Shown: positions 1-64,000, counted from the first letter of the stretch. The stretch is 64,000 bases of DNA from Cyanobacteria bacterium J06626_4 (GCA_038523235.1 JBCBJQ010000008.1:53614-117613), one strand, 5' to 3'. Notes: generated from the sequence alone by a model not told the origin. Numbers and translations are program-made.

Positions 1-99
1 GTCGGTCTCTGGCGGCACTGACTGACGCTGCTGGCAACTCGTGAGCAGCGTCAATAGGGCCAAACCAACCAGACCCGGACAAAGTATCCTGGAGGTCAT
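1..99 (-). CDS. 5' end of a lipoprotein, probably a siderophore-binding protein (runs off the window)
   Basis: ATG at 99, 5 bp after the receptor stop; reads MTSRILCPGLVGLALLTLLTSCQQR with lipobox LTSC; same position as the binding protein in other modules. Confidence 0.7.
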   Translation of the reverse strand, partial: MTSRILCPGLVGLALLTLLTSCQQRQSVPPETD

Positions 100-104
100 C
101 TTAA

Positions 105-2786
105 TCAGAAGGTGATTGAGTAGCGTAAGCTGACCGTGGTGCCTGGTGCGGCAAAGCGCCGTTCTTCAAAGCCGCCAACACGCTCTTGCGAGGTGAGGGG
201 CAGATAGTCGGTATTGAGCAGATTTTCAACGCCCAAGGTCAAACGTCCTTGCCCCAACTGTAGGCTGCTAATGAAATCCAGCGTGACATAGCTATCGATG
301 TCAAAGGCATCGACCCCATCATCGAACGCGCTATCGCGATCGCCCACTAGCAACATCTGCAGGCGATTGCTCCAGGTTGGCGTGGTGTCATTTTCCACAT
401 AGAGCCCGATCTGGTAAGGCGGCACATTGAGGGAGCCCAGCGCCTCAAACTCCCCATCATCATCGTTGTCACTTTCCCCCTCGCTCCAACTAAAGTAACC
501 ACCCAGCCGCCAGACATCACTCGGCTGCCAGTCAACAGCGGCTTCTAAGCCATAGTTACGCTGCGGTGCTCGCAACAGTTGTGAGGTTCCAGTCTCTTCA
601 TTGAACCGGATAAAACTACCCAGTTCGGACTCATTGTAAAACCCGGATACGCTGGCTTGCACTTGGCCAAATTCTGCTCGTGCCCCAATCTCAAAACTAT
701 CTACCGTTTGCGGTTCCAGCAGCAAATCGTCTTCCAGGCTAAACGTGGTCGTTGCCCCCGAAAAGACTGAGCCCAGATTAGGAATCGAAAAACCTTGAGA
801 AAAGTTGGCGAATAAGCCGACCTCTGGAATCGGTCGATACAGTAGACCAGCATTAAAAGAGACCCCATCGGTACCACCACTGCCGCCCTCTCGCTCGCGG
901 GGAAATCGAAACGCCAGAGCGTAATCATCGACGGAAAAATTAAAATCGTCGTAGCGTAATCCGCCGCTGATTTGCCACTGCTCCGTGATATCCCATCGCG
1001 TCTGGGCAAACAGTCCTAAGTTTTCCAACTCATAGGGGGGAAACAAGGAAAATTCATCAATGATATTCACTTCTCGGTTCGCATCCAGTGCGTTGGGGTC
1101 AGCGAACAAAACGGCAACCTCATTATCTTCTTGGGAATAATCGATTCCCCAGAGCACGCTGGCGGAGTTGCCAATGGGGGTATCTATCTGTAAACGCGCC
1201 CCTAGTTCCGAAATGTCGCTAACTTGTTGAGAGATGTCTGGGAAAAAGTCGGCAGCATTTCTGAGGCGAAAATCGCGGAATGCGCCTGCAGATTCTTCAT
1301 CGCTATAGTAAATCTGGGCATCAACTTGCGACCCGAACACATCAGTGTTGCGGTAGGTGAGATTAATGAACTGATTCGTACTTTGAGGCTCACGTTCGTA
1401 ATCAAAACTACCGACTCTGATGGCTCTGGCGACTTGGGTACCCGGAATCTGAAAGATCGAGAGATCGGTGGCGAACTCGGTATTCGGATCGCTTCGATAA
1501 TAGCTGTAGGTCAGCTCTAACCGCTGCTGCTCATCGATGTCATAGCCCACTTTAGCTAGCAAGCCCAACTCATCATTTTCACCAGCACTCGTCGGCGGAA
1601 TGCGATCGCCATCCGCATCAAAGCGAGCATTGTCAACATCATAGGTAAACGAAAACCGACCATCGACTGGGCCGTCTGCAGCGGCAGCACCAACCCGAAA
1701 GTTGTAGCTAAAACTATCGCCTTCGATGGCGGTAACGCCAACGCGGGTCCCCACACTCAGGTCATAGATTGCCCCTTCCTCAACGGGGACGCGGGTAATG
1801 ATATTGATAATCCCACCCGTAGCCCCATCGCCAAAAATAGCGTTCGCCCCTGGCACCACCTCAATTCGTTCAATAAATTCAGGGGCAATGCCATTCAGCG
1901 CTCGTAAGCCACCACTGTTCCCCCCCTGCGGCACCCCGTCAATCAGGATGAGGGCATTACGACCCCGCAGAGTGAATCCGCGAGTTGTGGCCTGCAAGGG
2001 CGGCGGCGATAGGCCCGGGACTAACTTCCCTAAGATATCGGGCAGGTTATTCGTCAATTCTGTCTGCTGCTCAATTTCCTCCCGCTCGATCACCGTCACC
2101 GATCGCGGCAAGTCAATCACTTCCTCCTCTGTGCGAGTGGCGGTGACCACCACTTGAATCGCGTCAGGGTCTGCGGCTTGAGTCCCGGCGATGCCCGGCA
2201 CCACAGTAAAGACCACATTGCCCGCATCGACAGTTACCTGAGCTTCGGGGGGCGCATCTGTGCCCGTAATTGCCACCTGCACGTTGCCATTCGGCAGGCT
2301 CGATACCTGCACTAGGGCGATACCCTCAGCCGGGGCAAACTGCTCGGCGGCGGCCTCATCCGTCAGCTCTAGCGTGGCATTAGCGATTTCGGTCACCACC
2401 GCATTGCCGGATATCTGGGCCGGGCCAGCGGATAAGGGCTGTTCAGAGACTAAAACCAGTCTGAGCCCGTCAGGCGTTTCACTAATCTGCACATCGGTAA
2501 TGACGGCGACTTCCCCTTGGACGATGTACTCAGCGGGGGGCAGTTCCGACGGCTGGTCAATCGGCTGGTCACGCAGCGCCGCAGCGCTACTGCTCTCTTC
2601 GCTAAGCAGAGGAGCAGCCTCGGCAACCGTGGGTACGTCATCGGCGATCTCACCCGTTCCCGCTGCTTCTGCATCCTCCAGAGGGGCCGCCGAGGTGGAA
2701 ACTTGTGCCGCAGCCGGATAATGGGTTCCAGCCAAAATGAGACTGGCTAACGCACTGTAGCCAACCAGCTTAATCTGAGTTGTCAT
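105..2786 (-). CDS. TonB-dependent receptor with N-terminal AMIN domain, IutA/SchT-like (aerobactin/schizokinen type)
   Basis: Signal peptide, AMIN-like region, IQVVVTATR TonB box, LRGRNALILIDGVPQ plug motif, C-terminal YSITF. Confidence 0.93.
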   Translation of the reverse strand: MTTQIKLVGYSALASLILAGTHYPAAAQVSTSAAPLEDAEAAGTGEIADDVPTVAEAAPLLSEESSSAAALRDQPIDQPSELPPAEYIVQGEVAVITDVQISETPDGLRLVLVSEQPLSAGPAQISGNAVVTEIANATLELTDEAAAEQFAPAEGIALVQVSSLPNGNVQVAITGTDAPPEAQVTVDAGNVVFTVVPGIAGTQAADPDAIQVVVTATRTEEEVIDLPRSVTVIEREEIEQQTELTNNLPDILGKLVPGLSPPPLQATTRGFTLRGRNALILIDGVPQGGNSGGLRALNGIAPEFIERIEVVPGANAIFGDGATGGIINIITRVPVEEGAIYDLSVGTRVGVTAIEGDSFSYNFRVGAAAADGPVDGRFSFTYDVDNARFDADGDRIPPTSAGENDELGLLAKVGYDIDEQQRLELTYSYYRSDPNTEFATDLSIFQIPGTQVARAIRVGSFDYEREPQSTNQFINLTYRNTDVFGSQVDAQIYYSDEESAGAFRDFRLRNAADFFPDISQQVSDISELGARLQIDTPIGNSASVLWGIDYSQEDNEVAVLFADPNALDANREVNIIDEFSLFPPYELENLGLFAQTRWDITEQWQISGGLRYDDFNFSVDDYALAFRFPREREGGSGGTDGVSFNAGLLYRPIPEVGLFANFSQGFSIPNLGSVFSGATTTFSLEDDLLLEPQTVDSFEIGARAEFGQVQASVSGFYNESELGSFIRFNEETGTSQLLRAPQRNYGLEAAVDWQPSDVWRLGGYFSWSEGESDNDDDGEFEALGSLNVPPYQIGLYVENDTTPTWSNRLQMLLVGDRDSAFDDGVDAFDIDSYVTLDFISSLQLGQGRLTLGVENLLNTDYLPLTSQERVGGFEERRFAAPGTTVSLRYSITF

Positions 2787-2894
2787 GATTCCTCACACCT
2801 AAACCTTGCCTACCGCAGCCGGGTTTGCTGACATCGAAGGCAACGAATAGAACGGCTCCGTTGCTCAAGCCCAGTAGCAGGCAAACTATTGATT

Positions 2895-2913
2895 ATTAAC
2901 AATTGTTCTCAAT
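2895..2913. promoter_or_regulatory. Fur-like box upstream of receptor
   Basis: ATTAACAATTGTTCTCAAT, near-palindromic 19-mer. Confidence 0.75.
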
Positions 2914-2948
2914 ACTACGCGGTGTGCTAGCTAGCGTTAAGCGAAAAC

Positions 2949-2979
2949 TGTCTTCGAGCCTGAGAGTTTTGTCTTCGAG
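2949..2979 (-). promoter_or_regulatory. Putative AraC operator (direct repeat, 21-bp period)
   Basis: TGTCTTCGAG at 2949 and 2970. Confidence 0.65.
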
Positions 2980-3018
2980 AGCGATTTTTATGTTTAAGTC
3001 GGCGAATGGTTTGAGGGT

Positions 3019-3349
3019 GTAATACCGCTAAGTCGGCTGAGCGGAGGGGAACGTCGGCTTCGACTCCGCTCAGCCGACGTTCCTTGAGCAGAGTCGACAT
3101 TCCTTGAGCAGAGTCGACATTCCTTGAGCAGAGTCGACGTTCCTTGGGCGGAGTCGTTGGTGTAGCCTGCCCACAGGGAATAAGGAAAGTCTCAGAGCAT
3201 TGGTGTAATACCGATTCTTCAAAAGGCAACTACAGATCTTCGGCGTTCTCCCAAAGGGAGACGCTAACGCGAACGACTCCGCTCAGCCGTCGCTCTCTGA
3301 GCGGAGTCGAAGAGAGCATGTGTAGCTTAACTTCAGAGCATTGGTGTCA
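3019..3349. repeat. Composite REP/MITE-like repeat cluster
   Basis: CGACTCCGCTCAG/CTGAGCGGAGTCG inverted repeats; about 4 tandem 20-mers TCCTTGAGCAGAGTCGACAT at 3081-3156; related copies at 30250-30393, 61570-61700 and 62891-62943. Confidence 0.8.
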
Positions 3350-3436
3350 GTCCAAAACGTTGAATCTAAAGCCCAGAATCTGCAGCCTTGAGCCTTATTT
3401 CCTTTCCCTCGATTCCTTGATTTACCCGACTATCGC

Positions 3437-4435
3437 TTAGTTCATTTCCCTGAGGTAGTGACTGGGGGCCACGTTGAATTTCTTCTTAAAGGCGGCGACA
3501 AAAGAGCTGCGGCTGGCGTACCCGACCCGGTAGGCAATTTCTTGGACATTGAGACTGTCGGTTTGCAGCAGTTGGCGCGCTTGCTCCATGCGGTGATTAT
3601 GCAGATAGCCAAAAACGGTCATGTTAAAGACCTGGCGGAACCCCTGACTGAGCTTGTTCTCGTTGAGATGAACTCGTCGCGACAAATTAGTGAGTGAGGG
3701 GGGAGCGTCCAGATTCTGAATCAAGATATCCCGCGCCTCATAGATGCGATCTAAATCGCGGGGTTTCAGCGCGTTGGGGTGATCCGGTTGCCCGGTGGTG
3801 AACTGGCTGAACTGCAGCGCCAGTAACTCTAGGACTTTGCCCTCAATATACAGTTGTCGGGTTAGTCCGTGATAGGGCCATTCTAAAATTTGCTGTAGCA
3901 CCTGTTGCTGAGCCGGTGTAATCCGGCTGGGTAGGCAAAATAAGGCCCTTTCAGGCTGCTCGATCGCTTGTTTCAGTTCAGTGGGCAACTCGTGCAGGCG
4001 ATCGCTAAAGCCCTGCAGCAATTCGGGTGAGATTTGAATTTGAATCCGACAGATGCGGCACTGGGCTGGATACTTTTCGAACTCAGCCGTGTTGGGCACA
4101 CAATACAGATAGCTTTTGCCAGCCACCTCTTCATATGCCGTCTTGAGCCCATCATTACTCACCTGACAACCGCCCGTTAGGTAGTAGCTCAAAGTGAGTG
4201 GCATCGATGGTGGATGCTGCCGAATTTGATATTGATGAATCTGGCGTTTTTGGAAATCCATAATGCTCAGATGCAGCCCTGGGCGCAGGCAAATCTTGCG
4301 TCCATACCCGCGAGCCAGAGACTGGGGGGCTCTCACAAAGGTTTCCGGCCCTTCACGGTATTCCGACAGGTTGCCGTCAGCCCGATACGCTTGCAAAATT
4401 TCGGCAATTTCTGAACCTGTTAAAACCTTTGCCAT
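3437..4435 (-). CDS. AraC/PchR-family transcriptional regulator
   Basis: C-terminal double HTH (PPSL...GFRQVF..TVFGY...VGYASRSSFVAAFKKKF); start moved to MAKVLT by comparison with the 17840 paralog. Confidence 0.93.
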   Translation of the reverse strand: MAKVLTGSEIAEILQAYRADGNLSEYREGPETFVRAPQSLARGYGRKICLRPGLHLSIMDFQKRQIHQYQIRQHPPSMPLTLSYYLTGGCQVSNDGLKTAYEEVAGKSYLYCVPNTAEFEKYPAQCRICRIQIQISPELLQGFSDRLHELPTELKQAIEQPERALFCLPSRITPAQQQVLQQILEWPYHGLTRQLYIEGKVLELLALQFSQFTTGQPDHPNALKPRDLDRIYEARDILIQNLDAPPSLTNLSRRVHLNENKLSQGFRQVFNMTVFGYLHNHRMEQARQLLQTDSLNVQEIAYRVGYASRSSFVAAFKKKFNVAPSHYLREMN

Positions 4436-4552
4436 CCAGCCCGTGCCGTAAAGTTCTATAGTGAGTATCTCATTATTGGCAATAACTCTCAACAAAGTGA
4501 TTGACCAAGAGCCCGGTGCAGCCTGATGCCGTTCTCCTTCTGGCTTTTGCTA

Positions 4553-4677
4553 GAGGCTGTCATCATTTAGCGGCTGAGTCCTTATGCTGAAAGCGGTTCA
4601 GCCTCTAGCTAGGTTTACGGAGCGGGCGCGATAATGCCCATACCGTAAGGCTTTCGAGTTTAATTGATGACGCGCCC
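4553..4677. mobile_element. MITE related to the IS5-family element at 63006
   Basis: 125 bp between CTAG sites (TA duplication); right end TAATTGATGACGCGCCC matches the IS terminal repeat at 16/17; left end GAGGCTGTCATCATTTA. Confidence 0.75.
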
Positions 4678-4712
4678 TAGGGGCACTCTGCCGATCAGGA
4701 ACACCTGATCAG

Positions 4713-5993
4713 TTATTGGGTTTTGGGCTGGCTAGTCGCGATCGCCTGCAACTGAGAACTAAAACAGCCTCCAATGCCTACTAGCAGCATTGCTATCGCA
4801 CAGGTCGCGTACAACACCGCCATGCCTGCACCGGTCTCACTGCCAAAACTGGGGGTCAACCAGCCCGTCAACCAACCCCCAGGCATCATGGCAGGCTCTA
4901 GAATCTGATCGGCTAACGGGCCAGCCAGCAGCACCGCGATCGCACTCACCCCTTGCAGCACCAAATCGTTAGCCGCAAAGACCCGTCCCTGATATTCCGG
5001 CTTAATCTGAGTCATCCACAGGGCCGTTTCTGAACTGCCCAGCAGCGGAAAGTTCAGAGAGGAGCAAAACTGGGCAGGAATCCAGATGGCGGGCGATCGC
5101 CCCAGTCCAAACACGGTTTTGCTCAAGCCTGCCCCAATGAAGCCTGCCAACATGCCATTGACCCGGCGTTTGGGGCCACCCCAGACGCTGAGCAAAATCG
5201 CCCCGGTGACACCACCAATGCCGGCCGCTGAAGCGGTACTAGCTAAGATCTGGGCACTGCCGTTGGTACGAGCCAAAATCATCGGGTCATAGACCGCTCC
5301 CCCCAAATCGTGGAAAAACCAAAAGGCTGTGGTGATCAGCAAGAGCGATCGCAACCCTGTTTTTTGCCAGACGTAGCGAAAACCAAAGGTGAGTTTAGCC
5401 CAGAGGGATTCTCGTTCGGTCGTTTTTTGGCGTGGAGGCTGAGGAATGCGGATAGCGCAGAGCGTGGAGATCGCCACCCCAAACGTCACTAAATCAATCA
5501 GCAAAATGCCCATGATTCCAATCAGTGGATATAACACTCCTGCCAAAGCTGGACCAAAAATTGCCGAGCCATAATGAACGGCTGAATTCATGCTGTTAGC
5601 TCGCGTGAGCTGACGCGGTGGCACCAACGAAGAAATGGAAGCTTTGTAGGCCAAGCTTTGAATTTGTCCGAAGCCGCCATTTAAGCTGGCGGCCAGGTAA
5701 AGATGCCAAATTTGTAGACTATCGGTGAAAAACAGGATGCCAATACCAATGGTTGCAAGGGCAGCAATGCTGTCTCCGAGCATCATTAAATATTTGCGAT
5801 TAAAGAGATCGACAATCAGCCCTGCAAACAGAGTGACCGGTATGCGCAACAGTTGAGAAAAAAAGCCCACCAGCGCTAGAGCAGTTGCCGAGCCAGTAAC
5901 TTCCCAAGCCCACAGGGTCAGGGCAAATTCGGTCATGTAGCTGCCGATGGTCGAAACCAGCTGACCGAACCAGATTAAAGTAAAGGTGCGCAT
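4713..5993 (-). CDS. MFS transporter (DHA3/EntS/MefA-like)
   Basis: About 12 hydrophobic segments, WFGQLVSTIGS, AGLIVDLFNRK motif A, YQGRVFA. Confidence 0.9.
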   Translation of the reverse strand: MRTFTLIWFGQLVSTIGSYMTEFALTLWAWEVTGSATALALVGFFSQLLRIPVTLFAGLIVDLFNRKYLMMLGDSIAALATIGIGILFFTDSLQIWHLYLAASLNGGFGQIQSLAYKASISSLVPPRQLTRANSMNSAVHYGSAIFGPALAGVLYPLIGIMGILLIDLVTFGVAISTLCAIRIPQPPRQKTTERESLWAKLTFGFRYVWQKTGLRSLLLITTAFWFFHDLGGAVYDPMILARTNGSAQILASTASAAGIGGVTGAILLSVWGGPKRRVNGMLAGFIGAGLSKTVFGLGRSPAIWIPAQFCSSLNFPLLGSSETALWMTQIKPEYQGRVFAANDLVLQGVSAIAVLLAGPLADQILEPAMMPGGWLTGWLTPSFGSETGAGMAVLYATCAIAMLLVGIGGCFSSQLQAIATSQPKTQ

Positions 5994-6094
5994 AAAGCAT
6001 CATCCCGACCAGACTGGCAGGGAGTACAGTCAGGTCTGACATTGCCCCAGCGGCAGTTTGATGGAGTACTGATAAACGACAAGACGGCGCTAGC

Positions 6095-6964
6095 TTGAAA
6101 ACCGACAGCCTCTTCTACGAGATCTTTCAAACCGATCCGAATATCGTCTTTGACTTGATGGGTAGACCTCCGACAAGAGATGTCACGTATCGCTTTGCCT
6201 CTGAGGAAGTCAAGCAAACCAGCTTCCGGATTGACGGCATCTTGGTACCCCCCACCGACGCCGCTGACTTGCCCATCGTCTTTGTGGAGGTTCAGGGCTA
6301 TCGAGACCAGAAAAATGTTTTGTACTCCAGTTTCTTTGCCCAAATTTTCTTGTATTTGCATGATTATCAACCGCCAAATGATTGGTATGCCGTGCTAATT
6401 TTCACCAGGCGCACGCTCGATCCTGGTTTGCCCAGACACCATCGGGTGTTTGAGGGGAGCCTGCAGTTTCAGCAGATTTATCTGGATGAACTCAACGAAG
6501 CAACTGATCTTTCCCTGGGACTGAAGCTGCTGCGGCTGATTGGTTTAGAACAGAATGCAGCTCCAGCGGAGGGCAGGCAATTGGTTGAACAAACTCGTCG
6601 AGAAGTTGATGATGCTGAAGTCCAACAAAAATTCATAGAATTAATAGAGACGATCTTGGTCTATAAGTTTTCTGAGCTGAGCCGCGAGGAGATTATCGCC
6701 ATGTTGAAATTAGATGACCTCAAACAAACGAGAGTTTATCGAGACGCTCTAGAGGAAGGCCGTCAGGAAGGCCGCCAGGAAGGTCGTCAGGAAGGCCGCG
6801 AGGAAGGCCGCGAGGAAGGCAAACTGGCGGCGGTGCCGTTGCTGCTGAGGGCGGGGATGACGGTGGAGCAGATTGCGGAGCAGTTGCAGGTAGATTTGGC
6901 GGCGGTGCGGCAGGTGGCGGCAGAGGATGCTGGGTCAGGGTTGGGGGAAGGTGAGGGAAGGTGA
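6095..6964 (+). CDS. Rpn-family recombination-promoting nuclease/putative transposase (DUF2887-like)
   Basis: MKTDSLFYEIF, EVKQTSFRIDG, FVEVQ PD-(D/E)XK-type motifs; C-terminal EGRQEG repeats; TTG start. Confidence 0.88.
   Translation: MKTDSLFYEIFQTDPNIVFDLMGRPPTRDVTYRFASEEVKQTSFRIDGILVPPTDAADLPIVFVEVQGYRDQKNVLYSSFFAQIFLYLHDYQPPNDWYAVLIFTRRTLDPGLPRHHRVFEGSLQFQQIYLDELNEATDLSLGLKLLRLIGLEQNAAPAEGRQLVEQTRREVDDAEVQQKFIELIETILVYKFSELSREEIIAMLKLDDLKQTRVYRDALEEGRQEGRQEGRQEGREEGREEGKLAAVPLLLRAGMTVEQIAEQLQVDLAAVRQVAAEDAGSGLGEGEGR
6752..6820 (+). repeat. 12-bp coding tandem repeat (EGRQ/EGRE)
   Basis: (G/C)AGGAAGGYCGY about 6 times. Confidence 0.9.
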
Positions 6965-7078
6965 TTGTCCTCATGTCTGCGGTTGATCGCAGATGAAATA
7001 GCGAGATGTGGCAAGTGCTGGACCAGCCTGATTTGAGCATGCAAGATGGCATGAGAATCTGCTAAAAATGAGTTCGCG

Positions 7079-8197
7079 CTATTGAGCAGCTTGCGATGGT
7101 GTATCGACTAAATACTTAAACAAATCGTCGAGGACCAAATTAGCGGCGGTCGGTCCTATGCTGATCCAGCGACTAGGAACCTCGTAAACTTTGTCTTGCT
7201 GTACCGCGTTAAGTTTTAACCACAAAGGGTCTGCTTTTAGCTCTTCTAAAGTGGTTTGAGACTCCTGAGCCATTTCTTCGTCCGACCCCGCTGTCCAGAC
7301 AAAGATGACATCGCTATCTTCCTTGTGAAGCAGTTCCTTGCTAATCGATACGCTGCCTAATTCTCCAAAAAACTCTTCTGTATGGTGGTCGGGGCGTGAG
7401 AAACCCGCATCCGCCACTACCGCTCCGCAAGGAGTCTCTTCGAGGTAAATCAAAATTCTGCCGCCAAAGACGGACACGATTGAAACTTCTGTCTGCTGAA
7501 GACGATCGCCCATCTGTGCCTGAAATTCTTTAATTCGGGCATCGTAATCCGTCAAGATCTGTTGTGCCTTATCAGTCTTTCCAAGAGTTTCTCCATACAT
7601 GTTCAATAACTTTTTCCAACCCTCTCTAAATTCCCATTCATGCAGTACAGTTGGCGCGATTTTCGACAATTGCTCGTAGTTTTTTCGATCAAGGTAATCA
7701 ACCCCCAATATTAAGTCTGGATTGAGAGCGACAATTGTCTCCAGATCAGGACTACCAGCATCACCGACATCTTCAACGCTTGCTGTTTTATTTTTTAGGT
7801 AAGAATAATCTTTTCGACCGGATTCAGTGCTACCGATAGGTTTAATCCCTAATGATAATAAGGTATCAAAGCCGACACCGAGAACAACAATTCGCTGAGG
7901 ATTGAGTGGAACGCAGACCTCTCCCGAGGAGTGTCGTACCAGGCGACACTCAGATGAGGATATTTGAGCATCAATTGATGACTGGTTTTGGTTGATTGAG
8001 CTACCGGCACAGGCTGAGACGACCGCTACAGTAAGTAAGACCAACAGATACTGGCTGATCCATTTAAGTCTTTTCTTTTGTACTCCGCTTAGCCCCTTTC
8101 TACAATCACTTGGGTTCAATCTTCGGAGTATATCTTTAAGGGAGACGCTGCACGAACGCTTAGATCGCCTTATCCAATTATTGATAAATCTGTTCAT
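7079..8197 (-). CDS. Iron-siderophore ABC substrate-binding lipoprotein (FecB/FhuD-like)
   Basis: Lipobox VSAC, PQRIVVL, PDLETIVALNPDLILG, LSKIAPTV, PLWLKLNAVQ; start moved to MNRFINNW. Confidence 0.9.
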   Translation of the reverse strand: MNRFINNWIRRSKRSCSVSLKDILRRLNPSDCRKGLSGVQKKRLKWISQYLLVLLTVAVVSACAGSSINQNQSSIDAQISSSECRLVRHSSGEVCVPLNPQRIVVLGVGFDTLLSLGIKPIGSTESGRKDYSYLKNKTASVEDVGDAGSPDLETIVALNPDLILGVDYLDRKNYEQLSKIAPTVLHEWEFREGWKKLLNMYGETLGKTDKAQQILTDYDARIKEFQAQMGDRLQQTEVSIVSVFGGRILIYLEETPCGAVVADAGFSRPDHHTEEFFGELGSVSISKELLHKEDSDVIFVWTAGSDEEMAQESQTTLEELKADPLWLKLNAVQQDKVYEVPSRWISIGPTAANLVLDDLFKYLVDTPSQAAQ

Positions 8198-8305
8198 TGG
8201 TAAACGCCATGAGCAAAGAGCATAATAGAGTAAAGGAATGGGCGGAAGCATAAGAGTTAACAAGAAAAGAATAAATCCCTTTCTGCGCTCTGCCTTGTGT
8301 CTTTA

Positions 8306-10996
8306 TTAAAACTCCACTGAAATTGAGCCGAGCACTGTAAAAGGCGCACCAGGAATAACTCCTTGTCTACCTGCCGTACCTTCAATGAATTGGGAATCAA
8401 AGAGATTTTGAAAATTCAGGCCGAACCGATAGTTATCTCGCTCATAGGAAATTGCCGCATCGACACGAGTGTAGCCATCAACAAAGAAAGAATTGTCCAG
8501 GTCTCCCGCCCGTTCGCTGACATAAAATAAGCCTGCGCCAAATCCTAAACCGGCCAAACCACCCTCTTGGATAGTGTATTTTGTCCACAGGTTAAAATTG
8601 TGTTCTGGCACGTTGACCAGGCGATTGCCTTCAGGAATATCATTGTCCTCTGTCACCTCCGCATCGGTGTAGGCGTAACCGGCAAAAATATTCCAGCCCG
8701 GTAAGATTTCCCCTTGTATATCCAATTCAATGCCTCGACTTCTTTGTTCCCCTGTTTGTATATCAAACCCAGGATTATCGGGGTCTGATGTCGTTACATT
8801 CGTGAGGGTCGTGTCATAGAAAGCCAGCGTTGAAAAAAGACGGCCTGGGATGATGTCAGTTTTCACCCCAACTTCAAACCCCGTTCCCCGTTGGGGGTCA
8901 AATGGCTCGTTATCAACATTTCTTCCACCTACAGGAGTAAAAGAGCGGGTATAGCTAGCATAGAGAGAAACGGGCTCGACAGGACGATAGACAATGCCAA
9001 CGCGAGGAGAAAACGCATCTGCATTCGTTTCTGACAATTCTTCGTCAGGATTTCCTGCCTCTTGATTAAAAGTATCAAATCTCCCACCAACAACTAGCTG
9101 AAGATTGTCCAAGATAGCGATTTGGTCTTGTAAATAAATTCCAAACGACTCTCTCCTTAGGTCAAAAGACTCAAGAGGTGAAAATTCTTCTTCAAAAGTA
9201 AATTCTGTTGCAGGATTAAAGATATCAACGGTTGCCCCCCCTCTGTCTCTGAACGTAGCTTCCCGAGATTGATAGGCATATTCCAAGCCAAATAAGAGCG
9301 TGTGCTCGATCGCGCCCGTATTGAACTCAGCAATTAAGTCATTTTGAATAGCAAAAGTTTCAGCAGGCGCACTGAGCACATCTTCATCTACAGGAAAATT
9401 GCGGTCATCTTCCGACGGACCATCAATTTGTATGTTCCTTGGTTCTTCTTCACTGGTGGTTGTATAGCGTAGAAGTGAGCGTAGAGATAGATTGTCGTTA
9501 AAACGATGGTCGAGATAGAGTTCGGTGCGGGTTTCTTCAAACTCAGATGGAGTATCGGGATCGCCTAGAAAGGTATCAAAGGGAATATCGGCAACTTCGT
9601 CGTCGCTTAAAATCACCAGTCCCTGATCTTGTGGTCGAGTGTCATTTAAGTAAGAGAACTCCAAAGTTAACTCTGTGTTGTCACTAATTTCCCAAGACAA
9701 CGTTGGCGCGATAAAAAAACGTTCGGTATCTACGCCATCACGGAAGCTACCGGCATTTTCATAAGCCGCGTTTAAGCGATAGGCTAGGCTGCCGTCTGCC
9801 GTTAACGGTCCAGAGAAATCTAGAGTCGGACGGGTAAAATCAAAGCTCCCCATCGTAAATCCAACTTCGTAAAACGGTTCGCGCAGCGGCTGCTTGGTCA
9901 CAAAGTTGATAATGCCCGATGGTTCGGCACGTCCGAATAGAACAGATGCGGGTCCTTTCAGTACTTCCACGCGCTCGATGTTAGCTAACTCCACTGCGGT
10001 ACGAGACGAGAAGAGAAAATCACCACGAAAGCCATTGCGAAACGCCTCTGCAGTGAAACCTCGAAGAATAAATCGTTCCTGGCGACCTGTAGCTGAGTTT
10101 GCGAAGCTAACACCACTAGCATTTCGTACGATGTCACGTACGTTAGTCGCCCCCTGGTCCCTGATCACCTGCTGCGGTATCACCTGAATCGAAGAAGGCG
10201 TATCGCGAATATCCACACCCGTTCTCAGCGTACTCGGCGCATTAGGCACAAAGTAATCAGAGCCCGCCTCTTCTCCAGTCACCACCACTTGAATCGCGTC
10301 ATCATCAGCATCGGTGGCGGTGGCAACTCCCGGCGTTACGCTTAGCACCAGGGTGCCCGCATCAGCACTAATCTGCGCCTGCGGCACCGCCTCCGTGCCG
10401 GTAATCGAAATCTGCACGCGGTCACCGGGTAAATTCGTCACGCTCACCAGCGCAATCCCCTCCGCTGGGCCAAACTGCTCAAACGCCTCGCCGTCAGGTA
10501 AATCCAGCACCGCATTGGGGATTTCGGCAATCAGTGCCTCCCCTACCGCCTGAGTCGCGGGCGCGGTCAGGTCGCCGCCTGCCGTTTCTAGCACCACTTG
10601 CAGCCCCGCTGCTGTCTCTTCTACCCGCACATTCGTAATCGTGACCCGCGACTGGGCAATTTGCGCCTGCCATTCCTCCACCGTGGTGGCGGGTGGGTTG
10701 GCGGCAGCGGACTCAGTCCGATGAATGTCTTCTACCGAGATCACAGGCGAGTCTATTGCCGCTGACGCCGATTCACTGACTGTCTCTGTTGGGGCGGTGG
10801 GCGAGTCGGCGGCGATCGCCTCGCCGCTGCTGACATCCTCTGCCAGGATGCCGGGGCTCTCTAATACCTCGATTTCCTGCGCCTCAGCCGATAGCGCCAA
10901 AGCCCCCGCCCAGCTACTCGCCAGGGCAACCATCAGTCCCAGGCAGCGGGCCTTAGCAAAGGGGCGCTGTCCTACTCCATTTTGAAGATTCATCAT
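8306..10996 (-). CDS. TonB-dependent siderophore receptor (FhuA/FoxA-like) with AMIN domain
   Basis: SIQVIPQQV, ERVEVLKGPASVLFG, FSPRVGIVY, GEQRSRGIELD, C-terminal ISVEF. Confidence 0.93.
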   Translation of the reverse strand: MMNLQNGVGQRPFAKARCLGLMVALASSWAGALALSAEAQEIEVLESPGILAEDVSSGEAIAADSPTAPTETVSESASAAIDSPVISVEDIHRTESAAANPPATTVEEWQAQIAQSRVTITNVRVEETAAGLQVVLETAGGDLTAPATQAVGEALIAEIPNAVLDLPDGEAFEQFGPAEGIALVSVTNLPGDRVQISITGTEAVPQAQISADAGTLVLSVTPGVATATDADDDAIQVVVTGEEAGSDYFVPNAPSTLRTGVDIRDTPSSIQVIPQQVIRDQGATNVRDIVRNASGVSFANSATGRQERFILRGFTAEAFRNGFRGDFLFSSRTAVELANIERVEVLKGPASVLFGRAEPSGIINFVTKQPLREPFYEVGFTMGSFDFTRPTLDFSGPLTADGSLAYRLNAAYENAGSFRDGVDTERFFIAPTLSWEISDNTELTLEFSYLNDTRPQDQGLVILSDDEVADIPFDTFLGDPDTPSEFEETRTELYLDHRFNDNLSLRSLLRYTTTSEEEPRNIQIDGPSEDDRNFPVDEDVLSAPAETFAIQNDLIAEFNTGAIEHTLLFGLEYAYQSREATFRDRGGATVDIFNPATEFTFEEEFSPLESFDLRRESFGIYLQDQIAILDNLQLVVGGRFDTFNQEAGNPDEELSETNADAFSPRVGIVYRPVEPVSLYASYTRSFTPVGGRNVDNEPFDPQRGTGFEVGVKTDIIPGRLFSTLAFYDTTLTNVTTSDPDNPGFDIQTGEQRSRGIELDIQGEILPGWNIFAGYAYTDAEVTEDNDIPEGNRLVNVPEHNFNLWTKYTIQEGGLAGLGFGAGLFYVSERAGDLDNSFFVDGYTRVDAAISYERDNYRFGLNFQNLFDSQFIEGTAGRQGVIPGAPFTVLGSISVEF

Positions 10997-11007
10997 GCCT
11001 CACACTA

Positions 11008-11026
11008 AATGCAAATGATTCGCAAG
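11008..11026. promoter_or_regulatory. Fur-like box
   Basis: AATGCAAATGATTCGCAAG. Confidence 0.7.
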
Positions 11027-11062
11027 TGCGAGCATCTTACAGAGGACGGATAGTCGTGTCAG

Positions 11063-11100
11063 TTCCTATCGGGACCTTTTCCATTCCTAGCGGGACTTTT
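11063..11100 (-). promoter_or_regulatory. Putative AraC operator (21-bp period)
   Basis: TTCCTATCGGGACCTTT at 11063 and TTCCTAGCGGGACTTTT at 11084. Confidence 0.7.
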
Positions 11101-11115
11101 TGGTCGCGATCGCCC

Positions 11116-12117
11116 TTAATGCCGTAGCGATCGCGGATTTACCCCAAACCGTTTCCGAAAAGCTGCCGCAAAATGTCCTTGGCTGGTGTAGCCCACTGCG
11201 GAAGCGGCTTGGGTAACCGTCATATCTCCTGTCAACAAAAGTTGTCTGGCCTGTTCTAACCGCTCGGTCTTCACATAGCCAAATACAGTCGTGTCAAGCA
11301 CCTGCCGAAACCCCGCCTTCAGCTTTTTATCATTTAGCCCTACCCGACGGGCCAGCACAATAGTCGAGGGCGGGTCAACCAGCTCCCGCCGCAAAATATT
11401 CACCGCCTCATACACCCGCTCAACATCCGCCGCCTTCAGCGCTTGCGGAGGACACTCCCCCTGCTCTAGCTCCACCCACTGGTCTATCTGGAGTGCCAGC
11501 AATTCCAGCGCCTTACTCTCCAAAAATAGTCGCTTGATGCCGTGACTGTAGGGACAGTGCAATATTTGCTGTAGCACTTTGTGCATGGCTGGGGTCATAT
11601 TGCCCAGAGACTGATGAAAGCGCCGCTGCTCTCCTGTCAGGGTTTGCCGCAGCAGATCTGGCAAAAACCCTAAGTCCATGCCAATCGTCTGGAAAAAGTG
11701 AGGTTCGATATGCAAGCGGAGGAACTGTCTGTGCTGATCCGCTAAGTAAATTTCGGTTTCTTGAATATCTGGCAGCGCAAGAAAGTAGCTTTGGCCAGCC
11801 GCTTCACAATACTCTTCTGGCACCCCTGGAATGCCTGAGCAGCGGACTCCTTGATACCCAGACAGACAAAACTTCGCTATCAACGGCATTTCATCAGGGT
11901 GCTCACCCTTAATACCGACGTCTCTATAGGGTTTGTCATCAGACCATCTTAAAGAAAGCCCTGACTGTAGCCGCAGCACCCATACATTGTCAGTGCTATA
12001 TCGATCCTGGCAGTGGAACATCCAATCAAAGCCGTCGGTGTTGTAGGCGATAGTACCTCTGGCTTCGAGGCAATCTTGCCGTTGCTGATAGTAAGCTTCC
12101 GAGGTGATGATATCCAT
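11116..12117 (-). CDS. AraC/PchR-family regulator
   Basis: QILHCPY...LESKALELL, double HTH. Confidence 0.93.
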   Translation of the reverse strand: MDIITSEAYYQQRQDCLEARGTIAYNTDGFDWMFHCQDRYSTDNVWVLRLQSGLSLRWSDDKPYRDVGIKGEHPDEMPLIAKFCLSGYQGVRCSGIPGVPEEYCEAAGQSYFLALPDIQETEIYLADQHRQFLRLHIEPHFFQTIGMDLGFLPDLLRQTLTGEQRRFHQSLGNMTPAMHKVLQQILHCPYSHGIKRLFLESKALELLALQIDQWVELEQGECPPQALKAADVERVYEAVNILRRELVDPPSTIVLARRVGLNDKKLKAGFRQVLDTTVFGYVKTERLEQARQLLLTGDMTVTQAASAVGYTSQGHFAAAFRKRFGVNPRSLRH

Positions 12118-12145
12118 GTGAGGCGACGCGATTCTTAGCAGGATA

Positions 12146-12164
12146 GTTGAAAACTATTCCTATT
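12146..12164. promoter_or_regulatory. Fur-like box upstream of AraC
   Basis: GTTGAAAACTATTCCTATT. Confidence 0.55.
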
Positions 12165-12312
12165 AATGAAATAGATCGAGACCGCAACTGTCAAGTGCCC
12201 TGGTTTATGTCGGCTACCTGCCATGGCGCTTGGCCTTGCTCAGAGCCTGGCCCGGCCGCCCCAGTAGATCAGAAACTCCCAGGTCCCAGGCCACTGACGC
12301 AAAAACTTCGCC

Positions 12313-13239
12313 TCAGTCTAAACAAGCTTCAATATCTTGCAAAATCTGGTTGGCTGCCAGAATGCTGCGCCCACCAGCCCAAATCGCACTGCTGACTTCA
12401 CAAACGACACCCCGTTCAACCGCATTAAGCGTTGACCAGAGCGGATCGCTGACAAATTCTGCCTTGGTGATGCTGCCCTCGGACTGCGAGTCATACATCA
12501 AAAACACAATATCGCCATCAATGGCAGCGAGATCTTCTTTCGAGGGCTGCAGCGCGTAGCGTGAGCTTTGGGCCTGGATGGGATTGCGATTGAACCCTAA
12601 ATCTTGCAGGATCGACCCAGAAAAACTGTTGGCTGTATAGGCTAAAACACCCCCGCTCCAGTGGGCTACCACGGATACAGTCGGATTCCGTGGCATCACC
12701 TGCTCAAGGTCAGATTTCAAGGTGTTGACCCGCTGTTGGTAATCAGCTAACAACTCTTCTGCTTTGGCAAGCTGACCCAACGCATCGGCATGGAGCAGAA
12801 AGTGCTCTTGCCAATTACCGTGACGCCCATTGTCTTCCGTAAAAATGGTGGGCGCGATCCGCGATAGCCTTCGATAAGCGCCCCGCTCAACGACTTTTGA
12901 CCCTAAAATCAAGTCTGGCTCTAGCTCTAAAATCGTTTCTAAATTGGGATAAAAGCCTGCACCGATTGAGGTGATGTCTCGGCTAGCGTTGGGGTAAATC
13001 GGGGAAATGGCCTCCTCGGGTCTGCCAATGAGGGTCACCTCTAGGGCTAAGGCCGTATCTAGAGGGGCATAGTCTAAAGCAATCACTCGCTGGGGTGAGA
13101 CGGGTACCTGAGTGGTGCCCATGGCATGCTCAATCGGGCGCATGGGCACGTCAGAATCAGGGGGCAGGGTTGGCTGACAGCTTGTCAAAAAAACGCTTGC
13201 CAGCCCTCCCAATAATCCTTTACAAGCAATGTTGGACAT
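12313..13239 (-). CDS. Siderophore-binding lipoprotein (FecB-like)
   Basis: Lipobox LTSC, IEHAMGTT, PNLETILELEPDLILG. Confidence 0.9.
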   Translation of the reverse strand: MSNIACKGLLGGLASVFLTSCQPTLPPDSDVPMRPIEHAMGTTQVPVSPQRVIALDYAPLDTALALEVTLIGRPEEAISPIYPNASRDITSIGAGFYPNLETILELEPDLILGSKVVERGAYRRLSRIAPTIFTEDNGRHGNWQEHFLLHADALGQLAKAEELLADYQQRVNTLKSDLEQVMPRNPTVSVVAHWSGGVLAYTANSFSGSILQDLGFNRNPIQAQSSRYALQPSKEDLAAIDGDIVFLMYDSQSEGSITKAEFVSDPLWSTLNAVERGVVCEVSSAIWAGGRSILAANQILQDIEACLD

Positions 13240-13246
13240 TAGGCCA

Positions 13247-15811
13247 TTAAAACTCAATCGAATAGCGCACGCTTAGGGTCGTTCCAGGTGCGGCAAAGCG
13301 GCGATCTTCAAACTGGTTAACCCGTTCTTGTGCAGTCAGCGACAGGTACTCTGTATTCAACAGGTTTTCAACCGCTAAGGTGAGGCGGCCTGAGCCGAGT
13401 TGTAAACTGCTGATTAAATCCAGGGTCACGTAGCTGTTGATCTTAAAGGGGTCAATACCCTCATCAAAAGCGCGATCGCGATCGCCGATCAACAACATCT
13501 GTAATCGATTAGTCCAACGAGGGGTTGTATTATTTTCGACATACAGCCCCAGCTTATAGGGCGGCACCGTGAGCGACCCTAAGGGCAAAAAATCACCCTC
13601 ATCACCAACATCATTTTCACCCTCGGCCCAGCTAAAGGCTCCTCCCAACCGCCAAGTGTCACTGGGCTGCCAGTCGATAGTGGCCTCCACACCATAGTTG
13701 CGCTGTGGTGCCCGGACTAATCTCGTGCCGCCAATTTCAGGATCGAATAGGAAGGAAGCGCCCAGACTCGATTCGCTATAAAACCCCGCAACACTGGCCT
13801 GCACCCGGCCAAATTCGGCTCGCGCCCCAAGCTCAAAGTTATCTACCGTTTGGGGTTGAAACAGCAAATCATCACTAATATCAAAGTCCGGTGCGACTTG
13901 TCCTAAGGCTAATCCCAAACTCGGAATCGAAAAGCCTTGAGAAAAGTTGGCAAATAACCCAACTTCTGGAATCGGTCGATAGAGCAGTCCAACATTAAAT
14001 GAAACATCATCAAAGCTGCCGCTGCCGCCGTCACGCTCACGGGGAAATTGAAAGGCGAGCTGATAAGGATCGGCCGAAAAACTAACGTTGTCGTAACGAA
14101 TACCCCCGCTAATTTGCCACTGTTCGCTGATATCCCAACGGGTTTGGGCAAACAAACCTAAATTTTCGATTTCATAAAGCGGAAATGCCGAAAACTCTTC
14201 GATAATGTTGACTTCTCGATTGGCATCAAAGGCCACCGGATCGATGAAGGCTGCTCTGTTCTCATTTTCTTCCTGGGAATAATCGACCCCCCACAGCACG
14301 TTTGCCGCATTTCCTAGGGGCGTATCCACCTGCATCCGGAGCCCTAACTCGGAGAATTCATTCAAATTCTGAAAAATCTCGGGAAAGAATTCTGGAAAGC
14401 CTCTGAATCTGATATCCCCAAATTCCTGTACAACTTCTAAGTCGGTGTAGTAAACCTGAGCGTCTAACTGAGAGCCAAAGATATCCGCATGGCGATAAGT
14501 GAGATTGAGCACATTGCTGGTTGTCTTAGGCGGTTCTTCATAGTCAAACTCTCCTAAAAATAGGGGTCTCGCCACCTGAGTTCCGGGAATATCGAGAATG
14601 GCTGGATCGCTCGTAAACTCACTGTCAGTCTGATCGCGGTAAAAACTGTAGGTGAGCCCGATACGTTGATTTTCATCAATGTCATAGCCTAACTTTGTGA
14701 GTAGCCCTAACCGGTCATATTCACCCAGGCCAACAACCGGAATAATGCGATCGCCATTAGCATCAAATTGAGCATTTCTGACGTCGTAGTTCACTGAAAT
14801 GCGGCCATCAACGCCATTCTCGGCACCAGCAACATCCAGGCCCACCGTATAACCAAAACTATCTCCTTCAATCGAGGTTAGGCCCACACGGGTGCCAATA
14901 TCGGCTCGGTAAATGACCCCTTCTTCGACCGGGGCACGAGTGATTAGATTGATGGTGCCGCCAGCCGCCCCATCCCCATAAAGGGCACTCGCTCCAGGGA
15001 TGACCTCAATCCGCTCCAAGGAGTCAGGAGAAATGGTGTTCAACTCAAAAAAGAGCGGACCATTAGGATTTTGTGGCACCCCATCCACCAGAACCTGAAT
15101 ATTGCGTCCGCGCAGGGTAAAGCCACGGGTGCCAATCTGTAGCGGCGGCGGCGAAAAACCGGGCACTAGATTCCCCAAAATATCGGGCAGATTGTTGGTG
15201 AGCTCTAACTGTTGTTGAATGGCTGCCCGCTCGATGATTCGGACTGTGCGAGGCACATCCAACACATCTTCTTCCGTACGAGTAGCGGTCACCACAACCT
15301 GAATGGTGTCAGCATCCTCGATCACGGCTGAGGCGATGCCGGGTTCGACGCTGAAGACCAGATTGTTAGCTTGAGGGTTCACCTGTGCCGCTGGCGGGGC
15401 ATCCGTCCCCGTAATGGCCACCTGAACGCCGCCATCCGGCAAGGGGGTCACCTGCACTAAAGCGATTCCCTCAGCCGGACTAAATTGTTCCGCAGCAGCT
15501 TCGTCAGTGAGGGCCAGGGTCGCGTTGGGAATATTGGTCACCAGGGCATTGCCGACGATCTCTGAGGTGCCTGCCGACAGGGGTTGATCAGAAACGAGCA
15601 CCACCGTGAAGCCCTCAGGTGTGGGCTCAATTTGCACATCAGTAATGACAGCGGCGGCATCTTCCGTTTGAGCCAACAAATCCGTCGCCGTCGTGGTGGC
15701 CTCCAGATCGGGTAAGGCGATTTCAGCAACCGGCTCAGCGGCAGCGATAGGCATCGCGATCGCCACGCCTGCGATCGTCAACAGTCCAAAACTCAACGGT
15801 TTCATTATCAT
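13247..15811 (-). CDS. TonB-dependent receptor, IutA/SchT-like, AMIN domain
   Basis: Close paralog of 105..2786; start moved to MIMKP. Confidence 0.93.
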   Translation of the reverse strand: MIMKPLSFGLLTIAGVAIAMPIAAAEPVAEIALPDLEATTTATDLLAQTEDAAAVITDVQIEPTPEGFTVVLVSDQPLSAGTSEIVGNALVTNIPNATLALTDEAAAEQFSPAEGIALVQVTPLPDGGVQVAITGTDAPPAAQVNPQANNLVFSVEPGIASAVIEDADTIQVVVTATRTEEDVLDVPRTVRIIERAAIQQQLELTNNLPDILGNLVPGFSPPPLQIGTRGFTLRGRNIQVLVDGVPQNPNGPLFFELNTISPDSLERIEVIPGASALYGDGAAGGTINLITRAPVEEGVIYRADIGTRVGLTSIEGDSFGYTVGLDVAGAENGVDGRISVNYDVRNAQFDANGDRIIPVVGLGEYDRLGLLTKLGYDIDENQRIGLTYSFYRDQTDSEFTSDPAILDIPGTQVARPLFLGEFDYEEPPKTTSNVLNLTYRHADIFGSQLDAQVYYTDLEVVQEFGDIRFRGFPEFFPEIFQNLNEFSELGLRMQVDTPLGNAANVLWGVDYSQEENENRAAFIDPVAFDANREVNIIEEFSAFPLYEIENLGLFAQTRWDISEQWQISGGIRYDNVSFSADPYQLAFQFPRERDGGSGSFDDVSFNVGLLYRPIPEVGLFANFSQGFSIPSLGLALGQVAPDFDISDDLLFQPQTVDNFELGARAEFGRVQASVAGFYSESSLGASFLFDPEIGGTRLVRAPQRNYGVEATIDWQPSDTWRLGGAFSWAEGENDVGDEGDFLPLGSLTVPPYKLGLYVENNTTPRWTNRLQMLLIGDRDRAFDEGIDPFKINSYVTLDLISSLQLGSGRLTLAVENLLNTEYLSLTAQERVNQFEDRRFAAPGTTLSVRYSIEF

Positions 15812-15866
15812 CACTTTCACACCACAAGCAGCAGACAAATAGCAGCCCGCTATATTCCACAACACT

Positions 15867-15885
15867 AGTGAGAAGGTTTCTCAAC
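15867..15885. promoter_or_regulatory. Fur-like box
   Basis: AGTGAGAAGGTTTCTCAAC flanked by ACTAGT. Confidence 0.7.
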
Positions 15886-15920
15886 TAGTTGGGGTTCAAT
15901 CTAGGGGATTTAGAGATGAC

Positions 15921-15962
15921 TTTTCTCTTCAAAACAGACTTTTTTCTCTTCAAAACAGACTT
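15921..15962 (-). promoter_or_regulatory. Putative AraC operator (perfect 21-bp tandem repeat)
   Basis: TTTTCTCTTCAAAACAGACTT twice. Confidence 0.75.
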
Positions 15963-15967
15963 TTTTC

Positions 15968-16363
15968 TTAAAGCACCCGACGTTGCTTTAACTGATAGCC
16001 TTTCGGAGACATGCCAAACTGCCGCCGAAAAGCGTTGCTAAACGCCGTCGCACTGTCATAACCAATGGCTGTGGCCACGGCGACGATTGAGCGCTGCTGG
16101 GTTAGCAATTTACAGGCTGTTTGCATGCGCGGCTGGGTTAAATAGCCAAAAACGGTAGTATCACAAACCTGTCGAAAGCCTTCCCTGAGTTTGCGTTCAT
16201 TGAGATTCACTTGCCGCGCCAATTCTGCTGTGGAAGGCGGCTGGCTCATATTTTGATCCAGAATGGCCTGAGCTTGATAAAGCTGCTCAATGGCAGACGA
16301 TGTGAGGGAGATCGCTGGCTGCTGGGAATACTGTTCTGCCCAAGTGGCAAACTGGAAGGCCAA
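15968..16363 (-). pseudogene. 5'-truncated AraC regulator (linker and HTH only)
   Basis: HTH region nearly identical to that of 17840..18838; sensor domain absent. Confidence 0.85.
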
Positions 16364-16384
16364 CTTGTCATGGCTACCAGAGGT

Positions 16385-17332
16385 TCAATCAGTCTGAGCA
16401 AGGCACGCTTCCACATCAGTCAAAATCTGGTTGGCCGCCAAAATACTCCGACCGGCACCCCAAACCGCTCCTGGCACTTCGCAAACTTGATTCTGCCGAA
16501 CAGCTTGTAGCTGAGACCATACGGGATCAGTAATAAATTCTTCTTTTTGAATGCCTACTGAAAAGTCAGGGGAATAAATGAAGAAAATATAGTCACCATC
16601 GAGCTTATCTAACGCTTCAGCAGAGAACTCCACCACATAGTTACGGGTGATATCTTGTGCGGGGGGACGAGAGAGCCCCACATCGACCAGCACTGAGCCG
16701 GAAAAACTATTGACTGTATACGCGCCGATGCGATCTCCGTAGGTTGACAACACAGAAATTTCGAGATCTGCTGGTTGCGCTATCGCGTCCTCCAACTGCT
16801 GTGCCCGGTCGCGATAGCGCTGCAAAAGCTGCCCGGCTTGCTCAAGCTGCCCCAGCGCTTCCGCATAGAGCAAAAAATTTTCCTGCCAGTCACTTTCTCG
16901 ACCGCTGCCCTCCGTCATTACCGTCGGGGCAATTTGCGACAGTTGGCGATAAAGTCGGCGAGGAGTACCGATCTTAGAGCCCAAAATCAAATCAGGTTCA
17001 AGCTGCAAAATTGCTTCTAAATTTGGCTGATTGCCATCGCCGACAATGGTGATATCGGTGACGGCCTCACCCAAATAATCTGGTAGCGACCCATAGATTA
17101 TCGTTCCAACCGGTTGAATATTTAAGGCCACAGCGGTATCCAATGGAGCTGTATCTAGCACCACCACTCGCTGTGGAGATACCGGCACCTGAGTTTCTCC
17201 ATAGGCATGAGCCACTGTACGAGCTGGCCCAGAGACAGCCGCAGGTGGTTGAGTTGAACCAGGCTGACAGCCGATGACTAGAGCCCCGCTCATCAGCCAG
17301 CCGACGATGTTGGAATGCCGCAACTTAACCAT
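16385..17332 (-). CDS. Siderophore-binding lipoprotein (FecB-like)
   Basis: Lipobox VIGC, PQRVVVLD, PNLEAILQLEPDLILG; GGAG before the ATG at 17332. Confidence 0.9.
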   Translation of the reverse strand: MVKLRHSNIVGWLMSGALVIGCQPGSTQPPAAVSGPARTVAHAYGETQVPVSPQRVVVLDTAPLDTAVALNIQPVGTIIYGSLPDYLGEAVTDITIVGDGNQPNLEAILQLEPDLILGSKIGTPRRLYRQLSQIAPTVMTEGSGRESDWQENFLLYAEALGQLEQAGQLLQRYRDRAQQLEDAIAQPADLEISVLSTYGDRIGAYTVNSFSGSVLVDVGLSRPPAQDITRNYVVEFSAEALDKLDGDYIFFIYSPDFSVGIQKEEFITDPVWSQLQAVRQNQVCEVPGAVWGAGRSILAANQILTDVEACLAQTD

Positions 17333-17339
17333 CAATCTC

Positions 17340-17684
17340 CTATAACTCAATGGAATAGCCAAGACCTAGCGTGATGCCAGGGGCGGCATTGCGGCAATCT
17401 TCAGTTTCCGCAGTGCGTTCCTGAGAACTCGGGCAGCTATTGGTTATTTAACAGGTTGCGGATACTAACCGTCCGCCGACCATCTCCGACTTATACGGTG
17501 CTTAGCAGACCTAACGTGACATGAGTGCTGACCTGCGCCTCAGCTGGGGCATTCGTACCTGTGATCGCGACTTGCAGCGTGGCCTCGGGAACATCTGTTA
17601 CCAAGGCGTTGCCGACAATTTTCGGTGCTGCTGGAAATAGCGGTTGGTCAGAAACAGTCCAAAATTCTACGGTTTAATCATCAT
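17340..17684 (-). pseudogene. Heavily deleted IutA-like TonB-dependent receptor relic
   Basis: MMIKP*, AMIN pieces VSDQPLF..IVGNALVTDVPEATL|QVAITGTNAPAEAQV, C-terminal pieces NLLNNQ and AAPGITLGLGYSIEL*. Confidence 0.85.
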
Positions 17685-17737
17685 CACTTTCACACCACAA
17701 GCAGCAGACAAATAGCGCTCACTTACCCCACAACACT

Positions 17738-17756
17738 AGTGAGAAAGTTTCTCAAC
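17738..17756. promoter_or_regulatory. Fur-like box
   Basis: AGTGAGAAAGTTTCTCAAC. Confidence 0.7.
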
Positions 17757-17791
17757 TAGTTGCAATTCAATCTAGGGGATTTAGAGATGAC

Positions 17792-17833
17792 TTTTCTCTT
17801 TAAAACAGACTTTTTTCTCTTCAAAACAGACTT
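17792..17833 (-). promoter_or_regulatory. Putative AraC operator (21-bp tandem repeat)
   Basis: TTTTCTCTTYAAAACAGACTT twice, same as 15921. Confidence 0.75.
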
Positions 17834-17839
17834 TTTTTC

Positions 17840-18838
17840 TTAAAGCCACCGACGTTGCTTTAACTGATATCCTTTCGGAGACATGCCGAACTGCCGCCGA
17901 AAAGCGTTGCTAAACGCCGTTGCACTGTCATAACCAATGGCTGTGGCCACGGCGGCGATTGAGCGCTGCTGGGTTAGCAATTTGCAGGCTGTTTGCATGC
18001 GCTGCTGGGTTAAATAGCCAAAAACGGTGGTATCACAAACCTGTCGAAAGCCTTCCCTGAGCTTGCGTTCGTTGAGATTCACTTGCCGCGCCAGTTCTGC
18101 TGTGGAAGGCGGCTGGCTCATATTTTGATCCAGAATGGCCTGAGCTTGATAAATGCGGTCAACTTCTTTGGGCGGAATCTGATTGGTCGATGTCGGCGGC
18201 ACCATCAGATCAAATTGAAAAGCCAGCAGCTCTAAAACTTTGGCTTCCAAATAAAAAAATCGAGTAATGCCCTGATAGGGTGATCGCAAGATTTGCTGCA
18301 GTAAAACCTGCTGGGCGGGCGTAATCCGACTAGATAAATACAGCAGCGCTTTGTCAGGCTGCTCGATCGCGGTTTTTAAGTCAGTAGGGAGATCGCTGAG
18401 GCGATCGCTAAAGGCAGGAATTAGCTCTGGCAAAATTTGAATGCGAATTCTACAGAGATATTGCCCAGCCGGATAATTTTCGGTTTCAGCGGTGTTAGGC
18501 AGGCAGTAGAAATAGCTTTTCCCGGCGGCCTCTTCTTCAGGAGCACTCAGACCATCATTATCCACCTGACACCCACCGGATAGGTAATAGCTCAGGGTTA
18601 GCGGCATCGGCTGAGGATGCTGCTCAATCTGACAGCAATGGGTTTGCGGCTTTTTGAGATCATCAATCGACAAATTGATGCCGGGTCGGAGTTGAATGCT
18701 GCGGCAGTACCCGTGCCCCACCGAAGACGGCAGTTGCGTAAATTTCTCTGGGCCTTCCTCATATTCCACAAGGCTGCCCTCAGCGCGACACGCATCTATG
18801 AGTTGAAGCACCTCAGCCGCAGTAATAACTTTCGCCAT
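17840..18838 (-). CDS. AraC/PchR-family regulator
   Basis: Full-length; sensor domain similar to 3437..4435. Confidence 0.93.
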   Translation of the reverse strand: MAKVITAAEVLQLIDACRAEGSLVEYEEGPEKFTQLPSSVGHGYCRSIQLRPGINLSIDDLKKPQTHCCQIEQHPQPMPLTLSYYLSGGCQVDNDGLSAPEEEAAGKSYFYCLPNTAETENYPAGQYLCRIRIQILPELIPAFSDRLSDLPTDLKTAIEQPDKALLYLSSRITPAQQVLLQQILRSPYQGITRFFYLEAKVLELLAFQFDLMVPPTSTNQIPPKEVDRIYQAQAILDQNMSQPPSTAELARQVNLNERKLREGFRQVCDTTVFGYLTQQRMQTACKLLTQQRSIAAVATAIGYDSATAFSNAFRRQFGMSPKGYQLKQRRWL

Positions 18839-18879
18839 TTAGCCCTTGCGATAGAACTCCTTAAAAAGGGTATCGCAAT

Positions 18880-18898
18880 GTTAGGAATAATTCTCAAT
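18880..18898. promoter_or_regulatory. Fur-like box upstream of AraC
   Basis: GTTAGGAATAATTCTCAAT. Confidence 0.75.
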
Positions 18899-18917
18899 AT
18901 GCCAATGCAGTGCTTAT

Positions 18918-19330
18918 TTATTCAGCGGTTTCATTCGATTCCAGGTCTGCCGCGAGACACACTTCAATATCGGCCAGAATCTCATTTGCCGCCAGAATGC
19001 TACGACTGGCAATCCAAACGGCTCCGTCAACTTGACACACGCGATCTTGCTGCACAGCTTGCAGCTGCGACCAAATTGGGTGCGTCACAAACGCTGCTTT
19101 TGAGGTTCCCCCCGGTTGATCGGTGGAGTAAGTGAGAAAAACATAATCGCCATCAAGCGCCTCTAAAGACTCGGCCGATAATCGGGCGACATACCCGTCG
19201 GGATCATCTTGAGCGGGAGTTCGAGAGAAACCGATATCTTGCAGCACCGACCCCGCAAAGCTACCCGTTGTGAATGCTCTAACAATATCTTGAGGAACGA
19301 TCACCACCGAAATTTCCAACGCTTGTGGCT
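18918..19330 (-). pseudogene. C-terminal fragment of a FecB-like binding protein
   Basis: EISVV..SFAGSVLQDIG..LDGDYVF..IWSQLQAVQ; no signal peptide or N-terminal lobe. Confidence 0.85.
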
Positions 19331-19371
19331 GTAAGCAGGATATGGATTAGAGGAGTAACAGGCTAGAGATT

Positions 19372-19414
19372 TTGAATTCTCAACGCACTTTTCTTGAATT
19401 CTCAACGCACTTTT
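19372..19414 (-). promoter_or_regulatory. Putative AraC operator (perfect 21-mer, 22-bp period)
   Basis: TTGAATTCTCAACGCACTTTT at 19372 and 19394, abutting the AraC stop. Confidence 0.75.
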
Positions 19415-20461
19415 TCAGACAGCTAGTTGTTGCTGCTGATAGAGCTTAGGATTAAGGCCAAATTTTTTGCGGAAGGCGACGGCAAAGCTGCTGCGGCTTC
19501 TGTAGCCAACAGATTGAATGACATCCTCAACTTTTACATCGGGATAGCTCAGCATGCTGCGCGCCTGCTGCAAGCGGTAGTCTTGCAGATACTCAAACGG
19601 GGTCATGTGAAACACTTGCTGGAAACCTTCGGTCAACTTGCGACGATTGAGGTTGACTTGTTGGGCTAAATCAGCAATGGAAGGCGGATGCTGTAAGTTC
19701 CTCAGCAATAGCTCTCTGGCCTGATAAATGCGATGTAGCTCATCTAACTGCGGGCTATTTTGACCGGTGAGCTGGCTTTCTACGACCACGAGTTGCTCAA
19801 CCATCTGCCGCGATCGCAGCGTCATTAGTTCTAGCGCCTTTGCTTCCAGGTATATCCGTCGATTCAGTCCTTGATCGGGGCAGTTGAGAATTTGATGCAG
19901 TAGATACCGCATTTGGGGTGTAACCGTCTCCCAGTTTGTCAGTGACCAGGCCTGTTCTGCCAGCGGATTTGCCTGTGGAATTTGAAATGCACAAACTTTT
20001 TCGAGATAGCTGCCAATAGATTGTCGGAGCTTGGCTGGCAGCTGCTCAAGCAGCCCGTCCCAAAAAACTTTGAGAATTGGCAACCGTAAATGTAGCTCTA
20101 CCTTGAAAATATGCTGATTTCCTGGATATTGACTAATGGAACACTTGTCGGTTTCACGGCCTAATGAGAAGACCAATGGGCTTTTCCCAGCGTGAGGCCC
20201 CGCCAAGATAAACTCTAGTTCTAGCTTTAAGGGAGACCTAAAGGCTGGGCAGTGTCTAACAAAATCATCCCGAAATTCATACTCTATGATGTTGAGGGCC
20301 AATCCATCCCGCATACAAATGGTCTGAAGATAACCTTGACCCAGGTGATTCCAACATTTGCGGATTTTGTCAGTTTCATCGTAGTGCCAGAGGTTAACTT
20401 CATCGGGGCTACAACGCTGCAACCAATCATTTGGCTGATTCAGGGAGAGTGTGATGGCCAC
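19415..20461 (-). CDS. AraC/PchR-family regulator
   Basis: Double HTH; paralog of 24559..25659. Confidence 0.92.
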   Translation of the reverse strand: MAITLSLNQPNDWLQRCSPDEVNLWHYDETDKIRKCWNHLGQGYLQTICMRDGLALNIIEYEFRDDFVRHCPAFRSPLKLELEFILAGPHAGKSPLVFSLGRETDKCSISQYPGNQHIFKVELHLRLPILKVFWDGLLEQLPAKLRQSIGSYLEKVCAFQIPQANPLAEQAWSLTNWETVTPQMRYLLHQILNCPDQGLNRRIYLEAKALELMTLRSRQMVEQLVVVESQLTGQNSPQLDELHRIYQARELLLRNLQHPPSIADLAQQVNLNRRKLTEGFQQVFHMTPFEYLQDYRLQQARSMLSYPDVKVEDVIQSVGYRSRSSFAVAFRKKFGLNPKLYQQQQLAV

Positions 20462-20507
20462 GCGTCTAGTCGATGAATTGGGCTGCGTATTAGAAATACT
20501 ATAGATT

Positions 20508-20526
20508 ATTGCAATTCATTCCCAGG
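20508..20526. promoter_or_regulatory. Fur-like box upstream of AraC
   Basis: ATTGCAATTCATTCCCAGG. Confidence 0.6.
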
Positions 20527-20675
20527 TGGGTGGGCGCAGTATGCAGGCTGCACAAAGTATGAAGAAATCCGTTGAGTCATGAAGAGCAGCACAGCAGCTT
20601 TAAGGTCGTCAACGGCTATCAGGCTCCTCATTGCTCTCCCCAAGACCGTGAGATAGTCTAACCATTAGCCGGTCT

Positions 20676-21701
20676 TCATTGGGTTGATCCTGATGAATCA
20701 ACATCCGCTAAATACTGAGTTAAATGTTGGGTTAAGTCGTCAATGAGCAATTTGGCCCCTTGAATACCGGGAAAGCTCCAGTAAGTTTCGGTGACGACAT
20801 GCACCTGATCGGTTTTAACGGCGTTGAGCTGTTGCCAAAGCGGATTCGTTTGCAGTTGGGCAAACATGGCGGAGGTATCGCCAAATTCGACGCCAAACAC
20901 AAACATGACATCACCATCGGCCTTTGCCAATTCCTCAAGGCTAATGGGAATCCGGGTGCTCCTGGCTAAAACGACATCCTGCGCGGGGGGACGCCGCAGG
21001 CCTAAGTCGGTCATCACATCCCCGACTAAGGAGGATCTGACGTAGAGAAAAATGCCGTCTGTGCGCACGCGAATGTACGAGACCTCGACATCAGTGAGGC
21101 GATCGCCCAAGGTTTGCTTAAACGTGGCCACCTTTTGGTCATATTCATCGAGCAACTGCTCGGCGGTTGCTGTTTGATTCACCGCGTCAGCCAGGGCTAA
21201 AAATCGGTCTTGCCATTGGCTGACGCGGGGGCTGACGCCGACAGTGGGGGCAATTTTGGACAACTGGCGATACAGTCGGCGCTGCGATTCGCTAATGATG
21301 ATCAAATCGGGATTGAGCAGCAGGATGCTTTCTAGATTGGGCTGCGTGAGCACGCCTACCGTGGCCACCCCTGCAGTCTGGCTAGACAAATAGGGCGGTA
21401 CCGGAAAGGGGCGGTCTTGGGTGAATTCAGCGAAGCCGACGGGCTTAATGCCTAACGCCAACAAATTGTCTAAGTCAACAACCGGATTCATCACGACGAC
21501 TCGGTTTGGCTGTAAGGGCACCTCAGTTTGGCCCAGCGCATGTGCCACCGTGCGAGTCGCTTGGGGGATGGCGGTGTCAGTCCCTTGGTGGGCGGCGGGC
21601 GGCAAGGCCGACCGACCGCTGCAAGCGATCATGAGTAGGCATATCAGACCCAAGATTATCTGCAGCCGAAACCTTTTCAACTTTTGTCGAGCCAATGTCA
21701 T
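20676..21701 (-). CDS. Siderophore-binding lipoprotein
   Basis: Lipobox MIAC, PNLESILLLNPDLII, LSKIAPTV, PLWQQLNAVK. Confidence 0.9.
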   Translation of the reverse strand: MTLARQKLKRFRLQIILGLICLLMIACSGRSALPPAAHQGTDTAIPQATRTVAHALGQTEVPLQPNRVVVMNPVVDLDNLLALGIKPVGFAEFTQDRPFPVPPYLSSQTAGVATVGVLTQPNLESILLLNPDLIIISESQRRLYRQLSKIAPTVGVSPRVSQWQDRFLALADAVNQTATAEQLLDEYDQKVATFKQTLGDRLTDVEVSYIRVRTDGIFLYVRSSLVGDVMTDLGLRRPPAQDVVLARSTRIPISLEELAKADGDVMFVFGVEFGDTSAMFAQLQTNPLWQQLNAVKTDQVHVVTETYWSFPGIQGAKLLIDDLTQHLTQYLADVDSSGSTQ

Positions 21702-21716
21702 TTTGCGGTGTGCCAA

Positions 21717-21790
21717 TGGGTTTGGGGTTCTGGGTTCCTTGCACCTGGTTATTGGTTTCTGGTTCTTTGTTATTGGTTCCTGGTTATTGG
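21717..21790. repeat. Degenerate heptamer tandem repeat (STRR-like)
   Basis: GGTTATT/GGTTTCT/GGTTCCT units. Confidence 0.7.
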
Positions 21791-21821
21791 TGCTGTACCT
21801 TTGGCCTGCTGCTCCCGACGC

Positions 21822-24446
21822 TTAAAACGTGTAGGAGACTGACCCTAAAACGGTAAAGGGTTCTCCTGGATTGGCACCTCGGCGATCGACGGCGCTCTCA
21901 AAATAATCGACGTCAAAGAGATTGCGGAAGTTGAGTCCTACTTGCAGGCGATCGCGGCGATAAAAGATGGAGGCATCGGTGCGCCAATAGCTGTCGAGTT
22001 CAAAGGTGTTGCTGTCGTCACCAAACCGGCGATCGACAAAAAACAGGCCGAGGCCAAACCCCAGTCCTTCGAGGGCTCCTGTCTGAATTTCGTAGGTGGT
22101 GAACAAGCTGGCGGTATTTTCTGGCACGTTGCGCGGGGTGGCCCCATCAGGAAAGTCTGCGCTCTCTGCAATCTCAGCGTCGATAAAGCCGTAGGAGCCG
22201 ATCACATTCCACCCTGGCAGGATTTCACCCTGCACGGTCAGTTCAATTCCTCGACTCGTTTGCTCGCCGATCGGGACAACAAAAGCCGGGTTGTTGGGAT
22301 CAGAGGCGGCAATATTTTCGAGGATAATATCGAATAGGGCTAGCGTTGCTGCTAGTCGGCCTTCTAATAGCTCTGCCTTGATGCCCACTTCAAACTGCTC
22401 CGCCTCTTCTGGATCTAAAAAATCGCCATCAACCGTGGTTTGGGCCAGGGTGTTGGGCCGAAAGGATTGACTGTAGCTGGCATAGATATACAACGGGTCA
22501 ATAGGTTGATAAACAATCCCCACGCGGGGGCTGAAATTACTGAAGTCTTGCTGATCATCAGTGCCAGGGGATGAAATAAACCCCGGAATAAAGACCGGTT
22601 CCGTTTGTCGATCCTGGCTACCGACGTCCAACCGGCCACCGAGTAGAACCGTGAGATTGGGTAGAAGTTGGACTTGATTTTGCACAATCACCCCGAATTG
22701 AGCGAGCTCGACGTTGGCATCGAGCAAGGTGAGCGCTAGCGGCAGGTCGGGAGCCTCGACTCGACCCGTTTGGGGATCAAATAGGTTGATGGGTGGGGCA
22801 AAGTCGGTGGTCGCAAGGTTGCTGCTGTCGGAATACAACACATCGAAGCCAAACAGCACCGTATGCTCAATGGAGCCGGTCGTAAATTCGCCTACCACTT
22901 CAGTTAGTAGCTCAAAACTCTCTGAGGCACTCTCATTGGCGTCGAAGGAACGAGCAATATCGCCGGTGGTTTCATTAATGCCTCCTAACGGAATGCTAAC
23001 CTCGGTCCGTCGATTCAGAAAATCCGAGTCTCGGTAGCGGAAGCGGTTGCGCAATTGCCATTGATCGTTGAACTCATGCTCAAGTCGGTAGCCGAGATTT
23101 AGGGTTTCGACTTCAGCAAAGTCATCGGGCTCACCAATGACGGTATCGAGGGGCACATCTGCGACCTCATCGCCAATGGGGGGAATGCCGCGATCAAAGG
23201 GACGGCGATCGTCCAGATATTCCAACTCAAAGGTGAGGGTTGTGCGATCGCTAATCTCCCACGCCACTGCTGGCGCGATAAAAAATCGCTCGACATCGGT
23301 CTCAAAGTCGCGAAAGCCATCGCTGGATTCATAGGCCGCGTTAAGACGATAAAACAGCCCACTGTCTTCAGTTAGAGGGCCAGAAATATCGACCGTGGGC
23401 CGGACTAAGCCAAAACTGCCAATTTGTACTTCCGCTTCGGCAAAAAACTCGGGTAGGGGCTGCTTGGTGACTAAATTAATCACCCCACCGGGCTCAATGC
23501 TGCCGTAGAGGATCGAGGCCGGGCCGCTGAGCACCTCAACTCGATCAACGTTGGCGATTTCCTCAAAGCCGGCGGTGGCTTCATCCGTATTGGCGGTGCG
23601 AAAGCCATCGCGTAAAATGGCCGCTCCGCTAAAGCCGCGAATCACAAATTCTTCACTCGTTCCCCCAAAGGTATTGCCTTCCACCGCGTTGGGTACGTTG
23701 CGCAGAGCCTCTCGCAGGCGAATGACCTGCTGATCTTCGAGCACCTGCGCCGGAATCACTTGAATCGTCTGGGGAACTTCAAAAACTGAGGTGTCGGTGC
23801 GGGTGCTGGTAGTGGTCTCAGGAGCCAGATAGCCGGCTTCAGCGGCTGACTCCCCAGTGACTAAAATCCGAATCCCGTCCTCAGCGGCGGGTGGCATTTC
23901 TGGTTCTAGGGCGTCTTCATCCGCTTCTGGGACTGTTTCATCAGTCGGGGTAAAAGGAGCCTGCGGGGGGGCAGCAGGCGCTTCTGGCATTGCCTCAGCG
24001 GTTGGGTCGGGCTGGGTGGCGGGTGGCTGCTCAGCGACGGCTCCGGCGATCGCTGCGCTCACAATAAGGGCTCCGTCAGCCTCAACTAAATTAACTGTGG
24101 GAGCCTGTTCTTGCCCAACGATGGTAATCCGCACGCTGTTCCCATCCAGAGGACTCACTTGAATCGAGGCCACCCCCGCCGCTGGCTCGGCTTGAATAAA
24201 GTGATCGTCCGTAGGCAAGCTTAGTTGAGTGTTGATCAGGTCAATGACGACCGTTTCGCCATAGCCGCTGATAAACGATTGAGGTGTGGTGTCATCGGTG
24301 GTCACCAATCGCACCTCTAGGGCACCATTCACCGTATTGATTTGCACTTGATTGATTTGCACCCCCTGCGCAACGGCGGGCTGCGCGATCGTCACCGCCG
24401 AGATCGCGGCCACCAGACTCGGGGTGAATTGCACTCGATATCCCAT
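21822..24446 (-). CDS. TonB-dependent siderophore receptor (FhuA-like), AMIN domain and Pro/Ala linker
   Basis: PQTIQVIPAQV, GPASILYG, C-terminal VSYTF. Confidence 0.93.
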   Translation of the reverse strand: MGYRVQFTPSLVAAISAVTIAQPAVAQGVQINQVQINTVNGALEVRLVTTDDTTPQSFISGYGETVVIDLINTQLSLPTDDHFIQAEPAAGVASIQVSPLDGNSVRITIVGQEQAPTVNLVEADGALIVSAAIAGAVAEQPPATQPDPTAEAMPEAPAAPPQAPFTPTDETVPEADEDALEPEMPPAAEDGIRILVTGESAAEAGYLAPETTTSTRTDTSVFEVPQTIQVIPAQVLEDQQVIRLREALRNVPNAVEGNTFGGTSEEFVIRGFSGAAILRDGFRTANTDEATAGFEEIANVDRVEVLSGPASILYGSIEPGGVINLVTKQPLPEFFAEAEVQIGSFGLVRPTVDISGPLTEDSGLFYRLNAAYESSDGFRDFETDVERFFIAPAVAWEISDRTTLTFELEYLDDRRPFDRGIPPIGDEVADVPLDTVIGEPDDFAEVETLNLGYRLEHEFNDQWQLRNRFRYRDSDFLNRRTEVSIPLGGINETTGDIARSFDANESASESFELLTEVVGEFTTGSIEHTVLFGFDVLYSDSSNLATTDFAPPINLFDPQTGRVEAPDLPLALTLLDANVELAQFGVIVQNQVQLLPNLTVLLGGRLDVGSQDRQTEPVFIPGFISSPGTDDQQDFSNFSPRVGIVYQPIDPLYIYASYSQSFRPNTLAQTTVDGDFLDPEEAEQFEVGIKAELLEGRLAATLALFDIILENIAASDPNNPAFVVPIGEQTSRGIELTVQGEILPGWNVIGSYGFIDAEIAESADFPDGATPRNVPENTASLFTTYEIQTGALEGLGFGLGLFFVDRRFGDDSNTFELDSYWRTDASIFYRRDRLQVGLNFRNLFDVDYFESAVDRRGANPGEPFTVLGSVSYTF

Positions 24447-24509
24447 GTCTCCTCACTGCCAAAGCTGGCTGCATCCAGACGTGAATCGGGGGTGACAGCC
24501 TCTGGGTTA

Positions 24510-24528
24510 CTTGACAACCCTTCTCAAC
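24510..24528. promoter_or_regulatory. Fur-like box
   Basis: CTTGACAACCCTTCTCAAC. Confidence 0.65.
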
Positions 24529-24558
24529 AAGAAGAATATGGATTGTCGGCATCACGTG

Positions 24559-25659
24559 CTAGGGATTTTGAACCGTCAGCGCACTTTCTTGTGAACCGCC
24601 AACGCACTTTTCCGACAGTCCCTTTAAATGCTGCTGCTGATAGAGTTTGGGATTGAGGCCAAATTTTTTGCGAAACGCCACGGCAAAGTTACTGCGACTC
24701 CGGTAGCCGACAGTTTGACTCACATCCTCAACTTTCGTATCGGGATATTTCAGGATGCTTTGCGCCTGCTTTAACCGATAGTCTTGCAAATACTCAAACG
24801 GCGTCATGTGAAACACCTGTTGGAAACTTTCATTCAGTTTCCGGCGATTGAGGTTGACGTGTTGCGCCAATTCCGGAATTGAAGGGGGATGCTGTAAATC
24901 ACTGAGCAGCAGTTCCTTGGCTTGATAAATGCGGTTGAGTTCATCTGGTGGTAACGTCGTTTGCGCAGCCAGTTGCTGGTCAAAACTGACCAGTTGCTCG
25001 ACAATTTGCTGCGATCGCAAGGTCATCAGTTCGGTGGCTTTGCTCTCCAGGTATACCCAGCGGTTGAGCCCCCGATAGGGGCAGCTGAGAATCTGCTGCA
25101 ATACCTGCATCATTTGAGGCGTAATCACGGCCCAACTGGCCAGCGAGTAGGCCTGCTCGATGAGGGGACTCATCTGGGGAATTTGCCGTGAGTAAAACTT
25201 TTCAAAATACTCGTCAGCAGCAGGTCGCAGCGGGGCTGGTAACGCCTCCAATAAACCGTCTAAAAAAACTTGCAGCATGGGTAGCTGGAGATGCAGTTCC
25301 ACTTTCAAGATGCGCTGATGACCCGGATAGCGACCGATAGAGCGGGCAATTTCCTGACCCGCTGTAAGAAACAATTTGCTCTGCCCGACATCGGGCCCCG
25401 TCAACATAAACGCGAGCTCAAGCCCCACTGGGCGCTCAAACGCTTGAATTTTTCTAACAAAATCATCATGAAATTCATAATCTAAGATGACGATGCTCAA
25501 CCCATCGCGCATCGCTAGGCATTGTCGATACCCCCGCCCTAAGGACGGCGGACACCGCATGGTGGTGTCGGTATAGCTGACGTGAGGCAAGTTGATCTCG
25601 CTAGAGCTCTCGTGCTGCAACCAATCATCGGGGTGGTCAAGTAAAAGTTCGATTGCCAT
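24559..25659 (-). CDS. AraC/PchR-family regulator
   Basis: Double HTH; start moved to MAIELL; 3' end overlaps its putative operator. Confidence 0.92.
   Translation of the reverse strand: MAIELLLDHPDDWLQHESSSEINLPHVSYTDTTMRCPPSLGRGYRQCLAMRDGLSIVILDYEFHDDFVRKIQAFERPVGLELAFMLTGPDVGQSKLFLTAGQEIARSIGRYPGHQRILKVELHLQLPMLQVFLDGLLEALPAPLRPAADEYFEKFYSRQIPQMSPLIEQAYSLASWAVITPQMMQVLQQILSCPYRGLNRWVYLESKATELMTLRSQQIVEQLVSFDQQLAAQTTLPPDELNRIYQAKELLLSDLQHPPSIPELAQHVNLNRRKLNESFQQVFHMTPFEYLQDYRLKQAQSILKYPDTKVEDVSQTVGYRSRSNFAVAFRKKFGLNPKLYQQQHLKGLSEKCVGGSQESALTVQNP
24569..24611 (-). promoter_or_regulatory. Putative AraC operator (23-bp period)
   Basis: TGAACCGTCAGCGCACTTT and TGAACCGCCAACGCACTTT. Confidence 0.7.
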
Positions 25660-25845
25660 AGGGTTTGTCAATGAACTGTACTGCGTCGGGACTAGTCGAT
25701 AGATCTGGTGTGGGCAACGCTCAAATTTTGAGAAACCGGATTGCTCCTCCTCCAGAGTTGGGGAAATTGAGGGGGGATGCGTCCGCCCGATGCTGATTAG
25801 GAGACTTGTCGGGGTAAGTTATTAGCCTGCCATCTCTGACGGCTT

Positions 25846-25864
25846 ATTGCAATTCATTCGCATA
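25846..25864. promoter_or_regulatory. Fur-like box upstream of AraC
   Basis: ATTGCAATTCATTCGCATA. Confidence 0.65.
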
Positions 25865-26390
25865 TGAGATGCCCAGTGTCAGATATTGAATACCCGACTT
25901 GCGGCGATTCCTGAGAAAAAATATACCGGTATCGTCAGGGCGGGTTTAACCAGGAAACCTCGGTTCATCGCGATTAAGGGATCGACAAAATCTGCCTCTA
26001 CAGGGATGGGCTTGGCTAGAAATCTCCTGGCAGGAAAGCGATCGCTGAGATTTATCGCCCCCTCGTTTTTCTGGTGTCTTTATCAGCTCTGGGAGTGCGC
26101 TCATCCAAGCCTCGATCTCACCCAGAGGCCGAGTTTTGTCAATCAGCGACGCCGAGGTAAAAGCGGTTGCGGCAGTGTCTTGGGCGATCGCTCACTGAGG
26201 TCTTTTGACGCTTTTGGGTGAGCCGTGCCGACACTTGACGGTATCGTCGCAGTCAAATGAGGTTATTTCAGATGGCTGACATCAGCCTCTGGCCGGGTTT
26301 GAAATTCGTTAGGCTGGCCTTGCCCAAGGGGGATGCCGACCGCGCGCAGGGGGGCTGGCTCTGCCTAGAGGGCCTGCGGCGATAGCCGCG

Positions 26391-28235
26391 TTAGCTGAGC
26401 CATGACAAGTCATCAAAGCGGCCCATCGCCTCGACTCGTCCTTCATGCAAAACAATGATGCGATCGGCCCGGCGCAGGACATCGGGTCGGTTAGATGTGA
26501 TCAGGCAAGTTGGCCGTCCCGCTTCTGTTGCCCGGCCAGGGGCAAAGAGTCCCTCCCACAACTTTTGCTCGGTCTCAACATCCAGGGCGCTCGATAAATC
26601 GTCAAAGATCAAGAGTTCGGGCTGGCGTACCAGCATTCGCGCTGCCGCCGCGCGCTGGAGTTGTCCGCCTGAGAGCCGCACCCCTCGGGTGCCCACTAAG
26701 GTTGCCAGACCCATGGGCATGGCCGCAACGTCTTGGGCAAAAACTGACAGGCGGAGAGCCTCACCAAGGGCGGCGTCGGATTTTTCTAACTCCAGCAAGA
26801 GATTGTTGCTTAGGGTATCGCTAAATAAATGCGGCACTTGGGGCGTGTAGGCGCTACGGGGAGGGCAGAAAAAGGTGGCAGGATGCTCAACGGGTTGGCC
26901 GTTCCAGTAAATCGTGCCAGTTTGTCGAGGGAGCAATCCTAACAGGACGCGCAGGAGGGTGGTTTTGCCGGAGCCGACCGGGCCCGTAATGACGGTGAGG
27001 CTACCTCGGCGCAACGAGAAACTAATCGCTTCAATACCTTGGCTAGCATGGGGATAGTGATAGGAAAGGTCGACCACAGCCAACTCTTTGAAATGAGATG
27101 GGGCCTCTGCATGAGGCGGCTGGAGGGGGGGCAGTGGCGGTTGGCGACCCCAAAGTCCAGCCAAATAAAGCGGTTGATGGGCGACCAATGCAAAGGCTGC
27201 CGCCGCTGGCGCACTATGATGCTCGGTGAGCGAGTCTGGTCGGTGCAGCGCCCTTAAGCGCTCAAACGAGACTTCGGTTTGTTTTAACCAAGTCAGATAC
27301 TGGCCAAAGGCCCGGAAAGCAGTTGCGACCAAAGCTAGATAGTAAATGAACAAGGCAAAATCACCCACGGAGAGCCCGCTGGTTGTTGGTGTATGGGCGG
27401 TTGCCATCAATAAAAGAATGCAGCCGATACCGAGGTTGGTGAGGTTCTCGAAGCCAGAATTGAGGACTGTGATCAGCAATCGGTCTTTCACCATTTGTTG
27501 CTGACGCTGGCCATTAAGGTGCTTGAGGTGATTGAGGACAGCGGTTTCGGTGCCGGTTGCTTTGAGCACTTGCACCGAAGCAAAGATTTCCCCGAGAAAT
27601 CCGGTGACGGCTTGGGTGGCCCGACGGCTCGCCCGGCGATATTGCTTGATCTGTTGTTGCACTTGCTGAACCGCGGCTGAGATTACGGCCAGCGGCAGAA
27701 AGACCATCAAGGTGATCTGAGGGTTGATCTGCAGCAAGAGCCCGATCGCGCCGAGGGCAAAAAGTCCGTACCCAATCAGGTCGGCGGTTTTGACGATGGT
27801 TTGCTCAATCAGTTCGGGGTCTTCGCGAAAGTAGGAAATAGCTTCGCCGGGGGAGATAGTTTGCCTTTGTGACCCCTCCTCAATCGATAAGGGCTGAGCG
27901 CCGGGTTGCTGTAAAAGCTGGTCTAAGAGATTGTGACGCAGCAGCGATCGCAGGTTGAAGCGATACTGAGTGCGCACCCACTGACCGGCAAAGAGCGCCA
28001 CAATTTCTCCCCCACTCGTTGCGACGAGTAAACCAAGGAAGGCCAGAGGCGACAGAGCCAGGGGGGCGGTCTCTGTCAGGGCATCAAAATACCCTTGAAT
28101 AATCAGACCAGGAATCGCCGGAAAGACGCCCGAAATCAGCATCCACAGTCCAGCGTCTACAAGGGCCAGTTTCGGGGTGTAGCAAATCAAGCGCCAGAGT
28201 AGGGGCCAGAGGGGCATCGGGGTGGGCAGGGTCAT
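26391..28235 (-). CDS. ABC half-transporter (TMD-NBD), degenerate Walker B subunit
   Basis: GPVGSGKTT, LSGGQ, LIFDDLSSALD. Confidence 0.92.
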   Translation of the reverse strand: MTLPTPMPLWPLLWRLICYTPKLALVDAGLWMLISGVFPAIPGLIIQGYFDALTETAPLALSPLAFLGLLVATSGGEIVALFAGQWVRTQYRFNLRSLLRHNLLDQLLQQPGAQPLSIEEGSQRQTISPGEAISYFREDPELIEQTIVKTADLIGYGLFALGAIGLLLQINPQITLMVFLPLAVISAAVQQVQQQIKQYRRASRRATQAVTGFLGEIFASVQVLKATGTETAVLNHLKHLNGQRQQQMVKDRLLITVLNSGFENLTNLGIGCILLLMATAHTPTTSGLSVGDFALFIYYLALVATAFRAFGQYLTWLKQTEVSFERLRALHRPDSLTEHHSAPAAAAFALVAHQPLYLAGLWGRQPPLPPLQPPHAEAPSHFKELAVVDLSYHYPHASQGIEAISFSLRRGSLTVITGPVGSGKTTLLRVLLGLLPRQTGTIYWNGQPVEHPATFFCPPRSAYTPQVPHLFSDTLSNNLLLELEKSDAALGEALRLSVFAQDVAAMPMGLATLVGTRGVRLSGGQLQRAAAARMLVRQPELLIFDDLSSALDVETEQKLWEGLFAPGRATEAGRPTCLITSNRPDVLRRADRIIVLHEGRVEAMGRFDDLSWLS

Positions 28236-28274
28236 TTTCGGAGAGTCGGGAGCGGGGTGAAAGCAGGGGAGGAG

Positions 28275-30047
28275 TTAAGAGCCAGGAGGAACGGTTTGAG
28301 ACCTCTGTAAAAGGCGGGCAAAGCGTGAGGTTGATTGGTTTGCCAAGTCCTGGCGGGGGCCATATTCAACGACTTTTCCCTGCTCTAAAACGAGGATGTA
28401 ATCGACGTGCCGGAGCGTGCTGAGGCGATGGGCAATGATGATCCCGGTGCGTCCTTGCATCAACTGTTGGGTGGCCTGCTCAACGCGACGTTCTGTCAGC
28501 AGATCAAGGCGGGAAGAAGCTTCGTCGAGAATCACTAAACTGGGGTCTCGCAGCCAGATGCGAGCAAAGGCCAGAAGCTGGGCCTCGCCCGCTGACAGCC
28601 CACCACTGTCAGCAGCGAGCAGCGTATCGAGCCCTTGGGGGTGCGATCGCAGCCAATCGAGCAGCCCCAAAGCCTCTAACGCATGCTGAATTTGGCCATC
28701 CTCAATGGCCGGGTCAAACAGCCTCAAATTATCGCGCACGCTGGCCTGAAACAGTTGCACGTCCTGGGTGACGATGCCGACCCGCTGCCGTAGGCAGGCC
28801 GGAGACACGGTCTCAAGGGGAACTTGACCTAAACCAATCGCCCCCACCTGGGGCGCATAGAACCGCAACAGCAGGCGCGTCAACGTCGTTTTGCCACTGC
28901 CAGTGCGACCAACCACCCCCAATACCTGACCGGCTGGTAAGCACCAAGAGACATCCTGCAAAGCCCAGTCATGGGGCGGGGCAGCGTCGTAACTAAACCC
29001 CACGTGGTCGAATGTGACCCCCAAGGCGCCGCTGGGCAGCGGGCGATCGCCCGCCGGGGGGAGACGTGAAGGCGTTGTGAGGAGCTCTTGTACCCGCAGG
29101 ATGCTGGCTTGGGCCTGCTGAAAATCGCTCAGTTCACTCAGAATACTCGCCATGGGCTGCCGCAACTGGTTGGTGTAATAAAAAATCAGGTACACCGTGC
29201 CGATCGTGATGGCCTGCTGAGACCAGAGGTAGGTGCCGACACTGAGGGCGATGATATTGCCCGTCGTTAACAGCGCCACTGAGCTGCTCCAGAGCACCGT
29301 TTGGGCCCAGCGCGCCCGATGAAAAATGGGCAACCACTGCTGCAGCATTTGATAGAAGCGATGCATCACATAACCGTTGCTGCCATTCGCCTGTAGGTCT
29401 TCTCGACCCGCCAGATATTCACCGAGAAAGCCAAAAAAACGAGCGCTGAGCTGGCGATAAGCCACCCAGACCGGTAGGGCAAATCGCAGGAGACGGGTCA
29501 AACCGCCGAAGGCAAATAGGACAAACAGAGTCAAACTCACCCCAGCTCGCCAATCCTCTAACCACAGCACGGCGAGAATGCCCAGCAGCAGCAGACTGTT
29601 ACCCAAGATGTAGAGGGTAAATTGAGCAAAAAAGCGAGCCAGCGTGGTGACGTCGCCATCGACCCGCTCGACCAGTTCACCTGGGGTACGAGACTGATGA
29701 AAGGAGAGATCGAGGTGTAGGCAATGGGCCGCGAGATCCGTCCGCAGCGCATTGGTAGCTTGCCAGGCAACCATTTCTCCTAAGTAGGTGCTCATCAGAG
29801 TCAATCCCTGTGTGATGAGGGCAATACTGATGAATAGAAGTGCTGCTTGCTGCAGGGATGCACCTGGCCCTGGATTGAGCGCCGTATCGATGAAGTAACG
29901 CAGAATTTGGGGATTAATGAGCTGCAGGGCAATACTGAAAAATAGGGTGATGGCCAGCCCCATCACACGCAGTCGCTGAGATTTGAGATAGCGCCCCAGC
30001 AAACGAGTATAGGGATTTGACGCGAACTGGTGAAAGGCTAATCTCAT
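28275..30047 (-). CDS. ABC half-transporter (TMD-NBD), partner subunit
   Basis: GRTGSGKTT, degenerate signature LSAGE, VILDEASS, IIAHRL. Confidence 0.92.
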   Translation of the reverse strand: MRLAFHQFASNPYTRLLGRYLKSQRLRVMGLAITLFFSIALQLINPQILRYFIDTALNPGPGASLQQAALLFISIALITQGLTLMSTYLGEMVAWQATNALRTDLAAHCLHLDLSFHQSRTPGELVERVDGDVTTLARFFAQFTLYILGNSLLLLGILAVLWLEDWRAGVSLTLFVLFAFGGLTRLLRFALPVWVAYRQLSARFFGFLGEYLAGREDLQANGSNGYVMHRFYQMLQQWLPIFHRARWAQTVLWSSSVALLTTGNIIALSVGTYLWSQQAITIGTVYLIFYYTNQLRQPMASILSELSDFQQAQASILRVQELLTTPSRLPPAGDRPLPSGALGVTFDHVGFSYDAAPPHDWALQDVSWCLPAGQVLGVVGRTGSGKTTLTRLLLRFYAPQVGAIGLGQVPLETVSPACLRQRVGIVTQDVQLFQASVRDNLRLFDPAIEDGQIQHALEALGLLDWLRSHPQGLDTLLAADSGGLSAGEAQLLAFARIWLRDPSLVILDEASSRLDLLTERRVEQATQQLMQGRTGIIIAHRLSTLRHVDYILVLEQGKVVEYGPRQDLANQSTSRFARLLQRSQTVPPGS

Positions 30048-30121
30048 TCTATCAAGAGACCATATGACGGCTTTGAGCTCGTCGATTAGGGTACGGTTAG
30101 CGCGCGCAAAATACTAGAGAT

Positions 30122-30166
30122 TTTGAACCCCAAACACACTTTTTTTGAACTCGCTGCACACTTTTT
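30122..30166 (-). promoter_or_regulatory. Putative AraC operator of the 19415/24559 type, upstream of the ABC pair
   Basis: TTTGAAC..CACACTTTTT twice with 22-bp period, preceded by CTAGAGATTTT as at 19363. Confidence 0.65.
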
Positions 30167-30249
30167 GGAGTGGCACTTTTACGGTTCTTCTGGTGCTGCT
30201 CTCGCTCATTCATGGCTTTTCCAGGAGCATGTAGGCGACTATGGTGCCT

Positions 30250-30393
30250 TTATACCAGTTCTCTGAAACTGGACTACAGATCTGCCTTTCGACTCCGCTC
30301 AAGATCTGCCTTTCGACTCCGCTCAAGGAACGTCGGCTGAGCGGAGTCGAAGCCGACTTGTCTGTGTAGCTGTAATTTGTAGAACTGATATTA
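30250..30393. repeat. MITE-like element with internal REP palindromes
   Basis: Imperfect inverted ends TATACCAGTTCT..CTACAGA / TGTGTAG..AGAACTGATATTA; internal 24-bp tandem repeat and inverted CGACTCCGCTCA. Confidence 0.7.
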
Positions 30394-30505
30394 CTAGCAG
30401 TTTGGGTGGTGAGCGGCGTCTGTTTGTCGGGTGGGCGGAGTTTTTCTTTAACTTGTGTAGAAAGTGTCACACGCCCACTTTGTTGCGCTCTCGACGGGGG
30501 CGCTC

Positions 30506-31507
30506 TCACGGTAAGGGCAACTCGCCCACCTGATGGATGACATACTGCTCGCCATCAGGGACGAGGGCGCGAAACAAGTCATTTAACATCATGTGAGCGC
30601 TGACAATGCCTGGATTGAGGAACCAAACCTCTGCCGATACCTCATGCACCTGTTCTCGCTGTACGACATCGAGTTGAGACCATAGTTGACTCTCCTGAGC
30701 CTGGGCCAAGGTCGATTCTTCTGGATTGTCTTGCACAAAGAACAGAACGTCGCCATCGATGCTGGGGAGACTTTCGAGGCTAATGATTTCATCGTGGTTG
30801 TCCCGCTGCTGACTCTCAGGGCGCGGCAGCCCGGCCTCAGCTAACACCACTCCCGGCAGGCTGTCTTCTTGGTAGATGTGAATCTGATCGGGGAGAAACC
30901 GCGCCACGGAGACAACGGTAGTGTCGAGGCGATCGCCCATTGCCTGCTGAAACTGAGCGATGCGCTGCTCATACTGCTGAATCAGTGCTTGGGCTTCATC
31001 GGATTTCCCCAAAGCCGTTGCCCAGGTCTGTATATACTCTTTCCAAGCGGCCACCTCGCCTGAGATGTCTATCAGTACGGTGGGCGCAATTTGCGACAAC
31101 TGCGGATAAAAGCTTTCAGCGAACATTGTGCCCAAAATTAAATCCGGCTGCAGCTCAACAATAGTCTCTAGATTAGGCTGGGCAAAATTGCCCACGGCGG
31201 CGATGCCTTCGGTGCGATCGCTGAGCCTGGGGGCTTCATCCCCAACGATTTGAGGCGGCGCGCTCAGAACCGCCCCAACAGGCTCTACGCCGAGTGCCAG
31301 CGCGTCCACAGCTGACCACAGCAGCACTGCCCGTTCGGGGGTTTGGGGTACGACGGTTTCACCCATCGCATGTTGAATCATGCGCCCCTCCGCAGCGGGA
31401 ATCGGCTCATCACTGGATTGGTTAGCGCCACACGCGGCAACCGTCACGACCGCCACTAAAGCCGCTAAAAAGAGCGCCATCGTCTTGATGCTGACTCGAA
31501 TATGCAT
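30506..31507 (-). CDS. Siderophore-binding lipoprotein
   Basis: Lipobox VAAC, PNLETIVELQPDLILG. Confidence 0.9.
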   Translation of the reverse strand: MHIRVSIKTMALFLAALVAVVTVAACGANQSSDEPIPAAEGRMIQHAMGETVVPQTPERAVLLWSAVDALALGVEPVGAVLSAPPQIVGDEAPRLSDRTEGIAAVGNFAQPNLETIVELQPDLILGTMFAESFYPQLSQIAPTVLIDISGEVAAWKEYIQTWATALGKSDEAQALIQQYEQRIAQFQQAMGDRLDTTVVSVARFLPDQIHIYQEDSLPGVVLAEAGLPRPESQQRDNHDEIISLESLPSIDGDVLFFVQDNPEESTLAQAQESQLWSQLDVVQREQVHEVSAEVWFLNPGIVSAHMMLNDLFRALVPDGEQYVIHQVGELPLP

Positions 31508-31521
31508 CCTGTATAAACCTC

Positions 31522-34203
31522 CTAAAACGTGACGGAAACACTGCCCACGACGGTGAAGGGCTCACCCGGTGTCGTGCCCCCCCGCCCCGCCTCGGTACTC
31601 TCGAAATAGTTGATGTCGAAGAGATTGCGAAAGTTGAGTCCAAGGCGAAAATCTTCCTGGCGGTAGTAAATAGCCGCATCGGTGCGCAGGTATTCATCCA
31701 TCGTGAAAGTATTGGCATTATCCCCCTGGCGTTCGCCCACGTAGTAAAGTCCCACCCCAAAGCCTAGTCCTGCTAAGTCACCCGACTGAATTTCGTAGGT
31801 TGTCCACAGGCTGGCCGAAGTTTCTGGGACATTGGGCGGCGTGGCACCCGCTGCAAAATCGGCACTTTCCTCAATTTCAGCATCCAATAAACTCAAGCCG
31901 GCCAGAACGTTCCACCCTGGCAAGATTTCGCCGGTCACATTGAGTTCCATGCCCCGACTGGTCTGCTCGCCAATCGGCACCACAAAGTTGGTATTGTCAG
32001 GATTCGCAGCGGCCAAGTTGGTTTGGGTAATGTCAAAGAAGGACAGGGTGGCCGCGAGTCGCCCGTCGAACAGCTCCGTTTTCAGACCCACCTCAAACTG
32101 TTCCCCTTCTTCGGGGTCGAGAAACTCGCCGTCAATCGTGGTGGCTGTTAAGCTATTGGGCTCAAAGGAGCGGCTATAGCTGGCATATATAGCAAGTTCT
32201 GGTATCGGCTGATAGACGATGCCGACTCGGGGGGTAAACGCCGTTTGAGACTGTTCATTGTCGCGGGCGGGAGTTTCAAAGATGCCCGGAATGGAAACGG
32301 CTGCAGCCGTGCTGCTTTGGGTAAAGAAATCAACCCGTCCGCCTAGCAGCAGAGTAACCTCTGGCAAGAGTTCGATTTGATCTTGCAGCAGCAACCCCAC
32401 TCGGTTGCGACTGGCGGTGGTATCCGTCGTGGTAAAGGTCAACGGCAGGTCTGGACGGGGGACGACACCAATCTCTGGATCGAATAGATTGACCGGGGGG
32501 GCTAAATCATTGGCAATAAAAAAGTCCGAGTCGTCAAAAAATACATCGACCCCCGCTAATAGGGTGTGATTGATCGAGCCCGTCGCAAATTCGCCAATCA
32601 CCTCCGTCTGAAATTCATAGCTATCGAGGTTACCGTCACTGAAGTAATAGAGGCGGGTAATCTCACCGGTTGCTTCATTCAGCCCCCCCAAGCTTTCCTC
32701 CAGCTGAGTCCGGCGGTTCACCGAGCGACTGTCGGTATAGCGAAAGCGATGACGGAGCTGCCAGTTATCACTAAAACGATGCTCTAAGCGATAGCCAACG
32801 CGGGTACTTTGGGTCCGAAAGAAGTCATCGGGTTCGCCGATAATTGTATCGAGGGAGACATCGGCCAACTCATCCCCCAGCGGAGGAATCCCTTTGTCAT
32901 AGGGGCGCTGGTCGTTGAAGTACTCTAAATTTAGGGTTAAGTCGGTGCGATCGCTCAAATCAATCGCAACTACAGGTGCGATGAAGACGCGGTCAACCTC
33001 GGTGTCATAATCGCGAAACCCATCCGCCCGCTCATAGGCCGCGTTGAGCCGATAGCGGATATTGCCCTCAGCGTCGAGCGGGCCTGTAACATCGAGCGTG
33101 GGCCGAAAGAGTCCGTAGCTGCCGATCTGAGTGGTCACCTCAGCAAAGGGGGTGTCTAACGGCTGCTTGGTGACCAAATTGATGACGCCCCCCGGCTCGA
33201 CGTTGCCGTAGAGAATCGAGGCTGGTCCTCGCAACACCTCAATGCGCTCTAGGTTGGCGGTTTCCTGAAGACCACCCTGACCATTACTGTCAGCTTCACC
33301 AGAACGAAAGCCATCGCGGAGAATGGCCGCCCCCTGAAACCCACGAATCGTAAAAGTATCGAGACCGCCGCCAAAGTTATTGCCCGGCACCACGCCCGGC
33401 ACGTTTCGTAACGCATCATTCAGGCGGATGACCTGCTGATCTTCGAGAACGGCTTCTGGGATCACCTGGATCGACTGGGGGATCTCGATCAGCGGTGTAT
33501 CGGTGCGGGTGGCGGTGGTCGCGTTGGATTCGGCATAGCCCCGGTCTTCTTCGCCAGTAACGACAATTCTCAAGGCTTCATCATCTTCACTCACTTGAGC
33601 CACTCCCGGCACCACGCTGAGCGCCAGGCCAGTGGCTGCGGTCTCGACCTCGGCAGCCGGTGCCGCGTCGGCTCCTGTAATCACTACCTGCACTTGCTCC
33701 CCCGGCAGGGCTGTGACTTGTACGAGGGCAATGCCCTCAGCAGGGGCAAACGCTAAAAACTCGTCACCTTCGGGCAGTGATAACACCGCATTGGCAATGT
33801 CGACGATCAGCGCATCGCCCGACACCGTTGTGGTCGGCTCTAGCAATTCACCGGCGGCGGTGGCCAGCAAAACCTGCAAGCCTGTCTCAGTTTCCTCCAG
33901 TTGGACGCCGATGATTTGGATGGGGGCGGTTTCGGTTTGGGCAATTGAGTCTGAGACGGTGACTCGTTGTGGTTTGTCGGTTGTCGGTTGTGGGTTCTTA
34001 GTGACAAAGCCAGGGGGGGAAGTTACATCGGGAAAAACATTGGTTGCGGGTCCTTGCGGCCGATCGAATAACCCATAACGATTAGCCAAGGACGCTCTAT
34101 CCGATAACTCTTGGGCTGCCGCCGTTTCGGCAACCGCAATCGGTAGGCTCGCGGCGGCTAAAACCCAGAGGTAATGCCAATTCTGTGACGATTTTCCCAT
34201 CAT
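31522..34203 (-). CDS. TonB-dependent siderophore receptor (FhuA-like), AMIN domain
   Basis: ATRTDTPLIEIPQSIQV, GPASILYG, C-terminal VSVTF; start moved to MMGK. Confidence 0.93.
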   Translation of the reverse strand: MMGKSSQNWHYLWVLAAASLPIAVAETAAAQELSDRASLANRYGLFDRPQGPATNVFPDVTSPPGFVTKNPQPTTDKPQRVTVSDSIAQTETAPIQIIGVQLEETETGLQVLLATAAGELLEPTTTVSGDALIVDIANAVLSLPEGDEFLAFAPAEGIALVQVTALPGEQVQVVITGADAAPAAEVETAATGLALSVVPGVAQVSEDDEALRIVVTGEEDRGYAESNATTATRTDTPLIEIPQSIQVIPEAVLEDQQVIRLNDALRNVPGVVPGNNFGGGLDTFTIRGFQGAAILRDGFRSGEADSNGQGGLQETANLERIEVLRGPASILYGNVEPGGVINLVTKQPLDTPFAEVTTQIGSYGLFRPTLDVTGPLDAEGNIRYRLNAAYERADGFRDYDTEVDRVFIAPVVAIDLSDRTDLTLNLEYFNDQRPYDKGIPPLGDELADVSLDTIIGEPDDFFRTQSTRVGYRLEHRFSDNWQLRHRFRYTDSRSVNRRTQLEESLGGLNEATGEITRLYYFSDGNLDSYEFQTEVIGEFATGSINHTLLAGVDVFFDDSDFFIANDLAPPVNLFDPEIGVVPRPDLPLTFTTTDTTASRNRVGLLLQDQIELLPEVTLLLGGRVDFFTQSSTAAAVSIPGIFETPARDNEQSQTAFTPRVGIVYQPIPELAIYASYSRSFEPNSLTATTIDGEFLDPEEGEQFEVGLKTELFDGRLAATLSFFDITQTNLAAANPDNTNFVVPIGEQTSRGMELNVTGEILPGWNVLAGLSLLDAEIEESADFAAGATPPNVPETSASLWTTYEIQSGDLAGLGFGVGLYYVGERQGDNANTFTMDEYLRTDAAIYYRQEDFRLGLNFRNLFDINYFESTEAGRGGTTPGEPFTVVGSVSVTF

Positions 34204-34286
34204 GTTCCTCACACGGTTGCTGATGCTCAACAGGAAATTGGGTCGGCGACATGACGCGCCGTCACCAAGATTGAGTGATTGAGCTT

Positions 34287-34305
34287 GAAGCGAATTATTC
34301 TCAGC
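34287..34305. promoter_or_regulatory. Fur-like box
   Basis: GAAGCGAATTATTCTCAGC. Confidence 0.6.
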
Positions 34306-34332
34306 TAGCGTAGGAGACTTTGCGATCGCTTT

Positions 34333-34373
34333 CTAGCGATTTCGGGCCTCAAACGCAATTCTTTTGCCCAGAT
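34333..34373 (-). promoter_or_regulatory. Putative AraC operator
   Basis: Aligns without gaps to 41680-41720 (CTAG..TTT.G.GCC.CAAAYGCAATTCTTT.GC.CAG); internal repeat weak. Confidence 0.55.
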
Positions 34374-34402
34374 TTCACTGCCCGCTGAAAATCAGGCAGG
34401 GC

Positions 34403-35494
34403 CTAACTAGCCTGCTGCCAAACCCGCATCTGAAACGCTTTAGGATTAAGCCCAATTTTTTGACGAAAAGCTGTGGCAAAGCGATTACGGCTGGTGTAGC
34501 CGACCGCCGCTGCCACCTCCGTGACTGACAGATCCGCAGCCATTAACAGTCGCTTGGCTTGCAACAACCGACAGTTACGCAAGTAGCCAAAGGGCGTTGT
34601 TTCGTACAGTGTGTGGAAGCCCTGGGTCAGCGTGAGCCGATTGGTGCCGACCTGTCGGGCCAGCGCTTCAATCGTCGGCGGATTCAAGATCTGGTTTCTC
34701 AAAATAGCGCCTGCCTGGTAAACATAGTCGAGGTCAGATTCGTGCCGACGACGGTGTACTATCGCCTCAAGATAAAGCCTCACGAGTGATAGGGCTTGAT
34801 GCTTTAAGTAGGTGCGGCGGGTTGCGCCCTGGTAAGGACAGCTGAAAATCTGCCCAATCACTTGCTCCATTGCCGGGGTGATCGCGCTGCGGGAAGCGTC
34901 TTGGAAGGCTAGGACCTCGTCATAGAGCGCATCGGTCAAAATTTGCTCAAGGGTGAGTTGCAGCCCCGGTGTCCTAGCCCGACCGAAAATCTGGTTGAGC
35001 ATGCCCATCATGGTTGAGCTGGAGCCGCCCCCCTGGTGTCGATAGATGGATTGAATGATGCCCTCGGTGTGGCTTTGGGTTTGCGGTGACAAACGCTCTA
35101 CGAATGCTTGACAATAGGTCGTGAGAGCCGGTGGCTTAAACCAAACTTCAATGTTGAAAAACCGTTTTTGCGCCGGTTTGATTTCAAACTCTCTCAGACC
35201 AAAATGCGGAATAAAAGAGCTATAACCAGCATCACGACCCGCTAATCGAAATTCAAATTCTATGGAATGATGGCTATCTACCCGGCCAACAACCCGATGC
35301 TGATTGAGGCTATAGTCGTGAATGCTCAGGGCCAAATCATCTTGCAGTGGAATGAATTGACTGTAGCCTTGCCCAACTTGAGATGAAAAGACTTCAATGT
35401 TATCAGTCTCATCGGCATGAAACAGTCGTGAATTGTTGGGGCTGCCGGGCAACAACCAATCATCGGAACGACTCAAGACCAACGGTGTTTTCAT
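34403..35494 (-). CDS. AraC/PchR-family regulator
   Basis: Double HTH; paralog of 41761..42870; start moved to MKTP. Confidence 0.92.
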   Translation of the reverse strand: MKTPLVLSRSDDWLLPGSPNNSRLFHADETDNIEVFSSQVGQGYSQFIPLQDDLALSIHDYSLNQHRVVGRVDSHHSIEFEFRLAGRDAGYSSFIPHFGLREFEIKPAQKRFFNIEVWFKPPALTTYCQAFVERLSPQTQSHTEGIIQSIYRHQGGGSSSTMMGMLNQIFGRARTPGLQLTLEQILTDALYDEVLAFQDASRSAITPAMEQVIGQIFSCPYQGATRRTYLKHQALSLVRLYLEAIVHRRRHESDLDYVYQAGAILRNQILNPPTIEALARQVGTNRLTLTQGFHTLYETTPFGYLRNCRLLQAKRLLMAADLSVTEVAAAVGYTSRNRFATAFRQKIGLNPKAFQMRVWQQAS

Positions 35495-35524
35495 AGAGGC
35501 ATGCAGTTCAAAAACTGACAATCA

Positions 35525-35543
35525 ATTGCGAATTTCTCTCATT
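35525..35543. promoter_or_regulatory. Fur-like box upstream of AraC
   Basis: ATTGCGAATTTCTCTCATT. Confidence 0.7.
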
Positions 35544-35634
35544 AACTACAGGAGGGTTAGAGAGCTTGATATCGCTGCTTCAGCATCAGCTCTGGGGCGA
35601 GCGTGGTTTGCTGAAGTCGTGTCTAAAGTGTCAT

Positions 35635-36282
35635 TTACTCAGCTAGGGTCTCTTCCCGCCGATCCTGCACAGTGCTGAGATTTTCTTGAGCAGCGGTAAA
35701 ATCCGGCTCAATCTTTAACGCCTGCTCATAGGCGGCGATCGCGGCTTCATACTGCGCTAAATTTGCCAGTGCCGTGCCCAGGTTATTGTAGGCTTCGGCA
35801 TAATCGGGCTGCAGCTCTACCGCCCTTTGGTAGGCGGCAACAGCCTCTTCCCCAGCCAGCAAGTTGCCTAAATTGTTGTACACTTCCGCCACTGCCGGGT
35901 CGAGTTCGAGCGCTTGTTGATAGGCCGCGATCGCCTCGTCATAGGCTTCTAACTCAACTAACACAACCCCCAGATTGTTGTAAATGGTGGCGCTATCAGG
36001 GTCGAGGGCAATGGCTTGTTGGTAGGCGGCTGCCGCCCCCTCTAAATCACCCAGATAGTAAAGCGTCGCGCCCAAGTTGTTGTGCGCGTCGGGATTGTCG
36101 GGTTGGAGTTCGATCAACTGCTGCCACGCCGCGGCGGCGGCCTCATACTCACCGGCTTCATAGGCTTCCAGCCCAGTTTGGATCACCTCTTGGGCCGACT
36201 GAGCCGCCACCGGTAGCGAGGGCAGCACCGCCATCCCGAGGGCCAAGAGAGAGGCCCAGCCAACAGATCCCAGGGTTTTCAT
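35635..36282 (-). CDS. Exported tetratricopeptide-repeat protein
   Basis: Signal peptide, repeated YNNLG...A..AY..A..L.P TPR units. Confidence 0.88.
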   Translation of the reverse strand: MKTLGSVGWASLLALGMAVLPSLPVAAQSAQEVIQTGLEAYEAGEYEAAAAAWQQLIELQPDNPDAHNNLGATLYYLGDLEGAAAAYQQAIALDPDSATIYNNLGVVLVELEAYDEAIAAYQQALELDPAVAEVYNNLGNLLAGEEAVAAYQRAVELQPDYAEAYNNLGTALANLAQYEAAIAAYEQALKIEPDFTAAQENLSTVQDRREETLAE

Positions 36283-36327
36283 CGGTTGCACAACTCCGCA
36301 ACAAGACTTTGGTGAATCTTAGCGTTA

Positions 36328-36346
36328 GTTGCAAGCCTTTCTCAAT
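36328..36346. promoter_or_regulatory. Fur-like box upstream of TPR gene
   Basis: GTTGCAAGCCTTTCTCAAT. Confidence 0.65.
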
Positions 36347-36493
36347 TAAATGATCATCTTCGCCGTATGACATCACGGTTGGCGTGGCGGCATCAGGCCC
36401 CTGAACTGACGTTTGCGACTGGGGGCGCATCAGTTCTGCCGGCATGTGTCCAGTCCGGTATCGCCAGGATTGGTGGTGGAAGAGGCTGGGTTC

Positions 36494-37786
36494 TCAAGGG
36501 TCGGGTAGCGTCGATTCCACGGTGCGCAGGGGGCGGTAGAGGTAGCCGCCGAGACCGATGAGAATCATGGCGATCGCCGCACCGGTATAGAGCACCGCCA
36601 TCCCTGCCCCGCGCCCCGTACCAAAAGTGGCCCCCAATAGCGGCGCGAGTCGTCCCCCTGGCATCATGGCCGGTTCAAAGACGCGATCGGCCAGGGGGCC
36701 AGCAGCCAAACGCCCCAAAGGCGACATCAGTCCCTTGATCAGCAGACTGATGGAGAATACGCGGCCCTGTAGATCTGACGGCACCTTGTTCAGCCAGATG
36801 GCATTGCCAGAGCTGCCCATCAACGGAAAGTTGAACGCTAAGCCAAACTGCATGGGCAGCCACTGGGTCAAGCTGTGCCCGAGGCCAAACCCGAGGCGGC
36901 AGAAACCGGCCCCGATCATGCCCAGCAGCACGCCATGAATGCGGGGGCGGGGGCCGCCCCAAACCGTGATCAAGAGAGCGCCTGCCACCCCGCCCACTCC
37001 CGCGATCGCATAGACCGCTGCGAGCACCGGCGCCGACCCGTTGCTGCGGGCCAAAATCATCGGCGCATGCAGGGCCGACGAGAGTTGAAAGGCTAGTTGA
37101 AACAGGGCGGCGGTGACCAAAATGCCCATCAAGCCAGGCCGCTGCCAGAGGTAGCGCCAGCCGAACGCGAGGTCTTGGCGCATGGTGAGCGGCGTCGCGG
37201 GTGGCGGTGGCTGGGGAATCGTGCTCCCAATCACGGTGGCGATCGCGATCGCAAAGGTGCCCAAATCGGCCAGCAGAATGCCAGTTAAACCGACGACGGG
37301 AAACAGAGTGCCTGCGATCGCAGGGCCAAAAATACTCGCGCCATACCCCGACAAAAAATTCAGACTCAACGCCCGACTATAGTGGCGTTCGGGCACCATG
37401 AGCGTCATGGAGGTGGTGTAGGCCAGCTGTTGCAGTTGCCCAAACATCCCGGTGATGGCTCCGGCACTGTATAGATGCCAAATTTGCAGCTGGCCGTTGA
37501 CCTGCAGCGCCAAAATCACGAGGGTTGCCAGGGCGGCAACAGTGTCTCCCGCGATCATCAGCCGTTTGCGACTGCAGCGATCGACAATCACCCCAGCCAA
37601 GGGCATGGTGAGCAGCTGGGGCAACTGGGTAAAAAAGCCTACTAGGGCCAGGGCGGTGGCCTGGTGGGTCAGGTCCCAAATCCACAGCGTCATGGCGAAA
37701 TGGGTCATGCGGCCCCCCACATTAGAGCCCAGTTGCCCCAGCCAAATGGTCAGAAAGGTGCGCAGCGACGCGGGTATCGGGCTCAC
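36494..37786 (-). CDS. MFS transporter (DHA3/EntS-like)
   Basis: Paralog of 4713..5993; GTG start overlaps the binding-protein stop. Confidence 0.9.
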   Translation of the reverse strand: MSPIPASLRTFLTIWLGQLGSNVGGRMTHFAMTLWIWDLTHQATALALVGFFTQLPQLLTMPLAGVIVDRCSRKRLMIAGDTVAALATLVILALQVNGQLQIWHLYSAGAITGMFGQLQQLAYTTSMTLMVPERHYSRALSLNFLSGYGASIFGPAIAGTLFPVVGLTGILLADLGTFAIAIATVIGSTIPQPPPPATPLTMRQDLAFGWRYLWQRPGLMGILVTAALFQLAFQLSSALHAPMILARSNGSAPVLAAVYAIAGVGGVAGALLITVWGGPRPRIHGVLLGMIGAGFCRLGFGLGHSLTQWLPMQFGLAFNFPLMGSSGNAIWLNKVPSDLQGRVFSISLLIKGLMSPLGRLAAGPLADRVFEPAMMPGGRLAPLLGATFGTGRGAGMAVLYTGAAIAMILIGLGGYLYRPLRTVESTLPDP

Positions 37787-38799
37787 GGCAGCGTCAACTC
37801 GCCCACCTGATCAATGACGTACTGTTCACCCTCAGGCACTAAGGTGCGGAACAGGTCATTCAGGATCATGTGGGCGTTGACAATGCCTGCATTGAGAAAC
37901 CACACTTCCAGAGAAACTTCGTGGATCTGTCCCCGCTGCACCACATCGAGCTGTGACCAGAGGGGATTGTTTTGCACCTGGGTCAGCGTCGATTGCGCCG
38001 GGTTGTCTTGCATGAAAAACAGCACGTCGCCATCCATGGTGGAGAGCTTTTCTAGACTGATGTTTTCGTAGGCGCGGGGGCGCTGTTGCCGCTTGGGACG
38101 CGGCAATCCCACCTCGTTCAGGACAGCGCCCGAAAAGCTATTTTTTTGATAAACACGAAAGCGTTCAGGCAGAAATCGCGCCACCGAAACAACCGTCGTC
38201 TCGCGGCGATCGCCCAGTGCCTCCTGCAACTGCTCGACCCGCTGCTCATACTGCTGAATCAGCGCTTGCGCCTCAGCCGATTTGCCCAATGCCGTCGCAG
38301 CGGCCAACACGTATGTTTGCCAGGCCGCTGCTCCCTGCGAAAAATCCACCATGACGGTGGGCGCTATCTGGGACAGGCGTGGATAAAAACTGCCCGGTCC
38401 CTTGGTGCCTAAAAGCAAAATCAGGTCAGGCTGCAGCTCGATAATTCTCTCTAAACTGGGCTGCTTCACATGGCCCAAGACGGTGATGCCTGCCGTGAGA
38501 TCGCCCAGCAGGGGGGCTAACTCGGCGGCATTCGCGCGATTGGGAAACCCTGCGAACGCGGCCCCGACTGGCTCAATGCCCAGTGCTAGGGCATCCACCA
38601 CGGAGCCCAAAATGACGACCCGCTCGGGCGATCGCGGCACCACCGTCGTGCCCCCCGCATGTTGAATGGTGCGACCCTCGGCGGGCGGAATCGGTTCGTA
38701 AGTGGGTACAGTTGGCCCGCTACAGGCGGCGAGGGCGATCGCTGCTGTGAAAGCTGCCAGCATCAGGGCCACAAGCTGGATGCAGATTCGGCGCTGCAT
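37783..38799 (-). CDS. Siderophore-binding lipoprotein
   Basis: Lipobox LAAC; paralog of 30506..31507. Confidence 0.9.
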   Translation of the reverse strand: MQRRICIQLVALMLAAFTAAIALAACSGPTVPTYEPIPPAEGRTIQHAGGTTVVPRSPERVVILGSVVDALALGIEPVGAAFAGFPNRANAAELAPLLGDLTAGITVLGHVKQPSLERIIELQPDLILLLGTKGPGSFYPRLSQIAPTVMVDFSQGAAAWQTYVLAAATALGKSAEAQALIQQYEQRVEQLQEALGDRRETTVVSVARFLPERFRVYQKNSFSGAVLNEVGLPRPKRQQRPRAYENISLEKLSTMDGDVLFFMQDNPAQSTLTQVQNNPLWSQLDVVQRGQIHEVSLEVWFLNAGIVNAHMILNDLFRTLVPEGEQYVIDQVGELTLP

Positions 38800-38812
38800 A
38801 ATTCCCCTCCGC

Positions 38813-41560
38813 CTAAAACGAGATGGACACACTACCGACCACGGTGAAGGGGTCGCCGACCGTCGCGCCGCGCCGCGCTAAGCCGCCATTCTCGAAATAC
38901 CGGATGTCAAAGAGATTGCGCACATTCAGCCCCAGGCGCACATCATCGCGGCGGTAATAGATGGCGGCATCGGTGCGCAAATAGTCATCGAGCTGGAAGG
39001 AATTGGCTTCGTCACCTTGCCGCTCGCCGACATAAAAGAGACCGACGCCAAATCCCAATCCGGCGAGATCACCCGACTGAATTTCGTACGTGGTCCACAG
39101 ACTGGCCGAGGTATCTGGCACATTCGGCGGGGTCGCACCATCGGGAAAATCAGGACTGTCGGCAATTTCGGCATCCAAGAGACTCAGCCCCGCGATCACG
39201 TTCCAGCCGGGTAAAATTTCGCCCGTCACGTTCAACTCCATCCCCTGACTGGTCTGCTCACCAATGGGCACCACAAAGTTCGCGTTCGTTGGGTCAGCCG
39301 CTGCTACGTTGGTTTGGCTGATGTCAAAGAACGACAGCGTCGCCGATAACCGCCCCTCCAACAAATTGGCTTTCACACCCACTTCAAACTGTTCACTCTC
39401 CTCGGGGTCTAAAAAGTCGCCGTCAAGGGTGGTGCTGGTGAGGGTGTTGGGTTGAAAGGCGCGGCTATAGCTGGCATACAGGGCCAGTTCTTCAATCGGC
39501 TGATACACAATGCCCACCCGAGGCGAAAACGCCGTCTGCGATTGGTCGCCTTCGCTGGCCGGATTGTTGACTAAGCCCGGAATCACGATGGCAGCCGAGG
39601 TGCTGCTTTGACTAAAAAAATCAACGCGACCGCCGAGCAATAGATTGAGTTCGGGCAGCAATTCGATCTGATCTTGCACGAGCAAGCCCACCCGACTGAG
39701 GCTGCTGGTGGAGTCACCCGTGGTAAAGGCCAGCGGTAAGTCGGGCACCGGGGCGCGCCCAATTCTGGGATTGAAGAGATTGACGGGTAAGGTCGGTTCG
39801 GTAGCGACAAAAATATCAGCGTCGGCAAAAAACAGATCGAGGCCCATCAACAGCGTGTGATTGATCGACCCGGTCGAAAACTCGCCGATGAGTTCAGTCT
39901 GGGCTTCGTAACTTTGCAGGCTGCTCTCGTTGAAGACGATCGCGCGGGCAATGTCACCCGTCACTGGGTTGAGGCCGCCCAACAGTTCACTCAGCTCCGT
40001 GCGGCGATTGAGGAAGTTGACTTCCCCATAGCGAAACCGATTGCGCAACTGCCACTGATCGCTGAAGCGGTGCTCTAACCGGTAACCGACTCCGGTGTTT
40101 TGCACCCGCGCAAAGTCAGTGGGTTCGCCGGTAATGGTGTCGCGAGGCACATCGGGAATGCGGTCGCCCAACGGGGGAATGCCCCGATCGAACGGGCGCT
40201 GGTCGTTGAGATATTGAAAATCGAGGGTCAGGTCGGTGCGATCGCCCAAATCAACCGCCACCACAGGGGCAAAAAACAGGCGATTTGTGTCGGTCTCAAA
40301 GTCCCGAAACCCCTCCGCCCGTTCGTAGACCGCATTCAGTCGATAACGCACCGTCCCCGCTGGGTTAATCGGGCCGGTCACATCCAACGTGGGACGCACC
40401 AAGCCATCACTGCCAAACTGGGTGGTCAACTCGGCGGCGGGCGTCGCCAGTGGCTGCTTTGTGACCAGGTTAATCACGCCCCCCGGCTCGACATTGCCAA
40501 AGAGAATAGACGCGGGACCACGCAGGACTTCAATTTGCGCCAAATTAGCGGTTTCTCGAAAGCCGTTGGTCACCGTATCATCCAGTCGGAAACCATCTTG
40601 CAGGATGGCCGACCCCGTAAATCCCCGAATCACAAACTGCTCGCCGCTGCCCCCAAACGTGTTGCCCTGCACCACACCGGGAGCGTTTCGGAGGGCCTCG
40701 TTCAAGCGCACGACCTGCTGGTCTTCTAACACCGCCTCAGGAATCACCTGAATCGATTGGGGAATGTCGATGAGTGGGGTATCGGTGCGCGTCCCCGTTG
40801 TGGCATTGGGTTCGGCATAGTCGCGGTCCTCGGCCCCCGTCACCACGACTCGCAACGCGTCATCCGCGTCACCCACTGGAGCCATCCCTGGTAAGACACT
40901 CAGCGTCAGCCCCGTGGCAGTCGGCACAAACTCAGCGGTGGGGGCAGCATCGACCCCGGTAATGGCTACCTGCACGCGATTGTCTGGGAGGGCGGATACC
41001 TGCACCAGGGCGATCGCTGCAGTCGGTTCAAACGCCAAAAACTCATCGCCGTCCGGCAACGCCAGCACCGTGTTTTCCAGTTCGGCAATCAGCGCATTGT
41101 TGGTGACCGTCGGCGTCGGTACGGGGAGTTCCCCCGCCGCTGTTTCGAGTATCACCTGCAGGCCCGTGTCGGTAGCTTCAAGCCGGACATTCGTGATGGT
41201 GGTCAGGCCAGTCTCTGCTTGAGCTAACCCAGGCGCTCCAGTTTCGGGTTGCCCCAGCGGCAACGTGGGTGGGGACTCCCTGGCCAGGTGAACCGCCGCT
41301 GCTGGTTGGGGATGACCCGGTTCGGATTGAGGCGGTTCGGCTTGAGAGGCGTCAGCGGCGATCGCGGCAGATCCCTCTAAGTTATTAACCAACGAGGCAT
41401 CGCCAGGGGCCTCGGTAATCGGCTCGACCGGGCCCGATTGATCGGCCCATGGCACCGTATCAGGTAATGCCTGGGCCAATACCGTGCGGGCGATCGCCAG
41501 CTGCCCCCCCGCTAACATCAGCAAAATCAGTAAACGGGCCTCATCGCGTAATCGGTTCAT
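38813..41560 (-). CDS. TonB-dependent siderophore receptor (FhuA-like), AMIN domain
   Basis: Paralog of 31522..34203; C-terminal VSISF. Confidence 0.93.
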   Translation of the reverse strand: MNRLRDEARLLILLMLAGGQLAIARTVLAQALPDTVPWADQSGPVEPITEAPGDASLVNNLEGSAAIAADASQAEPPQSEPGHPQPAAAVHLARESPPTLPLGQPETGAPGLAQAETGLTTITNVRLEATDTGLQVILETAAGELPVPTPTVTNNALIAELENTVLALPDGDEFLAFEPTAAIALVQVSALPDNRVQVAITGVDAAPTAEFVPTATGLTLSVLPGMAPVGDADDALRVVVTGAEDRDYAEPNATTGTRTDTPLIDIPQSIQVIPEAVLEDQQVVRLNEALRNAPGVVQGNTFGGSGEQFVIRGFTGSAILQDGFRLDDTVTNGFRETANLAQIEVLRGPASILFGNVEPGGVINLVTKQPLATPAAELTTQFGSDGLVRPTLDVTGPINPAGTVRYRLNAVYERAEGFRDFETDTNRLFFAPVVAVDLGDRTDLTLDFQYLNDQRPFDRGIPPLGDRIPDVPRDTITGEPTDFARVQNTGVGYRLEHRFSDQWQLRNRFRYGEVNFLNRRTELSELLGGLNPVTGDIARAIVFNESSLQSYEAQTELIGEFSTGSINHTLLMGLDLFFADADIFVATEPTLPVNLFNPRIGRAPVPDLPLAFTTGDSTSSLSRVGLLVQDQIELLPELNLLLGGRVDFFSQSSTSAAIVIPGLVNNPASEGDQSQTAFSPRVGIVYQPIEELALYASYSRAFQPNTLTSTTLDGDFLDPEESEQFEVGVKANLLEGRLSATLSFFDISQTNVAAADPTNANFVVPIGEQTSQGMELNVTGEILPGWNVIAGLSLLDAEIADSPDFPDGATPPNVPDTSASLWTTYEIQSGDLAGLGFGVGLFYVGERQGDEANSFQLDDYLRTDAAIYYRRDDVRLGLNVRNLFDIRYFENGGLARRGATVGDPFTVVGSVSISF

Positions 41561-41633
41561 GGTCTTCCTCACTCCACCTAGCGGCTCGCTGGGTCTACCC
41601 GACGACCCTCACCGGGCGTTGGGGACTGAGCTT

Positions 41634-41652
41634 ATAGCCAATCATTCGCAAT
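41634..41652. promoter_or_regulatory. Fur-like box
   Basis: ATAGCCAATCATTCGCAAT. Confidence 0.7.
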
Positions 41653-41679
41653 TAGCTTATGGAGGTGAGCGATCGCTGC

Positions 41680-41720
41680 CTAGAGGTTTTGCGCCCCAAA
41701 TGCAATTCTTTGGCTCAGGC
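41680..41720 (-). promoter_or_regulatory. Putative AraC operator
   Basis: Homologous to 34333-34373 in sequence and position. Confidence 0.55.
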
Positions 41721-41760
41721 GTGGCTAACGAGCCTCACGTGATGTTGAGGTGGAGGCCTG

Positions 41761-42870
41761 TCAGGGTTGCCACGCTTGCATTTGAAAGGCTTTAGGATTT
41801 AAGCCGTTCTTTTGACGAAAGGCGGTGGCAAAACGGCTGCGACTGGTGTATCCCACCGCTGCGGCCACTTCGGCCACCGACAGCTCGGAAACCATTAACA
41901 GCCGTCGGGCTTGGAGCAATCGGCAGTGCCGCAAATAGCCAAAGGGCGTGGTGCCGTATAGAGTGTGGAACCCCTGAGTGAGGGTGAGGCGATTCGTGCC
42001 CACTTGCCGGGCCAATGCTTCTAGCGAGGGGGGCTGGGTGAGCTGAGTGCGCAGCAGGGTCGCCGCTTGAGTGAGGCACTGCATCTCCGCCTCGTTAAAG
42101 GGGGGCTGCAAGAGGGCATTGAGGCGCAGATCGACCAGTTTCAGCGCTTTTTGAGTGAGATAGTGACGGCGGGTCGCCCCTTGATACGAGCAACTGAGAA
42201 TTTGCTCTAAGAGCTGTCTCATTGCCGGGGTCAGGGGACTGCGGGTGGCGTAGCCGAGCACCGCTGACTCGTTGTAGAGGGCATCGGTCAAAATCTGTTC
42301 CAGGCTAGGCGGCGGTGCCAAGGTCGTGGGCATGGCTGGTGGGCTGGATGTCGGAGTCGCAAAAACGCGCTGGATCATCCCCGCTGTTGAGGGACTAGTG
42401 CCGCCCACCTGATGGCGATAAATCGACTCTAGAATGTGGTGCGCCGCCCTGTGTGCCAAGGGCGAAAGGCGCTCCAGAAAAGACTGGGCATAGCTCACCA
42501 GGGTGGGGCGCTTAAAAAACAACTCAACTTTAAAGACCCGGCTACCAGACTTTCTCAGGCCCAACTGCCGCAAGCCAAAACAAGGAATGCACAGGCTGTA
42601 GTCGGCATGCGGTCCGGCTAGGTGAAACTCAAATTCGATGCGATCGCCGGTCCCAACCACATCTATGATCACATCCTGAGAGAAGGTGTAGTCAATGATG
42701 ACGAGCATCAGATCATCCCGCAGCGGAATTTCTTGGCGATAGCCCTGCCCCCAATTGGGCGGACAGAGCAGCACGCGATCGGTGCGATCGGCATGCAATA
42801 GCTGGGGATTGTCAGGACCGCTCGGCAAAAGCCAATCACAGGTGTGGTTTAACCGGAGAGACGTCATCAT
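41761..42870 (-). CDS. AraC/PchR-family regulator
   Basis: Double HTH. Confidence 0.92.
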   Translation of the reverse strand: MMTSLRLNHTCDWLLPSGPDNPQLLHADRTDRVLLCPPNWGQGYRQEIPLRDDLMLVIIDYTFSQDVIIDVVGTGDRIEFEFHLAGPHADYSLCIPCFGLRQLGLRKSGSRVFKVELFFKRPTLVSYAQSFLERLSPLAHRAAHHILESIYRHQVGGTSPSTAGMIQRVFATPTSSPPAMPTTLAPPPSLEQILTDALYNESAVLGYATRSPLTPAMRQLLEQILSCSYQGATRRHYLTQKALKLVDLRLNALLQPPFNEAEMQCLTQAATLLRTQLTQPPSLEALARQVGTNRLTLTQGFHTLYGTTPFGYLRHCRLLQARRLLMVSELSVAEVAAAVGYTSRSRFATAFRQKNGLNPKAFQMQAWQP

Positions 42871-42897
42871 TCGGTGGGCAAATCAGCAACTCGAATT

Positions 42898-42916
42898 AAT
42901 GAGAATTATTTTCATC
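42898..42916. promoter_or_regulatory. Fur-like box upstream of AraC
   Basis: AATGAGAATTATTTTCATC. Confidence 0.7.
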
Positions 42917-42943
42917 GTTATGTCACGAGCTTTCAAGGCTTTT

Positions 42944-43054
42944 TAGGGTTTGGGTTTGGGGGTTAAGGTTCCAGGTCTAGGGTTCAGGGTTCCAGGTCTT
43001 AGACAACCCCCGGTACCATCTACCCCTTTGCCCTGCACCTTGAACCCTAGCCCC
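42944..43054. repeat. Degenerate heptamer repeats in inverted arrangement
   Basis: AGGGTTC/AGGTTCC units, then complementary GAACCCT-like units. Confidence 0.6.
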
Positions 43055-43089
43055 ATCCTGTACGGGATTTTGATGTCAACGCCAATTCT

Positions 43090-44187
43090 CTACGGCTTCG
43101 CCCCTATCGACTCAAACTGACTGACTTGATATTGTTGCTTGGGGGTCAATTTGACCGGTTCGTTGACCTTGGCAGCCGAGTTGCGGGCCGTGATGACTTC
43201 GCCATCTGCTTCAACGCGAGCCTGATAACGACCCTGGCCTTGGGGTGAGTCGTAAGTCAGCTCCACATCGGCCCAGGTCGCATCACTCGTCCAGCGTTCT
43301 AGCCAGAGCTGGACCAGTTTGATCGGCAACCAACGCAGCAGCGGATAGACCCAGCGCTGGCGACCAGTCAACCCTTTGCGGCGAGTGTGAGCCGTTCGCG
43401 GATAGGTGAACCAATCCCACCCGGTTTGTAGCCAAGCTTCGCGCTCGGCGATTTGCTCAAATTTACTCAGGCCCGTCCAACCGCGATAAAACTGACCCAT
43501 CTGCTGGGGGGCGCCATCGCGGTGAATCAACTGCGGCAGTACGTCCATCTCTAGATGTCCCCAGAGTTGGCCGGTGGGCAAGTCAATCAAGGTCGGCGCA
43601 AACTGATGTCCCCCAAAGTGGGTGCTTTGCCAAACCCGCAGCGACTGCTCCGGCTGACCATAGGTTTGCCGGAGATGCCGATAAACCGGGGTGCCATAGC
43701 GCCCGCAGGCCAAATCGACTTGGGTATGGGTGCAGACCAACATCTCCCGCTGGTTTGAGGTCTCTCGCTGGTAAGCGGTGAAGGGGGACAAGTCAACAGA
43801 CTGGCCGAGCAAACGGTTGAGCAAACCCACCACAAGCTGGGCCGCTGCCTCATCGGGCAAGACATATTCTTGCTTGGTGTAGGTGGCGAATTGAGCCGCC
43901 GGACGCTGGTAATAAATGACTCGGGTATGATCAGGTTCGGAGTAATCGGGGTCAGGGGCGATCGCCAATGGCCTGACCATCACGCCCCGCTTGAGCACTA
44001 GCTTTTTGATCAGCGGAATAATCTGCTGGATGAGAGGATTCTCAGTAAACATTGTGGTGGGCCAAGGCTGAGGAAATTCCACCAAAATCCAATAATCAAC
44101 CTGAGGTGCCGAGCCAATTGGGTCTTCTCCCCGGGCTTTAGAGATCTCTGAACAATACCGACAATCGCTTACAGGGGTATCTAGCAT
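43090..44187 (-). CDS. Sucrase/ferredoxin-like (thioredoxin-like 2Fe-2S) protein
   Basis: EDPIGSA, LVEFPQPW, VCTH..VDLACG, THFGGHQFAPT. Confidence 0.88.
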   Translation of the reverse strand: MLDTPVSDCRYCSEISKARGEDPIGSAPQVDYWILVEFPQPWPTTMFTENPLIQQIIPLIKKLVLKRGVMVRPLAIAPDPDYSEPDHTRVIYYQRPAAQFATYTKQEYVLPDEAAAQLVVGLLNRLLGQSVDLSPFTAYQRETSNQREMLVCTHTQVDLACGRYGTPVYRHLRQTYGQPEQSLRVWQSTHFGGHQFAPTLIDLPTGQLWGHLEMDVLPQLIHRDGAPQQMGQFYRGWTGLSKFEQIAEREAWLQTGWDWFTYPRTAHTRRKGLTGRQRWVYPLLRWLPIKLVQLWLERWTSDATWADVELTYDSPQGQGRYQARVEADGEVITARNSAAKVNEPVKLTPKQQYQVSQFESIGAKP

Positions 44188-44195
44188 CGCCCTTT

Positions 44196-44214
44196 CCTGA
44201 GATTAGCTCTCAAT
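44196..44214. promoter_or_regulatory. Fur-like box
   Basis: CCTGAGATTAGCTCTCAAT. Confidence 0.65.
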
Positions 44215-44525
44215 TATGTTGACTTAGAGGTATCCTATCGCCTTCTCAGAAATATCGGCAGCACCTCAATGGGTTCAAGGCAGATAATTGAACATCGCGG
44301 CAAAAACGTGACCCTACGCTAAGAGGCGCCGGCATCTACAAGAACTGACTGAGGGGAATACCCAGAGGTATTCCTGAAACCGGATCAGTGATGATGCGAC
44401 GGTCTAGATCAAGAACCGGTTTGCCGAATCACTTCAGCGGGAGTTCCTTGAACCATCATCCACCGCTGCGACAGGGCCGCCCAACAATGGCTGTCACCTT
44501 GACTTTTCAGGGGTGAATCGAGATT

Positions 44526-44544
44526 ATTGACACTAATTCTCACT
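44526..44544. promoter_or_regulatory. Fur-like box upstream of AraC
   Basis: ATTGACACTAATTCTCACT. Confidence 0.7.
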
Positions 44545-44569
44545 AATCTTTGAAGTTCCTGCGTCTCCT

Positions 44570-45592
44570 ATGAGCCTTGACCTGACAACCGACGAAATTG
44601 ACGCGATTTGGTCAGAAGCTGAACAGCTCCGGCCACCGGTTATGTCGAGCGATCGCCTCGAAACTGTCTACACCCAACCGTCAACATTGGGACAGGGGCG
44701 CACTCGGGAAATTCAACTCTGTGCCGGGTTAGAACTGTGCATCGTTGATGTGGTATCCCACGATGTGACTGAGCGCGTGCCAGAAAACGAGCATCTGGTG
44801 CAGTTTGCCGCCTATCTCTCAGGCGTGATCGACAGTGGTGACTATTCACAGGGCGATCGCTATTTGCATATAGACGCGAACCAAGGCTACATCGGTGGCA
44901 GCGGCATTCAGCCCAGTCATTTTGGGCTATCCCAAACATCGCACCGTCAAGTCGGGGTCGATATTCATATGACTCCGGCCTTGTTTCGCCAGTTTTTTGC
45001 CAACGGTCAGGGGGAACTGCCGGTCGCGCTGCGGCCCCTCGTGATGGGAAATAACTGGCAGCAGCGCTTTTCACCGCGAACGACAGACGCCATGCGCCTA
45101 GTGATTAAGCAGATCATTCACTGTCCCTTTCAGGGGATGACTAAGCGTGCCTATCTGCAGGCCAAAGTGTTTGAGCTAATGGCGCTACAGCTTGACGGCA
45201 TGATGGTTTCACCACCAAGATCGTCAACCCAATCGCTGAAGGCAGATACCGCCGCCCGCATTCACCACGCGGCAGAAATTTTACGATCACACCTCGAATC
45301 GCCGCCTGGTCAAATCGCCTTAGCGCAACAGGTGGGGGTGAGCGATCGCACCCTACAAAAAGGGTTTAAGGCGGTGTTTGGCATCACGCCATTTGCCTAT
45401 TTGACTCAGCAGCGCATGCAGCAAGCCGAGCAGCTCTTGCGGCAGCCTGGTCAAACTGTGGCGGAGATTGCCAATATTGTCGGCTATGCCAATCCCGCTC
45501 AGTTTGCGATCGCCTTTAAGCGCCAGTTTGGCATTAGCCCCAGTGATTGCCTACAAGGAAAGAAATTGCCCAAAAATTCGGTTTTGGGGTGA
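44570..45592 (+). CDS. AraC/PchR-family regulator
   Basis: QIIHCPFQG..YLQAKVFEL, double HTH. Confidence 0.93.
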   Translation: MSLDLTTDEIDAIWSEAEQLRPPVMSSDRLETVYTQPSTLGQGRTREIQLCAGLELCIVDVVSHDVTERVPENEHLVQFAAYLSGVIDSGDYSQGDRYLHIDANQGYIGGSGIQPSHFGLSQTSHRQVGVDIHMTPALFRQFFANGQGELPVALRPLVMGNNWQQRFSPRTTDAMRLVIKQIIHCPFQGMTKRAYLQAKVFELMALQLDGMMVSPPRSSTQSLKADTAARIHHAAEILRSHLESPPGQIALAQQVGVSDRTLQKGFKAVFGITPFAYLTQQRMQQAEQLLRQPGQTVAEIANIVGYANPAQFAIAFKRQFGISPSDCLQGKKLPKNSVLG

Positions 45593-45610
45593 TGGTTCGG
45601 TTTTGGGGTG
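45577..45610 (+). promoter_or_regulatory. Putative AraC operator (15-mer twice, 19-bp period)
   Basis: TTCGGTTTTGGGGTG at 45577 and 45596, overlapping the AraC stop. Confidence 0.7.
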
Positions 45611-45649
45611 GATGCGATCGCCCGGCATTCTCTACACTCTGTCCACATA

Positions 45650-45668
45650 AATAAGAACTGCTCTCAAT
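45650..45668. promoter_or_regulatory. Fur-like box
   Basis: AATAAGAACTGCTCTCAAT. Confidence 0.65.
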
Positions 45669-45704
45669 TGAGGGGTTCGCTAATGTGTGGGGATGGTGAC
45701 GGTG

Positions 45705-48428
45705 ATGATGAACGTTTGGATGTCGGTGCGGCTGGCAGTGCTGTTGGCGATCTCGGGTGGGGCGGTTGCTTTAGAAACGACTCCAGCAAAAGCTGACGAA
45801 GACACAGCCGCTCAGAGGTCAGTGTTGCCCCCGCTGACCGAGCAGGCAGCAACTATTTCTGACAGTTCTAGCAACGGAGAAGCCGCACAGTCAGCGTCAA
45901 CGACGATGCCTGATATCACGAGCGCTGACGAGCTGCCATCTGCTGAAGTAGCCCCAACCGTGAGCGCTGCGACGACGAATGAGTCAGCGACAGCAACCGT
46001 TGTCAATGTTGCCGACCTCACCTCGGAAACACCTGCTGCTCCGGCAGCGACGACCGTGGCCGACTGGCTGGCCCAAATCGAAGCCTCGCTGACCCAAATC
46101 ACTGGGGTGCAGATTGAGGAAACTGACGCGGGGTTACAGATTGTGCTCGAAACGGCTGAGGGTGAACTGGCCACGCCGACTACCCAAACAGTGGGCAATG
46201 CCCTGATTGCGGACATTCCCAATGCGGTGTTGGCCCTGCCGGAGGGGGACTCGTTTGAGCAGTTTGAGCCAGCAGCAGGCATTGCGCTGGTGCAGGTGAT
46301 GAATGAACCGGGCGGTGGCGGAGCCTCTCCAGCGGAGAATCGCGTGCGGGTGGCGATTACGGGGACGGATGCCCCGCCGGTGGGGGAAGTGACGGCGACG
46401 GGCTTGGCGGTGACATTGGGTGAGGCGATCGCGGGTGCAGAGGATGACGCGATTCAGGTGGTGGTGACGGGGGAAGGGGATGAAGGGTATAACCCGTCGA
46501 GTGCGAGTACGGCAACGCGGACAGATACACCGCTGCGAGATATTCCTCAGTCGATTCAGGTGGTACCGCAGCAGGTGATTGAGGATCGTAATACTGGAAC
46601 TGTCATTGAATCGGTCGAGACTGTAAGCGGTGTAGTGTACAACGGTGGCTTTGCTGATGCGCCCACTGGCAGTGTAATTATTAGGGGATTTAGTCAAGCA
46701 CAACAGTTTCGAAATGGGTTTCGAGATACAGATCGCACTGGGCTAACTGGGATTGGGACAGTGGAAAGTATCGAAGTTCTCAAAGGTCCTGCATCTGTGT
46801 TGTTCGGCACTTTGGAGCCTGGCGGTATTGTTAACGTGATTACTCGGCAGCCACTGAGCGATCCTCAATACCAGCTTTCATTTGAATTAGGTAACCGCTC
46901 TTCCTACCAACCTCGCATCGATCTAACAGGTCCGTTAACAAACGATGATTTGGCACTATATCGCTTAATTGCAAGCTACGAGAGTGCCGATGGCTTTCAG
47001 GAGTTTACCAATCGAGAGATAACCACCTTTGCTCCCACACTCGCTTTCAACATTGGAGAAAATACAGATTTAAGCTTTTACTACGAGTACATAAATTATT
47101 TTGCCGATCCCCCTGAAGACTATTCATTTCTACTTAGCGACGGAAGCCGTCCACCCCGTGACTTTTACGCCGTGTACCCCGACTTATCTTTTAGAGATTT
47201 TACAACCCAGAAATTCGGCTACAGCTTCAACCACAGTTTTAATGAGGATTGGCAGATTCGTAATAACCTTTCTGCAGCTGTTTCAGATGCTGATGACGGA
47301 GTTTTATTTATAGACTCAATCACAGATGATCGTTTTCTAGAATTCTCTGCAAGTGAGCGGGAATTCACTAGAGATAATTATTACGGTAATGTCGAAGTGT
47401 TGGGTGAATTTGAGACAGGAACAGTCTCACACCAGTTGCTGTTGGGTGTTGATGGGAATTGGGCCGAAGATAGCTTTGCATTTTCTACTGGAAATGTTCC
47501 CACTCTAGACATTCAGAATCCGAACTATAGCGTTGCTACGCCTGTATATACACCGGCCTTTAGAGAGGCTAACTCTGCAGACAGCTATGGTCTTTATTTA
47601 CAAAATCAGATCAGATTTAGCGACAGTGTTCAAATGCTGATAGGTGGGCGCTTTGATTGGATTTCGCAGCGAACCGAAGTAGAAGGTGAAACGCCTCAAG
47701 AGCAAGACGATAGTTCATTCAGCCCGCGCGTGGGGTTAGTTTATCAGCCCAACGATATGGTCTCGTTGTATGCAAGCTACAGTCAGTCTTTTGTGCCAAC
47801 TTTCGGCTCCAACCCCGGAGGAGAAGCATTTGAGCCAACAGAAGGAACTCAATATGAGATAGGCGCTAAAGCGGATTTCCTTGATGGTAGGTTATCCGCA
47901 ACCTTGGCAGGGTATCAAATTACCCGATCAAACATCACGACTACTGATCCTGACGACCCAAACTTTTCAATTCAAGTGGGTGAACAGCGTAGTCGCGGCG
48001 TAGAGTTGGATATTACAGGTGAAATCTTACCTGGATGGAACTTAGTGGCTTCCTATGCCTACACAGATGCGGTTGTCACAGAAGACAACGACACACCAGA
48101 GGGAAACCGATTAACGAATGTTCCTGAACACCAAGTCAGTCTTTGGACAACCTATGAAATTCAGGAGGGTGACTTGGAAGGATTAGGCTTTGGACTAGGA
48201 CTGTTTTATGTCGGTGAGCGTCAAGGAGATTTAGCAAATTCGTTCGTTCTCGATGACTATTTCAGGACGGATGCAGCACTTTTTTATCGAAGAAATCAGT
48301 TTAATGCAGCTATCAATTTTCGAAATTTGTTTGATATAGATTATTTCCGCGCTTCTGACGGTGGAAATTTGTTCTTGTTTCGGGGGGAACCGTTCACCGT
48401 AACTGCTTCCGTTAGCTGGGAATTTTAA
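45705..48428 (+). CDS. TonB-dependent siderophore receptor (FhuA-like), AMIN domain
   Basis: ATRTDTPLRDIPQSIQV, GPASVLFG, C-terminal VSWEF; start uncertain (45687-45720). Confidence 0.93.
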   Translation: MMNVWMSVRLAVLLAISGGAVALETTPAKADEDTAAQRSVLPPLTEQAATISDSSSNGEAAQSASTTMPDITSADELPSAEVAPTVSAATTNESATATVVNVADLTSETPAAPAATTVADWLAQIEASLTQITGVQIEETDAGLQIVLETAEGELATPTTQTVGNALIADIPNAVLALPEGDSFEQFEPAAGIALVQVMNEPGGGGASPAENRVRVAITGTDAPPVGEVTATGLAVTLGEAIAGAEDDAIQVVVTGEGDEGYNPSSASTATRTDTPLRDIPQSIQVVPQQVIEDRNTGTVIESVETVSGVVYNGGFADAPTGSVIIRGFSQAQQFRNGFRDTDRTGLTGIGTVESIEVLKGPASVLFGTLEPGGIVNVITRQPLSDPQYQLSFELGNRSSYQPRIDLTGPLTNDDLALYRLIASYESADGFQEFTNREITTFAPTLAFNIGENTDLSFYYEYINYFADPPEDYSFLLSDGSRPPRDFYAVYPDLSFRDFTTQKFGYSFNHSFNEDWQIRNNLSAAVSDADDGVLFIDSITDDRFLEFSASEREFTRDNYYGNVEVLGEFETGTVSHQLLLGVDGNWAEDSFAFSTGNVPTLDIQNPNYSVATPVYTPAFREANSADSYGLYLQNQIRFSDSVQMLIGGRFDWISQRTEVEGETPQEQDDSSFSPRVGLVYQPNDMVSLYASYSQSFVPTFGSNPGGEAFEPTEGTQYEIGAKADFLDGRLSATLAGYQITRSNITTTDPDDPNFSIQVGEQRSRGVELDITGEILPGWNLVASYAYTDAVVTEDNDTPEGNRLTNVPEHQVSLWTTYEIQEGDLEGLGFGLGLFYVGERQGDLANSFVLDDYFRTDAALFYRRNQFNAAINFRNLFDIDYFRASDGGNLFLFRGEPFTVTASVSWEF

Positions 48429-48455
48429 TTCAGACTTGCCAAGGAAGTTACAACT

Positions 48456-49463
48456 GTGAAGCGTCAACATGGAATCAGGCAATACTCTAAGAAAGCAATC
48501 ATTTCTTTTTTGATATTGCTTACTTCGGTCTTTGCTGCTATTGCTTGCCATAATCAGATATCGCAGCCAGAGCAACTAGCTGCAGGTCAATCATCTTGCC
48601 ATATAGTTGAGCATTCGATGGGGGAGACATGTGTACCCGATAATCCTCAAAATATTGTGGCCCTCTACACACCTCCATTAGCAAGCCTTTTGGCTGTCGG
48701 AGTTGAGCCAATAGGGATAGCACCGGTAACAGGAATACTAGACGAATTTCCTTTGTACCTTTCTGATAAAGTTCAAGACGTAGAGATAGTCGTCAATATT
48801 AATGAAGAGCCAAACCTAGAAAGACTTCTTCAACTCAAACCCGATTTGATTTTAGGATGGAGCTTTCATTCAGAAATATACCCTCTACTATCTAGGATTG
48901 CTCCAACTTTGCTAAATGAACCTGATAATGGCTCGACTATGTGGAGCGACTGGCAAAGCTACTTCAAGTTTATAGCGAAATCGGTGAATAAAGAGGCTGA
49001 GTCCGAGAAGTTTATAGAGGAATATCAACAGAGCATTCTTAAACTCAAAGCAGATCTTGAAGATCGCTATAGTGACAAGACAATATCCGTTGCACAAATT
49101 AGCGATGACTACGGCATCGAAACCTATGTCAAAAACTCTTTTCCTGGCTCCATCCTTTCTAGCCTAGGACTGAAAAGGCCAGAATCGCAAGATAAGAGTA
49201 TTCAGACTAGAGGCACAGTTGAAGCTATATCTAATGAGCAAATTGATTTAATTGATGGTGATATTCTGTTTGTTCTGACCTTCAATGAGAATGACAACAA
49301 AACACTTGAAAATCTTTTAAGTGGCCCTTTGTGGAGGACACTTAAAGCCGTTCAGCAAGAACAAGTATACTTCGTTGATGGGTGGACTTGGGTTGTGCCC
49401 AATCCATTAGCCGCCCAAGCAATCGTCGAAGATTTACGTGATTATCTACTTGATTCCCCTTAG
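48456..49463 (+). CDS. Siderophore-binding lipoprotein
   Basis: Lipobox AIAC, PNLERLLQLKPDLILG, LSRIAPT. Confidence 0.9.
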   Translation: MKRQHGIRQYSKKAIISFLILLTSVFAAIACHNQISQPEQLAAGQSSCHIVEHSMGETCVPDNPQNIVALYTPPLASLLAVGVEPIGIAPVTGILDEFPLYLSDKVQDVEIVVNINEEPNLERLLQLKPDLILGWSFHSEIYPLLSRIAPTLLNEPDNGSTMWSDWQSYFKFIAKSVNKEAESEKFIEEYQQSILKLKADLEDRYSDKTISVAQISDDYGIETYVKNSFPGSILSSLGLKRPESQDKSIQTRGTVEAISNEQIDLIDGDILFVLTFNENDNKTLENLLSGPLWRTLKAVQQEQVYFVDGWTWVVPNPLAAQAIVEDLRDYLLDSP

Positions 49464-49584
49464 AATTTTTCTTGCCGGCCACACTTGAAAATCTACTGAG
49501 AGTTATCCAGCTGCAAAGTCCAATTAACCTACTCACATCATCTGACTAACTGTTCATTCGTGACATCTAACGAGGCGTCATGTG

Positions 49585-49661
49585 TGCCATCGCAACTAAA
49601 TTTGCTTCACTAGATCTTTGTGGAATTATCCAGGCAATTAAGGACTGTAAAGTGCGATCGC
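49585..49661 (-). pseudogene. Relic of a PIN-domain toxin gene
   Basis: 49613-49639 matches 51276-51302 of the intact PIN gene at 26/27. Confidence 0.6.
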
Positions 49662-49838
49662 AGCCAGCTAACCATCGTCAATTCATTCACTTTCTTAAAC
49701 GCCTGATCTGCTGTCATCAAATTTGCTGAATGATGGAGTGCGATCGTGCTTTGTACAGGCTACGCGATCTCCCCTCTTTGGATTCTTGAAGGCGATCGCT
49801 GATTTCATAACACTGTTTATCTGCATGAATTGAGTCGC

Positions 49839-50309
49839 CTATGAGTTCTCTTCTGATGATGCTAGCCAAAAGTCCTCATTTAACATTGGTTCGATAGAGC
49901 GATCGTACGTCCATGCAGAAGGAAAAGTAATGTGAGGATATTCCTTACGCACATTTTTTAGCGCAATTTTCCAAGCTTTATCAAAACTGAGGTTCCACCG
50001 ACTGCTCAAACTGGGCACTGCATCTAACAAAACCTCTAGCTCTCCCCGCTGAGTTCGAATCGTTCGCTCCCAACCGTTGTAGTCATTCGGCAAGCTCACA
50101 TACAGCCGTTTTAGCAAATGTTCTAACAAGACAATCAGGCGACTAATCAACTCCTTCTTCTGAGAAATGCCCAATGCTTGAACCTCTTCGATCAAATGCT
50201 CAATATCCAAATGGTCAAAGTCTCCGGCCTTTAGCTTTGCAGCCACGTCTTCTGACCACAGCAAAATATCTTGTTCGTAAAGGGAGCTTGAGTTCTGAAT
50301 TTGTGACAC
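49839..50309 (-). CDS. DUF29-family protein
   Basis: LYEQD..LW...LKAGDFDHLDIEHLIEEV..LG.SQK.EL..RL.VLLEHLLK..GWERTIR.QR. Confidence 0.88.
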   Translation of the reverse strand: MSQIQNSSSLYEQDILLWSEDVAAKLKAGDFDHLDIEHLIEEVQALGISQKKELISRLIVLLEHLLKRLYVSLPNDYNGWERTIRTQRGELEVLLDAVPSLSSRWNLSFDKAWKIALKNVRKEYPHITFPSAWTYDRSIEPMLNEDFWLASSEENS

Positions 50310-50635
50310 TAGAAGATCTCCTTGAAGCTATGAATACGCTCTTCCCGTATTTCAGCAACCAACGCAGTGGCGTCCATCTCACTTATAGACCCAGTCTCTA
50401 TGACTAAAATCCCCTGCTTGCGCCGCAAGCGGCTTGATACCTCCGACAAACCGCCCAGCATCTGTTTAGTTTCCCCACCCATCCGTTCCAACCCAGTTTT
50501 TCCATGCCCAGAGGGTTCTGCTTCAGATAGGGGCTGCCGCTGCAATACCTTGAGCAGACCCAGCAGCGCCTGCACTAGCTCATTGGGAGATTGCTCGATC
50601 GCTTGAATCAATTCTTGTTTTGGAGTCATGGCCAT
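50309..50635 (-). CDS. Antitoxin-like protein (DUF2281-like N-terminus)
   Basis: MTPKQELIQAIEQSP resembles MTPKEELIQIIERSP of the antitoxin at 51564; stop overlaps the DUF29 start. Confidence 0.65.
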   Translation of the reverse strand: MAMTPKQELIQAIEQSPNELVQALLGLLKVLQRQPLSEAEPSGHGKTGLERMGGETKQMLGGLSEVSSRLRRKQGILVIETGSISEMDATALVAEIREERIHSFKEIF

Positions 50636-50669
50636 GTCGTTCTCACAAAAGAGGCTCAAACGTTTGCAT

Positions 50670-50951
50670 CTAGTGATGGGAAATCACATGGGCGATCGCC
50701 TCGACACAATACCCCACGCCACCACTGACACACTCGCTAGAGGCTTCGGCGATCGCATGGCTCCCATGACTAACGACCCGACCAACCGCTTGAAGATCGT
50801 CACCATCCGGAACAATGCCCATCTCGTAACAGGTCAAATCCACCTCAGGATCTGGCCTTTGAGACAGCCTTTGCCGATTTCGATAGGCATCAGTGAGAAA
50901 CCAGCCAACTCCCAACGCTGTGAGTGAGCCAACCAGCAGAGTGAGAAACAT
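50670..50951 (-). CDS. Small membrane-anchored hypothetical protein
   Basis: ATG start, one N-terminal hydrophobic segment. Confidence 0.6.
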   Translation of the reverse strand: MFLTLLVGSLTALGVGWFLTDAYRNRQRLSQRPDPEVDLTCYEMGIVPDGDDLQAVGRVVSHGSHAIAEASSECVSGGVGYCVEAIAHVISHH

Positions 50952-51009
50952 TGCGAGTACCTAGCGCAACTTCTAGCCCCAATTGTAGCTTGAGCAAAAC
51001 TTAGGATTT

Positions 51010-51132
51010 ATGGCCACCTCTAAGCCTCCCCTGCTGCGTCTACTCCGCTATGCCAAACCGTTTCAGCCGCAAACTGCCACTGTCATTTTTTGCTCTATCT
51101 CTCGCACTCTGTTCGACCTCGCGACACCTTGA
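51010..51132 (+). pseudogene. Degenerate duplicate of the 5' end of the ABC gene at 51854
   Basis: MATSKPPLLRLLRYAKPFQ...CSISRTLFDLATP*. Confidence 0.85.
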
Positions 51133-51162
51133 TTGATTAGCCGTATCTGTTTCAGTCGCTTG

Positions 51163-51567
51163 TTAATTCTTTTCTCTCAGCGTTTTCACATATGGATAAC
51201 TCAAAATTTTGCGATCCACTGTTGCCAATGCAATATCGTAGCGCCTGGCGATCGCGACTAAAATTCGATCCGCTGGATCTTTGTGGAATTCTCCAGGCAA
51301 TTGCGTACTGGCGATCGCATCAATGGGATTCAAAGATTCAACAGTAATACCAGGATAAGCCTGTGCCATTTCATACCATTCGTCTATTGGTAAAGGCAGA
51401 TTCAACTTTCCCAGACTGGAGTTGACCGCAATTTCCCAAACCGAAATAGCAGACACCAAAATTCCATCGTGTGATTCTTCTACAGCAACTTCAGACTGTG
51501 TTGAACTCGGTAACCGATTGGGATCATGAAGCCACCACAACCAAACATGAGTATCCAACAAAATCAT
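51163..51567 (-). CDS. vapC: PIN-domain (VapC-like) toxin
   Basis: MILLDTHVWLW, VSAISVWEIA, HKDPADRILVA.A, TVD. Confidence 0.92.
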   Translation of the reverse strand: MILLDTHVWLWWLHDPNRLPSSTQSEVAVEESHDGILVSAISVWEIAVNSSLGKLNLPLPIDEWYEMAQAYPGITVESLNPIDAIASTQLPGEFHKDPADRILVAIARRYDIALATVDRKILSYPYVKTLREKN

Positions 51568-51791
51568 TCACTCAGGGCTTCCCATAGTTCTGACATCGGT
51601 TCATCAAAATCCTCGCCAATGACGAGCGGTAACCCTCGAAGCGGATAAGCAGAATTGGAGGCTTGCTTGTTTCGTTGTTGTGCTGCCGCTTGTGGTAACG
51701 GTTGCATCACCTTGAACAGTTTGAGCATTGCCTGAATCAAGTTGTCAGGCGATCGCTCAATGATTTGAATCAGTTCCTCTTTTGGCGTCAT
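51564..51791 (-). CDS. Antitoxin of the PIN toxin
   Basis: Small gene overlapping the toxin start (ATGA); C-terminal LRG....EDFDEP. Confidence 0.8.
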   Translation of the reverse strand: MTPKEELIQIIERSPDNLIQAMLKLFKVMQPLPQAAAQQRNKQASNSAYPLRGLPLVIGEDFDEPMSELWEALSE

Positions 51792-51853
51792 CGTCCTTTG
51801 CTCCAACAGCCTTGCATCCTGCAAAATCCCTCTTTATGCCGTCATCATAACCA

Positions 51854-53662
51854 ATGGTCAACCGCTCTAAGCCTCCCCTACTGCGTCTACTCCGCTACGC
51901 TAAACCCTTCCAATCCCAAATTGCTGCTGCCACTGTCTGCTCCATCTCTCGCACCCTGTTTGACCTCGCGCCTCCTTTCTTGATTGGCGTTGCGGTTGAT
52001 ATCCTCGTTCAGCAAGACGCCTCCGGGCTGGCCCGCCTAGGCATTCAGAGTGTCTCTACTCAACTGCTGGTAGTCTCGGTGCTCACCGTGCTGGCTTGGG
52101 GACTCGAATCGCTCAGTCAATACGGGGGCGATCGCCTCTGGCGTAACCTGGCCCAAACCCTGCAGCACGAACTGCGCGTCGATGCCTATGGTCACCTGCA
52201 GCGGCTAGAGCTGGCCTACTTTGAAGATTGCAGCACCGGCACCCTACTCTCGATTCTCAACGACGACATCAATCAGCTAGAGCACTTTTTAGATACCGGC
52301 GCTCGCGACCTGATCGACTTTTTTACCCGCGTTACTGCCGTTGGCCTCAGCTTTGTGATTTTGGCTCCTGGTATCGCCTGGCTGGCGATGGTACCGATTC
52401 CCTTCATTTTGTGGGGTACCTTCCTATTCCAGCAGCGGCTGGCCCCCCGCTATGGGGAAGTGCGGGAACGCAATGGGGCAATTAGCGATCGCATCGCCAA
52501 CAACATCGCTGGCATTGCCACCATCAAAAGCTTTGCCACCGAAGCCTATGAGCAAGGCCGCGTCGAAACTGAAAGTCATGCCTACCGCCTGAGCAACCGG
52601 CGGGCGATCGCTCTCAGCACGGCGTTTCAGCCGCTGCTGCGATTTCTGATATTGCTGGGCTTTGTCGCCACGCTGTATCTGGGTGGGCGAGCGGTGCTGG
52701 CGGGGCAGCTCAGCGTCGGCACCTACGGTTTTATGGTGTTCATCGTGCAAGATTTGCTCTGGCCCTTTACCGAACTGGGCGAAATTCTCGATGAATATCA
52801 GCGGGCAATGGCCTCCGTGCGACGAGTGATGGGCCTGCGCGATCGCCCCGTCGAAGTATCCACAAATCAGGGGCACGAACGGCCTCAACCGAGCTTAAAG
52901 GGCGCGATCGCCTTTCAGGACATGACCTTTGCTTACCAATCGCGTCACCCAGTAATCCAACAGCTTGCGCTACACATTCCAGCGGGGAAAACCATTGGCA
53001 TTGCCGGGGTGACCGGCTCCGGCAAAAGTACCTTGGTGAAACTCTTGCTGCGATTCTATGCGCCGCAGCAAGGGCAAATCCTTATTGATGGTCAAAACAT
53101 TCAAACCTTTGACCTGGCTACCCTGCGCCGCAGTATCGGCTGGGTGAGCCAAGACGTGTTTTTGTTCCACGGCACCGTGGCGGAAAACATTGTCTACGGC
53201 AGCTTTGGGTCTAGCCAGGAGCAAATCATCCAAGCGGCAAAGTCAGCCGAGGCCCACGGGTTTATCCAACAGTTGCCCCAAGGCTACGACACGATTGTCG
53301 GCGAACGGGGGCAAAAACTCTCCGGCGGGCAGCGGCAGCGGTTGGCGATCGCCCGCGCCATTCTCAAAGACCCGCCGATTCTGGTCTTGGATGAAGCGAC
53401 TTCAGCCGTCGATAACGAAACGGAAGCGGCGATTCAGCGCGCGCTGGCCCAGATTACTCAAGGTCGGACGACGATCGCGATCGCCCATCGCCTCTCCACC
53501 ATTCGTCAGGCGGACTGCATCTATGTGATGGATAAAGGGCAACTGGTCGAGTCTGGCACCCACGACCAACTGCTGCTCCATGCCGGCGTCTATGCCCAGC
53601 TCTGGCAGGTGCAATCGGGTGATTGGGTGCCTTTGGCAGATACTCGTACCTCAGCCATTTGA
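51854..53662 (+). CDS. ABC half-transporter (MsbA/MdlB-like TMD-NBD)
   Basis: GVTGSGKST, LSGGQRQR, VLDEATSAVD, IAHRLST. Confidence 0.93.
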   Translation: MVNRSKPPLLRLLRYAKPFQSQIAAATVCSISRTLFDLAPPFLIGVAVDILVQQDASGLARLGIQSVSTQLLVVSVLTVLAWGLESLSQYGGDRLWRNLAQTLQHELRVDAYGHLQRLELAYFEDCSTGTLLSILNDDINQLEHFLDTGARDLIDFFTRVTAVGLSFVILAPGIAWLAMVPIPFILWGTFLFQQRLAPRYGEVRERNGAISDRIANNIAGIATIKSFATEAYEQGRVETESHAYRLSNRRAIALSTAFQPLLRFLILLGFVATLYLGGRAVLAGQLSVGTYGFMVFIVQDLLWPFTELGEILDEYQRAMASVRRVMGLRDRPVEVSTNQGHERPQPSLKGAIAFQDMTFAYQSRHPVIQQLALHIPAGKTIGIAGVTGSGKSTLVKLLLRFYAPQQGQILIDGQNIQTFDLATLRRSIGWVSQDVFLFHGTVAENIVYGSFGSSQEQIIQAAKSAEAHGFIQQLPQGYDTIVGERGQKLSGGQRQRLAIARAILKDPPILVLDEATSAVDNETEAAIQRALAQITQGRTTIAIAHRLSTIRQADCIYVMDKGQLVESGTHDQLLLHAGVYAQLWQVQSGDWVPLADTRTSAI

Positions 53663-53857
53663 TGACTATGGGATGGCGCGCCGTCGTCAGGTTTTGACAC
53701 CTTTAATCGCCGAATCGCTGGCGGCAAACCCCTTCCCGGCACCTTGAACCTACCCTCTGCTATATCCAGTCAACGCCACTTCCTTGTCCTGGAGCAACGC
53801 ATATAGGACGTCGCTGCAAAAACGCCACCCACATTGAGACTGGGCAAGATGACAAAG

Positions 53858-54223
53858 CTATATATTCTGTCCAAAGCGCCATAAAACCCCGCTAGGATCA
53901 TGCAAGACAAAATCCCACATGCCCCAAGGTTGTTTGACAATGGCGGTTACAGTTACCCCATATTTTTCAGTTACTCCAGATGACGTGACTTGGTCATGCC
54001 ATGCATGGATGTCTTCCACCAGCACATGCATCATAAAATTATTGGCATGGTGAGGCTCGTAGAAATCTTGCAGCAAAAAACTACACTTGCCATCGTGAAA
54101 ATAGGCCGTCCCCTGAGTGTCGGATGCCATCGTAAATCCTAAATCTTGGTAGAAGTTTTTCGACAGGGCAAAGTCTTTGGCCGGTACGAAGGCCTTGATT
54201 TCGATGAGGTTTAAATTTTTCAT
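53858..54223 (-). CDS. VOC/glyoxalase-family protein
   Basis: FVPAKDFALSKNFYQDLGF...QPWGMWDFVLHDPSGVLWRF. Confidence 0.88.
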   Translation of the reverse strand: MKNLNLIEIKAFVPAKDFALSKNFYQDLGFTMASDTQGTAYFHDGKCSFLLQDFYEPHHANNFMMHVLVEDIHAWHDQVTSSGVTEKYGVTVTAIVKQPWGMWDFVLHDPSGVLWRFGQNI

Positions 54224-54353
54224 GATCGGCTCCTAGATATTTGGTCAATTCAGCTAGGCAGCTATGCCGTCAAACAAAGTCATCTAAAAAAAAGAGCAGT
54301 CAATTGAGCTTGACTGCTCTACTACGGAGCGGAACAACGTCTGAGCAGGCTCA

Positions 54354-54755
54354 CTACTGTAGGGCAGCCCACTCATCTGAATTGAGATTAGCGACGAGCT
54401 CAAACCCTTGACCATTCGGCCTCGCCACGTAAGCCACACCTTGCGGCTCCAGATCGATACCGGTGACGGCAGCAAACACCGCGTCATGGCCAATGAGCAC
54501 CGTGTTTTGGCCCTCCGCTGGCATCGCCGAGAGCAGCGGCGTGATATTGGCTCGCATAGTCTCCATTTGCTCTGGCATATATTTCTCTGCCGGCTCAACG
54601 TTAAGAGCTGATGGTTTTTCGTAGCGGCCAAAGGCTAAATCAGCCGTATTGCAGGTGCGACAATCCTCGCTGGTAATCACATCACCCACGGGTATCGCTA
54701 AGGTCTCAAACGACTCCCCCATTAGAGCGGCATCGGCTTTACCCGCACTGCTTCA
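54354..54755 (-). pseudogene. 5'-truncated histidine phosphatase-family gene
   Basis: VITSEDCRTCNTA.LAFG, NTVLIGH; the N-terminal RHG/RHA motif is missing. Confidence 0.65.
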
Positions 54756-54875
54756 GACTAGCTTTAACGAGAAATGGTGTCAATAAAAAGCCTCGCTGAA
54801 GTCATGAAAGCATTGAAAGTCAGCAAAAAAACAACGCTGCATTGAGCGATGATTGCATTTTTGCTGATCTTCAAA

Positions 54876-54894
54876 ATTGAGAACTGTTCTCGCT
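54876..54894. promoter_or_regulatory. Fur-like box
   Basis: ATTGAGAACTGTTCTCGCT. Confidence 0.6.
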
Positions 54895-54906
54895 AGATCT
54901 CTGGCG

Positions 54907-55560
54907 TTACTCAACCCACTGGCGCATCAGGTTGGCCAGGCTTTTAGAGAGCAGATCAAATTCATTGGTCTTGCCCGATTGGGTATAAAGCGATCGCCGC
55001 ACCGTATCGAGGTCAAACAGCAGCTCTCGCTTGGCGGCGTCGCGAATCCAGCTCTGCACCCAGCCCACCGCTACCAGGCGAGTGCCTTGAGTGACCGGCT
55101 CGACGCGATGCAGGGTCGATGACGGATAGATGATCGCCGTTCCGGCGGCTAGCTTGTAGGACTGTTCATCAGCCGCCCCTTCAACCACCAGTTCGCCCCC
55201 GTTATAGTCCTGCGGTTCAGAGAGAAACACTGTAAACGACACGTCAGAGCGCTGATTTCCCATCAGCGCATTATCCACATGGCGACCGTACTCCATGCCG
55301 ACACCATACCGACTCAACAAGAGCGAATGCACCTGCTTGGGGCGAACGGCAGCCTGAAATAGGGGATGTCGTGTCAAAGTCTGGCGAATCAGCTCGCGTA
55401 CGTCTTTGGCCTCGGTGCCTTTGATTTGCTGGTTGTGTTTGACCTGTTTGGCATACCAACCCGCTGTCAGTTTGCCATCGATAAATTCGGCAGTCGCCAA
55501 CGTGGTCTGCACTTGGGACAGTTCATCGGCAGACAAGACATCCGGAATTTGAAAGATCAT
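54907..55560 (-). CDS. piuC: PKHD-type Fe(II)/2-oxoglutarate dioxygenase (PiuC/YbiX)
   Basis: DGKLTAG..AKQVKHNQQ, YGRHVDNA, RSDVSFTVFL, YNGGEL, LHRVEPVT.G.R..W.QS. Confidence 0.9.
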   Translation of the reverse strand: MIFQIPDVLSADELSQVQTTLATAEFIDGKLTAGWYAKQVKHNQQIKGTEAKDVRELIRQTLTRHPLFQAAVRPKQVHSLLLSRYGVGMEYGRHVDNALMGNQRSDVSFTVFLSEPQDYNGGELVVEGAADEQSYKLAAGTAIIYPSSTLHRVEPVTQGTRLVAVGWVQSWIRDAAKRELLFDLDTVRRSLYTQSGKTNEFDLLSKSLANLMRQWVE

Positions 55561-55683
55561 GGCCTATCGGGGGCAGGTGGGCTTAGGGCAGGGGAGAGGG
55601 TATCGGTAAGGGGGGCCGGAGACAAGGTTGCCGGGGGAAGGTTCAGGGTTTAGGGGGGAAGGTTCAGGGTTCAGGGCTGGGCT

Positions 55684-55962
55684 TTACTCCCAGTCGGCGC
55701 GGTCAGCTAGCGTCAAGGCTGCCAAATTATTGCGGCTATAGGCGGCAACGTTGAGCGAATCCACCTTGAATTCTCCCAGCTCAGCCACAATCGGGTCAAT
55801 GTTCACGCCTTCGACAACAGGGTATTCATTGTTGCCTTCGGCAAATACGGTCTGCGCCTCTGGAATCACTAAGAATTCTAAAAAAAGCCACGGCATTGTC
55901 GGGATTCGGGGCTGTTGTCACCACGCCCGCACCACTAACATTGACATGGGTGCCGCGATCGC
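55684..55962 (-). pseudogene. futA: C-terminal fragment of Fe(III) ABC binding protein FutA/IdiA, frameshifted
   Basis: DRGTHVNVSGAGVVTTAPNPDNAVAF / LEFL..PEAQ..FAEGNNEYPVV...ADW; frameshift in the A7 run near 55880. Confidence 0.85.
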
Positions 55963-56458
55963 TGATTTCGTCAATCGCACCGCAGCCGCTCAGCAACTGC
56001 TTGAGCAATACGAGCAACGGGTTGCGGATTTTCAGGCAATGATGGACGACCAATCTCAAAACCCTGAAGTATCTGTGGTGCGGATCCGGGCCGATGGCAT
56101 TTTTCCCTGTGTCGAATCTTCCCTAGTGGGTCAAGTTCTCGAAGCGGCTGGCGTTAAACGCCCCCCGGCTCAAGACGTTTTTTGGGCAAACAGTCCTCGC
56201 CTCGAAATCAGTTTAGAAGAGTTAGAAAAAGCGGATGGCGACGTCATGTTTGTCTATGGACTGGAGTTCCGAGGCCCCGAAGCCACGTTTGAACGACTCC
56301 AAGCCAATCCTCTGTGGCAGGAGCTGGAGGCGGTACAGCGAGACCAGGTGTATGTCGTACCCGACTCCTATTGGAGTTTTCCGGGTATTCAGGGCCTCAA
56401 CCTCCTGCTGGATGACCTGTTCAAATACCTAATCGCGCCACCCTCCTCAAAAATCTGA
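55955..56458 (+). pseudogene. C-terminal half of a FecB-like binding protein
   Basis: AIADFVNRTAAAQQLLEQY...SYWSFPGIQG; paralog of 20676..21701; no N-terminal lobe. Confidence 0.85.
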
Positions 56459-56596
56459 GCGCTAGATCATGTCAAAGAACCCGTGATGCTTGATCTCTGC
56501 TCCTTGATCGGCAAATGACATCAACCTAACTGCGTTCTCACACCACAATCTTCCAGCCGTGCGATTGCATGTCACCTTCTAAGGTTTGTCGAGGCT

Positions 56597-57283
56597 TCAG
56601 CGCTTGAGGGCCAGGGTGAGTCCATCAGCGATCGCCAACATGCTCAGGTCAATGCGATCATCTTGGTGCAGGGTTTGATTAAGGTCTCGCAGGGCGAGCG
56701 TGTCGGGGTCGTCGGTGATATCGGGATCGGCCACATCCCCACCCCAGAGAACGTTATCAATGGCTATCAGGCCCCCAGGTCGGAGTAACGCCAGGGACTT
56801 CTCGTAGTAGTGGCGGTAGTTGACTTTGTCAGCGTCGATGAAAGCAAAGTCGAAGGTGCCTACTTGTCCGCTGGAAAGCAGAGCGTCAAGGGTGTCGATC
56901 GCGGGGGCGAGGTGCAGGGTGATTTTGTCGGCAACGCCAGCCGCTTGCCAGTAGCGACGGGCTATTTCTGTATACTCCTCACTCACATCGCAAGCAGTGA
57001 TTGCCCCGTCTGGGGGCAATGCCAACGCCATCCAGAGAGTGCTATAGCCAGTAAAGGTGCCAATTTCCAAGACTTTTTTAGCGCCCATCAGCCGCAACAG
57101 TAAGGCCATAAACTGCCCCTGGTCGGGCGCAATCTGCATGCCGCCATGGGGATGTTGAGCCGTCTCTTGACGCAGTTGGGTCAAAATTTCGGGTTCGCGC
57201 AATGAGATAGACAACAGATAGTCGTATAGGTGAGGCTGAAGCTTTCCTAATGCATCGCTGATATTTAAGACTTTTGTAGACAT
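56597..57283 (-). CDS. Cation-dependent SAM O-methyltransferase (caffeoyl-CoA/catechol type)
   Basis: MQIAPDQGQF, VLEIGTFTGYS, FDFAFIDADK, IDNVLWGG. Confidence 0.93.
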   Translation of the reverse strand: MSTKVLNISDALGKLQPHLYDYLLSISLREPEILTQLRQETAQHPHGGMQIAPDQGQFMALLLRLMGAKKVLEIGTFTGYSTLWMALALPPDGAITACDVSEEYTEIARRYWQAAGVADKITLHLAPAIDTLDALLSSGQVGTFDFAFIDADKVNYRHYYEKSLALLRPGGLIAIDNVLWGGDVADPDITDDPDTLALRDLNQTLHQDDRIDLSMLAIADGLTLALKR

Positions 57284-57496
57284 CAAAGACTCTCTGTAAT
57301 CAAAGGTGCTGATTTAATTCAGTATTTTTATCGAATAGGGGATTTTGCTGCACGCTAGAAAGGGACTGTCAAGAAATAATCCAATAATTTGGCATTCCCC
57401 TCCTTTTAAGAGGGGTGGGGAATCCCTTAATTTAAAGGGTGTAGGAGAGTATTTCTGGAAGCTAGTCACAAAGCAGTATATTTCATGAATTGCCAC

Positions 57497-58633
57497 TTAA
57501 GTTTCTTCTTTTATGCTGTCGAGTAGCAAATTTGGTAAAGCTTCTAAAATCAGCTTATCGCTCAAAGGTCCGGTTATTGAACCACTCCAAAGATAAAAAT
57601 CAACAAAGAATACTCGACTTTGCTGAAAAACTGGCAGGGAATTGAGTAGCGGTACTTGTGCCCATTTTTCTAACATTGCATCTTCTGCTCTTATCCCATC
57701 TTCAAAGCGCTTGGAATAGTCATCCCAATAAGATAGGACAATCATTAGATCGGTTTCGACTTCAGACAATATTTCTGCTGAAATTTCAATTTTACCAAGA
57801 TTTCCTTGTACATTCTCTGGTCGAACAATTTCAAAGCCAATTTTTTTCAATAGCCTCACTGTGCTACTTTGAGGACGTAACGCGAACCCAGTTGCCGAGG
57901 CACCAGAACTCACTACAAATACACGAGGATGGGATTGCAATACTGGTTGTAAAGCAACACGAGCCTGAGCGATTTTCTGCTCATGTTCTACTAACAGCTC
58001 TTTTACGCGATCTTCTCGCCCCAAAGCTTTAGCAATTTCTGGGATAGTTGTCTGCCAAAAATCATTGGGATTTTCATACTCATTAAAGAGTAAGGTGGGA
58101 GCAATCTGAGCTAGGGAGGAATATTTATCACTGTTAAGAGAATAGTTTCCTAAAATCAAATCTGGCTTGAGCAAGGTAAGGCGTTCGAGAGAGGGAGCAA
58201 CGCTAGTACCCAAGGAGATCGGTTGGGTTGTTACCCATTGACCGAGATAGGGTATTTGTTTTGTAGGATTATCGTAGGCTTGAATATTTAAATTTACGTC
58301 GTCTTCGGCATAAGCAGCAGGCTGAACTCCCAGTGCCAGTATTCTGTCTAGCATCGGGGAAAAGAGAACAGCAACCTTCTGTGGTTGACCGCAAACCTCT
58401 GTTTCTCCCATCGCATGGCTCACCAGGCGACAATCGGTGGAAGCGGTTTGAGAATTCCTTTGCTGGTTTTGGTTAGTTGTGGAACTGATACAGGCTGAGA
58501 CGATCGCAACAGTGAGCAATAGCAATAGATATCGGTTTATCCGTTTGGCTCTTCTCTTATATTCTTCTCTTAGGAAAGGGAGGCTAGGCAAACGATTCCA
58601 CCATTTCATCCAATTATTAATAAATCTATCCAT
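57497..58633 (-). CDS. Siderophore-binding lipoprotein
   Basis: Lipobox VSAC, HAMGETEVCGQPQKV, PSLERLTLLKPDLILG. Confidence 0.9.
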   Translation of the reverse strand: MDRFINNWMKWWNRLPSLPFLREEYKRRAKRINRYLLLLLTVAIVSACISSTTNQNQQRNSQTASTDCRLVSHAMGETEVCGQPQKVAVLFSPMLDRILALGVQPAAYAEDDVNLNIQAYDNPTKQIPYLGQWVTTQPISLGTSVAPSLERLTLLKPDLILGNYSLNSDKYSSLAQIAPTLLFNEYENPNDFWQTTIPEIAKALGREDRVKELLVEHEQKIAQARVALQPVLQSHPRVFVVSSGASATGFALRPQSSTVRLLKKIGFEIVRPENVQGNLGKIEISAEILSEVETDLMIVLSYWDDYSKRFEDGIRAEDAMLEKWAQVPLLNSLPVFQQSRVFFVDFYLWSGSITGPLSDKLILEALPNLLLDSIKEET

Positions 58634-58698
58634 TTGCTAATGGCCTAGTTTAAGCATGAGTTGAGCAGTTATTGCTTCAAAAAACAACAAGGTGTGAC

Positions 58699-61362
58699 CT
58701 AAAACTCATATTTGAGAGAGCCTATGATTGTGAATGGAGCGCCAGGGTAGACGCCGATTCTACCTAAGGTGGAGTTCTCGTAATATTCAATGTCAAAGAG
58801 ATTTCTAATATTGAGCGCAGCCCGCCATTGATCGCGCTCATAAAAGATGGTGGCATCGGTTCTAAAATAGCTTGGTAACTCAAAGGTATTCAAGTCATCA
58901 CCCGGTCTATTTCCAACAAAAAAGAATCCTAATCCTCCGCCAAACCCTTGTAAGCCTCCGTTTTGGATTTGATAAGTTGTCCACAAACTGGCAATATGTT
59001 GTGCTGAGTTATTCAATCGATTACCAGTGGGAATACGGTTGTCTTCTGTAACACGGGCATCGGTATAAGCATAGGTTGCAATGATGTTCCAACCAGGCAG
59101 GATTTCACCGATGACATCCAACTCAATGCCTTGACTGCGTTGCTCACCGACTTGAATCGAAAATCCAGGATTGTCGAGGTCATCCGTGAGGACATTGCTT
59201 TTTGTAATATCGAATGCTGCTAGATTTGCCGACAGTCTGCCATCCAAAAGCTCACCTCTAACCCCAACTTCAAATTGTCTACCCTCCGTCGGTTCAAAGA
59301 GATCGTTGCTGACAGAACGACCGATCGCAGGAACAAAGGAGGTGCTATAGCTGGCGTAGAGCGAGATGGGGGGAATGGGTTGGTAAACAATTCCCACTCG
59401 TGGACTAAATGCATCACTGAATTGTTCACTGCGCTCAACTAGATTATTTTGAGTAGATAAATCGAACCGTCCTCCAGCCAATAGCTTCAGGTTATCCAAC
59501 AAAGTAATTTGATCTTGTAGATAAATTCCCCATGTATCGATGCGGCTTGAAAAGCTCTCCGGATTCGAAAGATCGGTGGGGCGAGGAACGTCGTTTACCG
59601 GATTGAAAATGTCGTTATTAGGTAATCTGGCAAACCTAAAATTATAGAAATCTGTATTTCGATTGAAATCGAACCCTAGAAGCAGTTGATGTGCGATTGA
59701 GCCAGTGTTGAAGTCTCCAATCAGATCGGTTTGAACAGAATAATTCTGACCAATGTTCTGCTCATCATAAAAACCTCTAGGAATGAATCGATCGTCGATT
59801 AAATCTCCGTCCTCATAAACAGCATCGCCCCTTCTATCAAAGAATGAAACAAAGAAGTTATTTCGGATGCGCCAATTATCGGTAAATCGATGCTCAAATC
59901 TGTAGCCACCTCGATAAAAATCCTGCCTAGAAGTATCCAAAGACGGATAGTTATAATTGGTATTAATCGGAAGGGCCAAAGAATTATCACTCAAGACCGT
60001 AAGTCCCCGATCGACTGGAGAATCGTTGTGTATATACTCAAAATCGAGATCGAGGGTTGTGTTGTCACCAATTTCCCAGGTGAGCGCTGGAGCGATGACA
60101 ATACGTTCTGTATCAACGAAGTCGCGGAAACTTTCAGAGTTTTGGTAGGCAACATTGAGCCGATAGAGAACCGTTCTCTCAGCATTCAGAGGACCAGAAA
60201 TATCGAAACTAGGACGGTAGTAGTTATAGTTACCGACAGCAAAATCCACTGAGTAGTAAGGTTCGCTCAAGGGTTGTTTAGTGACGATATTGACAATACC
60301 GCCCGGTTCAACCTGACCAAACAAGATAGAAGCGGGTCCCTTCAAGACTTCGACTCGCTCAATGTTGGCAAAATCTGGAAAGGAAAAGAAACCGTTATCT
60401 CGCAGTCCGTTTCTAAAGTTCCCTGATTGATTAAAGCCCCGAATTATAAATCCTCCCGCTGGTGTACCGTTGTAGTTTCCTGCTTGGATGACACCGCTGA
60501 CATTTTGTAAGGCATCTCCCAAGCGTTCTATCCTCTGGTCTTCAAGCACCTGTTGCGGAATGACTTGAATTGATTGGGGAATGTCGCGTAGGGGGGTATC
60601 GGTGCGGGTTGCCGTTGTCGCGTTCGACGAGTTGTAGCCTTCATCCTCTTCCCCCGTCACCACCACCTGAATCGCGTCCTCCTCAGCACTGACGATCTCC
60701 TCGCCCAAAGTCACCGCTAGCCCTGTGGCGTTAATCTCAGCAACTGGTGGCGCATCGGTGCCGGTAATGGCGACCCGCACCTGGTCTCCTGGCTCATTGG
60801 TCACACTCACCAGGGCAATGCCTTCAGCTGGTGAAAACTGTTCAAACGAGTCACCCTCCGGCAAAGTCAGCACCGCATTAGGAATGTCAGCAATCAGCGC
60901 ATTGCCCACTGTCTGCGTCGCAGGGGCCGCTAGCTCACCCTCAGCGGTTTCCAACACAACTTGCAAACCCGCTTCAGTCTCCTCCACTCGCACATCGATA
61001 ATCTGCACCAGCAAGGCTTCAATCTGCGCGACCCATTCTTCGACCGTGGTTGTAGCCTGAGAAGTCGAGGGTTGCAGGGTGGGATGGGCAGACACATCGA
61101 TCAGGCGTGCGGCCTCAGCGGCGGGTTCATTCTCCAGTTCTGCAGTGTTTAGCACAGATGCTGGGTCGGTGGGAGGCAGCAAGGGATGGCTAGCGATCGC
61201 CTCATCTACCAGTTCACCCTCAGACTCCGCGATCGTCTCATTCGCCTGCGCCTGCAAGGGCAACCCGACCAGGGCAACGACCACAGCCGCTAGTAGATGG
61301 GGCGATCGTAGCCCCATGATCAAACCTGCCTGACAATTTTTCTGGAACTCTGACCGCCGCAT
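58699..61362 (-). CDS. TonB-dependent siderophore receptor (FhuA-like), AMIN domain
   Basis: ATRTDTPLRDIPQSIQV, GPASILFG, C-terminal LKYEF; start moved to MRRSE. Confidence 0.93.
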   Translation of the reverse strand: MRRSEFQKNCQAGLIMGLRSPHLLAAVVVALVGLPLQAQANETIAESEGELVDEAIASHPLLPPTDPASVLNTAELENEPAAEAARLIDVSAHPTLQPSTSQATTTVEEWVAQIEALLVQIIDVRVEETEAGLQVVLETAEGELAAPATQTVGNALIADIPNAVLTLPEGDSFEQFSPAEGIALVSVTNEPGDQVRVAITGTDAPPVAEINATGLAVTLGEEIVSAEEDAIQVVVTGEEDEGYNSSNATTATRTDTPLRDIPQSIQVIPQQVLEDQRIERLGDALQNVSGVIQAGNYNGTPAGGFIIRGFNQSGNFRNGLRDNGFFSFPDFANIERVEVLKGPASILFGQVEPGGIVNIVTKQPLSEPYYSVDFAVGNYNYYRPSFDISGPLNAERTVLYRLNVAYQNSESFRDFVDTERIVIAPALTWEIGDNTTLDLDFEYIHNDSPVDRGLTVLSDNSLALPINTNYNYPSLDTSRQDFYRGGYRFEHRFTDNWRIRNNFFVSFFDRRGDAVYEDGDLIDDRFIPRGFYDEQNIGQNYSVQTDLIGDFNTGSIAHQLLLGFDFNRNTDFYNFRFARLPNNDIFNPVNDVPRPTDLSNPESFSSRIDTWGIYLQDQITLLDNLKLLAGGRFDLSTQNNLVERSEQFSDAFSPRVGIVYQPIPPISLYASYSTSFVPAIGRSVSNDLFEPTEGRQFEVGVRGELLDGRLSANLAAFDITKSNVLTDDLDNPGFSIQVGEQRSQGIELDVIGEILPGWNIIATYAYTDARVTEDNRIPTGNRLNNSAQHIASLWTTYQIQNGGLQGFGGGLGFFFVGNRPGDDLNTFELPSYFRTDATIFYERDQWRAALNIRNLFDIEYYENSTLGRIGVYPGAPFTIIGSLKYEF

Positions 61363-61381
61363 ATCCACAGACCTCACACTA

Positions 61382-61400
61382 ATCAAGAAAGTTTCTCAAT
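61382..61400. promoter_or_regulatory. Fur-like box
   Basis: ATCAAGAAAGTTTCTCAAT. Confidence 0.65.
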
Positions 61401-61434
61401 AGAGGTGAGGATAGGAAATTTACCCATTCAATTG

Positions 61435-61476
61435 TTGTTGCAAACGGATTTTTTCTTGTTGAATCGGGATCTTTTT
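61435..61476 (-). promoter_or_regulatory. Putative AraC operator (21-bp period)
   Basis: TTGTTGCAAACGGATTTTTT and TTGTTGAATCGGGATCTTTT. Confidence 0.6.
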
Positions 61477-61569
61477 CAGTAATGGGGCTAATGCTCTGTT
61501 GCTCTTCCGCCAGAGAGTGAAGGTCTCGCCAAAATTGCCCTTCCACCTTATTTCGACAGATCTTTCGTG

Positions 61570-61700
61570 TCGTTCCCCAGCCCCTCTGGGGCGGCAAAGC
61601 CAACGGCTCCGCTCGGGGAACGGGTGACTCCGCTCAGAGAACGGCCATCCTCTCCCGCTGGGTGAGCGACTTGCCCTGAGCTTTGTCGAAGGGAGTCGAA
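61570..61700. repeat. REP-like composite repeat
   Basis: CTCCGCTC cores; 61570-61622 is a reverse-complement relative of 62891-62943. Confidence 0.6.
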
Positions 61701-61741
61701 CCCAGCGACTCGTCCAAGGAAGTTGAACCAAGCGGGGCGAC

Positions 61742-62752
61742 TCAACGGCCAAACTGACGGCGATACTCACTGGGCGTCAGACCCACACGGCGTTTAAAGG
61801 CGTGGCAAAACTGACTAGGGCTGGCATGGCCCACTCGATCCGCAATGTGGGCAATACTCAACTCACGCTCCTGTAGCAGCCGCTGCGCCTGTTCCATCCG
61901 GCAGGTTTGCACATAGCCAAACACTGTGGTGTCAAAGAGTTGACGAAAGCCCTGCTTGAGCTTGTAGTCATTCAGCCCCACCTGTCTGGCCAGCGCTTGC
62001 AGCGATGGCGGTTGCTCAAACTGGCATCGTAGAATATCTTTCGCCTGGTACAGTCGTTCCCGATCCTCGGGACGCACCCGCTCAGTGCCAGGATGCTCCG
62101 TCAGCTGATGAAACTGAGTTGCCAGCAGCTCCAGCGCCTTAGCTTCTAAATACATGCGCTGAGTTGCCCCAGAGTAGGGACAGTCTAAAATCTGCTGCAG
62201 CGTCGTTGGCATGGCCGCTGTTGAATGAAACGACTGGTGAAATCGGCTGGCCGACTGATCCTTCACCAGAGCGCCCACCAAAGGCGATGGGCTTTCTTCC
62301 GCCAGCCCAAACGAGCGGAGTTGCTCAAAATCGACCTTAACTGAAACGTGCTGAAGTAGCTGTTCAGCGGGGCGATACTCCAGACATCGCGCCCCTGCTA
62401 GATAGCACAGACAGTTTTCCCCAGCCGCTTCTTCGCGATCGGCTTCGCGCTCAATGCCGGGATTGATGATGCGGTGACTACCCGCCAGGTAAAAATTGGA
62501 AAATAGCTGGTCTGTAGAATCGAAGCCGTAGTCGAGATAGAGCGATCGCCAAAACAGGCTCGTCTCAATCACTATCCTGAACCCTGACCGTAGCTCAATC
62601 TTCCGCACCTCGCCTTTACCCAACTGTGACGGAATCGCCCGCCGCGACTCGATGCCATGCTGCTGCCAAAAAATTTCGCCCTGATCCCAGGCGGCATCCC
62701 AGATATCGTCATACTCAGCTTGAACAATGGTTCGGGTGTGATCGAGGGGCAT
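61742..62752 (-). CDS. AraC/PchR-family regulator
   Basis: QILDCPY..YLEAKALELL, GLNDYKLKQGFRQLF, double HTH. Confidence 0.93.
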   Translation of the reverse strand: MPLDHTRTIVQAEYDDIWDAAWDQGEIFWQQHGIESRRAIPSQLGKGEVRKIELRSGFRIVIETSLFWRSLYLDYGFDSTDQLFSNFYLAGSHRIINPGIEREADREEAAGENCLCYLAGARCLEYRPAEQLLQHVSVKVDFEQLRSFGLAEESPSPLVGALVKDQSASRFHQSFHSTAAMPTTLQQILDCPYSGATQRMYLEAKALELLATQFHQLTEHPGTERVRPEDRERLYQAKDILRCQFEQPPSLQALARQVGLNDYKLKQGFRQLFDTTVFGYVQTCRMEQAQRLLQERELSIAHIADRVGHASPSQFCHAFKRRVGLTPSEYRRQFGR

Positions 62753-62820
62753 GATTTTGCAGGCAAGTGAGTCAGGCTGGCTGATCCCAACAATGCTTTG
62801 AGTTTAGCCATAAGTTATTA

Positions 62821-62839
62821 ATTGAAAGTAATTCTCAAC
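62821..62839. promoter_or_regulatory. Fur-like box upstream of AraC
   Basis: ATTGAAAGTAATTCTCAAC. Confidence 0.75.
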
Positions 62840-63005
62840 TAAACCTAACGATGAGTCAAGCCGCACTCGCTTTACCGTTCCAGTGGTAACCGTTCCCTGA
62901 GCGGAGTCGTTGGTTTTACCGCCCCAGTAGGGGCTAGGGGACGGTTACTCTCAGTGATGCCTTACTGAGGCCATCCTCAGCCGTCTGTTCAAAGCTGCTG
63001 CCCTA

Positions 63006-63848
63006 GGGCGTGTCATCAATTAGAGAGATGAAGAATTCGTCAGGTGTTTCTATTATCAAATCGCTGCTGATAAGAGACCGATGACGATGCGACGATACGC
63101 CCTACGCGATGACCAATGGGAACGGATAGAACAGATGCTGCCCGGTAAGCCTGGGGATGTGGGGGTGACGGCCAAGGACAATCGCTTGTTTGTTGAAGCG
63201 GTGCTTTATCGCTACCGAGCCGGTATTCCCTGGCGCGACTTGCCAGAGCGCTTCGGTCACTTTAAGGTCATCCACACACGCTTTAGTCGATGGTCGAAGA
63301 AAGGCCTCTGGCTCCGGGTGTTTTCCGCCCTCTGCGAGGATAGCGACAACGAATACCAAATGACCGATGCGACGATTGTGCGAGCCCATCAGCATTCGGC
63401 TGCGGCTAAAGGGGGGGCGATGAAGCCATCGGGCGTTCGAAAGGTGGACTGAGCACAAAGATTCATGCCACTTGTGATGCGTTGGGCAATCCGACTGGCT
63501 TCTTTCTGACCGCTGGTCAAGCCCATGACCGGCAAGGCGCGGATGTCTTAATCGCTGATATCGAGGCCGAAGCGCTGCTGGCCGACAAAGCCGATGATGC
63601 TGACGAACGCATGAGAGCGGTGTTGAAGCACCAGGGCATCAAGCCGGTGATTCCGAGCAAGTCAAATCGCCGTGAGCCGATTGACTACGATCAACACCTC
63701 TATCAAGCACGACATTTAATCGAGAACTTCTTCGCTAAACTCAAGCAATACCGAGCCATTGCAACACGCTACGACAAGACGGCTCGCAACTTCTTAGGCG
63801 CGATTCATCTAGCCGCTGCCGTCATTTGGCTTAATTGATGACACGCCC
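63006..63848 (+). mobile_element. IS5-family (IS427-group-like) insertion sequence
   Basis: Perfect 17-bp terminal inverted repeats GGGCGTGTCATCAATTA, flanked by TA within CTAG, two-ORF transposase. Confidence 0.93.
63081..63838 (+). CDS. IS5-family DDE transposase, orfA (63081-63452) and orfB joined by a -1 frameshift
   Basis: WRDLPERFG, DATIVRAHQH; AAAGGGGGGG at 63408-63417; -1 frame reads GRSKGGLSTKIH...ADKA...IENFFAKLKQYRAIATRYDK. Confidence 0.9.
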
Positions 63849-64000
63849 TAGTACTACTCAGAAAAACCTATCCCCATCACTGAAAGCATGACCGCTCACC
63901 CCCTTCCTCGGGCATCGCAAGCCCGCGCCTCTATCAAAGGACTGATATTGCCGCTATCTAAACTAGACTTTAGAACCTTTTAATGAAGCCAAAGAAAATA

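Follow-up and report, generated by a model that had tools for sequence, protein, structure and literature searches.

Native N-terminal segments joined to plug-barrel blocks of probably different ancestry in AMIN-type siderophore receptor loci of a cyanobacterium

In the CdiA-CT/CdiI and Rhs loci, a constant N-terminus is followed by a short joint motif and a variable C-terminus that is swapped together with its cognate downstream partner gene. The fpvA types of the pyoverdine locus in Pseudomonas are divergent receptor alleles that conserved flanks enclose and that go along with siderophore specificity, with whole genes and biosynthetic genes varying jointly in producers; we know of no case at fpvA in which an N-terminal module is retained ahead of a fixed joint. 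In Salmonella and Escherichia, the fhuA tree conflicts with the species tree and with neighbouring transport genes, which the accessible part of the preprint ascribes to frequent exchange between strains (bioRxiv 10.1101/320069). CctA and CctB constitute an import pair for cyanochelin in which the receptor and binding protein alone transfer uptake specificity, and a Leptolyngbya AMIN receptor expressed in Synechocystis was functional in uptake (bioRxiv 10.64898/2026.07.30.741596). The phylogeny in this preprint excluded the AMIN domain and the accessible part of its text lacks the words recombination, mosaic, chimer, modular and GC content; thus mosaic structure, a fixed joint and lineage-specific N-termini are not described there.

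We describe three siderophore receptor loci, T2, T7 and T8, that are in all likelihood mosaics. Each combines a native AraC gene, upstream region and first 245-297 codons (signal peptide, linker, AMIN and TonB box), all orthologous between congeners, with a low-GC, HIP1-free plug, barrel and mostly also binding-protein gene of different ancestry that were likely recombined in from other cyanobacterial lineages and would change the ferric siderophore that is imported. We found no report in the literature of such mosaicism for the AMIN receptor class.

Receptor class and composition of the window

The DNA analysed here, called the window, is a stretch of 64,000 nucleotides from Cyanobacteria bacterium J06626_4 (GCA_038523235.1 JBCBJQ010000008.1:53614-117613); the host is a marine cyanobacterium. 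All eight receptors in the window (T1 to T8) match AMIN (PF11741; 25.8-45.6 bits, cut-off 20.5), Plug (PF07715) and the 22-strand barrel (PF00593), and for T2, T7 and T8 the plug match reaches 61.7-84 bits and the barrel match 240-244 bits. Against the siderophore receptor model TIGR01783 (cut-off 223.5 bits) T2, T7 and T8 score 434, 413 and 440 bits, while T1, with an RhtA-like best match, remains under the cut-off at 178 bits. The binding proteins PBP2, PBP7 and PBP8 match PF01497 at 99.2, 94.7 and 74.6 bits (cut-off 27.5). Those close relatives that carry names are all cyanobacteria. Alignment additionally places a conserved D/E-x-I-x-V/L-V-V-T-G stretch, which we take to be the TonB box, at the expected site between AMIN and plug.

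A preliminary description of this DNA had reported that GC falls near the plug start of three receptors (at about 10170, 46580 and 60550) and stays low through the downstream binding protein, and both statements hold. Likelihood change-points in GC lie at 10148 for T2 (support 9874-10312; 0.46 below and 0.60 above), at 46576 for T7 (support 46513-46679; 0.60 to 0.45) and at 60576 for T8 (support 60434-60604; 0.44 then 0.57 with rising coordinate). The binding-protein genes downstream of these receptors are also low in GC, and the distal change-points are located beyond them, at about 7523 for T2 (weak; support 6958-7605), about 50337 for T7 (49732-50440) and 57201 for T8 (57146-57262). Only one gene start needed correction, as the T7 receptor, given as starting at 45705, has a longest open reading frame that begins at 45687 (GTG). 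The step is present in third codon positions alone, with GC3 changing from 0.65 in the N-terminal segment to 0.40 in the plug and barrel at codon 283 of T2, from 0.63 to 0.39 at codon 297 of T7 and from 0.62 to 0.42 at codon 268 of T8; none of 300 permutations matched any of these values, and all three change-points fall within or adjoin the SIQV(I/V)PQQV motif at the plug start. Open reading frames of at least 400 amino acids in this genome (n=1386) have a GC3 of 0.626 (sd 0.059) and just 1.4% fall below 0.45, so that the three barrels (0.39-0.42) are in the lowest 1.4%.

There is no GC3 step in the same-window controls T4, T5 and T6, where 164, 231 and 247 of 300 permutations reached the observed value, and the steps of T1 (0.64 to 0.54) and T3 (0.61 to 0.50) are mild and marginal (27 and 24 of 300). 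Several further receptors of the genome exhibit GC3 drops of 0.10-0.18. A drop of at least 0.19 occurs in 8 of 23 family-f1 receptors, all 23 of which have an AMIN-segment GC3 of 0.56-0.70, and in none of 18 receptors from families f10, f17, f19, f20 and f28 (range -0.07 to +0.12). With T4 to T6 and these 18 receptors devoid of it, the compositional step is not intrinsic to the receptor gene family; the low-GC lineages in which the closest barrel relatives occur likewise lack it.

The repeat HIP1 (GCGATCGC) occurs at 72 sites in the window versus 1.5 expected by chance, and its genome-wide density is 1.3 per kb. It had been noted by eye that no perfect copy exists in 7079-10800, 46433-49653 or 56636-61192, and counting returned exactly such gaps, with flanking sites at 5352 and 10812, 46432 and 49654, and 56635 and 61193. 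The three blocks (9524 bp in total) contain no HIP1 site versus 12.6 expected at the density found outside them, 1.32 per kb (Poisson 3.4e-6), and the barrel plus binding-protein stretches of T4, T5 and T6 contain 3, 3 and 4.

The three loci in same-genus genomes

The T8 module is encoded on the minus strand. Its AraC-family regulator (61742-62752; Pfam) is a retained flank with 81% amino-acid identity (dS 0.62) to same-genus genome G003. The siderophore receptor gene (58699-61386) is composed of a resident N-terminal segment (60631-61386, with AMIN at 60748-60996) that is orthologous to the G003 receptor at the same locus, the conserved joint motif ATTATRTDTPLRDIPQSIQVIPQQV (60544-60630), where maximum chi-square analysis places the crossover, and a HIP1-free plug and barrel (58699-60543) whose identity to a receptor of genome G310 (family f19) points to foreign ancestry. 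Comparison with G003 indicates that the binding protein PBP8 (57497-58633) was replaced along with the barrel, and the block ends at a distal junction (57201-57496) that is intergenic before the O-methyltransferase gene (56597-57286, minus strand; Methyltransf_3), a native outer flank with 86% amino-acid identity to G003 (dS 0.59). Nucleotide identity to G003 is 70-96% across the AraC gene, intergenic region and N-terminus down to about 60619, 40-60% between there and about 57270, and again 85-93% from 57170 downward. Four flanking genes have a dS of 0.23-0.62 and the plug one of 2.77, while dS is saturated for the barrel and PBP8. At the amino-acid level, residues 1-125 and 126-268 are 79% and 85% identical to G003 (dS 0.30 and 0.88) versus 20% (leader) and 46% (AMIN) to G310, while plug and barrel are each 77% identical to G310 and 50-61% identical to the same-locus receptor of G003. 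PBP8 is 32% identical to the G003 binding protein at this locus, and four of its seven best matches elsewhere are directly downstream of T8-like barrels. Named database relatives of the T8 barrel at 75-76% belong to Iningainema and Tolypothrix (Nostocales), and one database protein has a barrel 88-91% identical to that of T8 and an AMIN of 68%.

At T7, on the plus strand, the AraC-family regulator (44570-45592; Pfam) is likewise a retained flank, with 84% nucleotide identity to locus L013 of same-genus genome G012. It is followed by the resident N-terminal segment (45687-46508, with a Pfam AMIN match at 46107-46367), the conserved joint motif TATRTDTPLRDIPQSIQVVPQQV (46509-46577), which contains the GC change-point, the HIP1-free plug and barrel (46578-48428), delimited by composition and by comparison with G003 and G012, and the low-GC gene for PBP7 (48456-49463; Pfam). 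Identity to G012 of 82-84% stops at 46589, where the GC content of G012 drops as well (0.60 to 0.45); the N-terminal segments of the two receptors share 92% amino-acid identity and the barrels 44%. The T7 plug-barrel is common to G003 (88-91% amino-acid identity) and not to G012, and PBP7 is 75% identical to its G003 orthologue.

The T2 module, on the minus strand, has an AraC-family regulator of native composition (11116-12117; HTH_18/HTH_AraC) as retained flank and a siderophore receptor gene (8306-10996) that begins with the resident N-terminal segment (10262-10996; signal, linker, AMIN and TonB-box region), in which Pfam places AMIN at 10361-10633 (residues 122-212). Alignments located the conserved joint motif STLRTGVDIRDTPSSIQVIPQQV (10166-10234), which lies where the TonB-box region passes into the plug and is covered by the GC change-point support. 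Behind it are a HIP1-free plug and barrel of apparently foreign ancestry (8306-10165; Plug, TonB_dep_Rec_b-barrel) and the low-GC, HIP1-free gene for PBP2 (7079-8263), a Peripla_BP_2 protein (FhuD/FecB-like; Pfam, NCBIfam). Nucleotide identity to G012 is 78-94% in the MFS flank and 63-79% in the AraC gene and N-terminus, with homology of the latter extending from about 10362 upward; between these kept flanks (about 6000-10300) it is 37-67%, and G012 has native GC and three HIP1 sites in this differing stretch. Pleurocapsales and Hyella receptors share 71-73% identity with the T2 barrel and 36-37% with the T2 AMIN, and their loci have a uniform GC of 0.41. PBP2 is 57% identical to the neighbouring binding protein in Vasconcelosia and 27-28% identical to those of Hyella, Pleurocapsales and L045. 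In a metagenome genome whose T2-type barrel shows 78% identity, the binding protein is 28% identical. The one mobile-element candidate near the blocks, with none at T7 or T8, is an Rpn-family recombination-promoting nuclease/putative transposase (DUF2887; PF11103) encoded beside the T2 block at 6095-6964 on the plus strand (TIGR01784, 85 bits versus a cut-off of 52.1). It is single-copy in the genome by phmmer and is located inside the part that differs from G012, which has no stretch homologous to it.

Strain comparison thus gave the same picture at each of the three loci: in a genome of the same genus, the AraC gene, upstream region, N-terminal segment and outer flank are retained (63-96% nucleotide identity for AraC gene, N-terminal segment and outer flank) around an unrelated plug-barrel-binding-protein block.

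Tree conflict, breakpoints and rival explanations

Maximum chi-square breakpoints of T2, T7 and T8 all fall within residues 244-299 (between 244 and 246, 298 and 299, and 271 and 272, respectively), with none of 500 permutations reaching the observed values. In T8, 274 informative sites against 30 side with the resident parent before the breakpoint, and 525 against 102 side with the donor parent after it. Identity between T7 and T8 is 81% from AMIN to the TonB box, 52% across the plug and 46% across the barrel, so that the AMIN-to-TonB-box segments are more alike than the barrels, as had been noted. Trees of 41 receptors are strongly incongruent between the two parts. In the N-terminal tree all 13 f19 rows constitute one clade (98), while the barrel tree nests two groups in f19-dominated clades, T8 plus G310 (100) and the group of T7 (100), although the f19 share of these clades is partly by construction, since other-family loci were picked as best barrel matches. 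AU tests rejected the groups of each tree on the other data set with p of 4e-41 to 4e-86, some groups having been defined after identities were known.

Whole foreign receptors might instead have been imported, with gene conversion from resident paralogues replacing their 5' parts afterwards, which would make the N-terminus the moving piece. In line with this, N-termini cluster according to organism family, irrespective of which of two deep barrel classes, only 20% identical, they are joined to (AU p 0.0016), so that some within-lineage homogenisation or re-assortment of N-termini is needed, and dS between T7 and its G003 orthologue is lower in the N-terminus (0.18-0.40) than in the barrel (0.66). 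We nevertheless regard this sequence of events as unlikely, because the N-terminus at all three loci is continuous with the orthologous AraC gene and upstream region and has diverged to the same extent as these flanks; since the block behind it alone differs, the N-terminus appears to have stayed put. Moreover, N-terminal dS among T2, T7 and T8 is 1.21-1.59 (1.24 between T7 and T8), and such old paralogous N-termini argue against recent conversion. For the same reason "resident" holds per locus and not as one common sequence: the constant N-terminus of the preliminary description is constant per locus and lineage, but paralogues in the genome are only 27-81% identical.

Three other explanations fare far worse. 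A step intrinsic to the gene, caused by amino-acid composition, codon selection or mutation bias that differs between the AMIN and barrel parts, could draw on the milder drops in T1, T3 and several other receptors of the genome, but is very improbable: amino-acid composition does not explain a step that resides in GC3, the low GC spans a separate binding-protein gene and spacers too, and controls and other-family receptors lack the step, with HIP1 absent from the blocks only. An assembly chimera is a concern because the genome is metagenome-derived and the most conserved part of a multi-copy family contains the joint; the stretch occurs in runs labelled marine metagenome, and depth rises three- to eight-fold at 60596-60749, where contigs of one run break. 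We give it next to no weight, as native sequence resumes at the non-repeated distal junction, the proximal T8 joint is bridged by contigs of two runs from another study (X6 60449-60896; X3 58975-60676), the distal one is bridged by contig X2 (56900-57412) from another sample, and the identical step position recurs in independent diverged assemblies such as G003 (dS 0.4-0.66) and cultured Vasconcelosia minhoensis LEGE 07310. Finally, phages and toxins are known to use TonB-dependent receptors (bioRxiv 10.1101/320069), and strong diversifying selection, for example by phages or bacteriocins, could have driven the barrels apart in place without transfer. This is scarcely credible given that synonymous sites are saturated in the block versus dS of 0.2-0.9 in the flanks, that composition shifts, that the closest block relatives are in other families (71-77%), and that same-locus blocks of congeners are 44-61% identical (G003 plug/barrel for T8, G012 barrel for T7), with a best same-genus match to T2 of 51%.

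Proposed exchange and comparison with known systems

Strain comparison, tree conflict, composition step and breakpoints together support the proposal of the preliminary description that foreign barrel blocks recombined in behind a resident segment. Neither of the two outcomes that it had given as refuting was obtained: the step exists in GC3, and AMIN and barrel phylogenies conflict. Its further claim that barrel and binding protein swap jointly is mostly sustained, with the exception of the T2 type, in which the 71-73% barrel relatives have the 27-28% binding proteins. The low-GC lineages from which DNA probably passed into the host family would be Nostocales-like in the case of T7 and T8 and Pleurocapsales-like in that of T2. 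No donor outside the lineage is closer than 71-77% identity, so the transfers are old or the donors unsampled, and the direction is indicated by composition and tree nesting. A block swap may alter ligand or phage-receptor specificity.

Within the genus, homologous recombination between the conserved flanks could exchange blocks. Blocks of distant donors would first have entered by short-homology or illegitimate joining, and of the resulting joints only those in frame at the domain boundary would have survived selection. The T8 joint is the top of 109 60-nt windows for f1-f19 nucleotide identity (0.71 versus a median of 0.54), and the longest exact run there between resident and donor proxies is 11 nt, which is little by the standards of classical homologous recombination with distant DNA. 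The distal flank has no match in distant donors, and the three distal junctions showed neither shared repeats nor marks of an integrase or insertion sequence. The resident N-terminus may be kept since the TonB box and AMIN must suit the host TonB and cell wall. If the Leptolyngbya construct kept its own N-terminus, as the accessible part of the preprint implies without stating it, a foreign N-terminus is not always incompatible, which counts against this host-fit idea (bioRxiv 10.64898/2026.07.30.741596).

A broader proposal, which we would slightly sooner doubt than accept, is that cyanobacterial AMIN-type receptor loci constitute a polymorphic receptor system. The TonB-box-to-plug motif (T-x-TRTDTPLRDIPQSIQVIP) would mark the joint at which a foreign plug-barrel unit of any kind, mostly accompanied by its binding protein, may be placed behind a lineage-adapted head (regulator, signal peptide, AMIN and TonB box), and so frequently that N-termini track the organism and barrels track the ligand even across barrel classes. 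The head would provide host compatibility for TonB and the cell wall and the tail a freely traded specificity.

As far as the accessible part of the CctA/CctB preprint goes, that system resembles these loci in its AMIN-plug-barrel order, in a receptor followed by a substrate-binding protein, and in an iron-uptake island that includes AraC-type regulators as well as a thioredoxin/ferredoxin-like gene; the receptor and binding protein, the unit swapped here, are the pair sufficient to transfer cyanochelin uptake (bioRxiv 10.64898/2026.07.30.741596). The likeness to fhuA is the exchange of a siderophore receptor gene with conflicting trees, but there, as reported in the accessible part of the preprint, the gene is exchanged as a whole and fhuCDB, binding protein included, agrees with the species tree (bioRxiv 10.1101/320069). 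Here, in contrast, the joint is intragenic, the N-terminal module stays, the binding-protein gene mostly moves with the barrel, and donors come from other orders and leave a compositional signature. T2, T7 and T8 resemble fpvA in having alternative divergent receptors at one locus between conserved flanks. The layout is analogous to that of the polymorphic toxin loci CdiA-CT/CdiI and Rhs, from which these loci differ in encoding uptake receptors, in having a binding protein and not an immunity protein as partner, and in that no orphan cassette arrays were seen. Receptor mosaicism is already known, while its AMIN-class form, with a native front end and a swapped plug-barrel block, appears to be new.

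Composition of the receptor genes

The window is an iron-uptake island of eight repeated modules, each consisting of an AraC-family regulator, a receptor with AMIN, plug and barrel regions and a Peripla_BP_2 binding protein, with ABC exporters, MFS transporters and one Suc_Fer-like gene interspersed among them. Its source genome measures 6.28 Mb, with a GC content of 54.2%, 1.3 HIP1 sites per kb and 28 ORFs that match receptor profiles. The receptors of the island are T1 (105-2786), T2 (8306-10996), T3 (13247-15865), T4 (21822-24446), T5 (31522-34230), T6 (38813-41572), T7 (45687-48428) and T8 (58699-61386). Profile comparison indicates that T1 is RhtA-like, while T2, T7 and T8 score 413-440 bits with the siderophore-receptor subfamily TIGR01783 and have FhuA- and FoxA-like profiles as their next matches. 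Judged with T7 as the only query, the receptors as a whole seem to be accessory genes within the genus; five of the 13 same-genus genomes (G001, G004, G006, G008 and G010) gave one or two weak matches (best E 1e-8 to 1e-12) and others gave 14-31. Additionally, an element of about 80 nt (4600-4683), located between the AraC gene of T1 and an MFS gene, is a small dispersed repeat, and every one of five same-genus genomes contains dozens of copies that are 80-100% identical. The Suc_Fer-like (thioredoxin/ferredoxin-like) gene lies at 43090-44187 on the minus strand, and a preprint describes a gene of this kind, CctD, that recurs in siderophore transport loci of cyanobacteria (bioRxiv 10.64898/2026.07.30.741596).

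Receptors T2, T7 and T8 are mosaic genes in which a resident head, the N-terminal segment with the AMIN domain and TonB box, is followed by a tail that has been replaced in place and whose relatives are found in low-GC orders. We located change-points by likelihood on GC and GC3, breakpoints by maximum chi-square on parent-informative sites and tree conflict by AU tests. The preliminary description had noted a fall in GC at the SIQV(I/V)PQQV plug start of these three receptors, and GC3 change-points do lie there, at codon 283 of T2 (0.65 to 0.40), codon 297 of T7 (0.63 to 0.39) and codon 268 of T8 (0.62 to 0.42), each reached in none of 300 permutations. Long ORFs of this genome have a GC3 of 0.626 (sd 0.059), with only 1.4% falling below 0.45. 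Low GC persists through the downstream binding-protein genes, as had also been described, with distal change-points at about 7523 (weak), about 50337 and 57201. The three intervals reported by eye as free of HIP1 (7079-10800, 46433-49653 and 56636-61192) proved exact, and the three blocks of plug, barrel and, mostly, binding-protein gene together contain no HIP1 site versus 12.6 expected (Poisson 3.4e-6); the corresponding parts of T4, T5 and T6 contain 3, 3 and 4. The observation that the AMIN-to-TonB-box segments are more alike than the barrels likewise stands, with 81% versus 46% identity between T7 and T8.

The compositional step is not inherent in the gene family. It is absent from T4, T5 and T6 and merely marginal in T1 and T3, and among 26 receptor ORFs genome-wide a downward step unmatched by any of 100 permutations occurs in five, namely T2, T7, T8 and two others. 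We extended the comparison to 41 receptors from the window's genome, its relatives and other families. All 23 rows from the window's own family (f1) have AMIN segments of native GC3 (0.56-0.70) and barrels that range from 0.33 to 0.68, with a drop of at least 0.19 in eight rows. Such a drop is missing from all 18 rows that represent families f10, f17, f19, f20 and f28, and GC3 is low in both parts (0.27-0.47) for the 16 rows of f17, f19 and f28.

Replacement of the blocks within the genus

A contig of the same-genus genome G003 is syntenic with window 45574-63005. At the T8 locus, nucleotide identity stays at 70-96% from the AraC gene across the intergenic region and into the N-terminal segment of the receptor, as far as about 60619; it drops to 40-60% from there to about 57270, where GC is low in both genomes, and returns to 85-93% from 57170, within an O-methyltransferase gene. 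The receptors at this locus share 79% amino acid identity over residues 1-125 and 85% over 126-268, versus 61% in the plug and 50% in the barrel. Four flanking genes have dS values of 0.23-0.62, and the N-terminus has values of 0.30 and 0.88; dS rises to 2.77 in the plug and is saturated in the barrel, and the binding protein that follows T8 (PBP8) is only 32% identical to its G003 counterpart. About 240 bp of the AraC-T8 spacer (about 61520-61760) are absent from the G003 locus. Adjoining the outer flank of the T8 locus, within a stretch that has no nucleotide match in G003, is a 235-aa ORF (55751-56458, plus strand) that matches just the C-terminal half of Peripla_BP_2 (profile positions 97-234) and that may be a remnant of an earlier block.

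At the T7 locus the G003 orthologue is uniformly similar (85, 91, 91 and 88% identity; dS 0.18-0.66) and exhibits the same step, so the T7 mosaic is older than the split of these two genomes. A second same-genus genome, G012, shares the AraC gene and N-terminus of T7 at 82-84% nucleotide identity only to window 46589, past which it has a different low-GC barrel (92% amino-terminal identity versus 44% in the barrel). A search with T2 as query found no orthologue in five same-genus genomes (best match 51%), and the T2 locus of G012 was located via its flanks. Its MFS flank is 78-94% identical and its AraC gene and N-terminus, from about 10362 upward, are 63-79% identical; across window 6000-10300 identity is just 37-67%, and over this interval the GC of G012 is native and three HIP1 sites are present. 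Next to the distal end of the T2 block, in the stretch missing from G012, lies a single-copy gene for an Rpn-family recombination-promoting nuclease/putative transposase (6095-6964, plus strand; TIGR01784, 85 bits); it contains no HIP1 site and has near-native GC. The strain comparison that the preliminary description had called for thus revealed a different block behind a kept N-terminus at all three loci, so within the genus one block has taken the place of another at each of them.

As a check on artefact, we searched public runs. The stretch is present in runs labelled marine metagenome, with no RNA runs listed among those that hold it, and in some of them contig cover is missing over parts of it. 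The proximal T8 joint is bridged by contigs X6 (60449-60896) and X3 (58975-60676) from two runs of another study, and the distal joint by contig X2 (56900-57412) of a second sample. In several runs contigs match as far as 60624/60641 or 57139 and continue into unlike sequence; these loose ends may be other heads or blocks joined there in natural populations, or paralogues. Recent gene conversion among the window's own paralogues is ruled out by AMIN-segment dS values of 1.21-1.59 among T2, T7 and T8. Distal junctions were also inspected for marks of mobile elements (repeats, inverted repeats, terminator/promoter excess), and these showed nothing beyond chance.

Relatives, trees and breakpoints

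Each barrel was searched against 400 genomes sampled from the phylum, and relatives of the T8 barrel were also sought in a large protein collection. The best match to the T8 barrel in the genome sample is 77% identical and lies in G310, a genome of family f19; paralogues in the window's own genome reach 46-51%, and the best same-genus gene is the G003 receptor at the same locus (61% over the full length). Identity between T8 and the G310 receptor is 20% in the leader, 46% in the AMIN segment and 77% in both plug and barrel, which reverses the G003 pattern. Named relatives of this barrel at 75-76% in the protein collection are from Nostocales (Iningainema tapete and a Tolypothrix sp.). Another protein combines a barrel 88-91% identical to that of T8 with an AMIN segment at 68%, and protein P0004 has a barrel 98-99% identical with an N-terminus at 81% (residues 1-125) and 93% (126-245), a sequence pattern that recent block transfer between close strains would give.

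Receptors of Pleurocapsales cyanobacterium LEGE 10410 and Hyella patelloides LEGE 07179 match the T2 barrel at 71-73% identity; their AMIN segments are 36-37% identical to that of T2, and their loci have a uniform GC of 0.41. Both parts are T2-like (AMIN 66-91%, barrel 76-78%), with the same step, in Vasconcelosia minhoensis and two metagenome genomes; the row from G017, which may duplicate one of these relatives, was counted once. Outside the family, the best match to the T7 barrel is 59%, in f19 genomes.

The preliminary description had proposed that foreign barrel and binding protein recombine as a joint block behind a resident promoter and AMIN segment. At T7 the binding protein was inherited together with the barrel in G003. 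At T8, the best T8-like barrels of other genomes are followed immediately by four of the seven best PBP8 matches; of the other three, one is on a contig that ends and two are not adjacent (the G310 contig stops inside the barrel, which places its binding protein outside this comparison). At T2 the link is loose: its binding protein is 57% identical to the Vasconcelosia neighbour, and identity is 27-28% in Hyella, in Pleurocapsales and in a metagenome genome whose barrel is 78% identical. Therefore, the binding protein is usually, not always, part of the block.

Separate AMIN and barrel trees, also proposed earlier, are in conflict (AU p 4e-41 to 4e-86). They contain 41 of 53 collected rows; the 12 left out are two non-receptor ORFs, three poor matches and seven T1-class or other divergent receptors. 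In the AMIN-to-TonB-box tree the 13 f19 rows all fall in a single clade (98), with all f1 rows on the opposite side. The plug-plus-barrel tree joins T8 to G310 (100) within a clade of 20 rows that includes all 13 f19 rows, and a 10-row clade (100) unites T7 and its orthologue in G003, as well as the block that G003 has at the T8 locus, with six f19 rows and one f17 row. The barrel data reject f19 as a single clade (p 4e-83) and a grouping of T8 with the same-locus G003 receptor (p 3e-81), and the N-terminal data reject T8 with G310 (p 4e-41) and the 10-row barrel clade (p 4e-86).

When the same-locus gene of G003 and the receptor gene of G310 stand in for the two parents, informative sites of T8 favor G003 by 274 versus 30 before residues 271/272 and G310 by 525 versus 102 after, a signal reached in none of 500 permutations. 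Breakpoints fall at residues 244/246 of T2 and 298/299 of T7; two further loci, L045 and L048, were left out of the three-way test because their ORFs did not pass the motif filter. The T8 joint coincides with the 60-nt window of highest f1-f19 nucleotide identity (0.71 versus a median of 0.54 over 109 windows), and the two stand-ins share no exact run longer than 11 nt.

The pattern extends to T1-class barrels, which are about 20% identical to the T2-T8 class and occur in f19 and f17 genomes at 42-44%. Five T1-class rows were restored for a wider N-terminal tree, with G000_C2_124303 and G000_C106_7130 kept out. When the T1 class is added (53 rows), the split among N-termini still follows organism family (100) rather than barrel class, and a single clade of T1-class N-termini is rejected (AU p 0.0016). 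Most of the low-GC f17 rows lie with the GC-rich f1 rows, so the split cannot be ascribed to base composition alone. Since N-termini track organism family across barrel classes, heads and barrels have been re-assorted over long times and in several lineages.

Proposed mechanism and relation to known systems

Mosaicism is well supported as an evolutionary pattern. We propose that DNA of other cyanobacteria entered and replaced the plug-barrel region, mostly together with the binding-protein gene; the AraC regulator is not exchanged with the block. Within the genus, conserved flanks (75-95% identical) would permit blocks to be traded by ordinary homologous recombination, and first entry from distant donors would need short-homology or illegitimate joining. 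Clustering of joints at the domain boundary may reflect selection for working proteins as much as sequence identity, and the head would be retained because its TonB box and AMIN domain have to match the host.

Siderophore receptors determine whose iron chelators a microbe in a community can use. The natural rule described here, in which the host retains its own head and trades the plug-barrel, often along with the binding protein, explains how these genomes assemble large and varied receptor islands and points to the head as the host-specific part that fits TonB and the cell wall. It also brings a caution, as receptor trees with and without the N-terminus give different histories. Additionally, it provides a design guide for chimeric receptors in the Synechocystis expression platform, where the function of the AMIN/TonB-box module is directly testable.

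Receptor types of pyoverdine loci resemble the present case, as does the layout of polymorphic toxins. Whole-gene exchange of fhuA among enterobacteria is on record (bioRxiv 10.1101/320069). The CctA/CctB preprint (bioRxiv 10.64898/2026.07.30.741596) newly describes AMIN receptors as a purely cyanobacterial class and shows that receptor and binding protein suffice for transfer of cyanochelin uptake; its phylogeny is built without the AMIN domain, and recombination and mosaic structure go unmentioned in it. Full-text literature searches returned no report of N-terminus/barrel mosaicism in cyanobacterial receptors. The mosaic rule is, as far as we found, a variant not previously reported in cyanobacteria of a receptor mosaicism that is already known.
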